DNA from: Escherichia phage vB-Eco-KMB39
Length of the DNA: 64,000 nucleotides
Sequence record: OR539219.1
Reading direction: 5' to 3' (one strand)
Shown in pieces: positions 1 through 64,000 of the stretch. The notes under the pieces were generated by a model. That model saw only the letters and a program-made list of their open reading frames with translations, did not search any database and was not told the origin of the DNA. A program made the translations under genes and the position numbers. The stretch's first letter is position 1, and every line of letters begins with the position of its first letter.

Positions 1-144
1 TTATCTGCAAATCCTTACACTGTAGCAAAAGATGAAAAAGAAGCAAGAATAATTGATGGTGGAGACATGGATAAAATGGCGGGTCGTTCAGATTTGTCTG
101 TTTTATTAGGTGTTAAGCTACCAAAAATTATCGTTGATGAATAA
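1..144 (+). CDS. 24: C-terminal fragment of head vertex protein gene 24 (partial, runs off window start)
   Basis: Open frame from window edge ending in TAA at 142-144; position immediately before the rnlB/hoc block as in T4; identity by synteny and weak recall only. Confidence 0.5.
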   Translation, partial: LSANPYTVAKDEKEARIIDGGDMDKMAGRSDLSVLLGVKLPKIIVDE

Positions 145-147
145 AAC

Positions 148-173
148 AAAGGGACCGAAAGGTCCCTTTTTAT
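148..173. terminator. Bidirectional intrinsic terminator between convergent gene 24 and rnlB
   Basis: Hairpin AAAGGGACC-GAAA-GGTCCCTTT followed by T-run; U-rich on both strands. Confidence 0.6.
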
Positions 174-1178
174 TTAGCTTACCAATTCAATCCAAGCCGG
201 ACGAAGTACATCTTGTACCATTTTAACTAATTCCTTTTTAATCAAAGAAGGATTATCCGCTTGAGTTAGAGTAATACCTTCACGAGAAGTTTCTTCCAAA
301 ATATCTTGAACAGTTAGTCCCATCACTTTTCCAAAATCCTTCGGACCAATTTCGCCAATTTTAGAAATAACGTTATTTACTCGGTTCAGTGTAACGTAAC
401 AAGCTAAAATTCCCAGCAATTTATTATCAGCTTCTGACAGTTCAACTTTAGCTTTAATAGGCTTATCAGACTTTTTCTTTTCACTAAATTTAGAGTTCTT
501 GCATTTAATCGCTACGCGATTGCCATTAGGCATCCAAGAAGGATAACAAGGTTTCAATACATATCCTTCAGCAGTAAATACTTCGCCTTTTGCTTCGGCA
601 TTCCAAACGCATTTATTTGCATCAACTAATCCAGCATGGTCTACTGTAAAATTATAATCTTGAACGACAGAATCTAAATCGTTTGGCAATTTAATAAGCT
701 CTTCAAATTTACCGCGACCCAAAAGTGGAGCCATTTTAAATTTAAATGTATTACAGAATGATTCCATCATATAATCATCGACATAAGTCACATCACCACT
801 TTCGGTAGTAACAATAATGTCAAATACATAAAAATCTTTATCACCATAATCGACATTCTTCTGAATGCCAGGTCCAGCAAATTCGCCAAAGACTTGATAA
901 GATACAACTGCCGAAGTTTCCATAATATCTTGTACTGCTTTAATGGAATCAGCGTAATTTTTTAGAATAATTTCATACCCAAAGAAATCTTCAGCAGGAA
1001 GAATAGGACCAGTACGTTTAGCACAAGTTGCTTTATCGCGTTCAATAATCAGTGAGAAATTTGTGCCATGAATCTTTTCACGAGCTACCCATTCGCCGCC
1101 AGTCAATCCTAAACTGTAAAGTTTTTCAATGAATTTAGAATTGTAATGATTTTCAAGACTGCTATACTTTTTAAACAT
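174..1178 (-). CDS. rnlB: RNA ligase 2 (Rnl2, gene 24.1)
   Basis: 334 aa ORF; sequence [42 protein letters not shown]... matches recalled T4 Rnl2 almost residue for residue, including the ligase KIHG lysine motif. Confidence 0.93.
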
Positions 1179-1187
1179 AATTAATCC

Positions 1188-1466
1188 TCAAAATGTAATT
1201 TCTAACCAATCACCATCACGCTGGTCACTATTGACTTTAAAGCTAAATCCTTCTTTTCTCAGCCAATCACCAATTTCTTCAGTAATCAATTTATCGCGAG
1301 CAGTGCAATAATAACTAAAATATGTTTTACCTTGTTCAGCTGCTTTATTAGCAAGTTCCGAAAAATCTTTAATAAAACACTCTAGCTTAAACTGTTTGCT
1401 TTTAAGTGCTTTTTCGCGTAATTGATTAGCAAAAGATTCATTTTCATAAAGATCATACTGTTCCAT
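1188..1466 (-). CDS. Hypothetical protein (position of T4 24.2)
   Basis: 92 aa ORF tightly packed downstream of rnlB; synteny only. Confidence 0.55.
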   Translation of the reverse strand: MEQYDLYENESFANQLREKALKSKQFKLECFIKDFSELANKAAEQGKTYFSYYCTARDKLITEEIGDWLRKEGFSFKVNSDQRDGDWLEITF

Positions 1467-1668
1467 TTTTCACCTTCTTATTAATATGTCTTTTTCTATA
1501 GACAACTTTTTCTCGAGTCTCAAATTTATTCTTAGCAGTCATAGCTCGAGCCCATAATACAGCCACTTCCTTTGCCTGTAAGTTCAATTCACGAGCAATT
1601 TCAATGAATGACTTTCCAGACTCATGGAGTGTAAACACCACAACCTCAGTTCTCATAATCAATCTCAT
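1453..1668 (-). CDS. Hypothetical small protein (position of T4 24.3)
   Basis: 71 aa ORF; 14 nt overlap with the next gene; synteny only. Confidence 0.5.
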   Translation of the reverse strand: MRLIMRTEVVVFTLHESGKSFIEIARELNLQAKEVAVLWARAMTAKNKFETREKVVYRKRHINKKVKNGTV

Positions 1669-1735
1669 GTTATCGAGTTGGTGCCATTATATACATCGTT
1701 TTCTGATTGTGTTTTGTGTGCTTTCAAAATGAAGA

Positions 1736-1752
1736 AAGGGGCCGAAGCCCCT
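1736..1752 (-). terminator. Hairpin terminator downstream of hoc
   Basis: GGGGCCGAAGCCCC; on the minus strand reads GGGGCUUCGGCCCC (UUCG tetraloop) followed by U-rich tract. Confidence 0.55.
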
Positions 1753-1756
1753 GAGA

Positions 1757-3175
1757 TTATGGATAGGTATAGATGATACCAGTTTCTAAAGCAGTTTTAT
1801 GAATGATGTATCCATTACGCGATTCTTGAACATCAACTTCTGGATAGTCTTTCATCATCTTCTGAAGAGTGTAACGATGCAAGTAGTACTTACTATCTGG
1901 ATCGTCAGTTTTCCAATCTTTACCTTCTTCAGTCATTTTTTGGATTTCATCCATAACCCACCAACCGCACCAGATATAAGCTGAAGTACGATGTGGAAGA
2001 GGATGAACATAAGGCAATTCACCTTCTGGTTCCGGAGCAACTTTATCAGTTACCTGAACTTGACCAGTCGCTTTAACTGTTTTACTATCATAGTCAGTTG
2101 CTGTAACGACAGCAGTAACTTCAATAGTTTGGCTTCCAATAGATGAGGTATCAACAGTATATACGTTAGTTGACCCTTCTACAGGAGAAGAATCTTTCTT
2201 CCATGAATACGTAATTTGTGCTTCTTCCGGAGCATCCGTAACATTAGCGGTAAATGTAGCCGAAGCATCTTGCTGAACATTAATAGAAGGAGGAGTCAAT
2301 GTAACCTGTGGATTCATTGTCTTCTTATTAACCGTTAATGATACTTCATTAGAAGTAACTGTTTTTGCGTCGTAATCCGTTGCTGTTACTTGGGCTATGC
2401 ATTTAATTTTTTTAACTCCAGCCACAGTTGGAGTATAGTTAAATGTAGAGTTAGTTTCTCCATCAACTTGTGAATCATCTACATACCACTGATACGTGGC
2501 AGACGCTCCATCAGGTTGAGAAGCTAAGGCAGCAGTAAATTGAACCGGGGTTCCAATTACTCCAGCAGCAGGACTATCAGGAGTTACTGCCAAGGTAGTT
2601 GTCTGCGTCTTTTTATTAACAGTCAGTGACACTTCATTAGAAGTAACTTCCTTTGTATCATAATCTGCCGCGGTTACTTGAGCTACACACTTAATTGTTT
2701 TAACTCCGCTTGTGGAAGGAGTGTAATTAAATGTAGCAGAAGTTGCTTCGCCCACAGGAGAACCGTCAACGTACCATTGATATGTAGCAGTTGCGCCCGA
2801 TGGCTGCGAAGCTAAAGCAGCAGTAAATTCAACAGCTGTTCCAATTACTCCTTCTGGAGGACTATTAGGAGTTACAGCTAAAGTAGTTGTCTGTGTCTTA
2901 TTTTGAACTGTGATAGTTGTAGTAGCTTCTGCTGTTTCAGCATCAGTATCTGGAACTGGGTTTGTTGCAACTACTTTAATAGTTTTTTGACCGGCAGGTC
3001 CTTTTAATACATAACTAAAAGTTGCAGATGTTTCTTCCTGTGGAACATCATCTACAGTCCAAGCATATGTAATAGGTCCATCTCCAGTTTGACCACTGGG
3101 TGTAGCAGTAAACTGCTGAGTCTGATCTATAACTCCAGTAGGTGTTTTAGGAGTTATATCAACTGTAAAAGCCAT
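1757..3175 (-). CDS. hoc: Hoc, highly immunogenic outer capsid protein, with four Ig-like domains
   Basis: 472 aa; tandem Ig-like ~95 aa modules plus C-terminal capsid-binding region; T4 Hoc is 376 aa, so one extra module. Confidence 0.88.
   Translation of the reverse strand: MAFTVDITPKTPTGVIDQTQQFTATPSGQTGDGPITYAWTVDDVPQEETSATFSYVLKGPAGQKTIKVVATNPVPDTDAETAEATTTITVQNKTQTTTLAVTPNSPPEGVIGTAVEFTAALASQPSGATATYQWYVDGSPVGEATSATFNYTPSTSGVKTIKCVAQVTAADYDTKEVTSNEVSLTVNKKTQTTTLAVTPDSPAAGVIGTPVQFTAALASQPDGASATYQWYVDDSQVDGETNSTFNYTPTVAGVKKIKCIAQVTATDYDAKTVTSNEVSLTVNKKTMNPQVTLTPPSINVQQDASATFTANVTDAPEEAQITYSWKKDSSPVEGSTNVYTVDTSSIGSQTIEVTAVVTATDYDSKTVKATGQVQVTDKVAPEPEGELPYVHPLPHRTSAYIWCGWWVMDEIQKMTEEGKDWKTDDPDSKYYLHRYTLQKMMKDYPEVDVQESRNGYIIHKTALETGIIYTYP
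2330..2899 (-). repeat. Internal tandem duplication (~285 bp x2) encoding two near-identical Ig-like domains within hoc
   Basis: Protein modules KTQTTTLAVTPNSPPEGVIGTAVEFTAALASQPSG...SLTVNKK and TQTTTLAVTPDSPAAGVIGTPVQFTAALASQPDG...SLTVNKK are ~80% identical; approximate DNA limits. Confidence 0.75.
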
Positions 3176-3184
3176 AAGTTATCC

Positions 3185-3865
3185 TTATTTTAATGTTACG
3201 AAAGAAGAGTTGCGTGTTTCACGAATTAAAACTGATCCGTCACGGTTAATGTAGTAAATTAAGCTAAATAAAGTTTGGTGTGCCGACGCGTGTTCAAAAC
3301 TAGTTGGGTGAGATTTCCAATCCGGAGTTTCAGCGATCCATTGATAAATCCACCAAGGAACCGTGCAAAATCCTGGATTTTTTCCAATCAGCTGAAGATT
3401 CGGACTAAAGTTTTCCGGAAGAGTAAATACAGACGGCTTTTCAGATTCAATAATCTCAGCTACAGCCTGTTCGAATTTTTCTTCAACAAAAGGAGTATCT
3501 TCAATCAAAACGTCAGTATTTTCGGGAATTTTATCCGTTTCTACTACTTCAATTTTAATGTCAGATTTAACCGGAGAATCAATCAGAAGTGCTGCTTCTG
3601 GATTGACTTCTTCATCGTCATATTTTAACCCCTCTGCGGCATCAGCAGCATTGATTAAGTCTTTAATAGATAACCCATCAGTCTCTGGCATAGGTTCACT
3701 AGCGAGCTTCTGGAGGGCTTCTTCAATATCAATAACGATATTATCAAAAGATTTATTCTTTTTGACCTTTATACCAAACTGTTCAGCATATTCAGCTAAT
3801 TTAGCTTTAGCTTCTTTATTATCATCAAGAGCCTTCAGCTCTGCAATATAATCTTTATCTATCAT
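3185..3865 (-). CDS. inh: Inh, inhibitor of prohead protease gp21
   Basis: 226 aa acidic ORF directly upstream of hoc, same length and position as T4 inh. Confidence 0.8.
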   Translation of the reverse strand: MIDKDYIAELKALDDNKEAKAKLAEYAEQFGIKVKKNKSFDNIVIDIEEALQKLASEPMPETDGLSIKDLINAADAAEGLKYDDEEVNPEAALLIDSPVKSDIKIEVVETDKIPENTDVLIEDTPFVEEKFEQAVAEIIESEKPSVFTLPENFSPNLQLIGKNPGFCTVPWWIYQWIAETPDWKSHPTSFEHASAHQTLFSLIYYINRDGSVLIRETRNSSFVTLK

Positions 3866-3878
3866 AATATTTCCTCAG

Positions 3879-3886
3879 TATAAATA
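3879..3886 (+). promoter_or_regulatory. T4-type late promoter (TATAAATA) for segD/uvsW
   Basis: Exact TATAAATA about 30 nt upstream of the segD ATG. Confidence 0.6.
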
Positions 3887-3914
3887 TAGATATATTTATT
3901 ACTCGGAAAATAGT

Positions 3915-4532
3915 ATGTACCACTTTGTATATGAAACAACAAATCTAATAAACGGTAAAAAGTATATAGGAAAACACTCTACTGATGACTTGAATGATGG
4001 TTACCTTGGTTCCGGTAAGGCAATTCAGCAGGCTATAAAGAAATATGGTGAAAACAATTTCTCTAGAACAATACTAAAAGAGTTTAAAACTTCCGAAGAA
4101 GCGTACATGTATGAAGAAGAAATTATAACTCCTGAAATAATAAAAAGCAAAAATTATTATAATATGAAACCTGGTGGAATTGGTGGAATTGTTATGACTA
4201 CAGAGGTTATAGCAAAGATGAAAGAATCTTCCGCTAAGAGATTTGAAAACTCACCGGGCACGGTATTAGGTACAACTTGTTACACCAATGGAACTAAAAA
4301 TATTTTTATTAAACCTGGAGAACTTGTTCCAGAAGGATTTGTAAAAGGGATGGTTCATCCTAATAGAAAGTCCAGAAAAGGATGTAAAGTCAAACCGACT
4401 ACCACAGGAACTTTTTGGGTCAATAATGGCGCAATAAATAAATTAATACAACCAGACGGTATTATTCCCGACGGATTTATTAAAGGTCGTCTCATGAAAA
4501 GAGATTCTAAAGGCAAATTTAGTAAGGCATAA
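3915..4532 (+). CDS. segD: GIY-YIG homing endonuclease SegD
   Basis: 205 aa; N-terminal GIY-YIG motif (VYETTNLINGKKYIGKH); located between inh and uvsW as T4 segD. Confidence 0.82.
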   Translation: MYHFVYETTNLINGKKYIGKHSTDDLNDGYLGSGKAIQQAIKKYGENNFSRTILKEFKTSEEAYMYEEEIITPEIIKSKNYYNMKPGGIGGIVMTTEVIAKMKESSAKRFENSPGTVLGTTCYTNGTKNIFIKPGELVPEGFVKGMVHPNRKSRKGCKVKPTTTGTFWVNNGAINKLIQPDGIIPDGFIKGRLMKRDSKGKFSKA

Positions 4533-4534
4533 TT

Positions 4535-6043
4535 ATGGATATTAAAGTACATTTTCACGACTTCAGTCATGTACGCATCGATTGTGAAGAGAGCACGTTC
4601 CACGAATTAAGAGATTTCTTTTCGTTTGAGGCAGATGGATATAGGTTTAATCCTCGCTTCAGATATGGCAACTGGGATGGACGAATCCGTCTTTTAGATT
4701 ATAATCGTCTTCTTCCGTTCGGCTTAGTCGGGCAAATTAAAAAGTTCTGCGATAACTTTGGCTATAAAGCCTGGATTGACCCTCAAATTAATGAAAAAGA
4801 AGAATTATCAAGAAAAGATTTTGATGAATGGCTTTCTAAATTAGAAATCTATTCAGGAAATAAAAGAATTGAACCACACTGGTATCAAAAAGATGCAGTG
4901 TTCGAAGGATTAGTTAATCGTCGCAGAATTCTTAATCTTCCAACATCCGCAGGTAAATCTTTAATTCAAGCTTTGCTTGCACGTTATTATTTGGAAAATT
5001 ATGAAGGTAAAATTCTTATCATTGTTCCAACAACTGCTCTGACAACTCAGATGGCTGATGACTTTGTTGACTATCGTTTATTCAGTCATGCAATGATAAA
5101 GAAAATCGGCGGCGGAGCATCAAAAGATGATAAATATAAAAATGATGCACCAGTCGTCGTTGGTACATGGCAAACTGTAGTTAAACAACCGAAAGAATGG
5201 TTCTCACAGTTTGGAATGATGATGAATGATGAATGTCATCTTGCTACAGGAAAAAGTATTTCATCTATCATATCAGGATTAAATAACTGTATGTTTAAAT
5301 TTGGTCTATCAGGTTCATTACGTGATGGCAAAGCCAATATCATGCAGTATGTTGGAATGTTTGGTGAAATATTTAAACCAGTAACGACTTCTAAATTAAT
5401 GGAAGATGGACAAGTAACTGAGCTAAAAATTAATAGTATTTTTCTTCGCTATCCCGATGAGTTCACTACTAAATTAAAGGGAAAAACTTACCAAGAAGAA
5501 ATAAAAATTATTACTGGACTCAGTAAAAGAAATAAATGGATTGCTAAATTAGCTATTAAACTTGCACAAAAAGATGAAAACGCTTTTGTCATGTTTAAGC
5601 ATGTATCACATGGTAAAGCTATTTTCGATTTAATTAAAAATGAATACGATAAAGTTTATTACGTATCAGGGGAAGTTGATACCGAAACACGCAACGTAAT
5701 GAAAACCCTAGCTGAAAACGGTAAAGGAATAATTATAGTAGCTAGTTATGGTGTATTTTCTACTGGTATTTCAGTTAAAAATCTGCATCACGTTGTTTTA
5801 GCGCACGGTGTTAAATCAAAAATCATTGTATTACAAACAATCGGTCGTGTATTACGTAAGCATGGTTCTAAGACAATAGCAACAGTCTGGGATCTTATAG
5901 ATGACGCGGGCGTAGTTTCTAAATCAAAAACATCTTCTAAAAAATACTCGCATTTAAACTATCTTTTAAAACATGGACTTGATCGTATTCAGCGTTATGC
6001 TGATGAAAAGTTTAATTATGTGATGAAAGAGGTTAAACTTTGA
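4535..6043 (+). CDS. uvsW: UvsW RNA-DNA and DNA helicase
   Basis: 502 aa; SF2 helicase motifs (Walker A region PTSAGKS, DECH box MMMNDECHLA); sequence matches recalled T4 UvsW. Confidence 0.92.
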   Translation: MDIKVHFHDFSHVRIDCEESTFHELRDFFSFEADGYRFNPRFRYGNWDGRIRLLDYNRLLPFGLVGQIKKFCDNFGYKAWIDPQINEKEELSRKDFDEWLSKLEIYSGNKRIEPHWYQKDAVFEGLVNRRRILNLPTSAGKSLIQALLARYYLENYEGKILIIVPTTALTTQMADDFVDYRLFSHAMIKKIGGGASKDDKYKNDAPVVVGTWQTVVKQPKEWFSQFGMMMNDECHLATGKSISSIISGLNNCMFKFGLSGSLRDGKANIMQYVGMFGEIFKPVTTSKLMEDGQVTELKINSIFLRYPDEFTTKLKGKTYQEEIKIITGLSKRNKWIAKLAIKLAQKDENAFVMFKHVSHGKAIFDLIKNEYDKVYYVSGEVDTETRNVMKTLAENGKGIIIVASYGVFSTGISVKNLHHVVLAHGVKSKIIVLQTIGRVLRKHGSKTIATVWDLIDDAGVVSKSKTSSKKYSHLNYLLKHGLDRIQRYADEKFNYVMKEVKL

Positions 6044-6732
6044 ATTATAAATTAATATATGATAATTTAATTAATAGAGCCCAGAATCGGGCTCGCCTTA
6101 ATGGATACACTGAAACACATCATATAATTCCTAGATGTATGGGTGGTACAAATGATAAGTGTAATTTAGTAGAACTAACGGCTGAAGAACATTTTATAGC
6201 CCATAAACTTTTAGCTAAAATTCATCCAAACCATTACGGTATAATTAAAGCTGTTATATGTATGGGGATGAATTCAAATACTCATGAAAGACACGTCAAT
6301 AAATCTTACGCATGGGAACGTCGTAAAATGGCAGAACTTCAATCCGGCGAAGGTAATCCATTTTACGGAAAACACCATACGGAAGAACATAAACAATATA
6401 TGTCAAAACTCATGAAAAGTCGTCCAATTACATGGGGAAATAAAATTAGTAAAACTAAAAGAATGAACCCAACGAAATGGACTGAAGAAGCTAAAAGATT
6501 ACATTCAATCAATCAATCGGGTAAAAATAACGGCATGTATGGAAGGAAACATTCCGCTAAATCTATTCAGAAAATTAAAGATAACATGCCAGATAATTCA
6601 GGAGCTAATAACCCAGCTGCTAAACCTATAGAAGTAAATGGTGTTAAGTATAAATGTATGAAAGATGCTTCTAAAGCTACTGGATTATCAATGTACAAAC
6701 TAAGAATACTTAGAAAAACAGTTAATTTATAA
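6040..6732 (+). CDS. Free-standing HNH homing endonuclease (Mob family) inserted after uvsW; TTG start overlapping uvsW stop
   Basis: 230 aa; N-terminus MNYKLIYDNLINRAQ...TETHHIIPRCMGGTNDKCNLVELTAEEHFIAHKLL closely parallels MobE at 33608-34339; repeated NUMOD3-like GKHHTEEHK/GRKHSAKS motifs; only in-frame start is TTG at 6040 preceded by AAAGAGG. Confidence 0.8.
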   Translation: MNYKLIYDNLINRAQNRARLNGYTETHHIIPRCMGGTNDKCNLVELTAEEHFIAHKLLAKIHPNHYGIIKAVICMGMNSNTHERHVNKSYAWERRKMAELQSGEGNPFYGKHHTEEHKQYMSKLMKSRPITWGNKISKTKRMNPTKWTEEAKRLHSINQSGKNNGMYGRKHSAKSIQKIKDNMPDNSGANNPAAKPIEVNGVKYKCMKDASKATGLSMYKLRILRKTVNL

Positions 6733-6744
6733 GGGCTTCGGCCC
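6733..6744 (+). terminator. Hairpin after HNH gene
   Basis: GGGCTTCGGCCC (UUCG loop) then TTTGG; weak T-run. Confidence 0.4.
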
Positions 6745-6757
6745 TTTGGAGAAAAAG

Positions 6758-6988
6758 ATGTTACTAGAATTTAAACAATTTCTTTATGAAGCTTCTATTG
6801 ATGAATTTATGGGTAAAATTGCCTCTTGTCAAACATTAGAAGGTTTAGAAGAACTTGAAGCTTATTATAAGAAAAGAGTTAAAGAAACTGAATTAAAAGA
6901 TACTGATGACATCTCTGTGAGAGATGCTTTGGCAGGAAAAAGAGCTGAATTAGAAGATTCAGATGATGAAGTAGAAGAAAGCTTTTAA
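6758..6988 (+). CDS. uvsW.1: UvsW.1 small acidic protein
   Basis: 76 aa from ATG at 6758 (MLLEFKQFLYEASIDEF...); matches recalled T4 UvsW.1; ORF-track start at 6746 is a TTG. Confidence 0.8.
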   Translation: MLLEFKQFLYEASIDEFMGKIASCQTLEGLEELEAYYKKRVKETELKDTDDISVRDALAGKRAELEDSDDEVEESF

Positions 6989-6997
6989 ATTAAAAAA

Positions 6998-7020
6998 GGC
7001 CCAACCAAAAAGGAAGGGCC
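6998..7020. terminator. Possible hairpin between convergent uvsW.1 and uvsY.-2
   Basis: GGCCC...GGGCC inverted repeat with large A-rich loop; weak. Confidence 0.3.
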
Positions 7021-7043
7021 AAAACTATAGACTAAAGGTCACA

Positions 7044-7211
7044 CTATAGCAAAAGTTGTGTTTCATTTAATTGTTCTTCCGAACTTTCTGAAACTGGTAG
7101 TTCTTTAATGTAATTATAACAAGGCCCAGGATGTACAGGACCTTTGTCTGTTTCAACAACCAATGCAGAATCGATTGGAGTTTTACAGACAACACAAATC
7201 TTATCTGACAT
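7044..7211 (-). CDS. Small Cys-rich protein (position of T4 uvsY.-2), below ORF-track length cutoff
   Basis: Hand-translated 55 aa ORF MSDKICVVCKTPIDSALVVETDKGPVHPGPCYNYIKEL...; CxxC...C pattern. Confidence 0.55.
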   Translation of the reverse strand: MSDKICVVCKTPIDSALVVETDKGPVHPGPCYNYIKELPVSESSEEQLNETQLLL

Positions 7212-7239
7212 GATTGTCTCCTCTAAATTATATATCTAT

Positions 7240-7464
7240 TTATATAACTCTCATATGCATATCAATACCCATATCTTTAGAATAAAAATATTCATCAAGA
7301 TATCCAGCAAATTTTCCTTTAATATAAAGGACATCTTCACCACACGGGTGGTCGGCCAGGATACGAATATCCTGACGCTTAAGATTATACTTTTTCATTA
7401 AGAATTGAATCTCAGTTTCAAATTCTTCTTCATAATTAAAAGCATCATCAATGCTATATCTCAT
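7240..7464 (-). CDS. Hypothetical protein (position of T4 uvsY.-1)
   Basis: 74 aa ORF immediately downstream of uvsY. Confidence 0.6.
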   Translation of the reverse strand: MRYSIDDAFNYEEEFETEIQFLMKKYNLKRQDIRILADHPCGEDVLYIKGKFAGYLDEYFYSKDMGIDMHMRVI

Positions 7465-7877
7465 TATTTTCCAGCCTCAAATGCTCGCATGTCTTGAATG
7501 TGCTTAATAGCAAATCCACGTGATTTAATAGCATCAAGAGCTCCGCTACAGAAATCTAATAAAATCCCCCAATACTGTAACGAGGTATCAACCTTTAAAA
7601 CATCCTTATCAGCTGATAGAACTGTCTTCATTTCTGATTTCTCGTAACGATCCATACTAAATTCATCACCATCTCCTCGTCCCGAGTAGTAGTCTAATTT
7701 AGCTTTAAGAGCAACTTTCTTTTGCGCGTCAATTCTAAGCATTTCCTTTTTAATACTTGAATGCTTATTAAGCCATTTACTATATAACATCACATTATTA
7801 GCTGCTTCATACTGTAATTTAGTCGAATCTATAAACACATCTTTCTTCAATTCTTCTTGAAGATCTTCTAATCTCAT
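7464..7877 (-). CDS. uvsY: UvsY recombination mediator
   Basis: 137 aa; MRLEDLQEELKKDVFIDSTKLQYEAANNV... matches recalled T4 UvsY. Confidence 0.92.
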   Translation of the reverse strand: MRLEDLQEELKKDVFIDSTKLQYEAANNVMLYSKWLNKHSSIKKEMLRIDAQKKVALKAKLDYYSGRGDGDEFSMDRYEKSEMKTVLSADKDVLKVDTSLQYWGILLDFCSGALDAIKSRGFAIKHIQDMRAFEAGK

Positions 7878-7917
7878 ATTGTTCTCTATTCAATTGTTAT
7901 TGGATGGACTTAGATTC

Positions 7918-7944
7918 ATTATACCACGTTTTAACGTGAAGCAT
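7918..7944 (-). promoter_or_regulatory. MotA-dependent middle promoter upstream of uvsY
   Basis: On minus strand: MotA box ATGCTTCA, 13 nt spacer, -10 TATAAT, about 40 nt upstream of the uvsY ATG. Confidence 0.65.
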
Positions 7945-8342
7945 TATACTCTATTACTAGAAGCCAGTTGCAGTTTTATCTGCTCAATATCATCAGGGTT
8001 ATCGATGACCGAAAAACGTATTTCTACTATCAGAGTATAATCATCATAAACGGGTATCACATTAACTGCTAATTTATCAATACGTGGCTCATAGTTTCTT
8101 ACTGCGCTTTCGATATTACGCTCAACTGTGTCAGCAGTAAGAGGAGTCATATTTTCAAAAAGCTGGTCTGATAAATCACATCCAAATTCAGGGTCAAACG
8201 GTCTTGAACCTTTTCTTGTTGTAATAATTCCCAAAAGACTGTTTTTAATTGACCTTAATCCAAGTGATCTGGAAACGTCTTTGTTCCAATCCATTTTCAT
8301 TTCCGGGTCAATGTCAGAATAAAGCTTATTAATATTTGACAT
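7944..8342 (-). CDS. 25: Baseplate wedge protein gp25
   Basis: 132 aa, same length and order as T4 gp25. Confidence 0.88.
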   Translation of the reverse strand: MSNINKLYSDIDPEMKMDWNKDVSRSLGLRSIKNSLLGIITTRKGSRPFDPEFGCDLSDQLFENMTPLTADTVERNIESAVRNYEPRIDKLAVNVIPVYDDYTLIVEIRFSVIDNPDDIEQIKLQLASSNRV

Positions 8343-8968
8343 TATAGTAACTCAAAGAACTCTTTGAGGCCTCTTATTACGTGAGCATGGGTTTTTCCAC
8401 ACTCTGGACACTTAATTGGAACAGCCAAATAAACAGTAGGCTTTAAAAGCATATCTTTTATAGCTACAATATCTGACTCTGTGATGATAGAATATAAATC
8501 TTCCAGTTCTTTTTCATTTAAGTCTTCAACTGGAATGCTTTCCCCGTTAGCATGAATCGTTTCTATACATGATACTATCATGTGGGCTATATTTTTATCA
8601 TCAAAAATTTTAGGGTATCGGAATTTAATTTTAATGTCACCCAGTGTATACCAGAGGTCTTCTGGTGCATCTATTTGTGTATGTAATAGATTTATATGGG
8701 TTGGTATTTCAGTTCCACAGGTGCACTTCCAGGAGTTTTCGTGATTAACTTCACCGAGAGAATGTGCCCATAAATGAATCAACAATAGTTCTGATTCTTG
8801 GCGGTTTAAATCTTTTGCATTTGTGCAGTCTTTGATTAGCTTTTTAACAATTACTTCTACGGAACCATTATTTTTGGCAGTAATAAGTTCTAGATATTCT
8901 TTAAGCGTGAATGCGCGACAATTGATTATTTTAGAACCAACTCTCACATCAAATTTGTATTCATACAT
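8342..8968 (-). CDS. 26: Baseplate hub protein gp26
   Basis: 208 aa; Cys-rich; synteny and size as T4 gp26. Confidence 0.85.
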
Positions 8969-8989
8969 ATTTAGCTCCTTTATTTATCA

Positions 8990-8997
8990 TATTTATA
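8990..8997 (-). promoter_or_regulatory. Late promoter (TATAAATA on minus strand) for genes 26-25
   Basis: Plus-strand TATTTATA; overlaps the divergent late promoter for gene 51. Confidence 0.6.
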
Positions 8998-9001
8998 AAT
9001 A
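8994..9001 (+). promoter_or_regulatory. Late promoter (TATAAATA) for genes 51-27-28-29-48-54
   Basis: Exact TATAAATA 18 nt upstream of gene 51 ATG. Confidence 0.65.
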
Positions 9002-9018
9002 GAATAAAAGGAGCATCT

Positions 9019-9768
9019 ATGGCAAACATTATTCGTTGTAAATTACCAGATGGTGTTCATCGTTTTAAACCATTTACGGTAGAAGATTATCGAGATTTTT
9101 TGTTAGTTCGAAACGATATAGAACATCGGTCACCACAAGAACAGAAAGAAATAATTACTGATTTAATTGATGATTATTTTGGAGACTATCCGAAGACTTG
9201 GCAACCATTTATATTTTTGCAGGTATTTGTAGGGTCAATAGGTAAAACAAAAGTACCGGTCACATTTGTATGTCCAAAATGTAAAAAAGAAAAGACAGTT
9301 CCATTTGAAATATATCAAAAAGAATTAAAGGAACCTGTTTTTGATGTAGCTAATGTTAAAATTAAATTAAAGTTTCCTTCTGAGTTTTATGAAAATAAAG
9401 CAAAGATGATTACTGAAAATATTCATTCTGTTCAAGTAGATGAAATATGGTATGATTGGAAGGAAATTAGTGAATCCAGTCAAATAGAACTTGTTGATGC
9501 CATCGAGATAGAAACATTAGAAAAAATTCTCGATGCAATGAATCCTATTAATTTAACTCTACATATGTCATGCTGTAATAAGTACATTAAAAAATACACT
9601 GATATAGTAGACGTGTTTAAGCTATTAGTTAACCCAGATGAGATATTTACTTTTTATCAAATTAATCACACACTCGTAAAAAGTAATTATAGCTTAAATT
9701 CAATAATGAAAATGATTCCTGCCGAGCGCGGATTCGTATTAAAACTGATTGAGAAGGATAAACAATAA
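9019..9768 (+). CDS. 51: Baseplate hub assembly protein gp51
   Basis: 249 aa; size and synteny as T4 gp51. Confidence 0.85.
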
Positions 9769-10940
9769 TGAGTATGTTGCAACGCCCCGGATATCCAAAT
9801 CTCAGCGTTAAATTATTTGATAGCTACGACGCTTGGAGTAATAATAGATTTGTTGAATTAGCTGCTACTATTACTACATTAACTATGCGGGATTCTCTTT
9901 ATGGCCGAAATGAAGGAATGCTGCAGTTTTATGATTCTAAAAACATCCATACAAAAATGGATGGAAATGAAATAATTCAGATTTCTGTAGCTAATGCAAA
10001 TGATATTAATAATGTTAAAACACGAATTTATGGATGTAAGCATTTTTCCGTGTCAGTAGATTCAAAAGGTGATAACATCATTGCTATTGAATTGGGAACT
10101 ATTCATTCTATAGAAAATCTTAAATTTGGTAGACCATTTTTCCCTGATGCGGGTGAATCAATAAAAGAAATGCTTGGTGTCATTTATCAAGACCGTACAC
10201 TATTAACTCCAGCAATAAATGCTATAAATGCTTATGTTCCTGATATTCCATGGACTAGCACATTTGAAAACTATTTGTCATATGTAAGAGAAGTTGCTCT
10301 AGCTGTAGGAAGTGACAAATTTGTATTTGTGTGGCAAGACATCATGGGAGTTAACATGATGGACTATGATATGATGATAAACCAAGAACCATATCCAATG
10401 ATTGTCGGCGAGCCATCTTTAATAGGTCAATTCATCCAAGAATTAAAATACCCATTAGCATATGATTTCGTTTGGTTGACTAAATCGAATCCTCACAAAC
10501 GTGACCCAATGAAAAATGCTACTATCTATGCTCATTCATTTTTAGATTCTTCATTGCCAATGATTACTACGGGAAAGGGCGAAAACTCTATTGTAGTGTC
10601 AAGGTCAGGTGCTTATTCTGAAATGACTTATAGGAATGGTTATGAAGAAGCTATTCGTCTTCAAACTATGGCACAATATGACGGCTATGCTAAATGTTCT
10701 ACTGTTGGTAATTTTAACTTGACTCCTGGTGTTAAAATTATTTTTAATGATAGTAAAAACCAATTTAAAACAGAATTTTACGTTGATGAAGTTATCCATG
10801 AATTATCCAATAATAACTCAGTAACTCATCTATATATGTTCACTAATGCAACGAAACTGGAAACAATAGACCCAGTTAAGGTTAAAAATGAATTTAAATC
10901 TGATACTACCACTGAAGAAAGTAGTTCTTCCAATAAGTAA
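9768..10940 (+). CDS. 27: Baseplate hub subunit gp27
   Basis: 390 aa; size and synteny as T4 gp27. Confidence 0.88.
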
Positions 10941-11421
10941 TAAAGAAGTTTCTATTCCTAAAATGGGTCTTAAACATTATAACATTTTAAAAGATGTTAA
11001 AGGCCCTGATGAAAATTTAAAACTTCTTATTGATTCTATTTGTCCGAATTTGTCACCAGCAGAAGTTGATTTCGTTTCTATTCATTTATTGGAATTTAAT
11101 GGAAAGATTAAATCTCGTAAAGAAATAGATGGTTATACTTATGACATTAATGATGTTTATGTGTGCCAAAGATTAGAATTTCAATACCAAGGAAATACAT
11201 TTTATTTTAGACCTCCTGGAAAATTTGAACAATTTTTAACGGTGAGCGATATGTTATCTAAATGCTTACTTAAGGTCAACGATGAAGTTAAAGAAATTAA
11301 TTTTCTTGAGATGCCAGCATTCGTTTTAAAATGGGCAAATGATATTTTTACAACTTTAGCAATTCCTGGCCCTAATGGTCCAATAACTGGAATTGGCAAT
11401 ATTATTGGATTATTTGAATGA
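10888..11421 (+). CDS. 28: Baseplate hub distal subunit gp28
   Basis: 177 aa; overlaps 3' end of gene 27. Confidence 0.8.
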
Positions 11422-13190
11422 AAAAGCCACAAGAAATGCAAACGATGCGTAGAAAAGTTATTTCAGATAATAAACCAACACAGGAAGCGGCTAAATCCGC
11501 TTCTAACACTTTATCTGGACTTAATGATATATCTACGAAATTGGATGATGCTCAAGCTGCTTCTGAATTAATAGCTCAAACTGTCGAAGAAAAATCGAAT
11601 GAAATAGTTGGAGCAATTGGTAACGTAGAAAGCGCAGTGAGTGATACTACTGCCGGTTCTGAGTTAATTGCTGAAACTGTCGAAATTGGCAACAATATTA
11701 ATAAAGAAATCGGTGAATCACTCGGAAGCAAATTAGATAAATTAACAAGTTTACTGGAACAAAAAATTCAGACAGCTGGAATTCAGCAAACTGGAACGAG
11801 TTTAGCTACGGTTGAAAGCGCTATTCCCGTTAAAGTCGTTGAGGATGGTACTGCTGAATCTGTGGGTCCTTTATTACCAGCTCCTGAAGCAGTTAATAAT
11901 GATCCTGACGCTGATTTTTTCCCTACCCCTCAGCCAGTTGAGCCAAAGCAAGAATCACCAGAAGAAAAACAGAAAAAAGAAGCATTTAACTTAAAATTAT
12001 CTCAAGCTTTAGATAAATTAACAAAGACAGTTGATTTTGGATTTAAGAAATCCATTTCAATTACTGATAAAATATCAAGCATGCTATTTAAGTATACCGT
12101 CAGTGCTGCTATTGAAGCTGCTAAAATGACTGCAATGATATTGGCTGTTGTTGTTGGAATAGACCTGTTGATGGTTCATTTTAAATACTGGTCAGATAAA
12201 TTTTCAAAAGCCTGGGATTTATTTAATACTGACTTTACTAAATTCTCTAGCGAAACCGGAACATGGGGTCCTTTATTACAGAGCATCTTTGATTCTATTG
12301 ATAAAATTAAACAACTTTGGGAAGCGGGAGATTGGGGTGGATTGACAGCAGCTATTGTTGAAGGACTCGGAAGTGTTCTTTTTAATTTAGGTGAACTTAT
12401 TCAATTAGGTATGGCTAAATTATCTGCAGCAATTCTTCGAGTCATTCCTGGTATGAAGGATACTGCTGATGAAGTAGAAGGAAGAGCATTAGAAAATTTC
12501 CAAAATTCTACTGGAGCATCTCTCAATAAAGAAGACCAGGAAAAAGTTGCAAATTATCAAGATAAACGAATGAATGGAGACCTTGGTCCGATAGCAAAAG
12601 GATTAGATAAAATTGCTAATTGGAAAACTCGTGCATCTAATTGGATTCGTGGGGTTGATAATAAAGAAGCACTAACTACCGACGAAGAACGCGCAGCAGA
12701 AGAAGAAAAATTAAAGCAACTTTCACCTGAAGAAAGAAAAAATGCTTTAATGAAGGCTAATGAAGCCCGTGCCGCAATGATTCGCTTTGAAAAATATGCT
12801 GATTCAGCTGATATGAGTAAAGACTCAACGGTTAAATCAGTTGAAGCTGCCTATGAAGACCTTAAAAAACGGATGGATGACCCGGATTTAAATAATTCGC
12901 CGGCAGTTAAAAAAGAACTTGCTGCTAGATTTTCTAAAATTGATGCTACTTATCAAGAGCTCAAGAAAAATCAGCCTAATGCCAAACCTGAAACTTCTGC
13001 TAAATCGCCAGAAGCAAAACAAGTCCAGGTAATAGAAAAGAACAAAGCACAGCAAGCTCCTGTTCAACAAGCATCTCCTTCAATCAATAATACTAATAAT
13101 GTTATTAAGAAAAATACTGTCGTTCATAATATGACACCCGTAACGAGCACGACTGCTCCTGGTGTATTTGATGCGACTGGAGTTAATTAA
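11418..13190 (+). CDS. 29: Baseplate hub subunit / tail length determinator gp29
   Basis: 590 aa; coiled-coil and low-complexity regions; size and synteny as T4 gp29. Confidence 0.88.
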   Translation: MKKPQEMQTMRRKVISDNKPTQEAAKSASNTLSGLNDISTKLDDAQAASELIAQTVEEKSNEIVGAIGNVESAVSDTTAGSELIAETVEIGNNINKEIGESLGSKLDKLTSLLEQKIQTAGIQQTGTSLATVESAIPVKVVEDGTAESVGPLLPAPEAVNNDPDADFFPTPQPVEPKQESPEEKQKKEAFNLKLSQALDKLTKTVDFGFKKSISITDKISSMLFKYTVSAAIEAAKMTAMILAVVVGIDLLMVHFKYWSDKFSKAWDLFNTDFTKFSSETGTWGPLLQSIFDSIDKIKQLWEAGDWGGLTAAIVEGLGSVLFNLGELIQLGMAKLSAAILRVIPGMKDTADEVEGRALENFQNSTGASLNKEDQEKVANYQDKRMNGDLGPIAKGLDKIANWKTRASNWIRGVDNKEALTTDEERAAEEEKLKQLSPEERKNALMKANEARAAMIRFEKYADSADMSKDSTVKSVEAAYEDLKKRMDDPDLNNSPAVKKELAARFSKIDATYQELKKNQPNAKPETSAKSPEAKQVQVIEKNKAQQAPVQQASPSINNTNNVIKKNTVVHNMTPVTSTTAPGVFDATGVN

Positions 13191-13198
13191 GGAATAAT

Positions 13199-14293
13199 AT
13201 GGCAATTGTTAAAGAAATAACTGCTGATTTAATTAAAAAGTCCGGTGAGAAAATTTCAGCCGGACAGAGTACTAAATCAGAAGTAGGAACTAAAACATAC
13301 ACTGCCCAGTTTCCAACTGGGCGTGCTAGTGGTAATGACACTACAGGGGACTTCCAGGTAACAGATCTATATAAGAATGGATTATTATTTACTGCATACA
13401 ATATGTCATCTAGGGATTCTGGAAGTCTTAGATCGATGAGATCTAACTACTCTTCTTCATCTTCGAGTATTTTACGTACAGCCAGAAACACTATTAGTAG
13501 TACAGTATCAAAACTATCAAATGGATTAATATCAGATAATAATTCAGGAACAATAAGTAAAGCTCCTATCGCAAACATTCTTTTACCGAGATCTAAATCT
13601 GATGTTGATACATCATCACACAGATTTAATGATGTTCAAGAAAGCCTTATCAGTAGAGGCGGAGGTACTGCTACTGGTGTGCTAAGTAATATTGCTTCAA
13701 CCGCAGTATTTGGGGCGCTGGAAAGTATAACACAAGGTATAATGGCTGATAATAATGAACAGATTTATACGACAGCCAGAAGTATGTATGGTGGTGCTGA
13801 AAATAGAACTAAAGTGTTTACATGGGATTTGACTCCACGTTCAACAGAAGATTTAATGGCTATTATTAATATCTATCAATATTTTAACTATTTTTCTTAT
13901 GGTGAAACGGGTAAATCTCAATATGCTGCTGAAATAAAGGGGTATTTAGATGATTGGTATCGTTCTACGTTAATTGAACCTTTATCTCCGGAAGACGCAG
14001 CTAAAAATAAAACACTATTTGAGAAAATGACATCGAGTTTAACTAACGTTCTAGTGGTTTCAAACCCGACAATTTGGATGGTGAAAAACTTTGGTGCAAC
14101 ATCTAAGTTTGATGGAAAAACGGAAATATTTGGTCCATGTCAAATACAGAGTATCAGATTTGATAAAACACCTAATGGTAACTTTAACGGATTAGCTATT
14201 GCTCCAAACCTCCCTAGTACATTTACTCTTGAGATTACTATGAGAGAAATTATCACGTTAAACCGTGCTTCTTTATATGCGGGGACTTTTTAA
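13199..14293 (+). CDS. 48: Baseplate tail-tube junction protein gp48
   Basis: 364 aa; size and synteny as T4 gp48. Confidence 0.87.
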   Translation: MAIVKEITADLIKKSGEKISAGQSTKSEVGTKTYTAQFPTGRASGNDTTGDFQVTDLYKNGLLFTAYNMSSRDSGSLRSMRSNYSSSSSSILRTARNTISSTVSKLSNGLISDNNSGTISKAPIANILLPRSKSDVDTSSHRFNDVQESLISRGGGTATGVLSNIASTAVFGALESITQGIMADNNEQIYTTARSMYGGAENRTKVFTWDLTPRSTEDLMAIINIYQYFNYFSYGETGKSQYAAEIKGYLDDWYRSTLIEPLSPEDAAKNKTLFEKMTSSLTNVLVVSNPTIWMVKNFGATSKFDGKTEIFGPCQIQSIRFDKTPNGNFNGLAIAPNLPSTFTLEITMREIITLNRASLYAGTF

Positions 14294-15258
14294 TGTATTC
14301 TTTAGAGGAATTTAATAATCAAGCAATAAACGCAGATTTCCAACGTAATAATATGTTTAGCTGCGTTTTTGCGACAACTCCATCAACTAAAAGCTCTTCG
14401 TTGATAAGTTCAATTAGCAACTTTTCTTATAATAACTTGGGTCTAAATTCAGATTGGTTAGGATTGACTCAAGGCGATATTAATCAGGGAATTACCGCGC
14501 TAATTACAGCTGGCACACAAAAACTGATAAGAAAATCAGGAGTTAGTAAATATCTTATTGGTGCCATGAGTCAACGTACAGTTCAAAGTTTATTAGGCTC
14601 ATTTACAGTTGGTACATATTTAATTGACTTCTTTAACATGGCATATAACTCATCTGGATTGATGATATATTCTGTAAAAATGCCAGAGAATAGATTATCC
14701 TATGAAACTGACTGGAACTATAATTCTCCTAATATTCGTATAACTGGGAGAGAATTAGACCCTTTGGTTATTTCATTTAGAATGGATTCAGAAGCTTGTA
14801 ACTATCGTGCAATGCAAGACTGGGTTAACGCTGTTCAAGACCCAGTAACTGGACTGCGTGCTTTGCCACAAGATGTCGAGGCAGATATTCAGGTTAATCT
14901 TCATTCTCGCAATGGATTACCTCATACTGCGGTAATGTTCACCGGATGCATTCCAATGTCAGTGAGCGCTCCTGAATTATCATATGATGGAGATAACCAA
15001 ATAACTACATTTGATGTTACTTTTGCGTATAGAGTCATGCAGGCTGGAGCAGTTGATAGGCAAGCTGCGCTTGAATGGCTTGAATCTGCTGCTATAAATG
15101 GTATTCAAAGCGTTCTCGGAAATAGTGGAGGTGTTACTGGACTATCTAATTCGCTTTCACGACTCAGTAGATTAGGTGGAACTGCAGGAAGCATTTCAAA
15201 CATTAATACTATGACAGGAATTGTCAATTCGCAAAGTAAAATATTAGGAGCAATATAA
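14293..15258 (+). CDS. 54: Baseplate tail-tube initiator gp54
   Basis: 321 aa; size and synteny as T4 gp54. Confidence 0.87.
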   Translation: MYSLEEFNNQAINADFQRNNMFSCVFATTPSTKSSSLISSISNFSYNNLGLNSDWLGLTQGDINQGITALITAGTQKLIRKSGVSKYLIGAMSQRTVQSLLGSFTVGTYLIDFFNMAYNSSGLMIYSVKMPENRLSYETDWNYNSPNIRITGRELDPLVISFRMDSEACNYRAMQDWVNAVQDPVTGLRALPQDVEADIQVNLHSRNGLPHTAVMFTGCIPMSVSAPELSYDGDNQITTFDVTFAYRVMQAGAVDRQAALEWLESAAINGIQSVLGNSGGVTGLSNSLSRLSRLGGTAGSISNINTMTGIVNSQSKILGAI

Positions 15259-15262
15259 CAAT

Positions 15263-15290
15263 GGGGACCTTTCGGTCCCCATATTTTTAT
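15263..15290. terminator. Bidirectional terminator between gene 54 and the convergent alt-region genes
   Basis: GGGGACC-TTTC-GGTCCCC hairpin followed by ATATTTTTATTT. Confidence 0.65.
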
Positions 15291-15577
15291 TTACGGAATG
15301 AAATGAAAGCAGCAACTGAAGCAACTAAACTGTCTTCAATATAAACTTCAATTTTTACCGGAGCTTCTGACTCAAATTTACCTGTTACTACACCCTGAAA
15401 AATACTTTCAGTCTGTTTTGGCTTTGAAAAATTTTCAGAAGGAAAAATTCCGAACTTTTTATCTGTTCCAAAAATTTTGATAAATTCATCGTAAACTGCT
15501 TCATTAAAAGCGTTATCAGCAGGAATAACGCCTTCAACTACAAGTTCTTGACCTAAAAAGCGCAAAGAAGATTTCAT
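15287..15577 (-). CDS. Hypothetical protein (position of T4 alt.-3)
   Basis: 96 aa ORF with its own early promoter and downstream terminator. Confidence 0.6.
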   Translation of the reverse strand: MKSSLRFLGQELVVEGVIPADNAFNEAVYDEFIKIFGTDKKFGIFPSENFSKPKQTESIFQGVVTGKFESEAPVKIEVYIEDSLVASVAAFISFRK

Positions 15578-15608
15578 TTTGTGTTCCTCATGTTATGTCA
15601 GTAAGACT

Positions 15609-15637
15609 ACTATAACACAACATAAGGAACTTGTAAA
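15609..15637 (-). promoter_or_regulatory. Sigma70-type phage early promoter
   Basis: Minus strand: -35 TTTACA, 17 nt spacer, -10 TATAGT; abuts the stop codon of the upstream alt paralog. Confidence 0.6.
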
Positions 15638-17695
15638 CTACATTTTGAACTTTTTAGACATTCCGTTGATGTTAACCAAAGAAGCCAAGATTTGAGAAAC
15701 TTCGTTTTCCTCTTCTTTTGATTCTTCTACAAGAAATTGATTAAATCCAGCCATTGGACGAACTTCACCAGTTTCCATTAGATGGTCTCCATCATATACT
15801 GATTCTTCTAATTGTTCAGAAGGAGGAACGATTGTACCTTCAATTAGATACTTGTTATAAGCAGTTTCTTTCATAAAGTACGTACTTACTTTATTAATCT
15901 TCAGTAAAATTCCACGCGGTAGAATAACTTCAGCTTCTGATGGAAATCCTGATAAATGACCTGGAACGATAACTTTGATTCGCTCAGCTCCTTTAATTAC
16001 CATACCCACGCTAGTTTCAGCATCTTCATTAGCATATGTAGAATGACTACCCATATGCATCAAATCTTCTGCATCAACGGAATCTTCTCCTTCACCGGAA
16101 AATACTGCGCCGGAATCATCTAGAGCCATATAGTTTTTACCATGCTCACCGAAGATATTTGGTTTAAGCGATGTGGATACGAAGTTCTTGAAATAAAACA
16201 TTTTATTTTCAATGTTATGACGCAAAGTTTTAAAGGTAACTTCTTGTCCACGGTAAAGCGTAGTTCCTGGAGGAAGAACTGAACCTTTAGCGAATGCAGA
16301 ATCCAACGTCTCGATGTGCTTAATAGCACGTTCCATATATTCTTCACGGGTAGAATCTGGTTTACCCAAAAGGAACGAGTTCATTTCAACATATGAATCT
16401 GCACAATAATCTTCAATTACATCAGACTCAGCCTGAGTCAGTCCTTTTGGAGTTACTTCAGTGCTTGCGTATTCATATGCCTGAGCAGCAGATTCATTAA
16501 TCAATTTATAAATGCCATTCATGACAAATTGAATAATAGCTGTCTTTTCATCTGGCGTAGCTTTAGAACCTTTAACCAAATCATTGATAATTTTCTTAAT
16601 AACATCAAAGCTATTAGAAATATTAATGTCAGCAAGATCGCTTAAAATTTTATCGGTTTTATAATCAAAGAATTCTTTATTCTTTAAATATTCTTGAGAA
16701 CCTTGATATGTTATATCGCTCTGCAGCTTGATAGATGGATCACGTAAACGCGCATGGGCCAATGCGATATGATTTCGGAAGTTTTCTAGTTCATAATCGC
16801 TAGATTTAAAACGAGAAGCACTCCTCATACCACCAATAGCTCCTTTGCTGAAGTTTGAACCAATCTGGATAACGCCAGAGTTCATTGGTCCTTCTGCTTT
16901 ATATACCGGAACTTTAGATTCAAACTCTTGATATTTCTTGGCAGCGAAGCTATCACCCTGAAGTGAAGCATCAACAGTAGAATATTGAGCTTGTGCTGCT
17001 AATCGACGACTGATTTTAGTTTTCTGAATAACAGCTTGGTCCGTGCGTTTATCATTTTCTAAAGCAATAGAAGCAGCAACAGCGACAGCTTTAGGAACAG
17101 CATTTCCTGTTTTAACGTCTACATAAACATCACCGACCTTTGATTCAACTTTTGTGAATAACTCAGTTGAAATAGGAGGTACACCTGGAATGTCTTCTAA
17201 ATTGGCATTTTTACGGTAAACCATAATATATGCATACTTTTTATCATAGTCCCAGATTTCCTTTAAAAGAACATATCGACCTGCTCCTTTAGTACGTACT
17301 AAACGGTCAGCAATAACTTGCATTTGACGAGCTGCGCCATTTGTTTTACTCTTTAGTACACGGAATAAGCACGCGTCAATTTTGTACTGCTTCATTGTTT
17401 GAAGAGCAGTATCAAAAACAGCATTAATGACGCCAATTGGATTTCCACCCAAGTTTCTAAGCTTAACCAGCGATAATTTCTCGTTGACACCTATCATTAC
17501 GATATGCATCATTTTATCGCCTAGTTTAACGTTTTTATTTGTATCACCACCAGAGGTGTATGTACAAAATCTAAATCCAGGAAGCACGCTTTCTTCGCCG
17601 GCTTGGATAGCAAAAATTTGAGGTATTTTATGCTTAGGATTTAAGTTAACAACCGGCGCCGAAGCGCCGTCAAATAATTCTGTAATAAGTTCCAT
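15638..17695 (-). CDS. Alt-like ADP-ribosyltransferase paralog (intact)
   Basis: 685 aa; N-terminal ~220 aa ~65% identical to the adjacent Alt (MELITELFD...); C-terminal ART motifs R (TLYRGQEV), STS (NFVSTSLKP), ExE (EAEVILPRG). Confidence 0.85.
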   Translation of the reverse strand: MELITELFDGASAPVVNLNPKHKIPQIFAIQAGEESVLPGFRFCTYTSGGDTNKNVKLGDKMMHIVMIGVNEKLSLVKLRNLGGNPIGVINAVFDTALQTMKQYKIDACLFRVLKSKTNGAARQMQVIADRLVRTKGAGRYVLLKEIWDYDKKYAYIMVYRKNANLEDIPGVPPISTELFTKVESKVGDVYVDVKTGNAVPKAVAVAASIALENDKRTDQAVIQKTKISRRLAAQAQYSTVDASLQGDSFAAKKYQEFESKVPVYKAEGPMNSGVIQIGSNFSKGAIGGMRSASRFKSSDYELENFRNHIALAHARLRDPSIKLQSDITYQGSQEYLKNKEFFDYKTDKILSDLADINISNSFDVIKKIINDLVKGSKATPDEKTAIIQFVMNGIYKLINESAAQAYEYASTEVTPKGLTQAESDVIEDYCADSYVEMNSFLLGKPDSTREEYMERAIKHIETLDSAFAKGSVLPPGTTLYRGQEVTFKTLRHNIENKMFYFKNFVSTSLKPNIFGEHGKNYMALDDSGAVFSGEGEDSVDAEDLMHMGSHSTYANEDAETSVGMVIKGAERIKVIVPGHLSGFPSEAEVILPRGILLKINKVSTYFMKETAYNKYLIEGTIVPPSEQLEESVYDGDHLMETGEVRPMAGFNQFLVEESKEEENEVSQILASLVNINGMSKKFKM

Positions 17696-17698
17696 GAT

Positions 17699-19792
17699 TT
17701 ATCCTTGAACGAACTTGTAAGGCATGTTTGTAATATCTATGCAAGACGCAATAATTCCAAGAGATGATTCTACTTTCTGTTTAACATTTGATGAAACAAA
17801 TGATGCAAAGTCAACTTTGTCTTCTATTTCAATATCACCTGTCATTGCAACTACTTCGCCGGTTTCCATTAAACGGTCACCGTCATAAATTACCGATTCG
17901 GTGAGTTCTTCTGTGGTCATAACTTCAGCTTGAATGAGTTTTGTATTATTAGACGTGATTCCGTCATTATTAGAAGCATCAGTTATTTTATTAACTTTGA
18001 CCATCAATCCACGCGGTAGAATAACTTCAGCTTCTGTTGCTATTCCGAGACTTCCTGGATATACAACATTAACTTTATGAGCTCCATCAATTGCCCATCC
18101 TATTTGAACTTTAACGTATTCAGGATTTTCTTTATACGCTCTTATTTCGTTTGGATTAATAGTTATTCCTTCTTCATTTTTATCAACTGTTAATTCATTG
18201 CGAGCTTCTGGTTCTAAAAGACCAATACCAGCATGTGTAATTCCAAAACGTCCAAAAATGATAGGAGTTAAAGAAGTAGATACAAAATTTCTGAAATAGA
18301 ACACTTTATTTTTAACTAGTGCTTCGTATATAGGAGCAGTCATACTTTGAGCACGATAAACTGTAATGCCTTCTGGTATACGGTCACCATTTTCAAAAGC
18401 TGAATCTAAATTATTTATAGCAGATTCAATTTCTTTTTCACTCATTATATCATATCGTTCTGGATTGTAACGACCTAAAAGAAGATTATTGATGTCTGTA
18501 TATCCTGAACCACAATACTCTCTAATGCCGCGCTTTTGTGATGGAGTATATTTAGAACCATCACGGGCAATAGTAATATCAATCATTGGACCTGCACCAA
18601 TTCCGGAAAAGCTATAAATCATTCGTTTGAGGAATTTAGTTTTTGCTGCATTCCAGGCATTTTTAGTTATTTCTCCCCAGACTTCATCTGGCTGCCCTTT
18701 ACGAGTTTTATTATGTTTATCAAGCCAATTATCTTTATATTCTTCAAATAATTGATTAACAGCTGCTGCGTATTTCTCTAAACATTTTATTGAAGTAGTT
18801 GGTTCATTTTTAATCGCATTAAGAATTACATCTTTAATTTTTTCTGAAACTTCACCGACTTGACTCATTGGAAAGAATTTATAATCATAGTGAAGTTCAT
18901 CTGCCGTTCCTTCAGCAATAATTTTTGCTGCCTTAGTTTTAGAAGCTAATGAATTAATTCCAAGCTTCATTTCTTCTGCTTCGGGAATTAAAGGTGCAGT
19001 AGCAGGTTTATTGAAATTAGCTGCGGTAGATTCATACTTCTGGAATAATTCACTTTCAAATCTAGAAGATTCCAATGACTGACTTTGTGCAATTGCTCTA
19101 CGGGAAATTTTAACTTTAACGATTACGGCTTGGTCAGAACGTTTATCGTTTTCTTGTGCAATAGATGCAGCAATTGCCTCATTTTTGGTTACTTGAGCTC
19201 CAGTATCTTTATTAATATAAACATCACCGACCTTCGATTCAACTTTAGTAAAGAGCTCGGTACTAATTTCCGGAACTCCTGGAATGTCTTCTAGTGATAC
19301 ATTTTTGCGATGTATAAGAATATATGCATACTTTTTATCATAATCCCAGAGTTCCTTAAGAAGGACGTATCTGCCACCTGAACGACTACGGATAAGTCTA
19401 TCAGCAATAACTTGAATTTGTCGAGCTTGGCCAGCAGTTTTAGACTTAAGAATACGAAGCATACAAGCATCAATTTTATACTGACGCATTGTTTGCATTG
19501 CAACAGTAAAAACTGAATTGATATAATTAATTGGGCTTGGACCAAGACCTTTTAATTTAGCAATTGAACCTTTAGCAGTTAATGTAAAAGGAACAATATG
19601 CATCATTTTGTCGCCCATTTTTAAATCGCGATTAGTATCACCTCCAGATGTATAGGTACATAAACGAAAGCCTGGTTGTTCAATTGCATCATCAACATGA
19701 ACTGAAAAAATTTGTGGTATTTTCTTCTTTGGATTTAAGTTTGTAATCGGAAGAGTAGTATCTTCGTCAAATAATTCTGTAATAAGTTCCAT
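17699..19792 (-). CDS. alt: Alt ADP-ribosyltransferase (capsid-packaged, modifies host RNA polymerase)
   Basis: 697 aa; MELITELFDEDTTLPITNLNPKKKIPQIF...; ART motifs TVYRAQSM / NFVSTSLTP / EAEVILPRG; adjacent to gene 30 as in T4. Confidence 0.88.
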   Translation of the reverse strand: MELITELFDEDTTLPITNLNPKKKIPQIFSVHVDDAIEQPGFRLCTYTSGGDTNRDLKMGDKMMHIVPFTLTAKGSIAKLKGLGPSPINYINSVFTVAMQTMRQYKIDACMLRILKSKTAGQARQIQVIADRLIRSRSGGRYVLLKELWDYDKKYAYILIHRKNVSLEDIPGVPEISTELFTKVESKVGDVYINKDTGAQVTKNEAIAASIAQENDKRSDQAVIVKVKISRRAIAQSQSLESSRFESELFQKYESTAANFNKPATAPLIPEAEEMKLGINSLASKTKAAKIIAEGTADELHYDYKFFPMSQVGEVSEKIKDVILNAIKNEPTTSIKCLEKYAAAVNQLFEEYKDNWLDKHNKTRKGQPDEVWGEITKNAWNAAKTKFLKRMIYSFSGIGAGPMIDITIARDGSKYTPSQKRGIREYCGSGYTDINNLLLGRYNPERYDIMSEKEIESAINNLDSAFENGDRIPEGITVYRAQSMTAPIYEALVKNKVFYFRNFVSTSLTPIIFGRFGITHAGIGLLEPEARNELTVDKNEEGITINPNEIRAYKENPEYVKVQIGWAIDGAHKVNVVYPGSLGIATEAEVILPRGLMVKVNKITDASNNDGITSNNTKLIQAEVMTTEELTESVIYDGDRLMETGEVVAMTGDIEIEDKVDFASFVSSNVKQKVESSLGIIASCIDITNMPYKFVQG

Positions 19793-19815
19793 GTTATCCT
19801 CTCTAGTGTTTATTC

Positions 19816-19823
19816 TATTTATA
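19816..19823 (-). promoter_or_regulatory. Late promoter (TATAAATA on minus strand) upstream of alt
   Basis: Plus-strand TATTTATA about 25 nt upstream of alt ATG; fits Alt being a late, head-packaged protein. Confidence 0.6.
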
Positions 19824-19828
19824 AAATT

Positions 19829-19845
19829 AAAGGCCCGAAGGCCTT
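19829..19845 (-). terminator. Hairpin terminator upstream of alt late promoter
   Basis: AAAGGCC-CGAA-GGCCTTT. Confidence 0.5.
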
Positions 19846-19848
19846 TAA

Positions 19849-20034
19849 TTAATAGAGAGCTAAAAGAGTACGATATACTTCAAACTTTGGACCTTTTTCA
19901 TATGGATCAAATCTTTCCATGAATTCATCATATGCTAGTTTATCTGGGAATTCAAGAATAACCTGCGATACCGCAGTGGAAACATCTCCACCTTCTTTTT
20001 GAGCCACGACAATTGTTTCTAAGTAAGCTTTCAT
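19849..20034 (-). CDS. Hypothetical small protein, start overlaps gene 30 stop
   Basis: 61 aa ORF; ATGA-type overlap with ligase stop codon. Confidence 0.5.
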   Translation of the reverse strand: MKAYLETIVVAQKEGGDVSTAVSQVILEFPDKLAYDEFMERFDPYEKGPKFEVYRTLLALY

Positions 20035-21494
20035 AAACCAGTTACCTCATGAAAATCGCCAAATACATCTTCGAACGTATTAGCTTTAGTTTTATCTTCA
20101 CGTAAACGAATTGCAATTGGAAGAAATAGCTTAACGTAATCAGTACGTCCATCTAATTTTACCCAGCCGTTGCATTCGCACTCTAGAATTTTTCCAATAT
20201 AATAATTTTGGTTTTCCATAATGCGAGTACGATCAAGTTCATGCGATTTTATACCGGCTTTATCTTTTAAGCCTGAACCAGCATTTACTTTAATTTTTCC
20301 ACACTCTGATTCAAGAATGAAACCACCTGCTTTAGTAGGGTCTTTACGGTGAGGATAAATTCCTACAATTTTTAAATCAACATCAATTACTTCTTTAAAT
20401 TTATAAAGATTTTTTGAACGAGCATTTTCCCATAATCCATCGATATTTTTAAGAATAATACCTTCAAGACCTTGGTCAATATACTTTTTATAAATTACCT
20501 TAGCTTCATCTAGGTTATTTACTACTTGGTTTTCAATTAAAATTACTTTATCATAGCCTGATGTCATTTGTTCTAGTTTAGAAAAACGTACATCATATTT
20601 TAAACGAAATGCTGGAAGACCATATATTTCTACTAATGGAACATAGTCCCAGACCTGAAACTTCATGCATTGTGCTTCTTTTTCAGAAATGGTTCCCTTT
20701 AAAGATTTATTAGCGATTCCATTAGAAGTAGTACGTGATTCAGCTACTTCGGCGAATTCTTTAGCTTTACTAATTTCAGGATAAGCATCAAAAAGAAAAT
20801 CTAGGCCTTCTGGTTCCTTTTTAACTTGCTCATGGTATACCAATTCGCCATCAATTAACACACCTTCTGGATGAATCTGGCGAGCTTCTGCAGTCATTTT
20901 GATTAACTCTTCCTTGAGAAGATCTAATCCTAGATATTCATTACCAGCTCGTGATAAAAGACGAACATCATCTAATTCATCACCTCTGACTTCAGCAAAA
21001 CAGCGAGCTCCATCAGCTTTTAGCTGTGCAAAGGCTGGAAATTTGATATTCTTATTAATGCCTTTTTCGTCATAAGAACTTGCTAGCATTTGAGGTTGTT
21101 CAGGAATTAAACCTGGCCAAACTTTGTTTGCAATAGATACTGATGCACCGCATTCAAGGTCTCGCATCATCACCCGACGCAAAACTTCAACATCATCTTT
21201 TTTACCGTCAGTAATATATCCAGTTAATTCCTCAATTGCCGCATTTCCAGTCAATTTCCGAGTAGCTAACGTGAATTCAATGAAGTCAAGCATATCGGTA
21301 AGAGTCAACATTCCAAAACTCTGGGTAGTAATACCCGGTTTAGGCCATTTCTTGATATAATACTGTAACCCACGAGAATAAGTCAGACGATATACTCGTT
21401 TAAGCAATTCATTATCTTTATTCTTTTCAAGAATTGCTTGCTTCTGCTTAGTTGAACCAATAGATGCTATTTCGTTCAGAATTTTAAGAATCAT
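20031..21494 (-). CDS. 30: ATP-dependent DNA ligase gp30
   Basis: 487 aa; MILKILNEIASIGSTKQKQAILEKNKDNELLKRVYRLTY...; adenylation lysine motif region; matches recalled T4 ligase. Confidence 0.93.
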   Translation of the reverse strand: MILKILNEIASIGSTKQKQAILEKNKDNELLKRVYRLTYSRGLQYYIKKWPKPGITTQSFGMLTLTDMLDFIEFTLATRKLTGNAAIEELTGYITDGKKDDVEVLRRVMMRDLECGASVSIANKVWPGLIPEQPQMLASSYDEKGINKNIKFPAFAQLKADGARCFAEVRGDELDDVRLLSRAGNEYLGLDLLKEELIKMTAEARQIHPEGVLIDGELVYHEQVKKEPEGLDFLFDAYPEISKAKEFAEVAESRTTSNGIANKSLKGTISEKEAQCMKFQVWDYVPLVEIYGLPAFRLKYDVRFSKLEQMTSGYDKVILIENQVVNNLDEAKVIYKKYIDQGLEGIILKNIDGLWENARSKNLYKFKEVIDVDLKIVGIYPHRKDPTKAGGFILESECGKIKVNAGSGLKDKAGIKSHELDRTRIMENQNYYIGKILECECNGWVKLDGRTDYVKLFLPIAIRLREDKTKANTFEDVFGDFHEVTGL

Positions 21495-21760
21495 TGTTCA
21501 TCCTTTAGAGTTTGGTTTACAGCTCTATTATAAATCAATTCATCATTAAGCTCAGTCAAAGACCTGTGATACGTGGTTCTAACTTTATTTCCTTGCATCC
21601 AGTGCTTGACATAAATGAAACCTTGCTCTACACATTTTTTAAAAATTCGTTCGTCTTTTTGAGCTCGGAATTCTGGATTGCATCTAAAAAATTGATTTAC
21701 GTGACCGTAATCACGTGTAGTATTACCTTCATTTTCATAAATAGTGTGAACGACAAACAT
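21491..21760 (-). CDS. Hypothetical protein (position of T4 30.1)
   Basis: 89 aa ORF. Confidence 0.55.
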   Translation of the reverse strand: MFVVHTIYENEGNTTRDYGHVNQFFRCNPEFRAQKDERIFKKCVEQGFIYVKHWMQGNKVRTTYHRSLTELNDELIYNRAVNQTLKDEQ

Positions 21761-22596
21761 TAGAATGCTCCTTGGAAAATATTATCACCACTAGTAGGTC
21801 TATTATACAAATACTCTATGCCACCGGGTTTAATATAGTTCCATGTCTGAAACGGATGCGTCTGATATGGATGATATAGATTATAAGGATTAAATCCAGG
21901 AGTTCTCCAGGTAGTGTTCCAAGGAAAAGAATCGTTTTTAATCATCTTTTCAATTACATCTTTTATAGCTTTTTCACTATCAAAACTTTCTTTATTTTCA
22001 TTCGATGGAAAAAGCTTATTCTCTACATCATTCCATGTATAAACTCGCTGTGCAGCTTTTGGAATATTGTCACGCTCTCCTCGAGCCATCCAATAAACAG
22101 GAACATTTAATATTTCACTCGCATGATCGCAGTGGTGAGCGAGATCGTCAATATAACAAATTACGTTATATTTCTCTTTTGCCTTTTTGAACAACTCTTC
22201 TTTTGAAGAATCATGACCACACATCAATACTTCTGAGAAGGCATCAGGAAAAAGAGCATTCAAATTAAATTGACGATTCAGCAGAGCGTCAATAGAATCA
22301 CCCAGTGCTGTAACAGCTACAAAATTATAATCTTCTTTTAATTTGTTAATTACACACAGGGCATCTTTATATGGAGACAAATAGCGAATAAAATCTGAAC
22401 GATTATACTTTTCGATTAATTTAACACCAAGTTCTTCATCGCAATTAAAGAGCTTACCAGGAGAAATAAATTTTTCGTCCTGAATCATTTTTAAAATATG
22501 TTCCAACGGAAGATTATATTTTTGGGCAAAATAAGGAAGGCCTGATTGCCAGCTTAAACATACTCCATCAATATCAGTTAAAATAGTAGGCTTCAT
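21760..22596 (-). CDS. HAD-superfamily-like hydrolase with Pro/Tyr/Trp-rich C-terminal tail (position of T4 30.2)
   Basis: 278 aa; N-terminal DxDG motif (ILTDIDGV), candidate motif II (VAVTALG) and motif IV (YIDD). Confidence 0.6.
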   Translation of the reverse strand: MKPTILTDIDGVCLSWQSGLPYFAQKYNLPLEHILKMIQDEKFISPGKLFNCDEELGVKLIEKYNRSDFIRYLSPYKDALCVINKLKEDYNFVAVTALGDSIDALLNRQFNLNALFPDAFSEVLMCGHDSSKEELFKKAKEKYNVICYIDDLAHHCDHASEILNVPVYWMARGERDNIPKAAQRVYTWNDVENKLFPSNENKESFDSEKAIKDVIEKMIKNDSFPWNTTWRTPGFNPYNLYHPYQTHPFQTWNYIKPGGIEYLYNRPTSGDNIFQGAF

Positions 22597-23057
22597 AGAG
22601 AGTCTCTTAATAGGTTTAACACATCAATAAATTCAGCTTCGGTTAGTATTGTATCATCTTTTGTTAGACCACTAGCCATGCTATGCTTCAAAATTTTTCC
22701 TTTTGAGGCTTGTAAGGCATCACGAAACCCCTTGTTTTGGATCGCTGCTTCAAAATATGCATTTGTATACAATTCTTTCCACGCTGGAGAGTATCTTGAA
22801 AACGGAACTCCAAGCCAGAAGAGGGTCCCACGGTCTTGAGCTCTAGCATAAGACCTTCCAGCTTGTTGGGCGGCAAGCCCGGATAACCCAAATATACGAC
22901 GTTGTTGTTCAGCATTTTTCACCTTACATCCTTGAAGGAATCCTTCGAGACCTCCAAATTGGATACCATCCATAACGAAAGGCCATTGGGCGAAATTGCT
23001 TAATGCACATGATGGCCATCTAAAATTGCTTCTTATTTCTAGCTCAGACATTTTCAA
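22593..23057 (-). CDS. NADAR (YbiA/DUF1768)-like domain protein (position of T4 30.3)
   Basis: 154 aa; segment ALSNFAQWPFVMDGIQFGGLEGFLQGCKV resembles the YbiA/NADAR core (FSNFAAWP...DG...SEHYFQAQKF); motif-level only. Confidence 0.55.
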   Translation of the reverse strand: MKMSELEIRSNFRWPSCALSNFAQWPFVMDGIQFGGLEGFLQGCKVKNAEQQRRIFGLSGLAAQQAGRSYARAQDRGTLFWLGVPFSRYSPAWKELYTNAYFEAAIQNKGFRDALQASKGKILKHSMASGLTKDDTILTEAEFIDVLNLLRDSL

Positions 23058-23250
23058 TACTTATAATTTCAACATCAGCCCAATGACCATAGCAAGGAAG
23101 ACGAAATTCAACTGGCCAGTTAGGGTCCTTTTCTAATATAATAGACTTAACTTGTGGTTCTTCATGTTCATCGGTATACGGACCTTTATACGTTACTTTA
23201 TATGTGACCTTAATGTACTGAATTCCAAAAATCTTATTAATTATATTCAT
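23044..23250 (-). CDS. Hypothetical small protein (30.x series)
   Basis: 68 aa ORF in overlapping tandem array. Confidence 0.5.
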   Translation of the reverse strand: MNIINKIFGIQYIKVTYKVTYKGPYTDEHEEPQVKSIILEKDPNWPVEFRLPCYGHWADVEIISIENV

Positions 23251-23444
23251 ACTAATTCCTTTAATCCATAGATAGGAGATAATTCATCACCCATACGAAG
23301 GTCTTCATTTCCATCTACCCAGGAAACAATATAAGCCTCTTTTATTTGAATACCACTCCATTTAAATGGAGGTAGAACCTTAGAAATTAATCCAGGTATA
23401 CCGACTCCCTTTAATTCAACAGTTTGACCCAAAAAGAATTTCAT
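23247..23444 (-). CDS. Hypothetical small protein (30.x series)
   Basis: 65 aa ORF, 4-nt overlap with neighbour. Confidence 0.5.
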   Translation of the reverse strand: MKFFLGQTVELKGVGIPGLISKVLPPFKWSGIQIKEAYIVSWVDGNEDLRMGDELSPIYGLKELV

Positions 23445-23731
23445 TAGAACCTCATCTGAAAACCATGCGATTTAACATTACCGCCGTCAATATCAGAAAT
23501 GTTAATTTCACGCGCAATTGAAGGGTCAATGTCAATTTCACGATTGAGTTTAGCGATAGCTAGAGTATCACGCCCATTTACAGTACGGAACTCTAAAGGG
23601 CAGACTGCATTAACATAGTTTTTAATCGATTCACTGGTAGGCTGCAAATGAGCAGGAAGGTCTTTAGGCGCCTTAGAGAAAACTACTTCGCAAAAATTTT
23701 TACGAGTATCAAAATAAGTAGTCATAAACAT
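23444..23731 (-). CDS. Hypothetical protein (30.x series)
   Basis: 95 aa ORF. Confidence 0.5.
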   Translation of the reverse strand: MFMTTYFDTRKNFCEVVFSKAPKDLPAHLQPTSESIKNYVNAVCPLEFRTVNGRDTLAIAKLNREIDIDPSIAREINISDIDGGNVKSHGFQMRF

Positions 23732-23747
23732 AGTATTTTCCTCAGTA

Positions 23748-23763
23748 AGGGGCCGAAGCCCCT
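23748..23763 (-). terminator. Hairpin (UUCG-loop) between 30.x genes
   Basis: AGGGGCCGAAGCCCCT, same stem-loop as at 1738. Confidence 0.45.
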
Positions 23764-23771
23764 ATTTTATT

Positions 23772-24137
23772 TTAAATATCAAATTCATTAAGAACTACAT
23801 CAAAGATTGCTTCAAGATGCTCAGGTTTAGCTCTGTTGCTCAGAATATGACGAATCCAAGTTTTAACCAGAAGCTTGCGATTAACGCCATTCCAACAAGG
23901 ATGAGTACCTAAATCACGTTGACGGAAATCATCATCTAATGCGATTTTAAAGGAAGAACCTTCTTTCGTGATTGAAACCGTGATGCCATTTTCAAATCGC
24001 ATATAAACGTAGTTAGGAGTCATATACTGTTCAATTTCGCATACTGATCCATTTTGATGTTTCCAAAGGCAGATAGTATCAATAGAACCTGCAATACCAT
24101 TAGAAACATATTTACGTTCAAAGTTGATGTAGTTCAT
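23772..24137 (-). CDS. Hypothetical protein (30.x series)
   Basis: 121 aa ORF. Confidence 0.55.
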   Translation of the reverse strand: MNYINFERKYVSNGIAGSIDTICLWKHQNGSVCEIEQYMTPNYVYMRFENGITVSITKEGSSFKIALDDDFRQRDLGTHPCWNGVNRKLLVKTWIRHILSNRAKPEHLEAIFDVVLNEFDI

Positions 24138-24205
24138 TTTTATTCTCCGAGATGTTTAATTGCGGTACAGGTATATAATATCATATCCTGTACCAAAGTA
24201 AACAA

Positions 24206-24538
24206 TTATTTTACTACTTTCCAGTGCTGCATGTCAAGTTTGCCAACTTTTTTCATCTTCTCAATTAAGCGTTCGGCACGTTGGCGAGCTGTAACATAAT
24301 ACCATTCACCTAATTCATTTTGTTCAATTTTTCCAACGATTACTGTATTCAACTCATAAATCCAACCGGTAAAGAAATTATGAACTTGAATTGTAAAGGT
24401 GAAATCTGTTCCCATACCTTCTGTTGTTTCTACTTCAATAATATCACCTTCAACTGCCATTAAGAACCACATAGTTTCATCATATTTACCATTGAAGCAT
24501 TTAGTTTTAACTGTAGCGTTCAGATTAATCGTTTTCAT
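24206..24538 (-). CDS. Hypothetical protein (30.x series)
   Basis: 110 aa ORF preceded by early promoter. Confidence 0.55.
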   Translation of the reverse strand: MKTINLNATVKTKCFNGKYDETMWFLMAVEGDIIEVETTEGMGTDFTFTIQVHNFFTGWIYELNTVIVGKIEQNELGEWYYVTARQRAERLIEKMKKVGKLDMQHWKVVK

Positions 24539-24565
24539 TTTATTCTCCTTTGTTTGTGTAAGATA

Positions 24566-24594
24566 ATACTATCACAAAGGAACTATACTGTAAA
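24566..24594 (-). promoter_or_regulatory. Sigma70-type phage early promoter
   Basis: Minus strand: -35 TTTACA, 17 nt, -10 TAGTAT; about 28 nt upstream of ATG at 24538. Confidence 0.5.
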
Positions 24595-24623
24595 CAACTT
24601 TGTGCAATCTTTGGAAAATAAAA

Positions 24624-24646
24624 AAGGACTCCCGAAGGAGTCCTTA
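24624..24646 (-). terminator. Intrinsic terminator
   Basis: AAGGACTCC-CGAA-GGAGTCCTT; minus-strand hairpin followed by UUUUUAUUUU. Confidence 0.65.
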
Positions 24647-24648
24647 AC

Positions 24649-24825
24649 TTATGCTTTCTGCTTACCAAAACGAGAAGCATCATCTCGAAGAACCGCACGT
24701 GCTCGGCGCATGATCTTCTCAACAGTTTGATTAATACGAGAGTTCGACCCACGCTTGTAACCAGCGCGTTTAGAATCACCAACTTTCTTTTCAACTGCTT
24801 TCTTTGCTTTAGCTTGTTTTGCCAT
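24649..24825 (-). CDS. Small highly basic protein (position of T4 30.9)
   Basis: Probable start MAKQAKAKKAVEKKVGDSKRAGYKRGSNSR... (58 aa); the longer 72 aa ORF-track version lacks an obvious RBS. Confidence 0.5.
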   Translation of the reverse strand: MAKQAKAKKAVEKKVGDSKRAGYKRGSNSRINQTVEKIMRRARAVLRDDASRFGKQKA

Positions 24826-24944
24826 TATAAATTCTCTTTTAAATGAAAATGCAGGACTTATTGGCATTGCCTGCGCAAGCCCTCAAGGGGAACATAGGTT
24901 TTATATATTTACCGACAGGATAACCATAAACCTCGTCAACATAA

Positions 24945-25193
24945 TTACTTCAGTGTTACCACAAAGTGACGAACTGCTTTTCGTGCAGCAGAAGCCAGAG
25001 GCTTAGCATATTTAAGTTCATCTTTTTCCTGAAGCTCAGCAGCTAATGCAGTTTGAGCAGGATTCAGATGTTTGAAATAACGCAGGATTTCAAGAGCTTC
25101 GGCTTCAACATCAATAGATGCGCCATAGTTTTCGTGACCATTATTCCATGCGTTTCGTTGCAGTTCAAGAGCGTGTTGTAATTGTTTAATCAT
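24945..25193 (-). CDS. rIII: rIII lysis-inhibition accessory protein
   Basis: 82 aa; MIKQLQHALELQRNAWNNGHENYGASIDVEAEALEIL...; size and sequence as recalled T4 rIII. Confidence 0.9.
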   Translation of the reverse strand: MIKQLQHALELQRNAWNNGHENYGASIDVEAEALEILRYFKHLNPAQTALAAELQEKDELKYAKPLASAARKAVRHFVVTLK

Positions 25194-25325
25194 TTAAAAA
25201 TTCTCGTTAGAGATTAAAACTCGGTAGTCACGTTCTTCTGAATTTCATCTTCTTTCGACAGATCTCTCAGTTGTAGACTACCACGTAGAATTGTTCGGTT
25301 AACTTATTATTCCGACACCCAATTC

Positions 25326-25333
25326 ATATTATT
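25326..25333 (-). promoter_or_regulatory. Late promoter (TATAAATA on minus strand) in the 31-rIII intergenic region
   Basis: Plus-strand TATTTATA about 135 nt upstream of rIII ATG. Confidence 0.45.
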
Positions 25334-25340
25334 ATTTATA

Positions 25341-25676
25341 TCACTTATAAAGACATGGAATAGCTTTATAATGACATGTTACGAATTTTTGTTTAATTTC
25401 TTTTGGCTGCTTAAGACCCAGAGCTACAAAAGGATGCGGAACATTTCGAATTTGACCAACTGGAAGAGAAGTCAAATCACCAACTTCGCAGAAACCTTCA
25501 GGAACATCAGGACCAACAGAGTGAACTACACACAGTTCAGGAACTTCACCTTGAACACGTTTACCGATAATGAGTCCTGATTCTGTAACTTCTTCATCAC
25601 CAGCTTGCGCAGGTTCAGAAACTAAAATAACAAATTCACCGACAGCACGAATTGGTAGCTGTTGTACTTCAGACAT
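25341..25676 (-). CDS. 31: gp31 co-chaperonin (GroES analogue) required for head assembly
   Basis: 111 aa; [40 protein letters not shown]...; matches recalled T4 gp31. Confidence 0.92.
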
Positions 25677-25706
25677 TGTTTTTCCTTTTTGTTAACAGAT
25701 GAATTA

Positions 25707-25732
25707 ATAATAACAAATAATTCTTAAAGCAT
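25707..25732 (-). promoter_or_regulatory. MotA-dependent middle promoter upstream of gene 31
   Basis: Minus strand: MotA box ATGCTTTA, 12 nt spacer, -10 TATTAT. Confidence 0.55.
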
Positions 25733-26041
25733 TTATTTACCAATAAATTGAAGCAAATGCTCAACTTTCATACCATTAACAGAAATCAATTTGTCAATAG
25801 AAAAACCTCGCCATGCACCGAGTTCAACATCAAATATCGGAATCATATCAGTAGATTCTTTCCGAGTAGATTCAGTCAATTTACCGGTTTGCATAGTTGG
25901 CATAAAGTCAGCATCACGAGTGCCTTTCATAGTACGAATAGTACCATCAGACTTTTCAAAAACCACGTTTGAAATACCCATGGACAATTTAGTTTTCAAA
26001 ATTTCACGAATTGCTACTTTCTGTTCAGTTGTCAATTTCAT
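25733..26041 (-). CDS. Hypothetical protein (position of T4 31.1)
   Basis: 102 aa ORF. Confidence 0.6.
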   Translation of the reverse strand: MKLTTEQKVAIREILKTKLSMGISNVVFEKSDGTIRTMKGTRDADFMPTMQTGKLTESTRKESTDMIPIFDVELGAWRGFSIDKLISVNGMKVEHLLQFIGK

Positions 26042-26278
26042 TTATTTACCTATTACAGTTTTAATATGGGTTGTTCCACGTTCTTTAAGAGTGGAAAGCA
26101 ATTTTTGGCATTTTTCTAAATCAGATTTCCAACTATACGGTCTATCAATACAAACCCATTCTGACTTATAATACTGCTTCCATTTAGAGAAAAAATATTT
26201 CTTATACTCTACAGCAAATGAAATGTTCTCGTTAGAATAAGAACTAATTGCTGTGAGCTGTACCAAACGAAATTTCAT
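26042..26278 (-). CDS. Hypothetical protein (position of T4 31.2)
   Basis: 78 aa ORF. Confidence 0.55.
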   Translation of the reverse strand: MKFRLVQLTAISSYSNENISFAVEYKKYFFSKWKQYYKSEWVCIDRPYSWKSDLEKCQKLLSTLKERGTTHIKTVIGK

Positions 26279-26859
26279 TATTCACCACAGAATTCGTTGA
26301 TATTTTCCCAATTTAACTTATTTAAGTTTTTCTTAGGAACATTAAACACTTCAATACCCGCATTTCGCAGAATATCATCCCAGCCAGGTTTATTTTTATC
26401 GTATGTTTCGCAATAAACCAACTTTTTAATTCCAGATTGAGCTATCGCTTTTGCACAATCTGGGCAAGGAGAAAGTGTTACATACATAGTAGCACCTTCA
26501 ATTGAAGAACCATTTCGCGCAGCAAACAAAATCGCATTTAGTTCAGCATGAATTTCATTTTTAGACGACCATTCAGAGTGAGCGCTACGGTGTTCTTTCG
26601 CCAAGACAAAGCGATCAGTTGAACCAAATGATACGCATTCAGGCTTATGGCCTTGAATGATAGTGTGTTTAGGCTTATTCAACAACCAACCTTGCTCAGC
26701 AGCATAATCACAACAGTTCACACCTCCTGCGGGTGAACCATTATATCCGGTAGAAATAATACGTCCATTCTTTTCAATTACTGCTCCTACCTTCCAGGAG
26801 CAACATTTTGATTCTTGTGATACTAAATATGCAATTTGAAGTACTGTACTCGCTTTCAT
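26278..26859 (-). CDS. cd: dCMP deaminase
   Basis: 193 aa; zinc-binding deaminase motifs HAELNAI and PCPDC. Confidence 0.92.
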   Translation of the reverse strand: MKASTVLQIAYLVSQESKCCSWKVGAVIEKNGRIISTGYNGSPAGGVNCCDYAAEQGWLLNKPKHTIIQGHKPECVSFGSTDRFVLAKEHRSAHSEWSSKNEIHAELNAILFAARNGSSIEGATMYVTLSPCPDCAKAIAQSGIKKLVYCETYDKNKPGWDDILRNAGIEVFNVPKKNLNKLNWENINEFCGE

Positions 26860-27194
26860 TTCATAATCACCAGATAAGCAGATTTAGCAGTTTCAACACG
26901 ATAAATTTCGTGACGAAGTTTAGTTATACTTTTAATAACAGAACTAATTATATTCTGCCCATCTTTAAAGCGGTTTTTCTTATCAATAAAAATTGCGCCA
27001 ACCATCTTTTTGTGAAGCTCAACTGGATACTTCGTCACAATAATAGCATCATATACAGAAGGATGAATACTATTTACTAGAGTGTCATTCATTAAAGTTA
27101 TTCTAATGAACTGTGCTGTTTCAGAGTCAAGCGCTCTATGATCGCCAGTATCATTTTCAAGACAATTATCAATTATATCAGTTAAATTCATCAT
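26856..27194 (-). CDS. Hypothetical protein (position of T4 cd.1)
   Basis: 112 aa ORF. Confidence 0.55.
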   Translation of the reverse strand: MMNLTDIIDNCLENDTGDHRALDSETAQFIRITLMNDTLVNSIHPSVYDAIIVTKYPVELHKKMVGAIFIDKKNRFKDGQNIISSVIKSITKLRHEIYRVETAKSAYLVIMK

Positions 27195-27427
27195 AGTACG
27201 CCATACACCCTTTGTGCTTCAACTAATCCATCAAAATCCAATTTGAGATGTGTTATTTGATCACCATCACCTGGATTCACAATTACTAATACTGAACGAG
27301 GAGTTTCGGTAATAACACGAACCGATGTTTCAGGAAATCGTTCAGAAACCTTATTTACCAATTCCTGAGCAAATAGTTTAACTTTTTCTTGGAATTCTTT
27401 AACAGTAATTGGTTTTTCACTTAGCAT
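27191..27427 (-). CDS. Hypothetical protein (position of T4 cd.2)
   Basis: 78 aa ORF preceded by early promoter. Confidence 0.55.
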   Translation of the reverse strand: MLSEKPITVKEFQEKVKLFAQELVNKVSERFPETSVRVITETPRSVLVIVNPGDGDQITHLKLDFDGLVEAQRVYGVL

Positions 27428-27457
27428 TTCAATTTCCTCATTTGTTTTGGTAGAGCT

Positions 27458-27486
27458 ATAATATCACAACTCTACCAAAAAGTAAA
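27458..27486 (-). promoter_or_regulatory. Sigma70-type phage early promoter
   Basis: Minus strand: -35 TTTACT, 17 nt, -10 TATTAT. Confidence 0.45.
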
Positions 27487-27489
27487 CTA

Positions 27490-27771
27490 TTAAATTGCCT
27501 TGAATTCTGATGTCTGTGATTCAAAGCGAATATCGCCTTTGATGACTAGCTCAGCATCAAGACCAAATACGACAATGATATGCGCGGAACCCGGATACAG
27601 CGTAATTGCAATAGAATCCACCTGGTCTGGAAGCAAAGTATTCAATACATGAGTCACTTGAGCATGAATTCGAAGCTCGGCTGCGTTATCAAGCTTTTCA
27701 AACATATTATTAGCGATAATTTGACTAAACACTACTTCTACGATTTTAGAATAAGTCGGAAACATATTCAC
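27490..27771 (-). CDS. Hypothetical protein (position of T4 cd.3)
   Basis: 93 aa ORF. Confidence 0.55.
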   Translation of the reverse strand: MNMFPTYSKIVEVVFSQIIANNMFEKLDNAAELRIHAQVTHVLNTLLPDQVDSIAITLYPGSAHIIVVFGLDAELVIKGDIRFESQTSEFKAI

Positions 27772-27960
27772 CTCACATAATTTTCTTCAAGCCAATTAAT
27801 AACATCCAACGCATTATCAAAAGTTGAACCATCTACTATTTCTTCTGTTTCATAATCAAGAATATCTAAGTCTACTCTTCCATCAACAATAGGCCATAAA
27901 CAAAATAGATATTTCTTTTCTTTTTCAATTTTATCACAAAGTTGATAAATCTTTTCTATG

Positions 27961-27968
<8 letters not shown>
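27768..27968 (-). CDS. Hypothetical protein (position of T4 cd.4)
   Basis: 66 aa ORF. Confidence 0.5.
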
Positions 27969-29379
<1,411 letters not shown>

Positions 29380-29383
<4 letters not shown>

Positions 29384-29610
29384 TTATTTTTCTCAACTAA
29401 TGATTGAATATAATCATGCAGATCTTTAGACGCCTTAGCCCAATTATTTTGATATTCATTTTTAAGATTAGCACGTGATTGAGCTAATAAAACATCATTA
29501 GTTGGAGGTAAAGATTCTAACCGCTGAATCTGGCGTCCGTAAATCATTGCAGCCATCTCGGATTCATAAATCAATCCTTTGAGATGTTCAAATTGATGCC
29601 ATGAAATCAT
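29380..29610 (-). CDS. Hypothetical protein (pseT.x series)
   Basis: 76 aa ORF. Confidence 0.5.
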
Positions 29611-29906
29611 TTACATTTATCCTCTTTTAACTCTTGACGATAATAACATATCATAGTTTTTTGATCATGTACATATCGTTTTACATCATTAAGCCAAATA
29701 CGAAATTCCTGGGAATCTTCAAATGGCATACCGACCCAAGCTTTACCATCAATAACTTTAACTTGCCAAGATAGTTTAGCTTCGTCATATGACTTTATTT
29801 GTACAGGCCAATTAGGATGAACTGTTTCTTTCTTTACTTCTAGAGGCTTTGTCGAACAACCAACTAGAAGACCAATAGATAATATTACTGCTGATAGTTT
29901 AATCAT
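29607..29906 (-). CDS. Outer-membrane spanin (o-spanin) lipoprotein, Rz1 analogue
   Basis: 99 aa; signal peptide with lipobox LLVGC|S; C-terminal Cys residues; directly downstream of the i-spanin-like ORF. Confidence 0.7.
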   Translation of the reverse strand: MIKLSAVILSIGLLVGCSTKPLEVKKETVHPNWPVQIKSYDEAKLSWQVKVIDGKAWVGMPFEDSQEFRIWLNDVKRYVHDQKTMICYYRQELKEDKCK

Positions 29907-30256
29907 TTAGAAAGGTCCTGGATGTCTTCTGCGAACTTGTTGAAGGAGCTGTTGATTTGTTTTTCAACCAATCCTGGCTTACGAGCCACCACATCCGCCT
30001 TCTTTGCGTCTTTGCGCAGCTTTTCATTTTCACGCTCAATAGCAGCAATTGCCTCACGATTTTTATTATTCATCGCGTCAATATAATTATACTGAATTCG
30101 CAAATTATTTAATGCTAAGGCGTTTTCATTGGCCGTTTTTGTAATTTCAGTAACTGATGTTTCTAATCTTTCTACCTTATTTTTTAAAATAATAGATGTT
30201 CCGCCTAATGCTATTACAATTAATAGCAAACCTGCTGTAGTATTACTTAATTGCAT
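29903..30256 (-). CDS. Inner-membrane spanin (i-spanin), Rz analogue
   Basis: 117 aa; N-terminal TMD (TAGLLLIVIALGGTSIIL) followed by charged coiled-coil region. Confidence 0.7.
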   Translation of the reverse strand: MQLSNTTAGLLLIVIALGGTSIILKNKVERLETSVTEITKTANENALALNNLRIQYNYIDAMNNKNREAIAAIERENEKLRKDAKKADVVARKPGLVEKQINSSFNKFAEDIQDLSK

Positions 30257-30750
30257 AAAGTTTTAATAACCTCTACAATATCATCTTGAGAAAGACCGTT
30301 AATTAAAATATGATGTTCAGCCGGAGATTTAGAAATTTTAAAGCATGCCTCAACATCTTCTGCCATATCCGATGCACTACGATTTGGATTACTAATTCCA
30401 AGACGATGCTTTCCAGTCAAAGGATTAACGATGATATAGCATTTACAGCTATTGATATGAACATTGGGCTGAGTCTGATTAATGAACACTTCGCACTCAT
30501 ACTTAGCGAGTTGATTTTCTAAAAAGACTTTCATCTCTTCAACCGCATCAGGAAGCATATCGCGGGCTTGCTCAAGACGACGATTTCGATATTCTTTAAT
30601 GGCAGTTTTCCGCTTGACTTGCTTAGCTAAATCTTTCTTAAGATCGGTGATATATCCAACTCGACGATTTCCTTTGAATACAGAAATCCCATCTGTAGTA
30701 TCACCGTATGCTTCAACGACCATCTCAGTAGTAATAAGCTGCAAATCCAT
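30247..30750 (-). CDS. alc: Alc, inhibitor of host transcription on cytosine-containing DNA
   Basis: 167 aa ORF between the pseT block and rnlA, same size and position as T4 alc. Confidence 0.75.
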   Translation of the reverse strand: MDLQLITTEMVVEAYGDTTDGISVFKGNRRVGYITDLKKDLAKQVKRKTAIKEYRNRRLEQARDMLPDAVEEMKVFLENQLAKYECEVFINQTQPNVHINSCKCYIIVNPLTGKHRLGISNPNRSASDMAEDVEACFKISKSPAEHHILINGLSQDDIVEVIKTLCN

Positions 30751-30781
30751 TATAAAGTCCTCATGTTATGTCAGTAAGATT

Positions 30782-30810
30782 ATTATAACACAACACGAGG
30801 GACTTGTAAA
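30782..30810 (-). promoter_or_regulatory. Sigma70-type phage early promoter for alc
   Basis: Minus strand: -35 TTTACA, 17 nt, -10 TATAAT; shares leader sequence with the promoter at 15609. Confidence 0.6.
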
Positions 30811-30814
30811 CAGC

Positions 30815-32402
<1,588 letters not shown>

Positions 32403-32410
32403 AATAAAAT

Positions 32411-32424
32411 GGGCCTTGCGGCCC
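32411..32424 (-). other. RNA hairpin between nrdB stop and denA start
   Basis: GGGCC-TTGC-GGCCC directly upstream of denA ATG; possible terminator or translational control. Confidence 0.4.
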
Positions 32425-32429
32425 ACTCC

Positions 32430-33608
32430 TTAAAAGTATTTTTTAAAACTCATCATAACTTTATCATCAACATCATTATCAATCTGTGCAACAAGATAAG
32501 ATGACAGTTCTACTTCTTGCGGCGCGGATTGAACATTATCAGAATTAAGGTATTCACGAATCCAAGGATATGGATGTTTAACCGGAGCATCGGTAATTGG
32601 GCATGGAAGACCACACTGTTTCATACGAGATACAGTTAAGTAATCAATAAAGCTCCACATGCTATTTGTATTTAATCCAGGAACATCGCCATCTTTAAAT
32701 AAATGAACTGCCCAATCTTTTTCTTGGCGGTTAACTTCCATGAAAATATCAACTGCTTCTTGTTCACACTCTTTGGCAATTTTAACCCATTCATCACCAT
32801 CAGTGCCAAGTTGAAGTTGACGAATAATATACTGGGTGCCTTTAAGGTGGAGTTGTTCGTCTCGAGCAATGAATTTCATAATCTTCGCATTACCTTCCAT
32901 GATTTCCATATTTTTATGGAAGTTGAAAGTACATGCAAAGGATACATAAAAACGAATAGCTTCCAGGGCATTGATAACATGAAGGCAGAGATAAAGCGAC
33001 TTCATCAATGCATATTTACATTCTTCCACATGCATAAGACTATTTGAATATGCATCTAAATCATATTCATTTTCGGAAAAACATTTAAAAATTTCTTTTG
33101 CATTTTCCCATTCGCGCGTCTTAACCAGAACATCATCATAATAACGACCAATAGATTCAGCACGTTTCATGATAGCTTTATCTAATACAATCTCATCAAA
33201 TACCTTTGACGGATCAGTATAAAGATTTCGCATAATATGAGTGTATGAACGACTGTGAATAGTTTCACTAAAAGTCCATGTAGCAACCCATGTATCAAGA
33301 CTTGGGTCTGAAATTAACGACATAAGTACAGCAGACGGTGCACGACCCTGAATGCTATCTAGAAGTGATTGATACTTCAGGTTATTAGTAAAAATATCTT
33401 GCTGATATTGAGGAAGCTTGTTAAATTGCGCAGCATCCATCATTAAGTTTACTTCTTCAGGACGCCAGAAAAATGACAACTGCTTTTCGGTTAAATCTTC
33501 AAAAACTTTATGACGTTGAATATCGTAACGCGCAATACCAAGACCTGAACCGAAGAACATAGGTTCTTTTAAAACATCAACTGGATTTGTATTAAAAACT
33601 GTAGACAT
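32430..33608 (-). CDS. nrdB: Ribonucleotide reductase small subunit, intronless
   Basis: 392 aa from ATG at 33608 (MSTVFNTNPVD...); di-iron ligand motifs; single uninterrupted ORF. Confidence 0.92.
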   Translation of the reverse strand: MSTVFNTNPVDVLKEPMFFGSGLGIARYDIQRHKVFEDLTEKQLSFFWRPEEVNLMMDAAQFNKLPQYQQDIFTNNLKYQSLLDSIQGRAPSAVLMSLISDPSLDTWVATWTFSETIHSRSYTHIMRNLYTDPSKVFDEIVLDKAIMKRAESIGRYYDDVLVKTREWENAKEIFKCFSENEYDLDAYSNSLMHVEECKYALMKSLYLCLHVINALEAIRFYVSFACTFNFHKNMEIMEGNAKIMKFIARDEQLHLKGTQYIIRQLQLGTDGDEWVKIAKECEQEAVDIFMEVNRQEKDWAVHLFKDGDVPGLNTNSMWSFIDYLTVSRMKQCGLPCPITDAPVKHPYPWIREYLNSDNVQSAPQEVELSSYLVAQIDNDVDDKVMMSFKKYF

Positions 33609-34339
33609 TAATTTTTCCTCTTTAAAATTCTGCCGCGTTTCCAACCTGGCGGTATAATATCATCTTTACCTATAAGCGTGCATTCACTTCCATTATTAAT
33701 CCATTTCTTACCGCGGATTCCTTTATAATCTCTTGGTTGTATTTTGTCAAACTTTGCATCAAGTTGATATGCCCATCGAAATCCATAGGCATATTGAAAT
33801 TTACCCTCAGCACAATATTTGATATTTGACCCGTTTCCATTAACTGACCTGGACGCTGCGGCAATAGAGTGAAAGGTTTCTATGAAATCCCCATCTAATG
33901 AGAATTTATGTATTTCGATAGATGGGCATGCATACCTATTCACGTTTGATACATGTTGTTTAGTTTCGTTTTTATGATGCTTGCCTAACATTCCTCTAGG
34001 ATGAGGATTATTTTTCCAATATTTCTTAAAGAAATCAGAATTAGCTTTAGCAAATAATTTTCTGTGCAAGCTATACAATCTGTTATTAATTCTATTACCA
34101 GCTTTATCTGTTGCCATTAACGTTAACGCAGAGGCAAGACCAAAATGGCCTTCATTTATCTTGCATAGTAATAGATGCGCTATAAAATGTTCTCTAGCTG
34201 TTAATTCAACTAAATTTTCTTTATCATCAGAACCTCCCATGCATTTAGGGACTATATGATGTGTCTCTTTATACTCGGATAAATGTTCCCGAGCCTGAGC
34301 TCGGGAAATTAGGTCATTATAGATTTTTTGATAATTCAT
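33608..34339 (-). CDS. mobE: HNH homing endonuclease MobE
   Basis: 243 aa; HNH motif region ETHHIVPKCMGGSDDKENLVELTAREHFIAH; sits between nrdA and nrdB as T4 mobE; stop overlaps nrdB start (TAATG). Confidence 0.82.
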   Translation of the reverse strand: MNYQKIYNDLISRAQAREHLSEYKETHHIVPKCMGGSDDKENLVELTAREHFIAHLLLCKINEGHFGLASALTLMATDKAGNRINNRLYSLHRKLFAKANSDFFKKYWKNNPHPRGMLGKHHKNETKQHVSNVNRYACPSIEIHKFSLDGDFIETFHSIAAASRSVNGNGSNIKYCAEGKFQYAYGFRWAYQLDAKFDKIQPRDYKGIRGKKWINNGSECTLIGKDDIIPPGWKRGRILKRKN

Positions 34340-36603
34340 TACAATTTACACGCTGCACAATCGTCGGCTTTAGGAGTTTCTATTTCATAATCATCAGTAC
34401 CAGAACCATCACGGGTATTATGATAATAGAAATTTTTAATGCCATAATACCATCCGTATAACATGTCATCAATCATTATTGACATTGGAACCTTTCCTTT
34501 TGGAAAAATCTGCGGGTCATAGTATGTATTCGCTGAAGCTGATTGACATACCCATTTCAGCATAATAGCTACCTGCGTAAGATAAGGTTTATTACCTTTC
34601 TTAGCTAATTTCCACGTATAATCATATAGGTCTATGTTATGCTCAATATTGGGCACGACTTGATTAAAGGAGCCCTCTTTTGATTCTTTAACAGAGACTG
34701 GTCCACGTGGAGGCTCGATACCGTTTGTACTGTTAGAAACTTGGGAAGATGACTCACATGGCATAAGTGCTGATAATGTGCTATTACGGATGCCAAAGAG
34801 CTTAAGGTCTTCCCGCAGCGCCGACCAGTCACAAACGTATTTTGGAGATGCGATTTGGTCAATCTTTTTATTGTACCAGTCGATAGGTAATTCGCCTCGA
34901 GACCAACGAGTGTCTGAATAATATTCGCAAGGTCCTTTTTCTTTGGCGAGCTTAATGGATGCTTTAATGAGTCCATACTGTAATCTCTCAAATAGTTCAT
35001 GTGTTAAATCATTAGCATCTTCATAAGAAGCAAAGTTACTTGCCAGCCAAGCTGCATAGTTGGTAACACCTACGCCAAGATTTCGACGCTTTTTAGCTTT
35101 TTCTGCTTCAGGAACCGGATATCCTTGGTAATCCAAAAGATTATCAAGAGCACGAACTTGAACTTCTGCCAATTCATTAATTTTATCTTGGTCTTGCCAG
35201 TCAAAATTATCTAATACGAATGCAGAGAGAGTACACAATCCAATTTCAGCATCAGGACTATTCACATCATTTGTTGGAATAGCAATTTCACAGCACAAGT
35301 TACTCTGACGAATAGGTGCCTTTTCACGAATAAACGGAGTATAGTTATTCGTATTATCAATGAACTGCACATAAATCCTTGCTGTTCCTGAGCGTTCAGT
35401 CATGAGTAATTCAAATAGTTCACGGGCTTTAATACGCTTTTTACGAATATTAGGGTCTTTTTCTGCGGCTTCGTACAATTCACGGAAACGGTCTTGGTCT
35501 TTAAAATAAGAATAATAAAGCTCGCCACCCATTTCATGCGGACTGAACAAAGTAATGTAGTCGTTCTTTCCAAAACGTTCCATCATCAAATCATTCAGCT
35601 GGACGCCATAATCCATATGACGGATACGGTTTTCTTCTACACCCTTGTTATTTTTTAGAACGAGAAGATTTTCAACTTCCAAATGCCAAATAGGATAATA
35701 AGCAGTAGCAGCGCCGCCACGAATTCCACCCTGTGAGCATGATTTAACAGCAGTCTGAAAATGTTTCCAAAAAGGAATAACACCAGTATGGCGTACTTCA
35801 CCCATGCCAATCTTAGAACCTTCGGCACGAATCATACCAACGTTAATACCAATTCCAGCACGTTTGGAGATATATTCAACAATTGAAGTGGAAGCCTTAT
35901 TGATAGACTTTAATGAATCACCTGCCTCAATAACAACACATGAACTAAACTGTCGAGTCGGAGTACGGCAACCAGCCATAATAGGAGTTGGTAATGAAAT
36001 CTGTCGAGTAGATACTGCTTCATAAAAATGAATAACATGTTTTAATCTATCAATAGGTTCATCTTGATGCAATGCCATTCCAATAGTCATAAATGCAAAC
36101 TGAGGAGTTTCATAAATTTGACCAGTGGTTTTATCTTTAACTAGATATTTTTCTTTTAATTGCATCGCCCCGGAATAAGTAAATTCCATATCCCGCTCGT
36201 GCTTAATTTTTGATTCTAAAAATGTAATTTCTTCTGCTGAATATTTTGACAATAATTCAGGGTCATATTTACCTTCATTTACACAGTAAGAAATATGGTC
36301 AATAAATGAACGTGGTTCATACTGCCCATAAACATGCTTACGAAGAGCAAACATTAAACAACGTGCAGCTACATATTGATAATCAGGCTCTTCAACTGAA
36401 ATAGAATTCGCAGCAGCCTTAATTACAATGGTTTGAATGTCATCAGTGGTCATTCCATCACGGAGATATGATTTAATATTTTCATATAATTCATAAGGAT
36501 CTACAGATGTTCCTTCAGCTGCCCAAGATAAAACTTTAATAATTTTTTGCGGGTCAAAGCTTTGAGAAACACCACTACTTTTGATAACATTAATTAATTG
36601 CAT
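34339..36603 (-). CDS. nrdA: Ribonucleotide reductase large subunit
   Basis: 754 aa; ATP-cone N-terminus, class I RNR catalytic region; same length as T4 NrdA. Confidence 0.93.
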   Translation of the reverse strand: MQLINVIKSSGVSQSFDPQKIIKVLSWAAEGTSVDPYELYENIKSYLRDGMTTDDIQTIVIKAAANSISVEEPDYQYVAARCLMFALRKHVYGQYEPRSFIDHISYCVNEGKYDPELLSKYSAEEITFLESKIKHERDMEFTYSGAMQLKEKYLVKDKTTGQIYETPQFAFMTIGMALHQDEPIDRLKHVIHFYEAVSTRQISLPTPIMAGCRTPTRQFSSCVVIEAGDSLKSINKASTSIVEYISKRAGIGINVGMIRAEGSKIGMGEVRHTGVIPFWKHFQTAVKSCSQGGIRGGAATAYYPIWHLEVENLLVLKNNKGVEENRIRHMDYGVQLNDLMMERFGKNDYITLFSPHEMGGELYYSYFKDQDRFRELYEAAEKDPNIRKKRIKARELFELLMTERSGTARIYVQFIDNTNNYTPFIREKAPIRQSNLCCEIAIPTNDVNSPDAEIGLCTLSAFVLDNFDWQDQDKINELAEVQVRALDNLLDYQGYPVPEAEKAKKRRNLGVGVTNYAAWLASNFASYEDANDLTHELFERLQYGLIKASIKLAKEKGPCEYYSDTRWSRGELPIDWYNKKIDQIASPKYVCDWSALREDLKLFGIRNSTLSALMPCESSSQVSNSTNGIEPPRGPVSVKESKEGSFNQVVPNIEHNIDLYDYTWKLAKKGNKPYLTQVAIMLKWVCQSASANTYYDPQIFPKGKVPMSIMIDDMLYGWYYGIKNFYYHNTRDGSGTDDYEIETPKADDCAACKL

Positions 36604-36920
36604 AAGTCCTCAACTTGAAAATCGTCTTTAAACAATCGGTTAACTATATGAGCTATTATATCACCATGACACGGCTTTGGTTTACATGTGCATCCTAGCC
36701 TCATTCCACGTAAAGGCTCTAAATGTGCTTTAGTTATTTCTCCGGATTTAATTCGACGTATAAAATCTTTTTTGAATAATTCAATGGCAGCCTCCCGGCT
36801 GCCAGCATCTTTACCGACGTAATTTCCCCAAAATGTACCACGGTGAATATTAACATCAAAGTCGGATTTATATTTATTCACTACCTGGCATAGACGGCCC
36901 GCGCGGTGATAATTCGTCAT
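36594..36920 (-). CDS. Hypothetical Cys-rich protein (position of T4 nrdA.1)
   Basis: 108 aa ORF; [11 protein letters not shown] motif. Confidence 0.55.
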
Positions 36921-37149
36921 ATTGTTTTTCCGTTAAAACAGTAATATCATAGTAACAATCTGAAGAAGTTTTAACTGTAGAAATTTTATTATCAAAATAC
37001 TCACGAGTCATTTTATGAGTATAATATTTTTTGCCATAAATGATAATAGGCTGATTTGGTCCTGGAACTTCTAACTCACTTGGGTTAGGAAGTGTAAAAA
37101 GAACTACACCAGAAGTATCTTTAAATCGTAAAATCATATATCCTCGCAA
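36874..37149 (-). CDS. Hypothetical protein (position of T4 nrdA.2)
   Basis: 91 aa ORF. Confidence 0.55.
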
Positions 37150-37160
37150 TTAATAATTAA

Positions 37161-37472
37161 TTACACCGCCATTTTTCCTTTAATAGGAGGGTGTGATTCG
37201 TAACCTTTAAGAACGAAATCTTTAGGCCTGAGTTTAAGAACATATTTTAATTGTTCTTTAGTAGAAAGATGACGGAATTTATAAGGCAATCCGCCTATTA
37301 CCAGTTCACAAAGCTCTTTAGGTTCACGACGTAAAATTTCTTTACATTGTTCAACGTGATTCATATAGATATGAGTATTACCGCCAGAAAATATCAAATC
37401 TCCAGGAATAAGATTACACATCTTAGCTACAATATGAATTAACGCAGCATATGATGCAATATTAAACGGTAG
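37161..37472 (-). CDS. td: Thymidylate synthase, exon 2
   Basis: Exon 2 encodes LPFNIASYAALIHIVAKMCNLIPGDLIFSGGNTHIYMNH...; joins exon 1 in frame after the intron. Confidence 0.9.
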   Translation of the reverse strand, partial: LPFNIASYAALIHIVAKMCNLIPGDLIFSGGNTHIYMNHVEQCKEILRREPKELCELVIGGLPYKFRHLSTKEQLKYVLKLRPKDFVLKGYESHPPIKGKMAV

Positions 37473-38488
37473 CATTATGTTCAGATAAGGTCGTTAATCT
37501 TACCCCGGAATTATATCCAGCTGCATGTCACCATGCAGAGCAGACTATATCTCCAACTTGTTAAAGCAAGTTGTCTATCGTTTCGAGTCACTTGACCCTA
37601 CTCCCAAAAGGGATAGTCGTTAGGCATTTATGTAGAACCAATTCCATTTATCAGATTTTACACGATAAGTAACTAATCCAGACGAAATTTTAAAATGTCT
37701 AGCTGCATCTGCTGCACAATCAAAAATAACCCCATCACATGAAATCTTTTTAATATTACTAGGCTTTTTACCTTTCATCTTTTCTGATATTTTAGATTTA
37801 GTTATGTCTGAATGCTTATGATTAAAGAATGAATTATTTTCACCTGAACGATTTCTGCATTTACTACAAGTATAAGCAGAAGTTTGTATGCGAACACCGC
37901 ACTTACAAAACTTATGGGTTTCTGGATTCCAACGTCCGTTTTTACTTCCGGGTTTACTGTAAAGAGCTTTCCGACCATCAGATCCAAGTTTAAGCATCTT
38001 AGCTTTAACAGTTTCAGAACGTTTCTTAATAATTTCTTCTTTTAATGGATGCGTAGAACATGTATCACCAAACGTTGCATCAGCAATATTGTATCCATTA
38101 ATTTTAGAATTAAGCTCTTTAATCCAAAAATTTTCTCGTTCAATAATCAAATCTTTCTCATATGGAATTTCTTCCAAAATAGAACATTCAAACACATTAC
38201 CATGTTTGTTAAAAGACCTCTGAAGTTTTATAGAAGAATGGCATCCTTTTTCTAAATCTTTAAAATGCCTCTTCCATCTCTTTTCAAAATCTTTAGCACT
38301 TCCTACATATACTTTATTGTTTAAAGTATTTTTAATCTGATAAATTCCGCTTTTCATAAATACCTCTTTAAATATAGAAGTATTTATTAAAGGGCAGTCC
38401 TACAATTTAGCACGGGATTGTCTACTAGAGAGGTTCCCCGTTTAGATAGATTACAAGTATAAGTCACCTTATACTCAGGCCTCAATTA
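37473..38488 (-). ncRNA. Self-splicing group I intron of td (1016 nt) carrying the I-TevI ORF
   Basis: 5' end UAAUUGAGGCCUGAGUAUAAGGUGACUUAUACUUGUAAUCUAUCUAAACGGGGAACCUCUCUAGUAGACAAUCCCGUGCUAAAUUGUAGGACU and 3' end ...GACCUUAUCUGAACAUAAUG match the recalled T4 td intron; exon 1 ends in U, intron ends in G. Confidence 0.9.
37620..38357 (-). CDS. I-TevI: Intron-encoded GIY-YIG homing endonuclease I-TevI
   Basis: 245 aa; MKSGIYQIKNTLNNKVYVGSAKDFEKRWKRH... matches recalled I-TevI; lies inside the td intron. Confidence 0.93.
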   Translation of the reverse strand: MKSGIYQIKNTLNNKVYVGSAKDFEKRWKRHFKDLEKGCHSSIKLQRSFNKHGNVFECSILEEIPYEKDLIIERENFWIKELNSKINGYNIADATFGDTCSTHPLKEEIIKKRSETVKAKMLKLGSDGRKALYSKPGSKNGRWNPETHKFCKCGVRIQTSAYTCSKCRNRSGENNSFFNHKHSDITKSKISEKMKGKKPSNIKKISCDGVIFDCAADAARHFKISSGLVTYRVKSDKWNWFYINA

Positions 38489-39037
38489 ACCCAAGAAAAC
38501 ATCTACTGATCGTTGATACCACTGCAAATCCAAATAGCCATTACGCACATTAAACTGATAGAACATATGACAAGGCGGTAATGCCATTTGCTTGAGTTCA
38601 GCTGGATTCCATGCTGAAACAACTTGACGTCTATCATTTGGCAGTTTTTTAATACGATCAATAACTTCTACAATTTGGTCTACACCGCCAAAATCACGCC
38701 ATTGTTTTCCATAAATTGGACCAAGTTCACCGCTATGGTATCCTAAATCTTTTGCTTGATTTTCGTAATTTTCATCCCAGACTGTTTTGCCTTGAATTAA
38801 TGAATCATGCTGAATTAATCGTAAATCATTTACGTTAGTACTTCCTGACAAAAACCATATTAGCTCAGCAATACAAGCTTTCCAGGCGAGCTTCTTAGTC
38901 GTTACTGCAGGAAAACCTTTAGTTAAATCCCAGCGTAATTTAGTACCGAACAAAGCAATTGTTCCTGTGCCTGTTCGGTCATCGGTTTCATAGCCATTTT
39001 CAAAAATGTCTTTAATTAAATCTTGGTATTGTTTCAT
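38489..39037 (-). CDS. td: Thymidylate synthase, exon 1
   Basis: 183 aa; MKQYQDLIKDIFENGYETDDRTGTGTIALFG...; active-site region ALPPCH; in-frame stop lies just inside the intron. Confidence 0.92.
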
Positions 39038-39082
39038 TTAGTACCTTATATAAATTATAATACATTTTATGAAGCTAAATAA

Positions 39083-39445
39083 TCAATACGGTTTAGCATC
39101 AAATTTTCTTTCAATTTCAGGCGTGAAATACAATTCTTTACCGCGTTTGGAAAAGCGACCAATAATATGATAATTATTCTCATCAAACGTAATATTGCCA
39201 ATATCCATAGCTTTCAACCAAATATCGATATTTCTATCCAGTTTTATATCAAAATTCCAATACGGAGAACTATTACCGAAAATACTGCAAGCGGATTCAG
39301 TGCAATAACTGCTGCTATAAATCTTGTCTTTGGGAACTACTAATTGATAGACGCCTTTGATAAACTGAGGACCCTGCCATTTTGGTTGTTTCGCGTCTTT
39401 TTCTAATAGAATAGGATAATAATTAAAGTTCATATTTTCCGCCAC
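39083..39445 (-). CDS. Hypothetical protein inserted between frd and td (not expected from T4 gene order)
   Basis: 120 aa ORF MAENMNFNYYPILLEKDAKQPKWQGPQF...; no recognised motifs. Confidence 0.55.
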   Translation of the reverse strand: MAENMNFNYYPILLEKDAKQPKWQGPQFIKGVYQLVVPKDKIYSSSYCTESACSIFGNSSPYWNFDIKLDRNIDIWLKAMDIGNITFDENNYHIIGRFSKRGKELYFTPEIERKFDAKPY

Positions 39446-39453
39446 GCGTTATT

Positions 39454-40041
<588 letters not shown>

Positions 40042-40284
40042 TCAAAACCCCCTTTCAATAAACCATTCAGTGGCTTTATTAGCGTCAAAGAATAATTCTT
40101 CATATGTCTTTTCTTTGTTTTCAAAGACTGTCACACAAACACGTTGGCATTCTCCACAGTATTCTTCTGACATACGCAAAGCATCAGAAAACATTTCATT
40201 AAATTCATTTAAATCAGGATTATACAATGCGTTAAAAATTGCATAATCGAATTCATCATTCATAAATTCAAATACAAAAATCAT
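40042..40284 (-). CDS. Hypothetical protein (frd.x series)
   Basis: 80 aa ORF. Confidence 0.55.
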   Translation of the reverse strand: MIFVFEFMNDEFDYAIFNALYNPDLNEFNEMFSDALRMSEEYCGECQRVCVTVFENKEKTYEELFFDANKATEWFIERGF

Positions 40285-40294
40285 ATTATTTTCC

Positions 40295-40537
40295 TTAAAC
40301 AGACTTTTTCACAATTTTCCAATCAGCTTTAAACTGTTCAACGTCAGAGTGGTAAATCCAGAATCCTGCGCTTTCTCCATCCTCATAAAGAGGGCATCCA
40401 TCGCATTCATCTTCCCATCCCATGTCACGTAAAAGATGTTCAGCTTTTTCAACAAGTTCAGAATCTTTACCTATGATATTAAAATACCATTTACCTCTAA
40501 CTTCTGAATCTTTAATGCTCTGGCGTTGTAATCTCAT
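40295..40537 (-). CDS. Hypothetical protein (frd.x series)
   Basis: 80 aa ORF preceded by early promoter. Confidence 0.55.
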   Translation of the reverse strand: MRLQRQSIKDSEVRGKWYFNIIGKDSELVEKAEHLLRDMGWEDECDGCPLYEDGESAGFWIYHSDVEQFKADWKIVKKSV

Positions 40538-40562
40538 TTTATTCTCCTTAGTTGATAGGGTA

Positions 40563-40591
40563 ATAGTATCACACTACTACCCTACTGTAAA
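40563..40591 (-). promoter_or_regulatory. Sigma70-type phage early promoter (conserved cassette)
   Basis: Minus strand: -35 GTTTACA, 17 nt, -10 TACTAT, then leader with GGAG and ATG at 40537. Confidence 0.6.
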
Positions 40592-40972
40592 CTACTTTTT
40601 GAAAGTTTTTCGCAAAAGTTCAATGATTTCATCTACATTGTTTTCGTCTACAATGCAGTGAATTTTTGTTACGCCAGAAATCTTGTCTTCGACTTCATCT
40701 TCTTCAGAAGTCGGTTCTTTATACTCACGAAAACAATGAAATTCGTCTTCACAAATTTCTAAAAGTCTATCTTTGAGGTAAAAATGCTTTCCATTTGCGC
40801 ATTCAATGTGTTTTACTGCTTTATATCCATTAGCGACAGAAACTTCTTTAACTTCAAACCATCCGCCATTATCTCGAATAGCTTTAACTATTGATGAATT
40901 AGAACGTGGGCTATAATTAATAAATGTATCAATAAGTCTTGGAACAAGTTCATACTTTCTACCAGTATACAT
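40592..40972 (-). CDS. Hypothetical protein (frd.x series)
   Basis: 126 aa ORF. Confidence 0.6.
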   Translation of the reverse strand: MYTGRKYELVPRLIDTFINYSPRSNSSIVKAIRDNGGWFEVKEVSVANGYKAVKHIECANGKHFYLKDRLLEICEDEFHCFREYKEPTSEEDEVEDKISGVTKIHCIVDENNVDEIIELLRKTFKK

Positions 40973-40992
40973 TGTGTTTTCCTCATTTTAAC

Positions 40993-41009
40993 GGGGCTGT
41001 AATAGCCCC
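40993..41009 (-). other. RNA hairpin between small early genes
   Basis: GGGGCTGTAATAGCCCC. Confidence 0.4.
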
Positions 41010-41016
41010 TTGATAA

Positions 41017-41247
41017 TTATTGTTCAATCAGTCCCATATAAAATTCTGCATCTTCAGAATCCATGCCATCACAATATTCATTAGCCATAAAGCGGGTGAG
41101 GTCTTCAAGAGGACCTTCAATGACAATAGAAAAATTGCAATAATTGGGATCATCATGAATACTTGTGATACTAAGTTCAGGATAACGATTACGAATAATT
41201 TCTTCAATATATTCAAAATCAACGATGTCAATATCAACTTTAGCCAT
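41017..41247 (-). CDS. Hypothetical acidic protein downstream of gene 32
   Basis: 76 aa ORF preceded by early promoter. Confidence 0.55.
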
Positions 41248-41291
41248 ATTATTTTCCTCTTTTAATCATCAGCAGTATTGCCGATAGTTGT

Positions 41292-41320
41292 ATAGTACCA
41301 TGGAATGACAAGAATGTAAA
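41292..41320 (-). promoter_or_regulatory. Sigma70-type phage early promoter (conserved cassette)
   Basis: Minus strand: -35 TTTACA, 17 nt, -10 TACTAT; A/T-rich UP-like tract upstream. Confidence 0.6.
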
Positions 41321-41351
41321 CTGTTTTGTGAAAAAATTTTAAAATAAAAAA

Positions 41352-41370
41352 GGGGACCTCTAGGGTCCCC
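41352..41370 (-). terminator. Gene 32 intrinsic terminator
   Basis: GGGGACC-TCTA-GGGTCCCC; minus-strand hairpin followed by UUUUUAUUUU about 25 nt after the gene 32 stop. Confidence 0.7.
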
Positions 41371-41392
41371 AATTAATTAGTAATATAATCTA

Positions 41393-42298
41393 TTAAAGGT
41401 CATTCAAAAGGTCATCCAGGTCCGTGTCATCAGCACCAGATGAACTGCCAGAGATTGAGCTCATAAAATCATCTTCAGTTTTTGGTTTGAAGTCATCAAC
41501 ATTGAATGCATCCAAATCATCAGCAACTTTATCAGCTTTCTTAGCAGCAGTTGCAGCGGCACCGCCCATCACAGCAGTTCCCATAACTTGACCGAATTTA
41601 GTGCTCAGTTCTTCAAATGATTTGAATTTATCTTTAGAAGTCATTTCAGAAAGGTCAACCATTTGTTCGAACAGTTCTTTCTGGAAAGATTCATCATCAA
41701 TGTTTGGAATCGCAGATTGATTCAGGAATTTAGATTCGTCGTAGTTACTAAAACCAGAAACTTGTTTAACTTTCAGTACAAAGTTAGCACCTTCCCACGG
41801 ACAAGTTACATCAACCGGAGTTTCACCCATTTCAACATCAACTGCAATCATTGCATTGATTTTATCCCAGATTTTCTTACCGAAACGGTATTTAAATACT
41901 TTACCTTCATTTTCTGGAGCAGCTGGGTCTTTTACTACAAGAATGTTAGCCCAGTAAGAAGTTTTACGTTTAACAAGACCGTACTCTTTATTGTCAGTGT
42001 TATACAAATCATTTTTACTGATGTATTGACATACTGGGCAAGAATCGTAATCACCGTGGGTAGATGAACATGTTTCAATATACCATTTACCATTTTTCTT
42101 GAAACCGTGATTTACAAGAATTGCGAATGGTGCTTGTTCATCATTTTTAGACGGAAGAAAACGAATTACTGCTTGACCGTTACCCGCATTATCGAGTTTC
42201 AGTTTCCACTCGCCTTTATCTTCAGAAGAAAAACCTTTATTGCCATTCAGTTTAGCCATTTGTGCAGCAAGTTCAGCAGTAGATTTACGTTTAAACAT
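41393..42298 (-). CDS. 32: Single-stranded DNA-binding protein gp32
   Basis: 301 aa; [49 protein letters not shown]...; zinc ligands; acidic C-terminus; matches recalled T4 gp32. Confidence 0.95.
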
Positions 42299-42370
42299 TT
42301 TATTTCCTTTTTAATTTAATTTAATTAACAGTTGGTGCTATGACACTTTACCTCATAGCTGGCATAATTC
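42299..42370 (-). promoter_or_regulatory. Gene 32 autoregulatory translational operator (pseudoknot plus unstructured A/U-rich tract)
   Basis: mRNA leader ...AUGAGGUAAAGUGUCAUAGCACCAACUGUUAAUUAAAUUAAAUUAAAAAGGAAAUAAA-AUG matches the recalled T4 gene 32 operator; overlaps 3' end of segG. Confidence 0.7.
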
Positions 42371-42985
42371 GCAATACTCTGGGTCTTCGAGAGGTATCCA
42401 ACCTGAGTTGAAATACTTTACCATCGATTTAGCAGTTGTATCAGTTATATTTATATTACCTTTAACTCTTCGCCATCCAGGAGTTTTACCGTACAGATTA
42501 GAGGATAATAATAACACATAATTCTCGTAAGCAATATGAGATAATTTCCAAGACTCTATATTAGCTCGTGATGTTTTCCAAGGTCTAAAATCGTCACGGT
42601 TCATATAATTAGCCAATCTCATATGCTCTCTAACTTCCGGGTCTTTAGCTGGATGAGTTTCACCACTCACACCAAATCCACCACCAGCATATACCAGATT
42701 AAAATAGTCTGGATTATCTCTGGCATTTACTTCAAGTTGGTATTTTCGTTCTGCTTCAATAACATCCAAGTCATCATCAATTTGAATTATTTTAACGCTC
42801 GGTTTTTGAAGCATTACCGCATTCAAAAATCTTTTTTGTTTACATGAGCTCCAGTATTCCTTTCCGGAAGAGTCATATATTATTCCGTTCTCAAATGAGC
42901 AATTTAATTTACTACCGATATAGTAGTATGGCGGAGTCTTATTTTTGACACGGTCTTCAAATGTAAACCAATATACTATATTCAT
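42353..42985 (-). CDS. segG: GIY-YIG homing endonuclease SegG
   Basis: 210 aa; N-terminal GIY-YIG-like motif (IVYWFTFEDRVKNKTPPYYYIGSK); located between genes 32 and 59 as T4 segG. Confidence 0.7.
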   Translation of the reverse strand: MNIVYWFTFEDRVKNKTPPYYYIGSKLNCSFENGIIYDSSGKEYWSSCKQKRFLNAVMLQKPSVKIIQIDDDLDVIEAERKYQLEVNARDNPDYFNLVYAGGGFGVSGETHPAKDPEVREHMRLANYMNRDDFRPWKTSRANIESWKLSHIAYENYVLLLSSNLYGKTPGWRRVKGNINITDTTAKSMVKYFNSGWIPLEDPEYCELCQL

Positions 42986-42986
42986 A

Positions 42987-43640
42987 TCAATACTTGCAAG
43001 ATTTCACAGTTTCAATGAAAACATTTTTAGCTTTCTGTGAATCAATATTTAAAATTTTTCTATAAGCCTTTAACTTTATAGAATAATTATTCCAGACTAA
43101 ATTATCAGTCTGTTCATCGTGTTTATCAATTATATTTAAAAACGAATCAAGCAAGATAAACGTCTCAAACGAAATTATGTTCGATTGCAGAAGTTTAAAA
43201 ATATAACTTGACTGAACCTTTGGATTATATTCAAAGATTTCTTTAAAAGCAGAAACTTCAACTTTTTTACTAAAATAGTAAATATTGCGAATATCTTCTT
43301 CAAACTTAAACTTAATTTGCTTTAAGCGTCCGATATATTCACGATAAAACACAAGTGCATCAGCGTCAGAGATGTCGCCAATCCAAGCATCTTGGTTAGC
43401 AACCAAATTACTTATAAAGATTAAAGCGAGTTCCTTTAATTTATATTTTTCTGATAACTTCTGGAAAAAATACTTATCCCTTCGCTTTTGATAAGCGGCA
43501 TCAGACACCCGCATGCACCAATTATACTTAATAACATCATACTTTCCATTCATATGTTGTTTTATCATTAAGTATAATTTATAAACTGATTTACCATCAA
43601 TGTATCTTTCACCACCAGCAGGCATGCGGAGTTTAATCAT
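42987..43640 (-). CDS. 59: gp59 helicase loader
   Basis: 217 aa; same length and position as T4 gp59. Confidence 0.88.
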   Translation of the reverse strand: MIKLRMPAGGERYIDGKSVYKLYLMIKQHMNGKYDVIKYNWCMRVSDAAYQKRRDKYFFQKLSEKYKLKELALIFISNLVANQDAWIGDISDADALVFYREYIGRLKQIKFKFEEDIRNIYYFSKKVEVSAFKEIFEYNPKVQSSYIFKLLQSNIISFETFILLDSFLNIIDKHDEQTDNLVWNNYSIKLKAYRKILNIDSQKAKNVFIETVKSCKY

Positions 43641-43975
43641 AGCAGAAAATCTAATGTATTAGTTTTTTCACAACGAACAACAGAAGGACGTAAAAGATTT
43701 TCGTCAATAGCTTCCGACTGAATTTTTTCAATTATACCCGAAGGAATAAATTTAGCAAATTGAGTTTCAGGAATAGAGTTTTCTTCCAAGAATGCTGTCG
43801 TAGCTTCAAGATAACTCATTCCAAACTCTTCTACCATTTTTTCAATAATAAATCCATTTTCTTGACGATCAAGAAGCTTTGCTATTTCATCCTTTTCTTT
43901 CTTGATTGAAAGTTCTTTTTCTGAAAGACCGGTCTCATCGACCGGACGAATATCATTTAGAGAAAACTGTGTCAT
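43637..43975 (-). CDS. 33: gp33 late-transcription co-activator
   Basis: 112 aa from ATG at 43975 (MTQFSLNDIRPVDETG...). Confidence 0.85.
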   Translation of the reverse strand: MTQFSLNDIRPVDETGLSEKELSIKKEKDEIAKLLDRQENGFIIEKMVEEFGMSYLEATTAFLEENSIPETQFAKFIPSGIIEKIQSEAIDENLLRPSVVRCEKTNTLDFLL

Positions 43976-44222
43976 AAAGTTCAACTACCTCTTCAGTTTC
44001 AGCTTCAAACACATCACGGTTATCTTTATGATACAAAGCTAATAGACGATTAAACATCTTACCATCAACGCCAAGTTCATCTTTGGCACGAATTCGAATA
44101 TCTTTAATCAGTTCATTATAACCGGAAATTTTCAGTTTATGATCAGATGCTTCTTTAATAAATTTAGCCAAGTCTTCGCCATGGATAGCTTCATCAAATT
44201 CAACCATTTCTTTTTTAGCCAT
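43953..44222 (-). CDS. dsbA: DsbA double-stranded DNA-binding protein
   Basis: 89 aa; size and position as T4 dsbA; overlaps gene 33 start. Confidence 0.8.
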   Translation of the reverse strand: MAKKEMVEFDEAIHGEDLAKFIKEASDHKLKISGYNELIKDIRIRAKDELGVDGKMFNRLLALYHKDNRDVFEAETEEVVELYDTVFSK

Positions 44223-44230
44223 TATTCACC

Positions 44231-45148
44231 TCAAAATTCATTAATGCTGTTAGTTAATTTAGAAAGACCCGCTTTTACAAAATATGAATAAATTTTGCCA
44301 CGCGGTGGTAATTTATATGAATTATAGTAATTCACAATGTTTGAAGCAATATTATCAGGAATATAATCAAAATCAATTAGAACTAAATTTTCTTTATAAC
44401 GATTATATTCAGATTCTGTGAGAAGCACCTTAGCTTGCTCACGGTCATTAGCAATAGCTTCAACGATTGAAGTTTTCATTGAAGGAGTTCGTTCACCTTC
44501 AACTCTGGTAAACCAAAAGTCAGATCGTACTTTAACTGAAGCAACGTTATCCTTTTTGTCGCCTTTAAGGATTTTAGTCATACAGTCAATTTCAGCAGAA
44601 CCGCTTTTAATTTTAACCCATTTCTTATGCATCGGTGACCATTGCTTAACATTTGGGTATTTGTGAAGCTGTGTAAAGTCACCATCCGACGAAATGATTA
44701 AAATTTTATGTCCTTCTAAAGAGAACTTTTTAACAAGAACAGCAATGTGGTCATCTGCTTCATACTTATCAATATCCATAACAATGTATGGCATATAAGC
44801 TTTCAATTCATCTATAACTTTATGGCTGGATTCAAAATAACCTTCCCAGTCCCAAGTAGATTCTTCTCGTGCTTTTCCGCGGTTTTTCTTGTAATAGTAA
44901 GCAAAATCACGACGCCAATATCCAGATTTCGCATTATCAATACACAGTACAATTTTAGTGTATCCAAGCGTTTTTGCTTTTTTGACATTAAACTTAATTG
45001 AGTTCAATATCAAATGACGAACCATTGATAAATTAATTTTTTCTTTATCTGGGAAGTTTACCAAAGCAGTTGAAAGCGCAATTTGACTAAAGTCAATAAA
45101 GCAAATTCCTTCTTTGTAATCTTCATCCAACATCATTTCTAAATCCAT
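44231..45148 (-). CDS. rnh: RNase H (5'-3' exonuclease / flap endonuclease)
   Basis: 305 aa from ATG at 45148 (MDLEMMLDEDYKEG...); FEN-family acidic residues. Confidence 0.9.
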   Translation of the reverse strand: MDLEMMLDEDYKEGICFIDFSQIALSTALVNFPDKEKINLSMVRHLILNSIKFNVKKAKTLGYTKIVLCIDNAKSGYWRRDFAYYYKKNRGKAREESTWDWEGYFESSHKVIDELKAYMPYIVMDIDKYEADDHIAVLVKKFSLEGHKILIISSDGDFTQLHKYPNVKQWSPMHKKWVKIKSGSAEIDCMTKILKGDKKDNVASVKVRSDFWFTRVEGERTPSMKTSIVEAIANDREQAKVLLTESEYNRYKENLVLIDFDYIPDNIASNIVNYYNSYKLPPRGKIYSYFVKAGLSKLTNSINEF

Positions 45149-45210
45149 ATGAACCTCGTTCAATTAGTGAGATTTATATTATATACCATCCAAATCTTAA
45201 AGTAAACAAG

Positions 45211-45218
45211 TATAAATA
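45211..45218 (+). promoter_or_regulatory. Late promoter (TATAAATA) for gene 34
   Basis: Exact TATAAATA about 35 nt upstream of gene 34 ATG. Confidence 0.65.
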
Positions 45219-45252
45219 CTTATTATTGAAAACACAATAGGAGCCCGGGAGA

Positions 45253-48200
45253 ATGGCCGAGATTAAAAGAAAGTTCAGAGCAGAAGATGGTCTGGACGCA
45301 GGTGGTGATAAAATAATCAACGTAGCTTTAGCTGATCGTGCCGTAGGAACTGACGGCGTTAACGTTGATTACTTAATTCAAGAAAACACAGTTCAACAAT
45401 ATGATCCAACTCGTGGATATTTAAAAGATTTTGTAATCATTTATGATAACCGCTTTTGGGCTGCTATAAATGATATTCCAAAACCAGCAGGAGCTTTTAA
45501 TAGCGTACGATGGAGAGCGTTACGTACTGATGCAAACTGGACAACTGTTTCATCAGGACCTTATCAATTAAAATCGGGCGAATCAATTTCAGTTGATACT
45601 GCAGCTGGTAATGACATTACATTTACTTTACCATCTTCTCCAATTGATGGTGATACCATCGTTCTCCAAGATATTGGAGGAAAACCTGGAGTTAATCAAG
45701 TTTTAATTACAGCTCCGGTACAAAGCATTGTAAATTTTAGAGGTCAGCAAGTACGTTCAGTACTAATGACTCATCCAAAATCACAGATAGTTTTAATTTT
45801 TAGTAATCGTCTGTGGCAAATGTATGTTGCTGATTATAGTAGAGAAGCTGTAGTTGTAACTCCTGCGAGTCTCTATCAGGCACAATCAAACGATTTTATC
45901 GTACGTAGATTTACTTCTGCTTCAGCAATTAATATTAAACTTCCAAGATTTGCCAATCATGGCGATATTATTAATTTCGTTGATTTGGATAAATTAAATC
46001 CTCTTTATCACACAATTGTTACTACATATGATGAAACAACTTCAGTACAAGAAGTTGGAACTCATTCCATTGAAGGCCGTACATCGATTGACGGTTTCTT
46101 GATGTTTGATGATAATGAGAAATTGTGGAGATTGTTTGACGGGGATAGTAAAGCACGTTTACGCATTATAACAACTAATTCTAATATTCGTCCAAACGAA
46201 GAAGTCATGGTATTTGGCGCGAATAATGGAACAACCCAAACAATTGAACTTCAGCTTCCGACTGATATTTCTGTTGGTGATACTGTTAAAATTTCCATGA
46301 ATTATATGAGAAAAGGACAAACAGTTAAAATCAAAGCTGCCGGTGAAGATAAAATTGCTTCTTCAGTTCAATTGCTGCAATTCCCAAAACGTTCAGAATA
46401 TCCACCTGAAGCTGAATGGGTGACTGTTCAAGAATTAGTTTTTAACGGCGAAACTAATTATGTTCCAGTTTTACAGCTTGCTTATATAGAAGATTCTGAT
46501 GGAAAATACTGGGTGGTACAACAAAACGTTCCAACAGTTGAAAGAGTTGATTCTTTAAATGATTCTACTAGAGCAAGATTAGGCGTAATTGCTTTAGCTA
46601 CACAAGCTCAAGCAAATGCTGATTTAGAAAATTCTCCGCAAAAAGAATTAGCAATTACACCAGAAACATTAGCTAACCGTACTGCTACAGAAACTCGTAG
46701 AGGTATCGCAAGAATAGCAACTACTGCCCAAGTGAACCAGGATACTACATTCTCTTTTGCAGATGACCTTATCATTACTCCTAAAAAGCTGAATGAAAGA
46801 ACTGCTACAGAAACTCGTAGAGGTGTCGCAGAAATTGCTACGCAGCAAGAAACTAATGCAGGAACCGATGATACTACAATCATCACTCCTAAAAAGCTTC
46901 AAGCTCGCCAAGGTTCTGAATCATTATCTGGTATTGTAACCTTTGTATCTACTGCAGGTGCTACTCCAGCTTCTAGCCGTGAATTAAATGGTACGAATGT
47001 TTATAATAAAAACACTAATAATTTAGTTGTTTCACCTAAAGCTTTGGATCAGTATAAAGCTACTCCAACACAACAAGGTGCGGTAATTTTAGCAGTTGAA
47101 AGTGAAGTAATTGCTGGACAAAGTCAGGAAGGATGGGCAAATGCTGTTGTAACGCCAGAAACGTTACATAAAAAGACATCAACTGATGGAAGAATTGGTT
47201 TAATTGAAATTGCTACGCAAAGTGAAGTTAATACAGGAACTGATTATACTCGTGCAGTCACTCCTAAAACTTTAAATGACCGTAGAGCAACTGAAAGTTT
47301 AAGTGGTATAGCTGAAATTGCTACACAGGTTGAATTCGACGCAGGCGTCGACGATACTCGTATCTCTACACCATTAAAAATTAAAACCAGATTTAATAGT
47401 ACTGATCGTACTTCTGTTGTTGCTCTATCTGGATTAGTTGAATCAGGAACTCTCTGGGACCATTATACCCTTGATATTCTTGAAGCAAATGAGACACAGC
47501 GTGGTACACTTCGTGTAGCTACACAGGTCGAAGCTGCTGCAGGAACATTAGATAATGTTTTAATAACTCCTAAAAAGCTTTTAGGTACTAAATCTACTGA
47601 AGCACAAGAAGGTGTTATTAAAGTTGCAACTCAGTCTGAAACTGTGGCTGGAACGTCAGCAAATACTGCTGTATCTCCAAAAAATTTAAAATGGATTGTG
47701 CAGAGTGAACCTACCTGGGCAGCTACTACTACAGTAAGAGGCTTTGTTAAAACTTCATCTGGTTCAATTACATTTGTCGGTAATGATACGGTAGGTTCAA
47801 CACAGCCATTAGAATCATATGAGAAAAATGGTTATGCAGTATCACCATATGAATTAAACCGTGTATTAGCAAATTATTTGCCATTAAAAGCAAAAGCTGT
47901 AGATAGTAATTTATTGGATGGTCTAGATTCATCTCAGTTCATTCGTAGGGACATTGCGCAGACAGTTAATGGTTCACTAACCTTAACCCAACAAACGAAT
48001 CTGAGTGCCCCTCTTGTATCATCTAGTACTGCTACGTTTGGTGGTTCAGTTTCGGCAAATAGTGTACTAACTATTTCTAATACTGGAACAGAAACTCATC
48101 TGATTTTTGAGAAAGGACCTCAAACTGGAACTAACCAAGCGCAGACGGTGACTATTAGAGTGTGGGGTAATCAATTTAGTGGGGAATCAGACACAACACG

Positions 48201-49122
48201 TTCTACTGTATTTGAAGTTGGTGATGAAACGTCTAATCATTTTTATTCTCAGCGCAATAAAGCCGGAAATATAACATTTAATATCAACGGTACAGTAACA
48301 CCGATAAATGTTAATGCTTCAGGAACATTGAATGCAAATGGCGTAGCAACATTTGGTAATTCAGTCACTGCAACTGGTGAAATTATTTCTCGAAGCGCAA
48401 ATGCTTTCCGTGCTATTAGCGGAAATTATGGTTTCATTGTTCGCAATGACGGGTCAGTAACGAATTTTATGCTTACTGCATCGGGTGATCAGACTGGCGG
48501 ATTTAATGGATTGCGTCCTTTAGCTATCAATAATGCATCTGGTCAAGTAACGATTGGCGAAAGCTTAATCATTGCCAAAGGTGCTACTATAAATTCAGGC
48601 GGTTTGACTGTTAACTCGAGAATTCGTTCTCAGGGTACTAAAACATCTGATTTATATACCCGCGCACCAACAACTGATACTGTAGGATTCTGGTCAATTG
48701 ATATTAACGATTCAGCCACTTATAATCAGTTCCCGGGTTATTTTAAAATGGTTGAAAAAACTAATGAAGTGACTGGACTTCCATACTTAGAACGTGGTGA
48801 AGAGGTTAAATCTCCTGGTACATTGACTCAGTTTGGTAACACACTTGATTCGCTTTACCAAGATTGGATTACTTATCCAACAACACCAGAAGCGCGTACC
48901 ACTCGTTGGACACGCACATGGCAGAAAACCAAAAACTCTTGGTCAAGTTTTGTTCAGGTATTTGACGGAGGTAACCCTCCTCAACCGTCTGATATTGGTG
49001 CTTTACCATCTGATAATGCTATAATGGGTAATCTTACTATTCGTGATTTCTTACGAATTGGTAATGTTCGCATTGTTCCTGACCCAGTGAATAAAACGGT
49101 TAAATTTGAATGGGTTGAATAA
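45253..49122 (+). CDS. 34: Long tail fibre proximal subunit gp34
   Basis: 1289 aa (same as T4 gp34); MAEIKRKFRAEDGLDAGGDKIINVALADR...; internal beta-repeat motifs. Confidence 0.93.
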   Translation: MAEIKRKFRAEDGLDAGGDKIINVALADRAVGTDGVNVDYLIQENTVQQYDPTRGYLKDFVIIYDNRFWAAINDIPKPAGAFNSVRWRALRTDANWTTVSSGPYQLKSGESISVDTAAGNDITFTLPSSPIDGDTIVLQDIGGKPGVNQVLITAPVQSIVNFRGQQVRSVLMTHPKSQIVLIFSNRLWQMYVADYSREAVVVTPASLYQAQSNDFIVRRFTSASAINIKLPRFANHGDIINFVDLDKLNPLYHTIVTTYDETTSVQEVGTHSIEGRTSIDGFLMFDDNEKLWRLFDGDSKARLRIITTNSNIRPNEEVMVFGANNGTTQTIELQLPTDISVGDTVKISMNYMRKGQTVKIKAAGEDKIASSVQLLQFPKRSEYPPEAEWVTVQELVFNGETNYVPVLQLAYIEDSDGKYWVVQQNVPTVERVDSLNDSTRARLGVIALATQAQANADLENSPQKELAITPETLANRTATETRRGIARIATTAQVNQDTTFSFADDLIITPKKLNERTATETRRGVAEIATQQETNAGTDDTTIITPKKLQARQGSESLSGIVTFVSTAGATPASSRELNGTNVYNKNTNNLVVSPKALDQYKATPTQQGAVILAVESEVIAGQSQEGWANAVVTPETLHKKTSTDGRIGLIEIATQSEVNTGTDYTRAVTPKTLNDRRATESLSGIAEIATQVEFDAGVDDTRISTPLKIKTRFNSTDRTSVVALSGLVESGTLWDHYTLDILEANETQRGTLRVATQVEAAAGTLDNVLITPKKLLGTKSTEAQEGVIKVATQSETVAGTSANTAVSPKNLKWIVQSEPTWAATTTVRGFVKTSSGSITFVGNDTVGSTQPLESYEKNGYAVSPYELNRVLANYLPLKAKAVDSNLLDGLDSSQFIRRDIAQTVNGSLTLTQQTNLSAPLVSSSTATFGGSVSANSVLTISNTGTETHLIFEKGPQTGTNQAQTVTIRVWGNQFSGESDTTRSTVFEVGDETSNHFYSQRNKAGNITFNINGTVTPINVNASGTLNANGVATFGNSVTATGEIISRSANAFRAISGNYGFIVRNDGSVTNFMLTASGDQTGGFNGLRPLAINNASGQVTIGESLIIAKGATINSGGLTVNSRIRSQGTKTSDLYTRAPTTDTVGFWSIDINDSATYNQFPGYFKMVEKTNEVTGLPYLERGEEVKSPGTLTQFGNTLDSLYQDWITYPTTPEARTTRWTRTWQKTKNSWSSFVQVFDGGNPPQPSDIGALPSDNAIMGNLTIRDFLRIGNVRIVPDPVNKTVKFEWVE
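46660..46870 (+). repeat. Near-identical direct repeats within gene 34 (tail-fibre repeat units)
   Basis: ACTGCTACAGAAACTCGTAGAGGT(A/G)TCGCA recurs about 120 bp apart, encoding ERTATETRRG(I/V)A(R/E)IAT; further degenerate copies downstream. Confidence 0.7.
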
Positions 49123-49130
49123 GAGGTATT

Positions 49131-50246
49131 ATGGAAAAATTTATGGCAGAGTTTGGACAAGGATACGTCCAAACGCCATTTTTATCGGAAAGCAATTCAG
49201 TAAGATATAAAATAAGTATAGCGGGTTCTTGCCCGCTTTCTACAGCAGGACCATACGTTAAATTTCAGGATAATCCTGTAGGAAATCAAACATTTAGCGC
49301 AGGTCTTCATTTAAGAGTTTTTGATCCTTCTACAGGAGCATTAGTTGATAGTAAGTCATATGCTTTTTCTACTTCAAATGATACTACATCAGCTGCTTTT
49401 GTTAGTTTCATGAATTCTTTGACGAATAATAGAATTGTTGCTATATTAACTAGCGGAAAGGTTAATTTTCCTCCTGAAGTAGTATCTTGGTTAAGAACCG
49501 CCGGAACGTCTGCTTTTCCATCTGACTCTATATTGTCAAGATTTGATGTATCATATGCTGCTTTTTATACTTCTTCTAAAAGAGCTATTGCATTAGAGCA
49601 TGTTAAATTAAGTAATAGAAAAAGCACAGATGATTATCAAACTATTTTAGATGTTGTATTTGACAGTTTAGAAGACGTTGGAGCTACCGGGTTTCCAAGA
49701 AGAACATATGAAAGCGTTGAGCAGTTTATGTCAGCGGTTGGTGGAACTAATAACGAAATTGCACGTCTACCAACTTCATCCGCGATAAGTAAACTTTCTG
49801 ACTACAATTTAATTCCTGGCGATGTTCTTTATCTTAAAGCACAACTATATGCTGATGCCGATTTACTTGCTCTTGGAACTACGAATATATCCATTAGATT
49901 TTATAATGAATCGGATGGATATATTTCTTCAACACATGCTGAGTTTACTGGTCAAGCTGGGTCATGGGAATTAAAGGAAGACTATGTAGTTGTTCCTGAA
50001 AATGCGGTAGGATTTACGATATATGCACAAAGAACTGCCCAAGCAGGTCAAGGAGGCATGAGAAATTTAAGCTTTTCTGAAGTATCAAGAAATGGCGGCA
50101 TTTCAAAACCTGCTGAATTCGGCGTCAATGGTATTCGTGTTAATTATATCTGTGAATCTGCTTCACCTCCGGATATAATGGTACTTCCTACACAAGCATC
50201 GTCTAAAACTGGTAAAGTGTTTGGGCAAGAATTTAGAGAAGTTTAA
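49131..50246 (+). CDS. 35: Long tail fibre hinge connector gp35
   Basis: 371 aa; size and synteny as T4 gp35. Confidence 0.88.
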   Translation: MEKFMAEFGQGYVQTPFLSESNSVRYKISIAGSCPLSTAGPYVKFQDNPVGNQTFSAGLHLRVFDPSTGALVDSKSYAFSTSNDTTSAAFVSFMNSLTNNRIVAILTSGKVNFPPEVVSWLRTAGTSAFPSDSILSRFDVSYAAFYTSSKRAIALEHVKLSNRKSTDDYQTILDVVFDSLEDVGATGFPRRTYESVEQFMSAVGGTNNEIARLPTSSAISKLSDYNLIPGDVLYLKAQLYADADLLALGTTNISIRFYNESDGYISSTHAEFTGQAGSWELKEDYVVVPENAVGFTIYAQRTAQAGQGGMRNLSFSEVSRNGGISKPAEFGVNGIRVNYICESASPPDIMVLPTQASSKTGKVFGQEFREV

Positions 50247-50250
50247 ATTG

Positions 50251-50277
50251 AGGGAGCCTTCGGGTTCCCTTTTTCTT
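50251..50277 (+). terminator. Intrinsic terminator after gene 35
   Basis: GGGAGCC-TTCG-GGTTCCC hairpin followed by TTTTTCTTT. Confidence 0.6.
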
Positions 50278-50285
50278 TATAAATA
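50278..50285 (+). promoter_or_regulatory. Late promoter (TATAAATA) for genes 36-37-38
   Basis: Exact TATAAATA about 24 nt upstream of gene 36 ATG. Confidence 0.65.
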
Positions 50286-50308
50286 CTATTAAAATAAAGG
50301 GGCATACA

Positions 50309-50965
50309 ATGGCTGATTTAAAAGTAGGTTCAACAACCGGAGGCTCTGTCATTTGGCATCAAGGAAATTTTCCATTGAATCCAGCCGGTGACGATGTACT
50401 CTATAAATCATTTAAAATATATTCAGAATATAATAAACCACAAGCTGCTGATAACGATTTCGTTTCTAAAGCTAATGGCGGTACTTATTTAAATAAAGTA
50501 ATTTTTAATAAAGGAATGACTGTTCCTGGCGCAGGGTCAGGTGATAATGGTATTTTTGCTGGTCCTGGTGATAGTGCCACGTATGATACTACAAATATGG
50601 ATATTGTTTCATGGTATGGTATTGGTTTTAAATCATCACAAGGAACAGCAGGTAGAACTGTAGTAATTAACACACGAAATGGAGATATTAGCTCAAAGGG
50701 CGTAATTGAAGCATCACAAATCCGTGTAACTTCGTTATCACCAGTAAATAATTATGACCTTACGCGGAAAGATTATGTTGATGGAGCAATAAATATTGTT
50801 ACAGCAAACGCAAACTCTAGGGTATTACGCTCTGGAGACACTATGACAGGAAATTTAACTGCGCCAAACCTTTTTTCACAGAATCCTGCATCTCAACCCT
50901 CGCATGTTCCACGATTTGACCAAATTGTTATTAAGGATTCTGTTCAAGATTTCGGCTATTATTAA
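50309..50965 (+). CDS. 36: Long tail fibre distal connector gp36
   Basis: 218 aa; size and synteny as T4 gp36. Confidence 0.88.
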   Translation: MADLKVGSTTGGSVIWHQGNFPLNPAGDDVLYKSFKIYSEYNKPQAADNDFVSKANGGTYLNKVIFNKGMTVPGAGSGDNGIFAGPGDSATYDTTNMDIVSWYGIGFKSSQGTAGRTVVINTRNGDISSKGVIEASQIRVTSLSPVNNYDLTRKDYVDGAINIVTANANSRVLRSGDTMTGNLTAPNLFSQNPASQPSHVPRFDQIVIKDSVQDFGYY

Positions 50966-50973
50966 GAGGACTT

Positions 50974-53900
50974 ATGGCTACTTTAAAACAAATACAATTT
51001 AAAAGAAGCAAAACTGCAGGAGCACGTCCTGCCGCTTCAGTATTAGCCGAAGGTGAATTGGCTATAAACTTAAAAGACCGTGTACTTTTTACTAAAGATG
51101 ACCAAGGAAATATTATTGATCTGGGTTTTGCTAAAGGCGGTAGTATTGACGGGAATGTTATTCATACAGGCAATTATAACCAAACTGGCGATTATACTTT
51201 AAATGGCGTCTTCACTCAGACTGGTAATTTTAATTTAACTGGTATTGCTCGAGTAACTCGCGATATTATTGCCGCTGGGCAGATTATGACTGAAGGCGGA
51301 GAACTTATTACAAAAAGTTCAGGTACAGCGCATGTTCGTTTTTTCGATAACAATAGTCGCGAACGCGGAATCATTTATGCCCCGGCTAATGATGGTTTAA
51401 CTACACAAGTACTTAATATCAGGGTTCAAGACTACGCCGCTGGTAGCGAAAGCACTTATGCATTTTCAGGCAGTGGACTATTTACTTCACCTGAAGTATC
51501 AGCATGGAAATCTATTTCGTCTCCACAAATTCTGACCAACAAAGTCATTACTAATAATAAATCTACGGGTGATTATGACATCTATTCGATGGCAGACAAT
51601 GTTCCATTGTCTGAAAGCACTACTGCTATTAATCATCTTCGTGTCATGCGTAATGCCGTTGGTTCTGGTATTTTCCATGAAGTTAAAGATAATGATGGAA
51701 TAACTTGGTATGCAGGTGATGGACTTGACACCTATCTTTGGTCATTTACTTGGAGCGGCGGAATTAAATCAAGTCACTCAATTTCTATTGGTTTAACACC
51801 TGGTAATAAAGATTATTCAATATTAGGACCATCTAGTATTGCTTTAGGAGATAATGATACTGGATTTAAATGGCATCAAGATGGATATTATTTTAGCGTT
51901 AATAATGGAACAAAAACGTTTTTATTTAGTCCTAGCGAAACAACTAGCCTAAGAAAATTTGTAGCTGGATATTCTACTAACGGAACCGATTTAACTACTC
52001 CTCCAACTGAAAATTATGCTCTTGCTACTGTCGTGACATACCACGATAATAACGCGTTTGGAGATGGTCAGACTCTTTTAGGATATTATCAAGGCGGTAA
52101 CTATCATCACTATTTCCGCGGCAAGGGTACTACAAACATTAATACTCACGGCGGTTTGTTAGTTACTCCTGGTAATATTGACGTTATTGGTGGTTCTGTT
52201 AATATCGATGGTAGAAATAATGCTTCTACACTGATGTTTAGAGGTAACACAACTGGTAGCAGTTCAGTTGATAATATGACAATTTCCGTGTGGGGTAATA
52301 CCTTTACTAATCCTAGCGAAGGCACCCGTAAAAATGTCATGGAAATTTCTGACGCAACTAGTTGGATGAGCTATATTCAACGAACAACTGCAGGTAAAGT
52401 CGAATCGGTTATAAATGGCACCCAGATTGTTAATGAAAACTTGACAGTAGTAAAAAATGCTACATTTGACGGTACAATCAGCGCAGCCGGTGAAATCGCG
52501 ACAAATGCTGTAAATGGTCTTCGCATTTGGAACGCAGATTATGGAGCTATTTTTAGACGTTCAGAAGGAAGTCTTCATATTATTCCAACTGCTTACGGTG
52601 AAGGTAAATATGGCGATATCGGTCCACTTCGCCCGTTTAGTATGGCTTTAGATACTGGTAAAGTTACTATTCCAGATTTACAATCAAGTTACAATACGTT
52701 CGCTGCTAACGGTTATATTAAATTTGTTGGTCATGGAGCGGGTGCCGGCGGTTATGACATTCAATATGCTCAAGCGGCTCCTATTTTCCAGGAAATTGAT
52801 GATGATGCTGTAAGCAAATATTATCCTATTGTTAAACAGAAGTTTTTAAATGGTAAAGCCGTTTGGTCTTTAGGTACTGAAATTAATTCGGGTACATTCG
52901 TTATTCATCATCTGAAAGAAGATGGTTCACAAGGCCATACGTCTCGTTTTAATCAAGACGGTACTGTTAACTTCCCAGATAACGTTTCTGTCGGCGGCGG
53001 TGAAGCTACTATTGCTCGTAATGGTAACATCTGGTCTGATATCTGGAAAACGTTTACTTCAGCAGGCGACGTAACTAATATTCACGATGCTATTGCTACT
53101 CGCGTTGCCAAAGAAGGCGACACGATGACCGGCACTCTTTGGATTAATAAAGATGCTGCTGGAATAGTTCTTAATCCTCCTTTGACCAGTGATTCATCAT
53201 TTATTCGTTCTGATACGGCCGGGGCCAATAATTGGTATATTGGTAAAGGCGGTGCCGACAATGGTCTAGGTTTTTACAGTTACATTACACAAGGCGGTGT
53301 ATACATAACAAATAACGGTGAAATATCGCTTTCTCCTCAAGGACAAGGAACATTTAATTTTAATAGAGACCGCCTTTATATAAATGCTAGTCAATGGGTT
53401 GCACATAAATCTGGCGCTTGGGGCGACCAATGGGGCTTAGAAGCTCCTGTATTTGTGGATTTTGGTAGCGTTGGTAATGATAGTTATTATCCTATTATCA
53501 AAGGAAAATCTGGTATTACTAACGAAGGATACGTATCCGGTGTAGATTTTGGTATGCGCCGCATCACTAATACATGGGCCCAAGGTATTATTCGTGTAGG
53601 TAACCAGGAAAATGGCTCCGACCCGCAAGCTATCTATGAATTCCACTCTAATGGTACTTTTTATGCTCCGAGCTTACTTAAGAGCAACAGAGTATCGGCT
53701 GGTGGTGGAGACCCTGTATGGACTGGACCATGTATTGTTATCGGCGATAACGACACCGGATTGGTATGGGAAGCAGACGGTATTTTCAACGCATATGCAA
53801 ACGGTCAAGGTGTGTTTAGTTTCCGCGCTGGTCTTGCTCAGACATTTGGCAACGTGTCCCTTAACGTTAACGCCGGTATGTACGTTCGTGATAACATTGA

Positions 53901-54243
53901 TGTTAACGACGTTTATATTCGTTCTGATATTCGTTGTAAGTCAGAAATTAAGCTTATTAAGAACGCTCAAGAGAAATCTAAACTCTTAGGTGGTTATACT
54001 TATCTGCTTAAAAACTCTGTCACAGACGAAGTTAAACCGTCTGCAGGTTTAATTGCTCAGGAAGTTCAAGAAGTATTGCCTGAACTTGTTTCTGAAGATA
54101 AAGAGACCGGCTTACTTCGTTTAAACTATAACGGTATTATCGGTTTAAATACTGCTACTATCAACGAGCATACTGACGAAATCAAGGAATTGAAATCTGA
54201 AATTGCTGAATTGAAAGCATTAATTAAATCATTGATAAAATAA
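50974..54243 (+). CDS. 37: Long tail fibre distal subunit gp37 with C-terminal intramolecular-chaperone-like domain
   Basis: 1089 aa; conserved N-terminus MATLKQIQFKRSKTAGARPAAS...; C-terminal ~106 aa begins SDIRCKSEIK... and ends in coiled coil. Confidence 0.9.
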   Translation: MATLKQIQFKRSKTAGARPAASVLAEGELAINLKDRVLFTKDDQGNIIDLGFAKGGSIDGNVIHTGNYNQTGDYTLNGVFTQTGNFNLTGIARVTRDIIAAGQIMTEGGELITKSSGTAHVRFFDNNSRERGIIYAPANDGLTTQVLNIRVQDYAAGSESTYAFSGSGLFTSPEVSAWKSISSPQILTNKVITNNKSTGDYDIYSMADNVPLSESTTAINHLRVMRNAVGSGIFHEVKDNDGITWYAGDGLDTYLWSFTWSGGIKSSHSISIGLTPGNKDYSILGPSSIALGDNDTGFKWHQDGYYFSVNNGTKTFLFSPSETTSLRKFVAGYSTNGTDLTTPPTENYALATVVTYHDNNAFGDGQTLLGYYQGGNYHHYFRGKGTTNINTHGGLLVTPGNIDVIGGSVNIDGRNNASTLMFRGNTTGSSSVDNMTISVWGNTFTNPSEGTRKNVMEISDATSWMSYIQRTTAGKVESVINGTQIVNENLTVVKNATFDGTISAAGEIATNAVNGLRIWNADYGAIFRRSEGSLHIIPTAYGEGKYGDIGPLRPFSMALDTGKVTIPDLQSSYNTFAANGYIKFVGHGAGAGGYDIQYAQAAPIFQEIDDDAVSKYYPIVKQKFLNGKAVWSLGTEINSGTFVIHHLKEDGSQGHTSRFNQDGTVNFPDNVSVGGGEATIARNGNIWSDIWKTFTSAGDVTNIHDAIATRVAKEGDTMTGTLWINKDAAGIVLNPPLTSDSSFIRSDTAGANNWYIGKGGADNGLGFYSYITQGGVYITNNGEISLSPQGQGTFNFNRDRLYINASQWVAHKSGAWGDQWGLEAPVFVDFGSVGNDSYYPIIKGKSGITNEGYVSGVDFGMRRITNTWAQGIIRVGNQENGSDPQAIYEFHSNGTFYAPSLLKSNRVSAGGGDPVWTGPCIVIGDNDTGLVWEADGIFNAYANGQGVFSFRAGLAQTFGNVSLNVNAGMYVRDNIDVNDVYIRSDIRCKSEIKLIKNAQEKSKLLGGYTYLLKNSVTDEVKPSAGLIAQEVQEVLPELVSEDKETGLLRLNYNGIIGLNTATINEHTDEIKELKSEIAELKALIKSLIK

Positions 54244-54246
54244 TAA

Positions 54247-55056
<810 letters not shown>

Positions 55057-55086
55057 TTTGAATAAATATCCTTAAAAGGAGGGTCT

Positions 55087-55743
55087 ATGGCAGCACCTAG
55101 AATATCATTTTCGCCCTCTGATATTCTATTTGGTGTTCTAGATCGCTTGTTCAAAGATAACGCTACCGGGAAAGTTCTTGCTTCCCGGGTAGCTGTCGTA
55201 ATTCTTTTGTTTATGATGGCGATTGTTTGGTATAGGGGAGATAGTTTCTTTGAGTACTATAAGCAATCAAAGTATGAAACATACAGTGAAATTATTGAAA
55301 AGGAAAGAAATGCACGCTTTGAATCTGTCGCCCTGGAACAACTCCAGATAGTTCACATATCATCTGAGGCAGACTTTAGTGCGGTGTATTCTTTCCGCCC
55401 TAAAAACTTAAACTATTTTGTCGATATTATAGCATATGAAGGAAAATTACCTTCAACAATAAGTGAAAAATCACTTGGAGGATATCCTGTTGATAAAACT
55501 ATGGATGAATATGCAGTTCATTTAAATGGACGTCATTATTATTCCAACTCAAAATTTGCTTTTTTACCAACTAAAAAGCCTACTCCCGAAATAAACTACA
55601 TGTACAGTTGTCCATATTTTAATTTGGATAATATCTATGCTGGAACGATAACCATGTACTGGTATAGAAATGATCATATAAGTAATGACCGCCTTGAATC
55701 AATATGCGCCCAGGCGGCCAGAATATTAGGAAGGGCTAAATAA
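55087..55743 (+). CDS. t: Holin T
   Basis: 218 aa; single N-terminal TMD (VAVVILLFMMAIVWY) and large periplasmic domain; matches recalled T4 holin. Confidence 0.92.
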   Translation: MAAPRISFSPSDILFGVLDRLFKDNATGKVLASRVAVVILLFMMAIVWYRGDSFFEYYKQSKYETYSEIIEKERNARFESVALEQLQIVHISSEADFSAVYSFRPKNLNYFVDIIAYEGKLPSTISEKSLGGYPVDKTMDEYAVHLNGRHYYSNSKFAFLPTKKPTPEINYMYSCPYFNLDNIYAGTITMYWYRNDHISNDRLESICAQAARILGRAK

Positions 55744-56016
55744 TTATTTGTTCGTATACATCTCTAGATATCGATATACACCCTCAAAACCCTCGTTGAA
55801 TTCGTCGATGAGGGTTTTCTTATCTTCTTGAGTTAATTCAGAAACAATTTTACGGAATGAATTCTGATTTAATTTTCTACCTTCATGTGTTACTCCAATC
55901 TCATTCAGAAATGCAATAAAATTAGCACGATTCTCAACAATATCTTCTCTGGAAAATTTAATCAAAATAGACGCAACAGTAATAATTTCACGAACTGTAT
56001 CAATGTTTTTATTCAT
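55744..56016 (-). CDS. asiA: AsiA anti-sigma70 factor
   Basis: 90 aa; MNKNIDTVREIITVASILIKFSREDIVENRANFIAFLNEIGVTHEGRKL... matches recalled T4 AsiA. Confidence 0.93.
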   Translation of the reverse strand: MNKNIDTVREIITVASILIKFSREDIVENRANFIAFLNEIGVTHEGRKLNQNSFRKIVSELTQEDKKTLIDEFNEGFEGVYRYLEMYTNK

Positions 56017-56028
56017 TAACTATACCAC

Positions 56029-56181
56029 TCAATTAGTTGACTTTGTTATAATATCATCAGACGCTTGATTTGTAAACTGGTCTGTGTTATTTTCTTCAAA
56101 AATTTTTTCTACGAATTCCTTGAACGACTCACGTTCCTGAGCTACATTGTGCTCGATTACCTTTTCAAGATTATGACTCAT
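56029..56181 (-). CDS. Small acidic protein between arn and asiA, below ORF-track cutoff
   Basis: Hand-translated 50 aa ORF MSHNLEKVIEHNVAQERESFKEFVEKIFEENNTDQFTNQASDDIITKSTN; ATGA overlap with arn stop. Confidence 0.45.
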   Translation of the reverse strand: MSHNLEKVIEHNVAQERESFKEFVEKIFEENNTDQFTNQASDDIITKSTN

Positions 56182-56456
56182 TCGAAATAATCTTCAATTT
56201 CGTAATCATGGACATAAATCATTATAGTTTTTAATACATCATCAATACTTTTTCCTGGAGCTGGAATTACGTAAAAATATCCTACTTTTGAGAGGTCTTT
56301 ATAAGTTCCAACCAAGAAATCATTATTCTCAAGATGTAGTTCTTCAACTAATTCATTGACAATTGAGTGGTATAAATTTGGTAGAAACTTATATAGCTTT
56401 TCTAGAATATCAATTTTGATTGTATATTGAACCACAGATTGAGAATCAATAATCAT
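56178..56456 (-). CDS. arn: Arn anti-restriction protein (inhibitor of McrBC)
   Basis: 92 aa; MIIDSQSVVQYTIKIDILEKLYKFLPNLYHSIVNELVEELHLENNDFLVG...; acidic. Confidence 0.85.
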   Translation of the reverse strand: MIIDSQSVVQYTIKIDILEKLYKFLPNLYHSIVNELVEELHLENNDFLVGTYKDLSKVGYFYVIPAPGKSIDDVLKTIMIYVHDYEIEDYFE

Positions 56457-56539
56457 AGACCTTCCCCTTATGTTTCTGTTTGCGATTAGATTCTTTAAAC
56501 GCTTTCTTTTTATCCTTATGGACAGAAGCTTTATTAAAA

Positions 56540-56758
56540 TTATGTTTTGCGACTAAATTGTTCATAGTGCTGAATTACCTCTCTCAAACATTTGCATGTG
56601 AATGAAAACTTTTTAGCTACACCACATTCAAATATATGTTCTCTTAAATCACGTGTATCAGTATATCCCATCTCAACAATAAAATGCCTTATTAGATTTT
56701 TATCTTTATCATTGAGAGAATTAAAATAATCAGATTTTGAATTAATTTCCCTGGCCAA
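56540..56758 (-). CDS. Hypothetical protein (arn.x series)
   Basis: 72 aa ORF. Confidence 0.5.
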   Translation of the reverse strand: MAREINSKSDYFNSLNDKDKNLIRHFIVEMGYTDTRDLREHIFECGVAKKFSFTCKCLREVIQHYEQFSRKT

Positions 56759-57038
56759 ATTGAATCACCTTCAGTTGACGTTTTAATTCTTTTATCATTT
56801 CTTCGTTCATCGCAATATAAAGATCGCGTAAAGCAGGTTTTAGCATTCCATTTACCGGAGAACTAAATGGGCATACATAATCTTTTCCTACAAGCTTTTT
56901 GGTAAATTCCATATCACAAAATTTAAATGCCGGCTCATTCGCATAAATTCCCCAATTAGTTGACATCATTTTATTGGCATATTCCAGTGCCTGGATTTGA
57001 TTCATAATTCCATCAATTTGAAACTTTTTAATATTCAT
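56742..57038 (-). CDS. Hypothetical protein (arn.x series)
   Basis: 98 aa ORF. Confidence 0.55.
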   Translation of the reverse strand: MNIKKFQIDGIMNQIQALEYANKMMSTNWGIYANEPAFKFCDMEFTKKLVGKDYVCPFSSPVNGMLKPALRDLYIAMNEEMIKELKRQLKVIQFGQGN

Positions 57039-57499
57039 TAGTAAAGGTCCTCAGAGTAAAGTTCTTTTTCACTACCACCACGTTCAATACGTACTTGTCC
57101 AGCGTAAGTTGCAATAATCATTGCTTCTTCACGTGTCCAATAATTACTATATTGGTCAATAAACCCTTGGTCATCATCACAAACTTGTTGAGTAACTAAT
57201 TGAGGTTTAACTACATCTAAAACTTCGGCCATATCTTTAGAATAATGACGAGCACCTGGAATAATAAGAGTTCGTCCATCTTTTAATTTAAAACGGTTGG
57301 CTGCGCAGACAATTCGTCGTTGATACTTTTGGTTTTCATCCCAATACGCAGTCTGCCAACAGATTTCAGGAACTTCATCTAAAACATTTTGTTCTGTATA
57401 TTCACCGCCGTAAGAAGCTAATTTAGCAGCCAGACTTTCCGGAGTCTCACGTAACAAAGCTTTATCTAACAGAGCTAAACGTTCTTTAAAAGTTTTCAT
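57038..57499 (-). CDS. Hypothetical protein (arn.x series)
   Basis: 153 aa ORF. Confidence 0.6.
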
Positions 57500-57825
57500 T
57501 TAAACCATCCTTTAATACGTTGCCACAAAGTTTTCTGTTGAGCTTTGTTAACACCAATTGAACGAATAACCGGTTGAGATTCCTGGAATTCTTTATAATC
57601 AGCAAGATAAATTTCGTAAGCTGCATCTGTAAAGGAACTTATCGCTGCCATAAAATTATTGCGAATACCTACTGGAGCATCTTTACTTTCACGAATAATC
57701 ATGTATTTACCAGTCTTAATCTTTACGATAGTTCCAAGATAAGCTCCATGATACCAGATGTCCCAACCCTCTTGAGTAGGTTCTGCACAACGACGAAGTT
57801 CATTGACAATTTCTAACTTGTTCAT
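57496..57825 (-). CDS. Hypothetical protein (arn.x series)
   Basis: 109 aa ORF. Confidence 0.55.
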
Positions 57826-57835
57826 TATTTATTCC

Positions 57836-58471
57836 TCACAGTTCAGATGCTACAGTGATTACTGCTTCAATGTTTTCTGCCGAACGTTTAATGTCAAGAT
57901 ACACATTACCGTTTTTAGCGATTTTACAAGACATTCCGATATCGGTAAATTTCTGAATATGATGTTCCATCATTTTGTATCCAAAAATTCGCATGTTTCC
58001 ATTATTGTTAATTTCAAAATTGCGAATTCCGTGAGTGCGTTTTTCTAAAATAGCAAGATAGTTACTGCGGTAAGTTTCAACCTTTTTAAGAACAAATCCA
58101 TTTTCATCTAAAAGTTTTAACATGAGGTCTTTATCTTCTTCCATATCGGAAGTAATCTCACGAGCTTTACGAGTTGCTCGTTTTTTCAGTAGTTCCGGAG
58201 CATTTTCCTGCGCGTATAAAGTTGCTGCATTTGAAATAATATCCTGAGCTTCACCAGTAATGATTAATCCATCACCAGATTTCTCTACCAGGCCTTTTTT
58301 AATCAATACACCAATATTACTATTAACTACTGCGTTACCTAAATCTGGATGCACCTCACGAACTTCTGCAGCTGTAATAAAATCTTTCTTAGCAATGGTA
58401 ATTAAAATCGCAGCAGTTTTTTCATTCAGAACATCGTTAGAAGCTTTGATGATGTAAGTTACTTTAGACAT
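57836..58471 (-). CDS. motA: MotA middle-transcription activator
   Basis: 211 aa; MSKVTYIIKASNDVLNEKTAAILITIAKKDFITAAEVREV... matches recalled T4 MotA. Confidence 0.93.
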   Translation of the reverse strand: MSKVTYIIKASNDVLNEKTAAILITIAKKDFITAAEVREVHPDLGNAVVNSNIGVLIKKGLVEKSGDGLIITGEAQDIISNAATLYAQENAPELLKKRATRKAREITSDMEEDKDLMLKLLDENGFVLKKVETYRSNYLAILEKRTHGIRNFEINNNGNMRIFGYKMMEHHIQKFTDIGMSCKIAKNGNVYLDIKRSAENIEAVITVASEL

Positions 58472-58512
58472 TTTCTAATCTCCGTAATTCTGTATCAGTA
58501 GTTGATAGTTGT

Positions 58513-58541
58513 ATAGTACCACAGTATGCTTTGGTTGTAAA
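58513..58541 (-). promoter_or_regulatory. Sigma70-type phage early promoter for motA (conserved cassette)
   Basis: Minus strand: -35 TTTACA, 17 nt, -10 TACTAT; A/T-rich upstream tract. Confidence 0.65.
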
Positions 58542-58574
58542 CCGTTTTGTGAAAAAAATTTTTGAAATAAAAAA

Positions 58575-58594
58575 GGGAGAGCCGAGGCTCTCCC
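58575..58594 (-). terminator. Intrinsic terminator
   Basis: GGGAGAGCC-GAG-GCTCTCCC; minus-strand hairpin followed by UUUUUU. Confidence 0.65.
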
Positions 58595-58600
58595 TAAAAA

Positions 58601-58750
58601 TTACTGCATGACTGTGATAACTGTCATGATAACACGTTGAATTCCGAACGCAAGAAGACCTCCTGCTACGGCTGGAACAACACCTAAACCCGCCAGTAAA
58701 ATGCTACCGGATACTAATGCAGCGCTTGTAATACCTATGAATGGACTCAT
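58601..58750 (-). CDS. Small hydrophobic membrane protein downstream of gene 52, below ORF-track cutoff
   Basis: Hand-translated 49 aa MSPFIGITSAALVSGSILLAGLGVVPAVAGGLLAFGIQRVIMTVITVMQ; ATGA overlap with gene 52 stop. Confidence 0.5.
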   Translation of the reverse strand: MSPFIGITSAALVSGSILLAGLGVVPAVAGGLLAFGIQRVIMTVITVMQ

Positions 58751-60075
58751 TTGATTTCCTCTAAATCTTTGGTGTATTCTGTAACTACATCAGTAGTTTT
58801 CCAATATTCGTTTTCTTCTTTCTTAGCTTTAGCTTCTTCAGCAAGTTTCTTTGCTTCATCAGAAGTCATATGAAAAATATTCATACCAACTAGTTTATCA
58901 ACATAAGAAGAATACATATCAATTTTAGAAAGTTCTTCAGTCAGTTCTTTACGAGTTTTACCCTGCACGACGATTTCACCTGAAATTACTTTCTTAATGA
59001 AATGCGCCTTGGCAAAGGCTAAACGAAAAGCTGATTCAGTTTCTTTGATTTTGTTATCAATTCGTTTTTGGACATAAGTTTTACGAACTTCAACGAAGTC
59101 TTTGATTAAATCAACTACGTTATCGTAAACTTGTAGTTTTCCTTTCTCATTAATAACCGTAATATTCTGAGAACGACGCTCAATCAACCCGAAGTCTTTC
59201 ATAATTTTTGCGTGGCGTTCTTCTTCATTATCGCTCAAAGAATATTCTTTACGGAATTTAACTTTAAAGCCAAAACCATGCTCACCACAAGCATCATCCC
59301 ATGTAATGAAGCCTTTATCTTCAAGTGGGTCTAAGATTTTACTCACATAAGTTTCACGATCATACTTATACGGAATCTCAGTGATATGCATTTGAGTTCG
59401 TGAAGTAAACTTATATGTTCCACGAATTTCATATTGCCCATCAATTTCAACGACTTCACCACGAAATTCTGGGAATTCTACCTTCGGTTTAGTTACTTTC
59501 TTTCCTTGAAGAGCTTGTAATACAGCTTTCTTAACAGAAGAAACACTATGAGGAAGAATGTAAGTTGCATAACCAGTTGCAATACCGGAAATACCATTAA
59601 GAAGAACAGTAGGAATAATAGGCAAATAGAAAGCAGGCGGAATGTGTTCTTTATCTTGATGTACCGGAGCATATTCAGTATCTTTATATACGCTATAGAA
59701 ATTTTTACTTACACGAGCAAAAATATAACGACTTGCCGCTGCTTTTTGAACGGTACGAGAACCAAAGTTTCCTTGACCATCTAACAAAGGAAAGTTATTA
59801 TTCCAAGTATTAGCCATCAAAGCCCCCGCGTCTTGTGCAGAGTTTTCGCCATGATGATATCCAAGGTCCGCTACACCACCTGCAATAGAAGCGAGTTTGT
59901 GAAACTTATCTTTATTCCCTCGTGCCAAATCAAGAGCTCGAGCAATAACAAATCGTTGAACTGGCTTAAATCCATCAATCATATTTGGAATAGCACGATT
60001 TTCAACCGTGTACATAGCATAAGCCAATGCTTCATTATCAATGATACTTTTTAAATCGCGATTATTCAGTTGCAT
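58747..60075 (-). CDS. 52: DNA topoisomerase II medium subunit gp52
   Basis: 442 aa (same as T4 gp52); GyrA-like N-terminal region with candidate catalytic tyrosine. Confidence 0.9.
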   Translation of the reverse strand: MQLNNRDLKSIIDNEALAYAMYTVENRAIPNMIDGFKPVQRFVIARALDLARGNKDKFHKLASIAGGVADLGYHHGENSAQDAGALMANTWNNNFPLLDGQGNFGSRTVQKAAASRYIFARVSKNFYSVYKDTEYAPVHQDKEHIPPAFYLPIIPTVLLNGISGIATGYATYILPHSVSSVKKAVLQALQGKKVTKPKVEFPEFRGEVVEIDGQYEIRGTYKFTSRTQMHITEIPYKYDRETYVSKILDPLEDKGFITWDDACGEHGFGFKVKFRKEYSLSDNEEERHAKIMKDFGLIERRSQNITVINEKGKLQVYDNVVDLIKDFVEVRKTYVQKRIDNKIKETESAFRLAFAKAHFIKKVISGEIVVQGKTRKELTEELSKIDMYSSYVDKLVGMNIFHMTSDEAKKLAEEAKAKKEENEYWKTTDVVTEYTKDLEEIK

Positions 60076-60079
60076 AAAT

Positions 60080-60220
60080 TTACCATACTAGTGAATGTAG
60101 TGCCATAATAACATCAGAAATGAAAAGCACGACTTGAATTAATCCGAACATTACTCCATAATATAGTGCTACTAATAAAGTAGCAAGGGCTAATGAATAG
60201 CCCAAGATTTTCTTAATCAT
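60080..60220 (-). CDS. Small hydrophobic membrane peptide, below ORF-track cutoff
   Basis: Hand-translated 46 aa MIKKILGYSLALATLLVALYYGVMFGLIQVVLFISDVIMALHSLVW. Confidence 0.45.
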   Translation of the reverse strand: MIKKILGYSLALATLLVALYYGVMFGLIQVVLFISDVIMALHSLVW

Positions 60221-60371
60221 TAGTAGATAACAACACAAATGTTAAATATGCACACATACCCTGAGCTAAAGCTTGCGAAAACACACTGCTGGCATCAATA
60301 CAGATAGTTAAAACACATGCTACTATCCAACAAATAAATGAAATAACTCCTAATAATTTTGCAATATTCAT
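60213..60371 (-). CDS. ac: Small membrane protein, probable Ac (acridine sensitivity)
   Basis: Hand-translated 52 aa MNIAKLLGVISFICWIVACVLTICIDASSVFSQALAQGMCAYLTFVLLSTND; position between 52 and stp; T4 ac is ~51 aa. Confidence 0.5.
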   Translation of the reverse strand: MNIAKLLGVISFICWIVACVLTICIDASSVFSQALAQGMCAYLTFVLLSTND

Positions 60372-60378
60372 ATTTTCC

Positions 60379-60459
60379 TCACTGGCGTCCGAAGACGCCT
60401 TTAGTTTTAAGATTGTTACGATAGAACTGCATCACATGTTCGTTATGGAAATTACTCAT
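60379..60459 (-). CDS. stp: Stp peptide (activator of host PrrC anticodon nuclease)
   Basis: Hand-translated 26 aa [26 protein letters not shown], matching the recalled T4 Stp; start overlaps ndd stop (TAATG). Confidence 0.8.
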
Positions 60460-60917
60460 TAATATGCCTGCAAAACGAATTTAAAATTATCAGCCAACAT
60501 ACGGTTCATTTCTTCAAGTGTTTGATACTCAGAATGATGATTACGAGTAAACGCTAAAGATAACTGTCCTTTTCCAAATCCCGTCGTCAGAGGTTTCATC
60601 TTAGAAGCAGGCAGATAAAATACTGTGTATGGAACATTGTTATTTGCAATAGTACGTGCAAGCTGAGACCGACGTTGACGAATATGACTTAGAACTGCAC
60701 TGAATCCTTGCTTAGAACGCTGATTACCTACATAAAATCGTGCAGACACACATGGATTACTAAATGGACGACCATCTAATTTACTCACTAAAAAGTAAAA
60801 TCCAGGTTTAGATAAAAAGTCTTTATGTGGAACTCCCAAAAACCATTCACCGCCCTTGATTGTGCCAATAACAGTAGCGCCTGCATTATTCAGATCAGTA
60901 ACAGTCATGTATTTCAT
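60459..60917 (-). CDS. ndd: Ndd nucleoid disruption protein
   Basis: 152 aa from ATG at 60917 ([45 protein letters not shown]...). Confidence 0.88.
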
Positions 60918-60977
60918 ATTAATTTCCTCTAAATTATTTTCTACTCCAAGGCCGCATGAATACACACGGCCATTAAA

Positions 60978-61193
60978 TTACTCGTCGCAGTCGACGCTCA
61001 ATTCCCAGAATTCTTCTACGGTATAAGTTTCAGTATCATTTTCAATACAGAAACGTTCATTACTGTTATTTGCTAAAGTAGCGTTAACTGTCATTTTCTC
61101 GCTGGTGCTCTTAAGAGGTGAAATACGAATTAACTGATCACCACTATCCAAGCAAAAAATTTCACCAACTTTTACATCTTTAAAGATTTTCAT
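60978..61193 (-). CDS. Hypothetical protein (ndd.x series)
   Basis: 71 aa ORF. Confidence 0.55.
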   Translation of the reverse strand: MKIFKDVKVGEIFCLDSGDQLIRISPLKSTSEKMTVNATLANNSNERFCIENDTETYTVEEFWELSVDCDE

Positions 61194-61201
61194 AATTCAC
61201 C

Positions 61202-61309
61202 TCAAGGAGTATAAAATCCGAATGCAGTTGTTGACCATCCCATCCAATATGGAAAATTTGCACCAATGTAAAACATAAGAATATAAAACCAACCGCTCAA
61301 CAAATTCAT
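61202..61309 (-). CDS. Small hydrophobic peptide (ndd.x series), below ORF-track cutoff
   Basis: Hand-translated 35 aa MNLLSGWFYILMFYIGANFPYWMGWSTTAFGFYTP; ATGA overlap with upstream ORF. Confidence 0.4.
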   Translation of the reverse strand: MNLLSGWFYILMFYIGANFPYWMGWSTTAFGFYTP

Positions 61310-61527
61310 CATTTTACACCATTCCAAATTGTTTCAACCACAGATTTTAAACCATTTTGATGAATATCAATTCCGACTACTGTCATCAAATAGATTCCAA
61401 CTACAACTGAACCTAAGGCAAAAATCAGCATAAAAATGAATAAAGCCGGAAAAATATTATCGAAAAACCATTCAATAAATGTAAAAGCACTGCGTTTACG
61501 CTTCATATTTTCCTCACATAAATCCAA
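61309..61527 (-). CDS. Small membrane protein (ndd.x series)
   Basis: 72 aa ORF; predicted TMD LFIFMLIFALGSVVVGIYLMTVV. Confidence 0.5.
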   Translation of the reverse strand: MDLCEENMKRKRSAFTFIEWFFDNIFPALFIFMLIFALGSVVVGIYLMTVVGIDIHQNGLKSVVETIWNGVK

Positions 61528-61627
61528 AGTAAACGTTTAATACATCAATCATTAAAACGATTGGGAATATACTCAAAACTATTAGTATTATAACTACATT
61601 CCATATAGCTTTAACAATCTTTTTCAT
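61514..61627 (-). CDS. Small hydrophobic peptide (ndd.x series)
   Basis: Probable start MKKIVKAIWNVVIILIVLSIFPIVLMIDVLNVYFGFM (37 aa) just downstream of early promoter and GGAGG; ORF-track N-terminus reads through the promoter. Confidence 0.45.
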   Translation of the reverse strand: MKKIVKAIWNVVIILIVLSIFPIVLMIDVLNVYFGFM

Positions 61628-61655
61628 TTTCTGTTCCTCCGTAGTTGATAGGGTA

Positions 61656-61684
61656 ATAGTACCACGGAAGAACAGTCTTGTAAA
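61656..61684 (-). promoter_or_regulatory. Sigma70-type phage early promoter (conserved cassette)
   Basis: Minus strand: -35 TTTACA, 17 nt, -10 TACTAT, followed by GGAGG and ATG at 61627. Confidence 0.6.
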
Positions 61685-61691
61685 CAACTTT

Positions 61692-61790
61692 TTAAAAATA
61701 TTCGTAATAAATGTGAATACCAATCACCACTGCTGAAACCTGTGCAACCCACCACGCACAAGCAATAAGTACAGAATTCAAAATTTTCAT
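61692..61790 (-). CDS. Small hydrophobic peptide (ndd.x series), below ORF-track cutoff
   Basis: Hand-translated 32 aa MKILNSVLIACAWWVAQVSAVVIGIHIYYEYF; ATGA overlap. Confidence 0.4.
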   Translation of the reverse strand: MKILNSVLIACAWWVAQVSAVVIGIHIYYEYF

Positions 61791-61873
61791 AATAACCTCA
61801 TCACAAAAGTAAATGTTAAACAAATTAATGGAATACTAATTAACCAAACGAAACACCACCATAATGAACTCAT
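61787..61873 (-). CDS. Small hydrophobic peptide (ndd.x series), below ORF-track cutoff
   Basis: Hand-translated 28 aa MSSLWWCFVWLISIPLICLTFTFVMRLL; ATGA overlap. Confidence 0.35.
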   Translation of the reverse strand: MSSLWWCFVWLISIPLICLTFTFVMRLL

Positions 61874-62133
61874 AGCTCAATCTCAGCGATTTTCATTTCA
61901 TTACTATTAATAGCCGCTTTAAGACTATCTGAAAGAATTACATTCCAGTGGTCATTCATATGACCATTAACTAAGCGTGTAATTTCTTCGGGAGTTGAAA
62001 AATAAGGCGTATCAGACTCCCAATGCGATAATCCTAAGCGAGTATAAATCATACCTTCATCATCGCTAGAATATTCAACTGACACAAACTCATCAGTTAT
62101 TTTATGTTTAGCGTAATAAAATTTAAATTTCAT
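61870..62133 (-). CDS. Hypothetical protein (ndd.x series)
   Basis: Probable start MKFKFYYAKHKITDEFVSVEYSSDDEGMIYTRL... (87 aa) after early promoter and GGAGG; ORF-track N-terminus reads through the promoter. Confidence 0.55.
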   Translation of the reverse strand: MKFKFYYAKHKITDEFVSVEYSSDDEGMIYTRLGLSHWESDTPYFSTPEEITRLVNGHMNDHWNVILSDSLKAAINSNEMKIAEIEL

Positions 62134-62161
62134 TTTCCGCTCCTCCGTAGTTGATAGTTGT

Positions 62162-62190
62162 ATAGTACCACGGTCCTTGTGGTATGTAAA
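62162..62190 (-). promoter_or_regulatory. Sigma70-type phage early promoter (conserved cassette)
   Basis: Minus strand: -35 TTTACA, 17 nt, -10 TACTAT; near-identical to the promoters at 58513, 41292 and 61656. Confidence 0.65.
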
Positions 62191-62207
62191 CCGTTTTGTG
62201 AAAATTT

Positions 62208-62765
62208 TTAAATGGAAAGATACCATCCGTTGTAGTTGCTTTTTCTTACAACCTTACGAAGGTCTTCTCTGTCACCGATGAACTTCGGAGTGTACTGGAT
62301 GACACCTGGATGAATTTCTTTAGTGTTGAATATAATTATACAGTCAGCGACTTGATGATTTAGAATGGGCCCTAAATTTATTCCAGAACCATATGGATAC
62401 TCTCCGCTGCATCCCGTTGTTACCGAAATCCAACGCGAGTCAGTTTGATGTGTTTTGACTTCTACACGAAGCCCGCAATATTTTGGATGCGCTAAAACAT
62501 CCCATGCATACGTGTACGGATCATCGACATTTTCTTGGCCTTTATTGACATATCCGCTTAGCCAATCTGCCACAAAAAACTCTGCGTACACAGCGATACG
62601 GCATCTTTCGATAACTTCTGCTTTATCCTGGTTCGGGTTTTGTTTTAAAGAGTATCTTGCTGTATCAGCAATTTTGACCTTCATTTCACTAGTCAAGTCA
62701 CTGTTCGATAGGGTAAATGTCGGAATCTGAAATAGTCTCTGTAAACCCGGATTCGTTTTCTGCAT
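62208..62765 (-). CDS. denB: Endonuclease IV (dC-specific ssDNA endonuclease)
   Basis: 185 aa (same as T4 DenB); MQKTNPGLQRLFQIPTFTLSNSDLTSEMKVKIADTARY... Confidence 0.88.
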   Translation of the reverse strand: MQKTNPGLQRLFQIPTFTLSNSDLTSEMKVKIADTARYSLKQNPNQDKAEVIERCRIAVYAEFFVADWLSGYVNKGQENVDDPYTYAWDVLAHPKYCGLRVEVKTHQTDSRWISVTTGCSGEYPYGSGINLGPILNHQVADCIIIFNTKEIHPGVIQYTPKFIGDREDLRKVVRKSNYNGWYLSI

Positions 62766-62810
62766 TTAAACTTTCCTTTATGTCGGAATCATAATTTCTC
62801 TTAAAACAAA

Positions 62811-62826
62811 AGGGCCGAAGCCCTTA
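62811..62826 (-). terminator. Intrinsic terminator (UUCG-loop hairpin)
   Basis: AAGGGCCGAAGCCCTT; minus-strand hairpin followed by UUUGUUUU. Confidence 0.55.
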
Positions 62827-62828
62827 TT

Positions 62829-63023
62829 TTATTTGAATTGTGCGATTCTTTTCTCTAGACACTCAGCATAAGATTTCATTGAGATGAACTGCGAAAGTAG
62901 CAGTTCTTGCTCAACTGCGTTAACTGTTAGAAACTTTGCGCTTTCTAAAAATTTACTCAGTGCATTAATTTTGAGCATTAATTGATCGTATTCTTCTTTT
63001 ACTCGTGCTTGATAACCTAACAT
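62829..63023 (-). CDS. Hypothetical protein (position of T4 denB.1)
   Basis: 64 aa ORF with RBS AAGGAAA. Confidence 0.55.
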   Translation of the reverse strand: MLGYQARVKEEYDQLMLKINALSKFLESAKFLTVNAVEQELLLSQFISMKSYAECLEKRIAQFK

Positions 63024-63037
63024 AATTTTCCTTAGTT

Positions 63038-63053
63038 AAGGGCCGAAGCCCTT
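63038..63053 (-). other. RNA hairpin overlapping rIIB stop codon
   Basis: AAGGGCCGAAGCCCTT, identical to the hairpin at 62811; no T-run. Confidence 0.45.
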
Positions 63054-63990
63054 ATTTAAATTGTTCAGTAACGTCTTCAACTACTTCGTATTGGCAGGTA
63101 CGCATTTTAGCATCGTTGTAATCAATCGGAATTGATACTACATCACGCGGATGTACTTTAACTTTTACAACTCGGCTAGTTGAACTGCCAAAGTGACGAA
63201 TATAAGATTTAGAACACACATGCAGACCACGAGAACAAGTTTGTGTATCATCGTCATTCACACGAGTACGCGGCATTTTAACTACTTTACCAGGACTGTT
63301 ATCAAAGGTGTTTGAGTGACAGTCAAAGTAGTTGTCACGAACTACTTTCCAAGCATAGAAGTAACCATCTTCTGTAATTTCAATATCGTTTGCTACCAAG
63401 AAATCAAAGAGTCGAGATACCGCTTTCTGGCTTGGGTTTTCCAGCAGATTTTCCAAGAACGGAAAATAAAATTCAAAGTTTTCACCTTTTTCCATCGAAT
63501 CGAGAATACGATCAACTAAACCAGACCGTAATTCGATATTTTGATAGAACAAGCTTCCGCCTTCAATTCGAACATCGCCGGAAATATATTTTTCAACAGC
63601 GCGACGAACATTAATTTTTTGTGCCGCTTCTTCTAACTTATCTGCTACGAGCAGATTAAGAATTTCCTGGAAGTTTGAATGAGTATTAGGAGTTGCGTTA
63701 TAAGTTACACCGTCAACAGTAATCGAAATGAATTTTTTAGATGCATTCCAAATAATGTCAGATTTAGCAACTGGAGCAATAACTGCATCGCTATTAACTT
63801 TAACTGTAATATCACCGCTAATAGTAACTTTAGAGCGTTTAGCTTCTTCAGCATTTTTCAAAACACGACGAATTGTGTCAACCGATACACCTTGCCAATC
63901 AGCCAATTCCTGTTGGGTGTAATTACCACTTGAATACAGTTTAACAATTTCAGCTTGTTCGTTTTTGGTCAGGCATTTAATATTGTACAT
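63052..63990 (-). CDS. rIIB: rIIB rapid-lysis / membrane-associated protein
   Basis: 312 aa; MYNIKCLTKNEQAEIVKLYSSGNYTQQELADWQGVSVDTIRRVLKNAEE... matches recalled T4 rIIB. Confidence 0.92.
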   Translation of the reverse strand: MYNIKCLTKNEQAEIVKLYSSGNYTQQELADWQGVSVDTIRRVLKNAEEAKRSKVTISGDITVKVNSDAVIAPVAKSDIIWNASKKFISITVDGVTYNATPNTHSNFQEILNLLVADKLEEAAQKINVRRAVEKYISGDVRIEGGSLFYQNIELRSGLVDRILDSMEKGENFEFYFPFLENLLENPSQKAVSRLFDFLVANDIEITEDGYFYAWKVVRDNYFDCHSNTFDNSPGKVVKMPRTRVNDDDTQTCSRGLHVCSKSYIRHFGSSTSRVVKVKVHPRDVVSIPIDYNDAKMRTCQYEVVEDVTEQFK

Positions 63991-64000
63991 AATTTTCCTT

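Follow-up and report, generated by a model that had tools for sequence, protein, structure and literature searches.

The endosialidase of phage K1F is the prototype of the Peptidase_S74 family in MEROPS and Pfam. In the fibre protein pb1 of phage T5 the Thr1263-Ser1264 bond is cut, with the S1264A substitution stopping cleavage and Lys1269 activating the serine (PMC4690869). The T5 site is complete only when a correctly folded triple beta-helix supplies an arginine from a neighbouring chain, such that cleavage reports correct trimer folding, and while the chaperone remains uncleaved the T5 tip is masked (PMC4690869). The S587A and K592A forms of MyRF are uncleaved, these residues having been equated with S911 and K916 of endoNF (PMC8326128). 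The chaperone domain structures of both T5 (PMC4690869) and MyRF (PMC8326128) contain a trimeric coiled coil.

Closer to the protein described here, the gp37 of Salmonella phage S16 reportedly removes its own final 113 residues by autocleavage at DLNVS^SDRRIKK (^ marking the scissile bond), exposing the gp38 docking face, the reported order of events being trimerisation, self-cleavage and then acceptance of gp38 (PMC7917993). A gp37(3)-gp38(1) complex is known from the S16 crystal structure (PMC6851490) and the role of the N-terminal tryptophans of S16 gp38 has been described (PMC6851490, PMC7917993). In the fPS Tequatroviruses the equivalent gp37 context is DVYIR^SDGRLKI (PMC7917993), while the gp37 proteins of T2 and T6 have been reported to be processed at the C-terminus and then capped by gp38 (Drexler, Riede and Henning, 1986, cited in PMC3157838).

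In the window, meaning the whole 64-kb stretch of DNA analysed here (1-64000), the ORF listing contains an ORF of 1089 aa plus stop at 50974..54243 (+), residues 1-60 of which are nearly identical to T4 gp37. The gene order at this position is 34-35-36-37-38-t-asiA, the same as in T4, PP01 and T2, with the matching gene labelled long tail fibre distal subunit in related Tequatrovirus records and the region showing 91-95% DNA identity to many Tequatrovirus genomes. Sequence and synteny identify this ORF as the gene 37 of a T-even phage, encoding the precursor of gp37, the distal subunit of the long tail fibre. The lengths of 1089 aa here and 1026 aa in T4 given by an earlier note on this DNA were both confirmed. 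The T4 protein can be aligned with this gp37 over only roughly the first 650-750 residues, and because the two are dissimilar over roughly the last 440, the 63-residue excess is, judged from this alignment, not simply that of T4 gp37 plus a module, the whole distal third being different. No tRNA genes (ARAGORN) and no Rfam families at the gathering threshold were detected across the window.

The segment of interest, 53923-54243 (+), translates to SDIRCKSEIKLIKNAQEKSKLLGGYTYLLKNSVTDEVKPSAGLIAQEVQEVLPELVSEDKETGLLRLNYNGIIGLNTATINEHTDEIKELKSEIAELKALIKSLIK followed by a stop codon, which is the final 106 residues of gp37 and matches exactly the peptide (SDIRCKSEIKLIKNAQEKSKLLGGYTYLLKN...IKELKSEIAELKALIKSLIK, 106 residues plus stop) previously reported for these positions. 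The domain that it encodes ends at the gp37 stop codon, placing it at the extreme C-terminus of the protein, and is preceded by about 65 residues homologous to the beta-helical tip of S16 gp37. A 125-aa ORF in an alternative frame (53612-53989, +) overlaps the last part of the gp37 shaft together with the first part of the chaperone; its product would be hydrophobic and of low complexity and the ORF is presumably spurious.

The earlier note had suggested that this C-terminus resembles intramolecular chaperone domains and had proposed a comparison with the Peptidase_S74 profile. Searched alone, the last 106 residues of gp37 matched Pfam PF13884 (Peptidase_S74, "Chaperone of endosialidase") at 51.5 bits with an E-value of 1.3e-13, a significant similarity well above the curated gathering score of 22 bits. 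The match aligns gp37 residues 984-1039 (53923..54090), a core that includes the conserved GGYTY and AGLIAQEVQEVLPE segments, with profile positions 1-57, such that Ser984 occupies position 1. As positive controls with the same library, the C-termini of T2 gp37, T6 gp37 and T5 pb1 matched PF13884 from a serine at position 1, with Ser1264 of T5 pb1 taking the same position as Ser984. For the K1F endosialidase the match opens at profile position 5 (fragment residue 15), and Ser911 falls at position 1 by extrapolation. In the literature Ser1264 and Ser911 are the catalytic serines at the scissile bonds of these two proteins (PMC4690869, PMC8326128). T4 gp37, the negative control, gave no Peptidase_S74 match in this Pfam library and returned Collar and Phage_fibre repeats instead.

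Searches against the PDB identified S16 gp37 (6f45_A) as the closest solved chain by phmmer, with an E-value of 2.1e-31 when the preceding tip was included and 2.2e-22 for the module alone. This single-sequence search reached only S16 and a weak MyRF match, while a profile built from homologues recovered 7dc3, the MyRF ICA domain (2.7e-16), 8jov, a tail fibre (2e-12), and 3gud, the neck-appendage chaperone of GA-1 (2.5e-5). As deposited, the GA-1 chain 3gud_A has the equivalent SDERHK as its first residues, which puts its start at the cleaved end. Neither the profile search against the PDB nor the fold search described below retrieved the T5 structure 4UW8.

Conservation of the motif was assessed with the last 116 residues of gp37 as the query in a full-library phmmer search, which returned 14,898 cluster representatives at E<=1e-3. 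A word-indexed homologue search had given just 12 proteins, too few for conservation statistics, and the full-library search was used in its place. Among the best 150 of the 14,898 representatives the match ended at or near the C-terminus in nearly all, the proteins ranging from about 100 to about 2500 residues. The conservation alignment comprised 160 of the best-scoring homologues, spanning 33-86% identity, and its frequencies are hence biased towards the query. In this alignment Asp985 and Lys989 are matched by Asp and Lys in every one of 159 homologues, Ser984 by Ser in 157 and Arg987 by Arg in 131 of the 159. Further downstream the glycine of the G-Y-T-Y segment is kept in 158 of 160 homologues, the Gly and Ala of the G-L-I-A-Q segment are invariant with the Gln present in 159 of 161, and the proline of the L-P-E segment is invariant among the aligned homologues. 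In the S-D-x-R-x-K start followed by an aromatic segment, on which the resemblance was originally drawn, the Ser, Asp and Lys and the GYTY glycine are nearly invariant across 159-161 homologues.

In gp37 itself the motif reads S-D-I-R-C-K (53923..53940), with Ser984 (53923-53925) and Lys989 (53938-53940) forming the predicted Ser-Lys dyad, and every motif residue needed for cleavage, namely S984, D985, R987 and K989, is intact. The equivalent dyads are S911/K916 in K1F, S1264/K1269 in T5 and S587/K592 in MyRF, the K1F pair having been confirmed from the literature (PMC8326128) and from the K1F sequence. Profile alignments were relied on for these assignments, as in a plain MAFFT alignment large insertions shifted the Ser/Lys motifs of T5 and K1F by a few columns; a narrower profile built from the homologues aligned K1F over the GVIAQQ segment only. 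Cys988 (53935-53937), between Arg987 and Lys989, is matched by Cys in only 2 of 159 homologues, the residue there usually being Val, Leu, Ser or Ala; nothing suggests that it impairs function.

The predicted structure is in keeping with the profile evidence. The last 146 residues of gp37 were modelled with AlphaFold2 (mean pLDDT 89.6) as a single chain, where the functional unit is an intertwined trimer; in the model a small alpha/beta body is followed by a terminal helix of 37 residues. Foldseek against the PDB matched the model to the MyRF ICA domain (7dc3) with a TM-score of 0.65-0.70 and a probability of 1.00, and to the K1F "Intramolecular Chaperone" (3gw6) with a probability of 0.99 in the four top-ranked chains out of six; the PDB yielded no further significant match. 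The chaperone fold of the gp37 C-terminal domain is predicted on the basis of this model. The S16 entry 6f45 is absent from the matches listed by Foldseek though its deposited sequence includes the module, which is consistent with the module being missing from the crystal model.

DSSP assigned helix to residues 109-145 of the 146-aa query, corresponding to gp37 residues 1052-1088 (54127..54237). The heptad-like coiled coil previously described at this end of gp37 is real and longer than was noted, with five Ile in succession at the "a" positions of the 37-residue predicted helix (1056, 1063, 1070, 1077 and 1084) and Y, N, H, L, L and L at the "d" positions, the last three being Leu. This Ile/Leu register is in line with the trimeric coiled coils of the T5 and MyRF chaperone domains, and the terminal helices of gp37 presumably assemble into such a coil, nucleating trimerisation.

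Such features could in principle arise by chance from a short motif and a generic coiled coil. The motif is indeed short, and coiled coils do give spurious weak Pfam matches (E 0.003-0.08), as illustrated here by those to CDC37_C, TMF_TATA_bd and DivIC, which fell below their thresholds and were rejected as helix-composition noise. The Peptidase_S74 match is of a different order, with its E-value of 1.3e-13 lying above the gathering score, 14,898 homologous clusters sharing the similarity, and the profile-to-PDB and fold matches falling on solved chaperone domains. Because the Pfam, homologue, PDB-profile and fold statistics all point the same way, a chance resemblance has a probability close to nil and can be set aside. 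The domain belongs to the Peptidase_S74 family, and residues 984-1089 (53923..54240, 106 aa) are very probably a C-terminal intramolecular chaperone and autoprotease domain, the chaperone role being taken from homologues. The likeness to intramolecular chaperones first noted from the sequence is accordingly upheld by Pfam, homologue conservation and fold matches alike.

The predicted scissile bond lies between Arg983 and Ser984, with the P1 and P1' codons at 53920..53925, in the context DVYIR^SDIRCKS. Ser984 is position 1 of PF13884 and aligns with the serine of the S16 cleavage site (VS^SD) and with that of T5 (T1263^S1264), while the (D/N)VYIR^SD.R.K context is identical in T2, T6, the fPS phages and this gp37. 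The phmmer match to 6f45_A (E 2.1e-31) extends over the gp37 tip upstream of the module, the last 65 or so residues before R983 being homologous to the gp38-docking tip of S16. Mature gp37 would on this basis comprise residues 1-983 (50974..53922), ending ...NDVYIR983. An upstream "sensor" arginine is used by K1F (Arg897) and T5 (Arg1250); in gp37 both Arg972 and Arg983, the latter at P1, are candidates for this role.

A trimerisation module of the Peptidase_S74 type might instead stay uncleaved on the mature fibre, with gp38 attaching elsewhere, and the rarity of Cys at position 988 beside the catalytic Lys would lend something to such a reading. It is nevertheless very unlikely, given that S984, D985, R987 and K989 are all intact, that autocleavage exposing the gp38 docking face has been reported for S16, the nearest homologue with a solved structure (PMC7917993), that T2 and T6 gp37 are reported to be cleaved (PMC3157838) and that in T5 an uncleaved chaperone masks the tip (PMC4690869).

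Cleavage at Arg983-Ser984 by a separate phage or host protease in place of the protein's own Ser-Lys dyad is highly improbable. In its title the T2 study that PMC3157838 cites speaks only of "proteolytic processing", with no protease named, and an Arg at P1 could be cut by a trypsin-like enzyme. Against this, recombinant homologues self-cleave in E. coli in the absence of phage factors (PMC4690869, PMC8326128), with cleavage abolished by S1264A in T5 pb1 and by S587A or K592A in MyRF (PMC4690869, PMC8326128). The P1 residue also varies widely among the homologues (R, T, Y, S, F and others), Arg, as found in this gp37, being the commonest (78 of 153), and such variation does not fit a sequence-specific protease. 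Autocleavage of gp37 at R983^S984 is the preferred reading, and from the homologues we infer that in this phage it would be followed by release of the domain and docking of gp38.

The gene directly 3' of gene 37 (54274..55056, +) encodes a gp38 adhesin of 260 aa that matches Pfam GP38 (PF05268, E 3.9e-72) and Gp38_N (PF21721, E 1.7e-20). The Gp38_N attachment domain occupies residues 1-42 (54274-54399) and carries W9, W22 and W37, all three of which are conserved in the gp38 of T2 and T6. This T2-type gp38 is unrelated to T4 gp38, which is an assembly factor. The proposal in the earlier note of a T2-type distal fibre that accepts a gp38 adhesin is therefore sustained by a downstream gene for T2-type gp38 with its Gp38_N domain and by the lack of the module in T4 gp37. 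By analogy with S16, a gp37(3)-gp38(1) complex would be expected in the virion of this phage.

Other features of gp38 were apparent. The W9/W22/W37 pattern at its N-terminus fits the published view that C-terminal subtypes of gp37 and N-terminal subtypes of gp38 pair in lock-and-key fashion (PMC3157838). At about residues 143-162 (54700-54760) there are eight consecutive glycines (GGGGGGGG) together with further glycine-rich motifs, as is usual for a polyglycine-II "sandwich" such as that of S16 gp38. An antisense proline-rich ORF of 60 aa (54585-54767) is the mirror image of this glycine run and is almost certainly no gene.

Taken together with the homologous systems, the locus suggests the following sequence of events. 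Three gp37 chains would associate through residues 984-1089, their long C-terminal helices coming together as a trimeric coiled coil, and the chaperone's beta elements would pack on the end of the fibre shaft, fixing the register in which the upstream triple beta-helix folds. When correct folding of the trimer has been reached, Lys989 would activate Ser984 and the Arg983-Ser984 bond would be cut in each chain, after which the 106-residue chaperone trimer would dissociate. The flat tip so exposed (...DVYIR983) would be capped by one gp38 through its tryptophan-bearing N-terminal helical bundle. This scheme in its entirety, in which gp37 trimerises, folds its shaft, cuts itself at Arg983^Ser984, sheds the chaperone and accepts one gp38, is judged highly likely to hold for this phage. 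A second role for the released 106-residue chaperone trimer in the infected cell, or a redox- or timing-sensitive cleavage brought about by Cys988, would make the module more than a disposable folding aid, yet nothing in the data points there and either would be most surprising.

The fibre tip differs in its affinities from the DNA around it. Residues 884-1089 of gp37 (53623-54243, the last 206) have 98.5% protein identity to Escherichia virus TH15, listed under Gaprivervirus and the nearest relative, whereas identity drops to about 32% against T2 and to about 52% against several O157 Tequatroviruses. The surrounding 25 kb (39001-64000) is about 95% identical to Tequatrovirus genomes, while across 50843-54602 the nucleotide identity to the TH15 locus averages only about 80%. 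On these identities the tip and chaperone module make up a mosaic cassette that looks to have been exchanged.

An E. coli assembly (NCBI GCA_050537045.1) includes a related phage contig of 166 kb (ABZCBI010000006.1), in which the sole record for gene 37 is a 121-aa "tail fiber domain-containing protein" at 5001-5366, equivalent to about 53878-54243 here and starting at the equivalent of Met969. A frameshift or pseudogene was considered for that contig and rejected, as an intact ORF of 1087 aa is present, and the short record looks like an artefact of gene calling or annotation.

A self-cleaving chaperone on T2-type gp37 with the same cleavage context is already known, being both published and in Pfam. 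As such the feature is an ordinary and well-understood element of T2-type long tail fibres, drawn from a very large domain family, and brings no new biology. For annotation, mature gp37 here should probably be taken as ending at Arg983, the cut being what would create the docking face for gp38. Likewise, in engineering, fibre-tip swaps or recombinant gp37-gp38 would be expected to need residues 984-1089 for folding, with their loss from the product anticipated.

Of the known systems, S16 gp37 is the nearest in design, being the same protein with the module at the same position, the S-D-x-R-x-K start, the GGYTY, AGLIAQEV, LP.LV and LNYNGI segments and a heptad tail, and in S16 as here a gp38 adhesin with N-terminal tryptophans follows gp37. 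The S16 construct (PDB 6F45; Dunne et al., 2018) is 47% identical over the last 116 residues; it differs in a module of 113 rather than 106 residues and in having Ser at P1 (DLNVS^S) where this gp37 has Arg (DVYIR^S). T2 and T6 and the phages fPS-2, -65 and -90 are similar in belonging to the genus Tequatrovirus, with a PF13884 match in T2 and T6 and the order 37-38-t common to these two, although identity between this module and its T2 and T6 counterparts is only about 32-37%, and T2 gp37 stops about 12 residues earlier, the terminal helix being longer here. In related annotation, the record of Klebsiella phage Roth20 labels the equivalent ORF "chaperone of endosialidase".

The more distant relatives share the architecture and differ in its use. 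In the K1F endosialidase (PDB 3GW6) a Ser-x4-Lys dyad likewise opens a C-terminal domain that follows a triple beta-helix and matches PF13884, but that domain is of 154 residues with long insertions and about 11% identity, and the protein is a tailspike enzyme with no adhesin capping the cleaved end. T5 pb1, of the L-shaped tail fibre (PDB 4UW8; PMC4690869), resembles this gp37 in its SDARLK motif at the extreme C-terminus of a fibre, its trimeric coiled-coil core and the unmasking of its tip on cleavage, whereas the T5 domain has 133 residues with Thr at P1 and the unmasked tip binds the receptor directly, there being no separate adhesin. The eukaryotic MyRF ICA domain (PDB 7DC3; PMC8326128) is the best structural match to the model and has both the Ser-Lys dyad and the C-terminal trimeric coiled coil, but it is internal to its protein, with a stalk that has no part in activation, and serves to release a transcription factor from the ER membrane.

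Follow-up and report, generated by a model that had tools for sequence, protein, structure and literature searches.

Between the holin gene t and motA of Escherichia phage vB-Eco-KMB39 lies a run of small minus-strand reading frames that includes asiA and arn. A sequence-only reading of this DNA had taken the neighbours of arn for plausible additional anti-defence factors. The locus raises the question of which of these frames are genes, how they are expressed and whether those beside arn share its role.

A T4 early block and its gene content

We find the locus to be, with high probability, the canonical early motA-arn-asiA block of a Tequatrovirus (T4-like phage). Positions 55000-58800 of the window (the whole 64-kb stretch of DNA analysed here) align collinearly with those of T4, with 95.8% of nucleotides identical, and are 98.5% identical to phage ECML-363. 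Genes, order and strands are those of the T4 locus t-asiA-asiA.1-arn-arn.1-arn.2-arn.3-arn.4-motA (NC_000866, 160221-163602), with per-gene identities of 84-100% (AsiA 100%, MotA 98%, Arn 96%). Homology, in the form of Pfam matches and 832 phage records that match the region, places the identity of the cluster far beyond chance. Family profiles and T4 annotation agree on asiA, arn, motA and the holin gene; AsiA and Arn are matched over the full length of their families, and MotA in both its N-terminal activation domain and its C-terminal DNA-binding domain (Table 1). The same matches and annotation support the host-takeover and anti-restriction character that had been ascribed to the cluster. 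That observation is correct and already known, the locus being a textbook one. As the source genome is one among hundreds of near-identical Tequatrovirus genomes, the locus carries little weight as a discovery. The useful yield consists of corrections: both arn.1 and arn.4 are cut short in the records of T4 and T2, and a conserved gene of 39 aa is missing from that of T4, so that three stretches that look intergenic in the reference are in fact coding.

Table 1. Genes and transcript elements at the t-motA locus (window positions; promoters and the ArcZ pairing site are predicted).
Feature	Positions	Strand	Details
t	55087..55743	+	Holin, late gene, convergent with asiA; Pfam Phage_holin_T, 5.9e-117; 98.6% aa identity to T4 t
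Candidate asiA-sense stem-loop	55687..55719	-	In the 3' end of t, 25-57 nt past the asiA stop
asiA	55744..56016	-	90 aa; anti-sigma70 and co-activator of middle transcription; Pfam AsiA (PF09010), positions 1-85 of 85, E 1e-42
t-sense terminator-like hairpin and U-rich tail	55786..55829	+	Tail CUUAUCUUCUU; on the antisense strand of the asiA 3' coding end; terminator scan
asiA.1	56029..56181	-	50-aa acidic ORF; T4p256 in T4; phrog_3762, 7e-38
asiA-proximal early-type sigma70 promoter	56048..56076	-	Inside asiA.1; GTTTACA, 17 nt, TGaTATTAT
arn	56178..56456	-	92 aa; DNA-mimic inhibitor of McrBC; Pfam DM_Arn (PF22134), positions 1-79 of 79, E 7.8e-53
39-aa basic ORF	56446..56565	-	pI 10.2; Pfam DUF7230 (PF23876), 1.2e-11; phrog_1359, 5e-23
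arn.1, long form	56540..56758	-	72 aa; TTG start; Shine-Dalgarno AAGGUGA 6 nt upstream
GCAUU, RNase E motif of the T2 preprint	56683..56687	-	11 nt upstream of the short-form ATG (56671-56669)
arn.2	56742..57038	-	98 aa; phrog_1844, 3.8e-51; PF26819 Phage_T4_Y16C (precomputed); 96.9% identity to T4
ArcZ pairing site	56745..56754	-	CCAGGGAAAU; arn.2 +285..+294; +5..+14 of long arn.1
arn.3	57038..57499	-	153 aa; phrog_839, 5e-73; PF26092 T4_Y16D
arn.4, intact	57496..57825	-	109 aa; phrog_1594, 2.5e-54; PF26821 Phage_T4_Y16F
motA	57836..58471	-	Activator of middle promoters; MotA_activ PF09114, 4.7e-61; MotCF PF09158, 2.6e-67
motA early-type promoter	58513..58541	-	GTTTACA, 17 nt, TGgTACTAT; A/T-rich tract before it
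Intrinsic terminator-like hairpin and T-tract	58574..58595	-	Ends the upstream 52/motA.1 unit; 9 pairs, 6 G-C, then TTTTTTATTTC

Every reading frame listed in the sequence-only reading is found on the minus strand where that reading placed it, and each is a named T4 gene or belongs to a catalogued family. The acidic frame of 50 aa that had been picked out by hand is asiA.1 of T4. Four further frames of 72-153 aa, described as bearing no recognisable motif, are present and have no characterised relatives, but they do have T4 names, arn.1 to arn.4. The families of these T4 proteins (PF26827, PF26819, PF26092, PF26821 and, for the 39-aa protein, PF23876) are defined in name only, with the window proteins or near-identical homologues assigned to them.

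The listed frames are real, but the list left out the conserved 39-aa ORF between arn and arn.1. Its protein is encoded with 100% amino acid identity in the T4 sequence, yet it is unannotated in NC_000866; it is annotated in T2 and in phage Lutter. It is matched in all 27 related IMG/VR metagenome loci and intact in nearly all of them, and its four variable sites are all synonymous in its own frame, against none of the four in either of the other two. A relationship of this small basic protein to the ribosome-rescue factor ArfA, considered for a resemblance between the two, was rejected: a search of PDB sequences gave no match even at E 10, and Pfam gave DUF7230 alone.

With this gene in place, arn.4, arn.3, arn.2, the long form of arn.1, the 39-aa ORF, arn and asiA.1 make up seven overlapping ORFs with no non-coding gap, and asiA begins 12 nt after asiA.1. 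Translation of such tightly overlapping frames would probably be coupled. Paralogues of the cluster proteins were not found elsewhere in the 64-kb window, nor did an Rfam scan of 54900-58800 return a meaningful RNA family.

The arn.1 gene model and the ArcZ pairing site

The 72-aa arn.1 with its TTG start is the correct gene model, as the sequence-only reading had it; starts of orthologues, synonymous sites and predicted fold all uphold it. The T4 and T2 sequences encode the same long protein, although both records annotate 43 aa. These two annotations are part of the case for the opposite model, in which arn.1 is 43 aa long and a true non-coding regulatory spacer of 70 nt lies between it and arn.2. 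So are the reporter constructs of a 2026 preprint, which treat the stretch as intergenic, and the dependence of the long form on a UUG start. We nevertheless consider the short model highly improbable. All nine variable sites in the supposed spacer are synonymous in the long arn.1 frame, against one of nine in each other frame. Orthologues that are 48-72% identical to the window protein and 65-75 aa long begin with ATG at the matching start codon and keep the residues Y-F-N-S-L-N...K..I..F-I, and half of the 20 invariant columns (10) fall within residues 1-29. Most detected homologues (34 of 40) measure 62-74 aa. AlphaFold2 predicts one compact domain (pLDDT 89.5, and 88-94 over residues 1-30), with strand 3-5 paired to strand 51-53, and the UUG is preceded by a good Shine-Dalgarno sequence. 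A precomputed assignment places Arn.1 in PF26827.

This gene model bears directly on a recent account of host control. In the T2 arn operon, an RNase E site in a '70-nt intergenic region' has been reported to be protected by the host sRNA ArcZ, with RIL-seq pointing to arn.2 as the ArcZ target region (bioRxiv 10.64898/2026.06.19.733364). The long arn.1 is the correct gene, and this region is therefore coding, for Arn.1 residues 6-29. Both the ArcZ site and the GCAUU motif are unchanged in the window. The former is a 10-nt complement to the ArcZ seed (ArcZ sequence identity confirmed by Rfam RF00081, 120.8 bits) that occurs nowhere else in the operon and spans arn.1 codons 2-5; it is present in T4 and all T4-close loci and absent from diverged loci. 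The latter lies within codons 24-26 (R-H-F), in a stretch under purifying selection in the arn.1 frame whose protein is conserved in diverged phages, so that its location is coding. The GcAUU-to-GcAGG mutation of the preprint would also make a double missense change, H25Q and F26V, in Arn.1. We also asked whether RNA structure around the ArcZ site might occlude the start of arn.1 or the GCAUU motif; folding was no better than in shuffled sequence (z -0.49 and +0.40). A second ArcZ duplex at 57412-57461, predicted to be stronger, was set aside: the ArcZ nucleotides that it uses lie upstream of the site at which ArcZ is processed to its active form, and the T2 RIL-seq favours arn.2.

With the RNase E motif and the ArcZ pairing both inside arn.1 coding sequence, ArcZ may therefore act via arn.1 translation. 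It is tempting to speculate that ribosome occupancy, or else a roadblock where the arn.2 stop meets the arn.1 start, is involved rather than a passive spacer, and that part of the T2 mutant phenotype stems from H25Q/F26V; we advance this tentatively and would not wager on it. If true, Arn.1 itself would contribute to the fitness of the phage on hosts proficient in McrBC. In any case, the 2026 work on control of the arn transcript by a host sRNA calls for a different reading and different tests, as what it treats as a regulatory 'spacer' is the first third of a gene.

Arn and its neighbours

In T4, Arn acts as an acidic mimic of DNA: it inhibits McrBC, whose target is hydroxymethylcytosine DNA, and binds H-NS as well. 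The window protein is likewise acidic (pI 4.55; 16 D+E against 7 K+R) and 95.7% identical to T4 Arn, from which it differs in having I13, V49, V58 and S70. T4 Arn has been characterised structurally (Ho et al. 2014, as cited in PMC6024815). The PUA-Cal-HAD defence system is reported to be inhibited by T4-Arn but not by T2-Arn, with N70 of T4-Arn singled out in an AlphaFold3 model (bioRxiv 10.64898/2026.01.15.699771). Residue 70 is Asn in T4 and Ser in both T2 and the window, so that the reported key contact for this inhibition is lacking from the window Arn, a difference that concerns target range and not family membership. Carrying S70 as T2 does, the window Arn may have a narrower, T2-like target spectrum.

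The products of arn.1 to arn.4 and of the 39-aa ORF are genuine, conserved proteins and most probably accessory host-interaction factors. A more specific proposal is that arn.1 to arn.4 and asiA.1 are additional anti-defence factors, for example anti-restriction proteins or DNA mimics, clustered with arn. We regard it as possible but doubtful. These frames are probably transcribed together with arn and overlap tightly, and a T2 preprint suggests the same role (10.64898/2026.06.19.733364). Database labels of 'anti-restriction nuclease', on the other hand, are propagated gene names and not tests, and searches of Arn.1 to Arn.4 and the 39-aa protein in Pfam, PHROGs, NCBIfam and PDB sequences gave no similarity to characterised inhibitors; nor is there any in sequence, profile or fold to characterised anti-defence proteins. 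Among relatives, arn, asiA.1 and arn.2 come and go or give way to other genes, in the manner of accessory genes; arn.3, arn.4 and the 39-aa ORF, by contrast, occur in every related locus, with or without arn, which fits a core host-takeover role equally well.

The history of arn.4 also bears on this proposal. In the window it starts with ATG and encodes 109 aa, whereas T4 has ATA at codon 1 and an annotated product of 68 aa, and the T2 gene is frameshifted; wild isolates keep it intact. The independent lesions in T4 and T2 would fit a gene needed on some hosts only, and they suggest that the function of arn.4 is poorly represented in laboratory strains. A role for the conserved C-terminal tail of Arn.4 as a membrane-targeting amphipathic helix was discarded, the tail not being among the segments of highest hydrophobic moment.

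Structure prediction and DNA-mimic analysis had been proposed as a check on the anti-defence idea. AsiA.1 (pI 4.6; 11 D+E against 5 K+R) has the strong net negative charge that a DNA mimic needs, and Arn.3 (pI 4.9) is acidic as well, but Arn.1, Arn.2 and Arn.4 are basic (pI 8.5-9.2) and thus unlikely DNA mimics. AsiA.1 is absent from most diverged loci, weakly constrained in sequence among close relatives and without a family beyond phrog_3762. Arn.3 combines variable N-terminal helices with a conserved core domain of ~95 aa; its N-terminal ~40 aa are a different variant from those of T4, with 84% identity overall, and a profile search reached 3,433 representative clusters. The models of Arn.1 and Arn.3 (pLDDT 87 for the latter) are both confident, and Foldseek against the PDB gave nothing significant for either (best E 0.87 and 0.04, respectively). 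In a viral structure library, 'large polyvalent protein' entries contain the Arn.3 core fold as a domain (E 3e-3 to 6e-2), which would be in keeping with an anti-defence role; ten longer proteins with this core were tested for partner domains and had no Pfam match. A broader role in host interaction remains our preferred reading for these proteins.

Transcription of the block and the t/asiA junction

T4 AsiA binds region 4 of sigma70 and, with MotA, redirects the host RNA polymerase to middle promoters. The window AsiA, to judge from its sequence, would likewise bind sigma70 region 4 and co-activate MotA-dependent promoters. The early expression assigned to the cluster is supported by omics data on the T4 orthologues, in which asiA, arn, arn.2-4 and motA belong to the early RNA and early protein classes, and Arn.1 and AsiA.1 were detected as proteins (PMC9697503 supplements). 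The T2 preprint (10.64898/2026.06.19.733364) labels the arn genes a middle cluster, in contrast to the early class of the T4 study. Control of the arn genes by a middle promoter with a MotA box was rejected: the minus strand has no canonical TGCTT box at the correct spacing, the only near match (56835) having a spacer of 9 nt, and no mapped T4 middle promoter falls in this interval (PMC2988021 Table 1).

The view that these genes form one early transcription unit with motA holds in so far as the scan found no terminator-like site on the minus strand from the motA promoter to the asiA stop; it needs amending in that asiA has an early-type promoter of its own. This is the best promoter-like site of the region, with 10 of 12 matches and an extended -10. 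In nearly all related loci, a TTTACA-N16-18-TAnnnT motif, mostly with the extended -10 TG, lies 56-71 nt upstream of asiA, and it is kept although the spacers diverge. The position of the motA promoter is conserved in relatives as well. Transcription of the entire block would thus start upstream of motA, at a strong early sigma70 promoter, and the second conserved promoter, inside asiA.1, would add asiA-only transcripts. The hairpin at 58574-58595 is an annotated terminator in phage Lutter.

At the far end of the block, the stops of t (55741-55743) and asiA (55744-55746) abut with zero spacing, as the sequence-only reading had noted and just as they do in T4 (end of t, 160877; end of asiA, 160878). 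Its corollary, that termination here must be bidirectional and without a dedicated hairpin, does not hold, for two strand-specific hairpins sit in the 3' coding ends of t and asiA; expression of the two genes also differs in timing. The t-sense hairpin (55786-55818) has a 14-bp stem with five G-C pairs, a 5-nt loop and the tail CTTATCTTCT, and the whole element has the sequence make-up of an intrinsic (Rho-independent) terminator, a stable G+C-containing stem-loop directly before a U-rich tract. It is more stable on the plus strand (-18.0 kcal/mol) than on the minus strand (-10.4) because two of its pairs are G.U. The candidate asiA-sense stem-loop is in turn more stable in the asiA sense (-15.8 kcal/mol) than in the t sense (-9.9), a bias shared by each of the hairpins at the matching position in six related loci.

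We propose that the early asiA and late t units would each end at, or be stabilised by, the strand-specific hairpin in the 3' coding end of the other gene, in which case their transcripts would have some 100-150 nt in common. In diverged phages, another t-sense hairpin, with 13 bp, lies 5 nt past the t stop. Neither this hairpin nor the asiA-sense one has a classical U-tract, and these elements may therefore stabilise or process RNA instead of terminating its synthesis. It is conceivable, if rather unlikely, that no termination occurs at all, that early and late transcripts read into each other and that the hairpins are by-products of coding or RNA-stability elements. The missing U-tracts would suit such an arrangement, as would the separation in time of asiA (early) and t (late) expression and the weak regional folding scores (z = +0.33 for the 111-nt stretch around the asiA-sense hairpin, no better than shuffled). 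Against it stand the U-rich tail and terminator-like make-up of the t-sense element, the strand asymmetry that the G.U pairs impart and the 14-bp stem itself, longer than any other inverted repeat with separate arms over 6 kb. Strand-specific ends for the two units are further favoured by the t-sense hairpin of the diverged clade, which, though differently placed, shows two compensatory pair changes and has 99% of cells paired.

Gene content of the asiA-arn locus

The locus that runs from the holin gene t to motA is a further copy of one already known. It is collinear with the T4 locus at 95.8% nucleotide identity, and the T4 record holds t, asiA, asiA.1, arn, arn.1, arn.2, arn.3, arn.4 and motA in the identical order; 832 phage records match 55000-58600, the top match being Escherichia phage ECML-363 (98.5%). 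ORF listing and sequence reading recovered, on the minus strand and at the same coordinates, all the ORFs that a sequence-only reading had placed here, and Pfam matches were obtained for AsiA (1e-42), DM_Arn (7.8e-53), both MotA domains and the T holin. The observation behind that reading is confirmed, and its interpretation is partly supported. The ORF it described as hand-detected is indeed acidic (pI 4.6), but already bears a name in T4, asiA.1 (98% identical). Likewise, the four ORFs it took for unknown are present and are T4 arn.1 to arn.4, which belong to PHROG families and to recent name-only Pfam families (PF26827, PF26819 Phage_T4_Y16C, PF26092 T4_Y16D and PF26821 Phage_T4_Y16F). What our analysis adds is a set of gene-model corrections and their bearing on a report concerning the host sRNA ArcZ, and nothing else. 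Counting a long arn.1 and a 39-aa ORF, seven genes extend from arn.4 to asiA.1 with mutual overlaps of 1-26 nt, and there are zero non-coding bases between 57825 and 56029.

Features of the locus and of related phage loci (window positions, except where a locus handle precedes: L003, L010, L022, L023 and L026 are loci of related phages)
Feature	Position	Strand	Detail
t, holin	55087-55743	plus	ends at 55743
asiA-sense stem-loop	55719-55687	minus	inside t end
asiA	55744-56016	minus	90 aa; ORF listing and sequence reading
t-sense hairpin	55786-55818	plus	14-bp stem, 5-nt loop; 42 nt past t stop, within asiA coding sequence
asiA.1, acidic ORF	56029-56181	minus	50 aa; ORF listing
asiA-proximal early-type promoter	56076-56048	minus	inside asiA.1; GTTTACA, 17 nt, TGaTATTAT
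arn	56178-56456	minus	92 aa; ORF listing
39-aa ORF	56446-56565	minus	strongly basic, pI 10.2; overlaps arn.1 end and arn start
arn.1	56540-56758	minus	72 aa, TTG start; ORF listing
arn.2	56742-57038	minus	98 aa; ORF listing
arn.3	57038-57499	minus	153 aa; ORF listing
arn.4	57496-57825	minus	109 aa; ORF listing
arn.4 N-terminal region	57703-57825	minus	intact; damaged in T4 and T2
motA	57836-58471	minus	211 aa; ORF listing
motA early promoter	58541-58513	minus	T4-type; GTTTACA, 17 nt, TGgTACTAT
Terminator-like site	58595-58574	minus	only one on minus strand; upstream of motA promoter
Proteins with MSHNLE.V motif	L003 4267-4482, L010 4107-4283, L022 3855-4268, L023 4896-5204
Acidic ..EDY(F/I) proteins	L003 4032-4331, L010 3833-4114, L023 3372-3644, L026 3566-3916

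The arn.1 reading frame, the 39-aa ORF and the ArcZ element

In the T4 and T2 records arn.1 encodes 43 aa and 70 nt of "intergenic" DNA are left after arn.2, whereas the sequence-only reading had begun a 72-aa arn.1 at the TTG at 56758. Several lines of evidence favour the longer model. Orthologues in diverged phages are 65-75 aa long, have an ATG as the codon corresponding to this TTG and retain DYFNSLN..K..I..FI as an N-terminal motif; residues 1-29 hold 10 of the 20 invariant columns in a first alignment of 10 homologues, and 34 of 40 profile-found homologues measure 62-74 aa. Among ten T4-close sequences, all nine variable sites of the 70-nt stretch are synonymous in the long arn.1 frame, as against one of nine in each other frame. 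Additionally, a Shine-Dalgarno AAGGUGA lies 6 nt upstream of the UUG, and AlphaFold2 predicts a single compact domain (mean pLDDT 89.5, residues 1-30 at 88-94) with strand 3-5 paired with strand 51-53. The "70-nt intergenic region" (56672-56741, minus) of the T4 and T2 annotation and of the ArcZ preprint is thus coding, as part of the long arn.1.

The 39-aa ORF was missing from the earlier list of genes. It matches Pfam DUF7230 (1.2e-11) and phrog_1359, and is annotated in T2 and phage Lutter; in T4 a 100% identical ORF is unannotated in the reference. It was matched in 27 of 27 related IMG/VR loci and is intact in nearly all, including loci without arn and asiA.1. Where it overlaps no other gene, close relatives vary at four sites; read in its own frame all four are synonymous, and read in either of the other frames none is. 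In L032-L034, three assemblies that carry the identical Arn.4, automatic gene calls omit arn.1 entirely and include the 39-aa ORF and asiA.1 in some cases but not in others, so unstable is the annotation of such small genes.

Work on T2 in a June 2026 preprint reports that ArcZ base-pairs with positions +285 to +294 of arn.2 and thereby shields the arn.4-arn transcript from RNase E cutting at GcAUU, which is placed 11 nt 5' of the annotated arn.1 ATG, in the "70-nt intergenic region" (10.64898/2026.06.19.733364). We verified the ArcZ sequence: of 5,426 E. coli genomes, 5,417 carry it with 100% identity, and it scores 120.8 bits against Rfam RF00081. Both the ArcZ site CCAGGGAAAU (56754-56745), its sole copy in the operon, and the GCAUU motif (56687-56683) are unchanged in the window relative to T2. 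T4 and every T4-close locus have this ArcZ site, and diverged loci lack it. Given the long Arn.1, which the T2 sequence encodes just as the window does, the ArcZ site falls on arn.1 +5 to +14 (codons 2-5) and GCAUU in codons 24-26 (R-H-F). The change from GcAUU to GcAGG made in the preprint would then be H25Q plus F26V in Arn.1, and F26 is nearly invariant in homologue alignments. The ArcZ/GCAUU element is not a passive spacer. ArcZ might obstruct RNase E, or it might affect arn.1 initiation or the coupling at the arn.2 stop; local RNA folds gave no sign of structure for ArcZ to open. A second, stronger ArcZ duplex (-28 kcal/mol) is predicted in the arn.3 5' region (57412-57461, minus), drawing on ArcZ nucleotides GCAGCC, which lie 5' of the processed form's 5' end.

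Transcription and the t/asiA junction

The proposal of a single early unit shared with motA is reasonable, as no terminator-like site was found on the minus strand from the motA promoter to beyond asiA, but it is incomplete, given the second early-type promoter inside asiA.1. In nearly all related loci this promoter holds its place, 56-71 nt ahead of asiA, even though the spacers diverge. No canonical MotA box was found in the region, and in T4 zero middle promoters were mapped between 153011 and 165227 (PMC2988021 Table 1). T4 asiA, arn, arn.2, arn.3, arn.4 and motA are early as RNA and as protein, arn.1 combines early RNA with middle protein, and asiA.1 early RNA with late protein (PMC9697503 supplements); hence protein products have been detected for every one of these T4 orthologues. 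The sequence AATAAATA (57826-57833, minus), immediately 5' of the arn.4 start, has one mismatch to the T4 late-promoter box TATAAATA and carries a promoter annotation in phage Lutter. The GGAG of the motA Shine-Dalgarno (58479-58482, minus), conserved in the window, is the RegB endoribonuclease target known in T4 motA mRNA.

The spacing between t and asiA is zero, as had been described, the asiA stop codon occupying 55744-55746. The accompanying claim that no dedicated hairpin is involved in termination does not stand: hairpins of t sense and of asiA sense are present in the ends of the opposing genes. The t-sense hairpin, followed by CUUAUCUUCUU, has the longest separate-arm inverted repeat in 6 kb and is strand-asymmetric (-18.0 kcal/mol in t sense versus -10.4 in asiA sense) because two of its pairs are G.U. 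Diverged T4-like phages instead possess a t-sense hairpin of 13 bp that begins 5 nt downstream of the t stop; paired cells make up 99.1% across 12 loci, with compensatory changes in two pairs and G.U in three. T-sense hairpins within the asiA end thus recur, at a position that varies by clade. The asiA-sense stem-loop (-15.8 versus -9.9 in the opposite sense) was found at the same position in several relatives; it lacks a clear U-tract, and the stretch around it does not fold better than when shuffled. These junction hairpins may serve transcription termination or 3'-end stabilisation.

Uncharacterised proteins, Arn and its relatives

The Arn.3 model (pLDDT 87, core above 92) had no counterpart among solved structures (best E 0.04, TM 0.22), and its matches in a viral structure library were restricted to uncharacterised phage proteins of many lineages plus weak "large polyvalent protein" domains. 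Eleven residues are invariant (R61, A66, A67, R84, H85, Q111, G112, F113, D115, R123 and Q135). A profile search returned 3,433 representative clusters, stand-alone proteins of ~95 aa making up many of the best 150; ten longer proteins with this core had no Pfam domain. The ~95-aa core is a widespread orphan domain without a PDB fold match. The N-terminal ~40 residues (57380-57499, minus) form a variable module that diverges from T4 far more than the core. The Arn.1 model found no fold match, and PDB sequence searches with Arn.1, Arn.2, Arn.4 and the 39-aa ORF gave nothing meaningful.

Intact arn.4 (109 aa) is found in the window and nearly all related loci, wild relatives included. In T4 (L001 3334-3457) ATA replaces the ATG, so that the gene is annotated as 68 aa, and in T2 (L031 7517-7640) it is frameshifted after about codon 26; these are independent lesions in two laboratory phages. 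An anti-defence role of the uncharacterised genes is a guess, with only circumstantial support: these lesions, the operon context and the scattered presence of arn, asiA.1 and arn.2.

The window Arn differs from T4 Arn by F13I, I49V, A58V and N70S. In a January 2026 preprint T4-Arn, unlike T2-Arn, is reported to inhibit the PUA-Cal-HAD defence and to co-precipitate with it; the residue implicated by an AlphaFold3 model is N70, which is Ser in T2 (10.64898/2026.01.15.699771). On that account, the window allele, having S70, is T2-like.

The asiA.1 N-terminal motif MSHNLE.V reappears in diverged phages, in longer and variable proteins encoded immediately upstream of asiA, where it sits at the N-terminus or close to it. 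The 50-aa asiA.1 of the T4 type appears to be the short extreme of a variable family. Loci lacking a recognised arn encode, in the arn slot or at a neighbouring place in the block, acidic proteins 90-116 aa long that end in ..EDY(F/I). For one of them BLASTP aligned 36 aa with the C-terminus of Arn (E 3e-4), but Pfam DM_Arn gave no match; as a group, these proteins are probably distant Arn relatives.

Follow-up and report, generated by a model that had tools for sequence, protein, structure and literature searches.

The repeat family dispersed along the minus strand of Escherichia phage vB-Eco-KMB39 (OR539219.1) most probably consists of early (Pe) promoters read by the host sigma-70 polymerase, in cassettes that double as patches of homology for recombination; we put the probability of this reading at roughly 0.94. 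We analysed a single stretch of 64,000 nt of this genome, here called the window. Strong early promoters of this kind are well known from T4-like phages, and recognising them here is a correct but ordinary finding.

The window derives from a Tequatrovirus. Aligned to T4, it is collinear with positions 108,463-168,769 at 88-98% identity, about 96-98% taken as a whole. The region upstream of motA matches 672 T4-like records. The 2-kb surroundings of the motA promoter are 97.5-98.3% identical to the best-matching Tequatrovirus (T4-like coliphage) records, and at least 80% of this query is covered by 479 records; motA, topoisomerase gene 52 and small ORFs lie under the match. The relatives RB3, T6, T2, fPS-90, fFiEco06, DalCa and a48 were compared over the homologous ~50 kb. 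The tail-fibre region (50487-55000) is strongly diverged from T4: gp38 (260 aa) is an adhesin of the T2 type, gp37 (1089 aa) departs from its T4 counterpart over ~3 kb, and the region is a host-range module unrelated to the early promoters. Selfish elements also vary among the relatives (window 42362-42986, 37472-38491, 32932-32935 and 33609-34343). The window has segG and the td intron with I-TevI and lacks the nrdB intron, T4 and RB3 having 600-1093 extra nt at the same position; the mobE region is variable among relatives.

An earlier note on this DNA had listed five core copies of the motif and four more divergent ones (15609, 24566, 27458 and 30782), and all nine proved real. Searching for GTTGATAGKKGTAWAGTACCAC with up to three mismatches gave five plus-strand matches, at 40551, 41280, 58501, 61644 and 62150, and none in 100 shuffles; the intervals listed for the core copies (58513-58541 and its equivalents) span exactly the -10 hexamer to the -35 hexamer. 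The strict pattern GTTTAC-N15-TGN-TANNNT occurs ten times on the minus strand of the whole window and never on the plus strand. With a mean of 0.045 in 200 first-order Markov simulations, this is ~200-fold above expectation and on one strand only. A leave-one-out search with a position weight matrix (PWM), as the earlier note had proposed, placed every copy in the top 10 of ~128,000 positions on both strands, at 9.6-50.6 bits, and the best site outside the family reached at most 5.8 bits. The earlier list lacked three sites: the asiA copy (G at 56077), the gene 30.7 copy, which has its G at 24203 and a spacer of 16 nt, and, before rnh, a weaker candidate (45207). The description of the copies as near-identical holds for two blocks, with 76% identity outside the spacer, and fails for the spacer itself, which at 33% is at chance level; overall, the five core copies are 67% identical over 66 nt.

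The motA locus carries the following features, numbered, as throughout, with the G of GTTTAC as -36.

58506 to 58542, minus strand: motA early promoter core, with G(-36) at 58542, -35 TTTACA at 58536-58541, a 17-nt spacer, TGn (TGG) at 58519-58521, -10 TACTAT at 58513-58518 and the predicted +1 A at 58506.
58543 to 58573, minus strand: UP-like A/T-rich tract of the motA promoter, 83% A+T.
58574 to 58595, minus strand: intrinsic terminator of motA.1, AGGGAGAGCC-UCGG-GGCUCUCCCU plus a T-run, -20.3 kcal/mol, z = -4.95.
58472 to 58505, minus strand: motA 5' leader, 35 nt including the +1 A at 58506, with a Shine-Dalgarno GGAG at 58480-58483.
57836 to 58471, minus strand: motA CDS (211 aa), driven by the motA promoter.

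The ortholog of this promoter is annotated as a "predicted early promoter" in the fPS-90 record. At about -58 to -47, AAAAATTTTTT matches the distal UP subsite AWWWWWTTTTT with 0 mismatches. The leader sequence GGAGATTAGAA agrees with 10 of the 11 positions of GGAGRAYARAA, the RegB cleavage consensus (PMC3014915). Judged by its sequence, the motA.1 terminator joined to the motA promoter is a terminator-promoter composite of the PeSL (promoter-early stem-loop) type.

The other copies and their neighbouring hairpin in the window are as follows.

62155 to 62191, minus strand: early promoter after denB, driving an 87-aa ORF (62133-61870); "predicted early promoter" in fPS-90.
61649 to 61685, minus strand: early promoter before the ndd.4 homolog (ATG at 61627); subfamily with TACTATTACCCTATCAAC; T4 ortholog with G at 166807.
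56041 to 56077, minus strand: asiA early promoter, wholly within the asiA.1 CDS; TTTACA, 17 nt, TGA, TATTAT; T4 ortholog with G at 161211.
45171 to 45207, minus strand: weaker candidate before rnh; TTTACT, 17 nt, TATAAT, without TGn; low PWM score.
41285 to 41321, minus strand: frd.3 early promoter, just 3' of gene 32; annotated in fPS-90.
41352 to 41370, minus strand: terminator hairpin directly upstream of the frd.3 promoter, GGGGACC-CUAGA-GGUCCCC plus a T-run.
40556 to 40592, minus strand: frd.1 early promoter; perfect RegB site GGAGAATAAAA in the leader; 71-nt indel relative to T4 at the 3' edge.
30775 to 30811, minus strand: alc early promoter; -10 TATAAT; promoter and leader 91% identical over 54 nt to the alt.-3 copy.
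27451 to 27487, minus strand: cd.2 early promoter; ortholog of T4 Pe133295.
24559 to 24595, minus strand: gene 30.8 early promoter; perfect RegB site in the leader; upstream terminator hairpin at 24624-24645.
24168 to 24203, minus strand: gene 30.7 early promoter; 16-nt spacer; an 8-bp stem, GGTACAGG/CCTGTACC, encloses the -10; annotated in fPS-90.
15602 to 15638, minus strand: alt.-3 early promoter; the second full-length alt paralog, a difference of 1.69 kb from T4, stops 18 nt upstream of the promoter's G.

The promoters share one anatomy. GTTTAC stands at -36 to -31 in all ten strict copies and in the gene 30.7 copy. TTTAC(A/T) occupies -35 to -30 and is followed by a spacer of 17 nt in ten copies and 16 nt in one, the last three bases of which form an extended -10 TGn in 11 of 11. 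The -10 element, TAnnnT at -12 to -7, is TACTAT in six copies; the rest have TATTAT, TATAAT, TAGTAT or TATAGT. TACTAT matches only four of the six consensus positions, for which the TGn compensates. The predicted start is T(-1)A(+1) in 9 of 11 copies. All copies lie on the minus strand, and the genes behind them are motA, asiA, alc, frd.1, frd.3, cd.2, 30.7, 30.8, alt.-3, ndd.4 and the 87-aa ORF.

The 23 nt upstream of this core are 61-87% A+T, several copies being only modestly above the genome background of 64%, and the distal UP pattern occurs with at most two mismatches in only four of the 11, perfectly at motA. Stem-loops are found at four of the 11 copies (upstream of motA, frd.3 and 30.8, and over the -10 of 30.7) and are absent at the other seven. 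The 30.7 hairpin (window 24150-24215, minus strand) folds at -20.1 kcal/mol (z = -5.0) with the -10 in its loop, and may attenuate read-through from the 30.8 promoter. Its variants in RB3 and a48 keep the stem through G-T/G-U wobble pairs. The leaders measure 19-38 nt and many contain a GGAG Shine-Dalgarno; three of them (frd.1, 30.8 and 30.7) carry GGAGAATAAAA, a perfect match to the RegB consensus. Rfam, run over the whole window at the gathering threshold, returned zero hits, the td intron likewise going undetected, so that no known RNA family accounts for the promoter leaders.

Several loci show further peculiarities. The fPS-90 record places a predicted early promoter at the position orthologous to the rnh candidate. 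A T2 record labelled "escape mutant" has a 2-nt deletion in the asiA -10 region (ATTATAAC to ATTAAC), which lowers the PWM score from 30 to 13 bits. The 87-aa ORF (61870-62133, minus strand) is without a T4 counterpart, and its homologs in fPS-90, fFiEco06, DalCa, T6 and a48 are annotated as hypothetical. The window also encodes a second full-length alt-like ADP-ribosyltransferase (15657-17348). This gene is shared with RB3, T2, T6, DalCa, a48 and fFiEco06, and T4 and fPS-90 retain the paralog only as the fragments alt.-1 and alt.-2.

The same ten sites are found in T4, with the G at 167086, 166807, 163673, 161211, 146875, 146143, 136336, 133331, 130310 and 123093, and the window copies are 96-100% identical to them. 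Over 160 kb of T4 the strict pattern has 29 matches, 29 of them on the minus strand. The T4 RefSeq record names an "early promoter Pe133295 between cd.2 and cd.3", and this position is an A exactly 7 nt after the -10 of T4 site 133331, the ortholog of window copy 27487. For one copy, this agrees with the start 6-8 nt past the -10 that the earlier note had predicted. In the record of Yersinia phage fPS-90, the upper ends of the features labelled "predicted early promoter" coincide with the G of 8 of the 11 PWM-detected sites. Across nine phages, PWM matches of at least 12 bits number 8-13 per stretch, all on the early strand and zero on the other, and orthologs occur at every locus save two that are lacking in T2.

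The copies resemble the T4 Pe promoters in GTTTAC, the 17-nt spacer, TGn, TAnnnT, an upstream tract that is A/T-rich to a varying degree, a start 7 nt past the -10, the strand and the ten places; the motA copy is fully identical in core and leader (T4 163637-163673). Nothing essential differs: there are spacer alleles (frd.3, alt.-3) and single-base changes in the A/T tract. Behind two copies the first gene is not that of T4, the 87-aa ORF standing in for ndd.6, and frd.1 following directly rather than after a short extra stretch. T4 early promoters have GTTTAC at -36 to -31 (PMC1524935) and have been described as "UP/-35/TGn/-10" promoters with extra consensus regions that out-compete host promoters; some are stimulated by Alt ADP-ribosylation of alpha Arg265 (PMC2988021). 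Like rrnB P1, T7 A1 and lambda PL, they make several simultaneous contacts (UP, -35, extended -10, -10) with which they out-compete host promoters (PMC2988021). The strong UP-element promoters of E. coli and other phages have a -35 TTGACA, whereas the T4 type has GTTTAC. Our literature search found no paper on genome-wide 5' end mapping of T4. The classical lists of T4 early promoters are reportedly those of Wilkens & Rueger and of Miller et al. 2003. Taken together, the layout, spacing, strand, position before an ATG, T4 orthology, fPS-90 annotation and published consensus support the earlier proposal of sigma-70 early promoters, as does the detection of motA and asiA RNA in T4 at 1 min (PMC9697503).

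Anatomy, strand bias, T4 orthology and conservation pattern can all be observed directly in the genomes. Conservation was quantified as the mean pairwise difference per site over nine phages and ten loci, figures that carry some ascertainment bias because the sites were located by PWM. The difference is 0.000 at the G, the -35 hexamer and the TGn, 0.040 in the -10 hexamer, 0.056 at -6 to -1, 0.094 at +1 to +10 and 0.116 at the 14 variable spacer positions. The invariant positions coincide with the polymerase contact positions.

Comparison with the relatives also displays rearrangements directly, and the suggestion that the repeats mediate recombination or gene shuffling has gained support: promoter and leader repeats bound cassette indels, identical spacers recur at non-orthologous loci, and the published PeSL model agrees. 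Since their -35 and -10/start blocks are exactly common to copies, the cassettes are patches of homology. In the window the shared exact blocks measure 18-25 bp, and in T4 they reach 58 bp; the denB-side and motA promoters, for example, have exact blocks of 20 nt and 25 nt in common.

At the motA locus, fFiEco06 and DalCa have an insert of ~344 nt between motA.1 and motA in which a 75-aa ORF is accompanied by a second early promoter, this one with a spacer of 16 nt. A 23-nt direct repeat, CTATCAAATAAATGAACTGAAAC, from -2 to +21, flanks the insert. In a48 there is a single CTATCAAATAAATGAACTGAAAC and no 75-aa ORF, which is the empty or excised form. The ORF (44340-44567 in fFiEco06, matching window site 58499-58521) is absent from the window, T4, T2, T6, RB3 and fPS-90. 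Of the 142 phage records in which it occurs, 125 have it at no less than 99% identity, a uniformity that suggests recent spread.

Gene 30.8 and the 30.7 promoter are both missing from T2, and the junction falls within the GGAGAATAAAA common to the 30.8 and 30.7 leaders. The denB-side promoter drives the 87-aa ORF in the window, fPS-90, fFiEco06 and DalCa, and also in T6 and a48 behind a different leader; in T4 the gene behind it is ndd.6, and in RB3 and T2 it is a different ORF again. The first gene likewise varies behind the frd.1 and cd.2 promoters, with breakpoints at +6 to +27 from the start site. T4, T6, fFiEco06, DalCa and a48 have 71 extra nt between the frd.1 promoter and frd.1 (window 40542-40551), a stretch with its own Shine-Dalgarno and ATG (ATGTTCGCACC...) that carries no annotation in T4. 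The frd.1 promoter adjoins frd.1 directly in the window, RB3 and T2.

Promoter modules also appear at more than one locus, even spacers, which are otherwise unconstrained. In T4 the spacer AGCATAAAGCTTTA is found at frd.3 and nrdC.10, within an exact match of 58 nt, and in a48 and fFiEco06 it is found at the motA locus. T4 copies 55384 and 146875 have 58 exact nt in common. T4 copy 27080 is a mosaic: its spacer is that of 166807, its -10/start block that of 163673 and its leader that of 167086. Most of the 406 T4 pairs agree at 2-7 of the 14 spacer positions, and six outlier pairs agree at 11-14. The alc and alt.-3 promoters are 53/54 identical in T4 and 91% in the window, with three informative sites, a comparison that is suggestive of gene conversion. 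We grouped the indels into ~23 distinct events, ~7-8 of which have one of their edges inside a promoter cassette. With promoters at ~15% of the gene junctions on the early strand, chance alone would bring ~28% of events into contact with one, and an enrichment of indel edges at promoter cassettes over other gene junctions was not demonstrated.

PeSL mini-circles have been shown experimentally in RB49 and phi1 by Arbiol et al. 2010 (PMC2839356). The PST/T4 PeSL consensus is TTTACW-N17-TAYWAT (Comeau et al. 2014, PMC4122927), and one example in that study, which sets ndd.4/.5 of T4 beside ORF268/269 of PST, comes from the neighbourhood that corresponds to window 61.6-62.2 kb. Our copies share with PeSL elements this consensus, a tract upstream that is A/T-rich to a varying degree, the Shine-Dalgarno and ATG downstream and the variable small ORFs adjacent. 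They differ in that a terminator hairpin stands immediately upstream at motA, frd.3 and 30.8 only; the 30.7 hairpin lies over the -10, and the remaining copies adjoin coding sequence, without a PeSL-type stem-loop.

These data raise the possibility that the copies persist mainly as mobile or recombination linkers of the PeSL kind, their similarity reflecting descent and gene conversion rather than promoter selection on each copy. The mosaic modules of T4 (copy 27080 and the 58-nt match), the subfamilies that agree at non-functional positions, such as ACAACTATCAAC versus TACCCTATCAAC, the promoter-flanked cassettes inserted or deleted among relatives and the experimental mini-circles of RB49 and phi1 (PMC2839356) all fit this idea, which does not conflict with promoter function and is in part correct. 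As the main explanation of why the copies persist, we consider it possible but rather doubtful: the positions invariant across phages are exactly the sigma-70 contacts, while the spacers drift, all copies are oriented and spaced correctly before genes that are early in T4, and the adjacent stem-loop that defines PeSL occurs in only 3 of 10 copies.

The cassettes also recall those of integrons, an analogy drawn by Arbiol et al. (PMC2839356), in that small ORFs are gained and lost at repeats that secure their expression. Unlike integron cassettes, exchange of promoter cassettes appears to rest on short homology. To our knowledge, early-promoter cassettes have no dedicated recombinase or attC-like folded site. 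More speculatively, an active, directed or transcription-linked exchange would shuffle the upstream, spacer, start and leader modules among loci, and also among co-infecting phages, in an integron-like form of gene capture. Recombination might be primed at early-promoter R-loops, or an unknown factor might act on the conserved -10/start block ACAACTATCAAC; we regard such a process as improbable. The shut-off of early promoters, for which there is as yet no explanation, could also act on this extra-conserved block.

A second family of repeats scattered over the window consists of small G+C-rich hairpins, AAGGGGCC-GAAG-CCCC / AAGGGCC-GAAG-CCCTT with a T-run, which are terminator-like on both strands (149-191, 23735-23789, 62797-62851 and 63025-63062). 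A 242-nt indel relative to T6, fFiEco06, DalCa and a48 (62779-62787) adjoins one of them. The family recalls the GGGC/GCCC motifs that have been linked to T4 deletions (PMC2839356).

That the copies are instead middle promoters dependent on MotA and AsiA is very unlikely. They do have a good -10 with TGn, as do about half of the T4 middle promoters (PMC2988021), but the motif region carries GTTTACA where middle promoters have a MotA box: the -30 region reads TTTACA and not (a/t)(a/t)(a/t)TGCTTtA (consensus in PMC1524935). Moreover, one copy drives motA itself, which is needed before MotA exists, and motA and asiA RNA was detected at 1 min by dual RNA-seq of T4 (PMC9697503). We reject the middle-promoter assignment on the absence of a MotA box centred at -30.

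Chance sigma-70-like matches in an A/T-rich genome would explain why a generic TTGACA/TATAAT scan of the window is not enriched (38 matches against 35.7 expected at the shuffled level), which indicates that the signal resides in the extended T4-specific pattern; they are a negligible explanation for the family itself and are refuted by the one-stranded, ~200-fold excess of the strict pattern, the PWM separation and the conservation at orthologous places in nine phages. Equally negligible are attachment sites or the ends of an integrated mobile element: the T6 record (NC_054907.1) has a misc_feature "attR" at 48290-48329 that corresponds to the -10/start/leader of the denB-side promoter, yet the phage is strictly lytic, the stretches examined showed no integrase, and the 29 copies of T4 all point the same way, each in front of a gene. 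Labels of the attR type are typically the output of prophage-finding software working from direct repeats, and in a strictly lytic phage the T6 label is almost certainly such a repeat-finding artefact.

Under the early-promoter reading, we infer polymerase contacts, timing, strength and RegB cleavage from the T4 literature. Right after DNA entry, unmodified E. coli sigma-70 RNA polymerase would bind each cassette through four contacts: the alpha C-terminal domains with the A/T-rich tract upstream of -38, sigma region 4 with GTTTAC(A) at -36 to -31, sigma region 3 with TGn at -15 to -13, and sigma region 2 with TAnnnT at -12 to -7. Transcription would start at the A 7 nt past the -10 and proceed leftward on the minus strand through motA, asiA, alc, frd.1, frd.3 and several small ORFs. 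The upstream terminators may insulate three of these units (motA, frd.3 and 30.8). MotA and AsiA, made from early promoters, would later redirect the polymerase, and cutting of the GGAG leaders by the RegB nuclease would end early expression. The patches of homology, as the comparison with relatives shows, have served as crossover points at which phage recombination added, removed and traded small genes and moved promoter modules from one locus to another.

Nothing in the promoter family alters current understanding. The practical gain is the annotation of eleven early transcription units with predicted start sites, and the places likeliest to vary between relatives are now marked in the window. 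Early promoters would be the means by which the host RNA polymerase is seized within the first minute, and they would set when motA and asiA, the switch to middle transcription, are expressed. Modular, repeated promoters help explain how T4-like phages turn over small accessory genes without upsetting the expression of their neighbours.

What the first reader, a model, noticed from the sequence alone, without database searches (positions are those of the whole stretch)
60379..60459. Stp peptide gene present together with pseT and rnlA, the tRNA-cleavage trigger and repair system
A 26 aa ORF ([26 protein letters not shown]) between ndd and ac matches my recollection of T4 Stp, which activates the host PrrC anticodon nuclease. 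The window also encodes polynucleotide kinase/phosphatase (28158-29066) and RNA ligase 1 (30815-31939), which repair the cleaved tRNA, and RNA ligase 2 (174-1178). The full offence and repair circuit is therefore in this segment. stp is absent from the ORF track because of its size.
Basis: partly seen in the sequence, partly recalled or inferred. Interest (0 to 1): 0.4.

Follow-up and report, generated by a model that had tools for sequence, protein, structure and literature searches.

The report
T4 stp gene, exactly as known
The 26-codon gene is an exact copy of phage T4's Stp peptide, sitting in the usual place in a T4-like phage genome alongside intact copies of the two tRNA-repair enzymes, so it is a correct but entirely ordinary textbook feature.

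Summary
The ORF is real. It lies on the minus strand at 60379..60459 and encodes [26 protein letters not shown], 26/26 identical to T4 Stp (NP_049878). It matches Pfam PF08133 over its full length (E 2e-21) and PHROG 6763. It sits between ndd (stop overlaps the stp start, TAATG) and ac, the same order as in T4. The window is a Tequatrovirus segment collinear with T4 108.5-168.9 kb but is not T4 itself (about 95% DNA identity to the best records). pseT (96.3% to T4), rnlA (98.7%) and rnlB (98.5%) are intact, and all checked catalytic residues are kept. The gene is on the minus strand. Stp is primarily an inhibitor of the host type IC restriction enzyme EcoprrI, and the tRNA-Lys nuclease PrrC that it unmasks is host-encoded and not in the window. 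RNA ligase 2 has no known role in this circuit. Coding is supported by strong purifying selection on the N-terminal core across distant homologues (pN/pS 0.03-0.18). Novelty: already known. One side lead: unannotated Stp-like 25-27 aa ORFs are common in Drexlerviridae, Kagunavirus and other phages of 40-53 kb.

The parts
60379..60459 (-). stp: 26-aa peptide [26 protein letters not shown] plus TGA stop
   Evidence: ORF. 26/26 identical to T4 NP_049878. PF08133 at 75.3 bits. phrog_6763. One synonymous difference from T4 DNA.
60384..60399 (-). GGCGUC-UUCG-GACGCC hairpin inside stp codons 21-26, just upstream of the GAGG ribosome-binding site of ac
   Evidence: Fold -11.5 kcal/mol, z -2.5. On the + strand it scores as terminator-like because a T-run follows. 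Present in T4-type and VR7-type stp, absent from T2-type and siphovirus copies. Function not established.
60459..60917 (-). ndd (nucleoid disruption protein); its TAA stop overlaps the stp ATG (TAATG)
   Evidence: PF06591 E 1e-93. About 95% identical to T4 Ndd with a one-residue insertion. Sequence.
60213..60371 (-). ac (acridine resistance, small membrane protein)
   Evidence: 51/52 identical to T4 Ac. phrog_2501. T4 annotation.
58747..60075 (-). gene 52, topoisomerase II medium subunit (downstream context; 52.1 lies at about 60080..60220)
   Evidence: ORF list. Same order as in T4 and RB3.
28158..29063 (-). pseT: polynucleotide 5'-kinase / 3'-phosphatase (Pnkp), 301 aa from the T4-equivalent Met.
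   Evidence: PF25109 HAD_PNKP E 4e-59 plus a P-loop kinase domain. 96.3% identical to T4 Pnkp. K15, S16, D35, R38, R126, D165, D167, R176, R213, D254, K258, D277 and D278 are all kept.
30815..31939 (-). rnlA (gene 63): RNA ligase 1
   Evidence: PF09511 plus PF20819. 98.7% identical to T4 Rnl1. K99 and the other ligase-motif residues are kept.
174..1178 (-). rnlB (24.1): RNA ligase 2. Present, but not a known member of the Stp/PrrC circuit.
   Evidence: PF09414 plus PF18043. 98.5% identical to T4 Rnl2, K35 etc. kept. Biological role unknown (PMC3884662).

Best explanation
This is the stp gene of a T4-like (Tequatrovirus) phage. It is co-transcribed on the minus strand with ndd and ac, and is probably translated by coupling to ndd (UAAUG overlap, weak AGG Shine-Dalgarno). 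It yields a 26-residue peptide identical to T4 Stp. By identity with T4 (inferred, not tested here), the peptide binds the host type IC restriction-modification complex EcoprrI (HsdR2M2S) and blocks its DNA restriction. In the rare E. coli strains whose hsd locus also carries prrC, this change releases the latent PrrC anticodon nuclease. That step needs GTP hydrolysis, with dTTP as co-activator. PrrC cuts tRNA-Lys 5' of the wobble base, leaving 2',3'-cyclic phosphate and 5'-OH ends. The phage's Pnkp (pseT) heals these ends and Rnl1 (rnlA) reseals the anticodon loop, so infection proceeds. Both repair genes are intact in this window. Shown here: sequence identity, family membership, synteny, intact catalytic residues, and protein-level purifying selection. 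Inferred from the literature: every biochemical step.
For: 26/26 identity to T4 Stp. PF08133 E 2e-21 and phrog_6763 E 4e-21. The ndd-stp-ac-52.1-52 order is identical to T4 and RB3. The window is collinear with T4 108463-168903. 422 phage records carry a peptide at least 99% identical. The residues where loss-of-function suppressors cluster (4-14) and the functional N-proximal 18 residues (PMC3014915 section 31) are unchanged. Synonymous changes dominate within Tequatrovirus (0 non-synonymous against 1-3 synonymous versus T4 and RB3). Against distant homologues pN/pS is 0.03-0.18, so the peptide, not the DNA, is what is conserved. Pnkp, Rnl1 and Rnl2 are 96-99% identical to T4 with catalytic residues kept. 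Mechanism: PMC3014915, PMC1484252, PMC12707154, PMC12409349.
Against: Nothing in the sequence argues against it. Limits: no expression or activity data exist for this particular phage. How Stp inhibits EcoprrI is still described as unknown (PMC12707154), and no solved structure contains the peptide. The Shine-Dalgarno element is weak (AGG at -10..-8), so translation relies on the T4 precedent and on coupling. Whether this phage ever meets a prr+ host is unknown.
Confidence: 0.96

Rival explanations
1. The conserved element is mainly an RNA or DNA signal, and the 26-aa ORF is incidental. The signal would be the GC-rich UUCG hairpin at 60384-60399, acting as an mRNA stabiliser, as a regulator of ac translation, or as a terminator for plus-strand (antisense) transcripts.
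For: A stable hairpin (-11.5 kcal/mol, z -2.5) sits 6 nt upstream of the ac ribosome-binding site. On the + strand it is followed by TTTAGTTTTA and scores as terminator-like. One GenBank record annotates a 'terminator' there (H33).
Against: The hairpin covers only codons 21-26, the part of Stp reported to be dispensable. It is absent from T2-type and all siphovirus stp copies, which still keep the peptide's N-terminal core through many synonymous changes. T4 genetics and synthetic-peptide work show that the peptide itself is active (PMC3014915). The hairpin may be an additional overlaid feature, not an alternative.
Confidence: 0.03
2. A chance short ORF in an intergenic gap between ndd and ac, with no product.
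For: Short ORFs of 20-30 codons are abundant in this AT-rich DNA: 42 ORFs of at least 20 aa in 3 kb. Most deposited genomes do not annotate it.
Against: Exact identity to a genetically and biochemically characterised peptide. Curated family hits at E about 1e-21. Constant length (25-27 aa) and constant start position in dozens of unrelated phage backgrounds. pN/pS is far below 1.
Confidence: 0.005
3. In glucosyl-HMC-protected T-even phages, the peptide's selected function is something other than relief of EcoprrI DNA restriction. An example would be neutralising another Hsd-scaffolded or type-I-like defence, with PrrC activation a side effect.
For: T-even DNA is already refractory to type I restriction (general knowledge). 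Even so, stp is kept essentially invariant in hundreds of Tequatrovirus genomes. Other defences built on HsdMS scaffolds exist, e.g. Ronin. The family also occurs in many unrelated phages.
Against: There is no direct evidence. The only demonstrated targets are the type IC enzymes EcoprrI and EcoR124I. Its presence in siphoviruses is explained just as well by plain anti-restriction.
Confidence: 0.1

Closest known systems
Bacteriophage T4 Stp (NP_049878; Pfam PF08133, PHROG 6763)
   Same: Identical 26-aa sequence, same flanking genes (ndd upstream with TAATG overlap, ac downstream), same strand logic, same 3' hairpin.
   Different: One synonymous nucleotide change (CAC to CAT, His8). The host genome is a different Tequatrovirus, about 95% identical to the nearest records over 25 kb.
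T4 tRNA repair pair Pnkp (pseT) + Rnl1 (rnlA/gene 63)
   Same: Same domain architecture, 96.3% and 98.7% identity, all catalytic residues kept, same map positions relative to cd, alc and denA.
   Different: 11 and 5 substitutions, all away from the catalytic residues checked. A 315-bp extra gene (29063..29383, phrog_2364, unknown function) is inserted immediately upstream of pseT relative to T4.
Other anti-restriction proteins that are sensed by abortive-infection systems (T7 Ocr sensed by PARIS; anti-restriction proteins sensed by Ronin)
   Same: Same logic: a phage inhibitor of R-M acts as the trigger for a tRNA-cleaving or lethal host effector (PMC12409349; bioRxiv 10.1101/2023.04.06.535777).
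   Different: Unrelated sequences and sizes. Ocr is a DNA mimic, whereas Stp is a 26-aa peptide with an unknown binding mode, specific for type IC enzymes.
Stp-like small ORFs of Drexlerviridae, Kagunavirus and Klebsiella siphoviruses (mostly unannotated; phrog_28068 'unknown function' may be this group)
   Same: Length of 25-27 aa, with the N-terminal core MS[NS][FWH]HNEH[VI]MQ[FWL][YH]R.
   Different: Different C-terminal tails, no ndd/ac neighbours, no UUCG hairpin, and no full Pnkp + Rnl1 repair pair seen nearby. The adjacent 'polynucleotide kinase' of phage AS5 is only the HAD phosphatase domain. Function untested.

Membership tests
Stp / anticodon nuclease activator family (PF08133) | Match to the curated family profile above its gathering score, over the full length | tested here: met
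   75.3 bits against a cut-off of 25, residues 1-26 on profile 1-26, E 2e-21. phrog_6763 E 4.4e-21.
Stp / anticodon nuclease activator family (PF08133) | Free-standing ORF of about 26 aa with its own ATG and stop | tested here: met
   ATG at 60459-60457 and TGA at 60381-60379 on the minus strand, 26 codons.
Stp / anticodon nuclease activator family (PF08133) | The functional N-proximal 18 residues, including positions 4-14 where loss-of-function suppressors cluster, are intact | tested here: met
   26/26 identical to T4. Functional map from PMC3014915 section 31.
Stp / anticodon nuclease activator family (PF08133) | T-even genomic position: between ndd and ac, upstream of 52.1 and 52 | tested here: met
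Stp / anticodon nuclease activator family (PF08133) | The peptide inhibits type IC restriction (EcoprrI, EcoR124I) and activates latent PrrC | not testable with these tools
   Inferred from sequence identity with the T4 peptide, for which this was shown (Penner et al. 1995, as summarised in PMC3014915).
T4-type Pnkp (bifunctional 5'-kinase / 3'-phosphatase) | N-terminal P-loop kinase domain plus C-terminal HAD (DxDxT) phosphatase domain with catalytic residues | tested here: met
   PF13671 plus PF25109. K15, S16, D35, R38, R126, D165, D167, R176, R213, D254, K258, D277 and D278 are conserved. The residue list is from my own knowledge of Shuman-lab mutagenesis.
Rnl1 family RNA ligase (T4 gene 63) | Nucleotidyltransferase domain with motif I lysine (K99) plus the Rnl1-specific C-terminal tRNA-specificity domain | tested here: met
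   PF09511 plus PF20819. K99, E159, K240, K242 etc. are conserved, and identity to T4 is 98.7%.
Rnl2 family RNA ligase (T4 gp24.1) | Adenylyltransferase domain (K35) plus the Rnl2 C-terminal domain | tested here: met
   PF09414 plus PF18043. 98.5% identical to T4. Membership in the Stp/PrrC circuit is NOT established for this enzyme (PMC3884662).
Complete Prr system (EcoprrI hsdMSR + prrC + phage Stp/Pnkp/Rnl1) | The anticodon nuclease PrrC and the type IC Hsd proteins are present | tested here: not met
   The window is collinear with phage T4 108.5-168.9 kb, and T4's annotation there has no prrC or hsd gene. These are host genes (PMC1484252). Only the phage half of the circuit is in the window. 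No dedicated PrrC search of the non-T4 inserts was run.

The most novel reading that the evidence does not exclude
Stp may not be a T-even peculiarity. It could be one member of a horizontally mobile family of 25-27-aa anti-restriction peptides that is mostly unannotated and is common in Drexlerviridae, Kagunavirus and Klebsiella siphoviruses. The lineage-specific C-terminal tails might tune the peptides to different type I (or Hsd-scaffolded) defence complexes. If so, the T-even copy, which looks redundant in glucosyl-HMC DNA phages, could be retained for a target other than EcoprrI DNA cleavage. The window's own gene adds nothing new to this; it is only the entry point.
Probability: 0.2. Interest if true: 0.45.

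Novelty: already known. Interest (0 to 1): 0.08.

Why it matters
For this window it matters only as annotation. stp falls below the usual gene-caller length cut-off and is left out of most deposited Tequatrovirus genomes, so flagging it is correct housekeeping. Biologically it predicts the T4 phenotypes for this phage: it should grow on prr+ E. coli while pseT and rnlA are intact, and pseT or rnlA mutants should be restricted there unless stp is also mutated. Nothing here opens a new question about the Stp/PrrC system. The one thing with some forward value is the side observation that Stp-like peptides are widespread outside T-even phages. That could help in working out how such a small peptide disables type IC enzymes, which a 2025 review still calls unknown (PMC12707154).

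Tried and rejected
- Rfam scan of the whole window at gathering thresholds: no hits at all, so there is no described RNA family at the stp hairpin.
- PDB sequence search with the peptide at E up to 10: no hits, so there is no structural information on Stp.
- Literature search for a recent Stp/EcoprrI/PrrC structure: none found.
- tblastn against plasmids: a single 44-kb E. coli record (CP088689) with a Kagunavirus-type peptide, not followed up. There is no sign that Stp is a plasmid anti-restriction gene.
- Sigma-70 promoter scan around ndd and stp: the number of hits (17) is not clearly above the shuffled expectation (12 +/- 3.4), and nothing convincing lies directly upstream of stp. This fits delayed-early read-through transcription as reported for T4 (PMC3014915).
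- Folding of the whole stp mRNA region: not more structured than shuffles (z -1.4). Only the local hairpin stands out.
- Two IMG/VR contigs of about 50 kb carry the T4-identical peptide, which first suggested siphovirus copies. They proved to be T-even fragments with ndd and ac next door.
- The 'polynucleotide kinase' near siphovirus stp-like ORFs might have marked a parallel repair kit. In phage AS5 it is only the phosphatase domain.
- PMC130525 (the Rnl2 discovery paper) is not held. PMC3884662 was used instead.
- Structure prediction was not used because the peptide is below the 30-aa minimum.

Full report
**Observation.** The window has an ATG-initiated 26-codon ORF at 60379..60459 on the minus strand. 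It translates to [26 protein letters not shown]. On the minus strand, ndd lies upstream (60459..60917) and its TAA stop overlaps the stp start as TAATG. ac lies downstream (60213..60371), followed by 52.1 and gene 52 (58747..60075).

**Identity.**
- Against the annotated T4 reference (NC_000866, stp at 165505..165585, NP_049878) the peptide is identical at 26 of 26 positions.
- The 81-nt gene differs from T4 by one synonymous base and from RB3 by three synonymous bases.
- Pfam PF08133 ('Anticodon nuclease activator family') matches end to end at 75.3 bits against a cut-off of 25 (E 2e-21).
- PHROG 6763 ('activator of host PrrC lysyl-tRNA endonuclease') matches at E 4e-21.
- A tblastn search of 50,697 phage records finds 422 records with a peptide at least 99% identical, nearly all Escherichia, Shigella, Yersinia or Salmonella T-even phages. 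Most of them annotate only ndd at that spot.

**What the window is.** It is collinear with T4 coordinates 108,463-168,903, so it is a Tequatrovirus segment running from gene 24/rnlB to rIIB. It is not T4 itself. The best 25-kb match in the phage collection is about 95% identical, and there are the usual mosaic differences, listed under things noticed in passing.

**The repair genes.** All three are on the minus strand.

| Gene | Coordinates | Product | Identity to T4 | Pfam domains |
|---|---|---|---|---|
| pseT | 28158..29063 | Pnkp, 301 aa | 96.3% | P-loop kinase domain + PF25109 phosphatase domain |
| rnlA | 30815..31939 | Rnl1, 374 aa | 98.7% | PF09511 + PF20819 |
| rnlB | 174..1178 | Rnl2, 334 aa | 98.5% | PF09414 + PF18043 |

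- I checked the catalytic residues I know from the mutagenesis literature, and none of them is changed. The residue lists rest on my own knowledge. For Pnkp these were K15, S16, D35, R38, R126, D165, D167, R176, R213, D254, K258, D277 and D278. For Rnl1 they were R54, K75, F77, K99, G102, K119, E159, E227, G228, K240 and K242. For Rnl2 they were E34, K35, H37, R55, E99, F119, D120, E204, K225 and K227.

**Is the ORF really coding?** Apart from identity with a peptide that has been characterised genetically and biochemically, comparative data show that selection acts on the protein.
- Divergent copies come from VR7 (Gaprivervirus), a Kagunavirus, three Drexlerviridae and a Klebsiella siphovirus.
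- All of these except the Braunvirinae phage ZL19 start with ATG at the same codon and run 25-26 aa. The ZL19 homologue lies inside an annotated 30-aa ORF with a five-residue N-terminal extension and has Ser where the others have the initiating Met.
- The ATG-started copies keep the core MS[NS][FWH]HNEH[VI]MQ[FWL][YH]R. The ZL19 copy also has Gly in place of the Glu of that core. The third codon positions are largely scrambled.
- For codons 2-18, pN/pS against the window is 0.03-0.18.
- A degenerate-pattern scan of IMG/VR gave 53 loci. In all but two of them the ORF is 25-27 aa.

**Mechanism (from the literature, inferred here by identity).**
- It relieves restriction by the type IC enzymes EcoprrI and EcoR124I, but not by the type IA enzymes EcoKI and EcoBI.
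- Loss-of-function suppressors cluster at residues 4-14. The N-proximal 18 residues carry the activity, and deleting the last 8 codons only moderately reduces it (PMC3014915 section 31).
- PrrC is held latent by association with EcoprrI. Stp, with GTP hydrolysis and dTTP, unmasks it, and tRNA-Lys is cut 5' of the wobble base.
- Pnkp heals the ends and Rnl1 seals them (PMC3014915 sections 30-35; PMC1484252).
- A 2025 review still calls the mode of EcoprrI inhibition unknown (PMC12707154). No PDB chain matches the peptide.
- Rnl2's biological role is stated to be unknown. It prefers nicked duplex RNA, unlike Rnl1, which is specific for anticodon-loop breaks (PMC3884662). Listing rnlB as part of the circuit is therefore not justified.
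- PrrC and EcoprrI are host genes, so the window holds only the phage half of the circuit.

**An overlaid RNA feature.**
- Codons 21-26 of stp form GGCGUC-UUCG-GACGCC, a six-pair GC stem with a UUCG tetraloop (-11.5 kcal/mol, z -2.5). It ends 6 nt before the GAGG ribosome-binding site of ac.
- On the plus strand the same hairpin is followed by a T-run and scores as terminator-like.
- It is present in T4-type and VR7-type stp, but not in T2-type or siphovirus copies. It lies in the part of the peptide reported to be dispensable.
- I treat it as an additional, lineage-specific feature, not as an alternative explanation of the ORF. Its function is not established.

**Comparison and novelty.** Every defining feature of the Stp family that can be tested in silico is met, and only the biochemical activity cannot be tested. 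This is a textbook system in a close T4 relative, so it is already known and of low interest.

**Side lead.**
- Stp-like small ORFs, mostly unannotated or labelled 'hypothetical', occur in Kagunavirus, Drexlerviridae (Nouzillyvirus, Henuseptimavirus, Braunvirinae), Klebsiella phage YX3973 and about 40 IMG/VR contigs of 40-53 kb.
- Their C-terminal tails are lineage-specific: ...KTKGVFGK, ...RIKKILNSTNC and ...RIKAIINSYEV.
- They are not next to ndd or ac.
- The 'polynucleotide kinase' near the copy in phage AS5 is only the HAD phosphatase half of Pnkp.
- My two literature searches that touched on this found no paper linking Stp to these phage groups. That is weak evidence of novelty, because the library is partial.
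- A plausible reading (inference) is that Stp is a mobile anti-type-IC-restriction peptide. Its natural use would be in phages that are not known to carry T-even-type DNA modification (I did not check this for these phages).

Noticed in passing
L005:2501-2578; L006:1975-2052; L007:2501-2581; L008:2501-2581; L012:2483-2575; IMG/VR loci L014-L065: Stp-like 25-27-aa ORFs, unannotated or labelled 'hypothetical', occur in Kagunavirus, several Drexlerviridae genera, Klebsiella phage YX3973 and about 40 viral contigs of 40-53 kb. They share the core MS[NS][FWH]HNEH[VI]MQ[FWL][YH]R. C-terminal tails are lineage-specific, and pN/pS against the window is 0.03-0.18. They are not linked to ndd or ac. The library searches found no paper linking Stp to these phage groups.
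   Followed up: partly
window 60384-60399: A GGCGUC-UUCG-GACGCC tetraloop hairpin is embedded in the last six codons of stp, just before the ac ribosome-binding site. On the opposite (+) strand it is followed by a T-run and looks like an intrinsic terminator. It is present in T4-type and VR7-type stp but not in T2-type or siphovirus copies.
   Followed up: partly
window 29063-29383 (-): A 106-aa gene is inserted exactly between pseT and pseT.1 relative to T4. Its stop overlaps the pseT start (ATGATG). It matches phrog_2364 (unknown function, E 4e-57) and has no Pfam hit.
   Followed up: partly
window ~32932-33609: Relative to T4, about 600 bp of the nrdB region (T4 138457-139058, which holds the nrdB group I intron with defective I-TevIII) is missing. 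This phage therefore appears to have an intron-less nrdB. The adjoining nrdB/mobE region (33609-34170) is also diverged.
   Followed up: no
window 6041-6715: A segment of about 670 bp inserted near the 3' end of uvsW is absent at that place in T4. Its first 190 bp resemble T4 mobE at 72%, which suggests an HNH homing-endonuclease-like insertion.
   Followed up: no
window 15657-18986 and 51140-55062: The alt / alt.-1 to alt.-3 region and the distal tail-fibre region (gene 37 C-terminus and gene 38) have little or no DNA similarity to T4. This is typical mosaic or host-range variation.
   Followed up: no
window 39040-39449: About 400 bp between td and frd do not align with T4, which suggests a small inserted or replaced gene.
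   Followed up: no
L007:3310-3846 (Enterobacter phage AS5): The gene annotated 'polynucleotide kinase', about 0.8 kb downstream of the Stp-like ORF, contains only the Pnkp-type HAD phosphatase domain (PF25109) and no P-loop kinase domain. The annotation is misleading, and no complete tRNA-healing enzyme is evident there.
   Followed up: partly
plasmid record CP088689.1 40360-40434: A 44-kb E. coli 'plasmid' from a blood isolate carries a Stp-like ORF (24 of 25 aligned residues identical). Its size and content suggest a phage or phage-plasmid genome deposited as a plasmid.
   Followed up: no
whole window: Rfam at gathering thresholds reports no RNA family anywhere in the 64 kb. This is despite the td region aligning full-length with T4's intron-containing td, so the td group I intron, which carries the I-TevI ORF, seems to escape the Intron_gpI model.
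   Followed up: no
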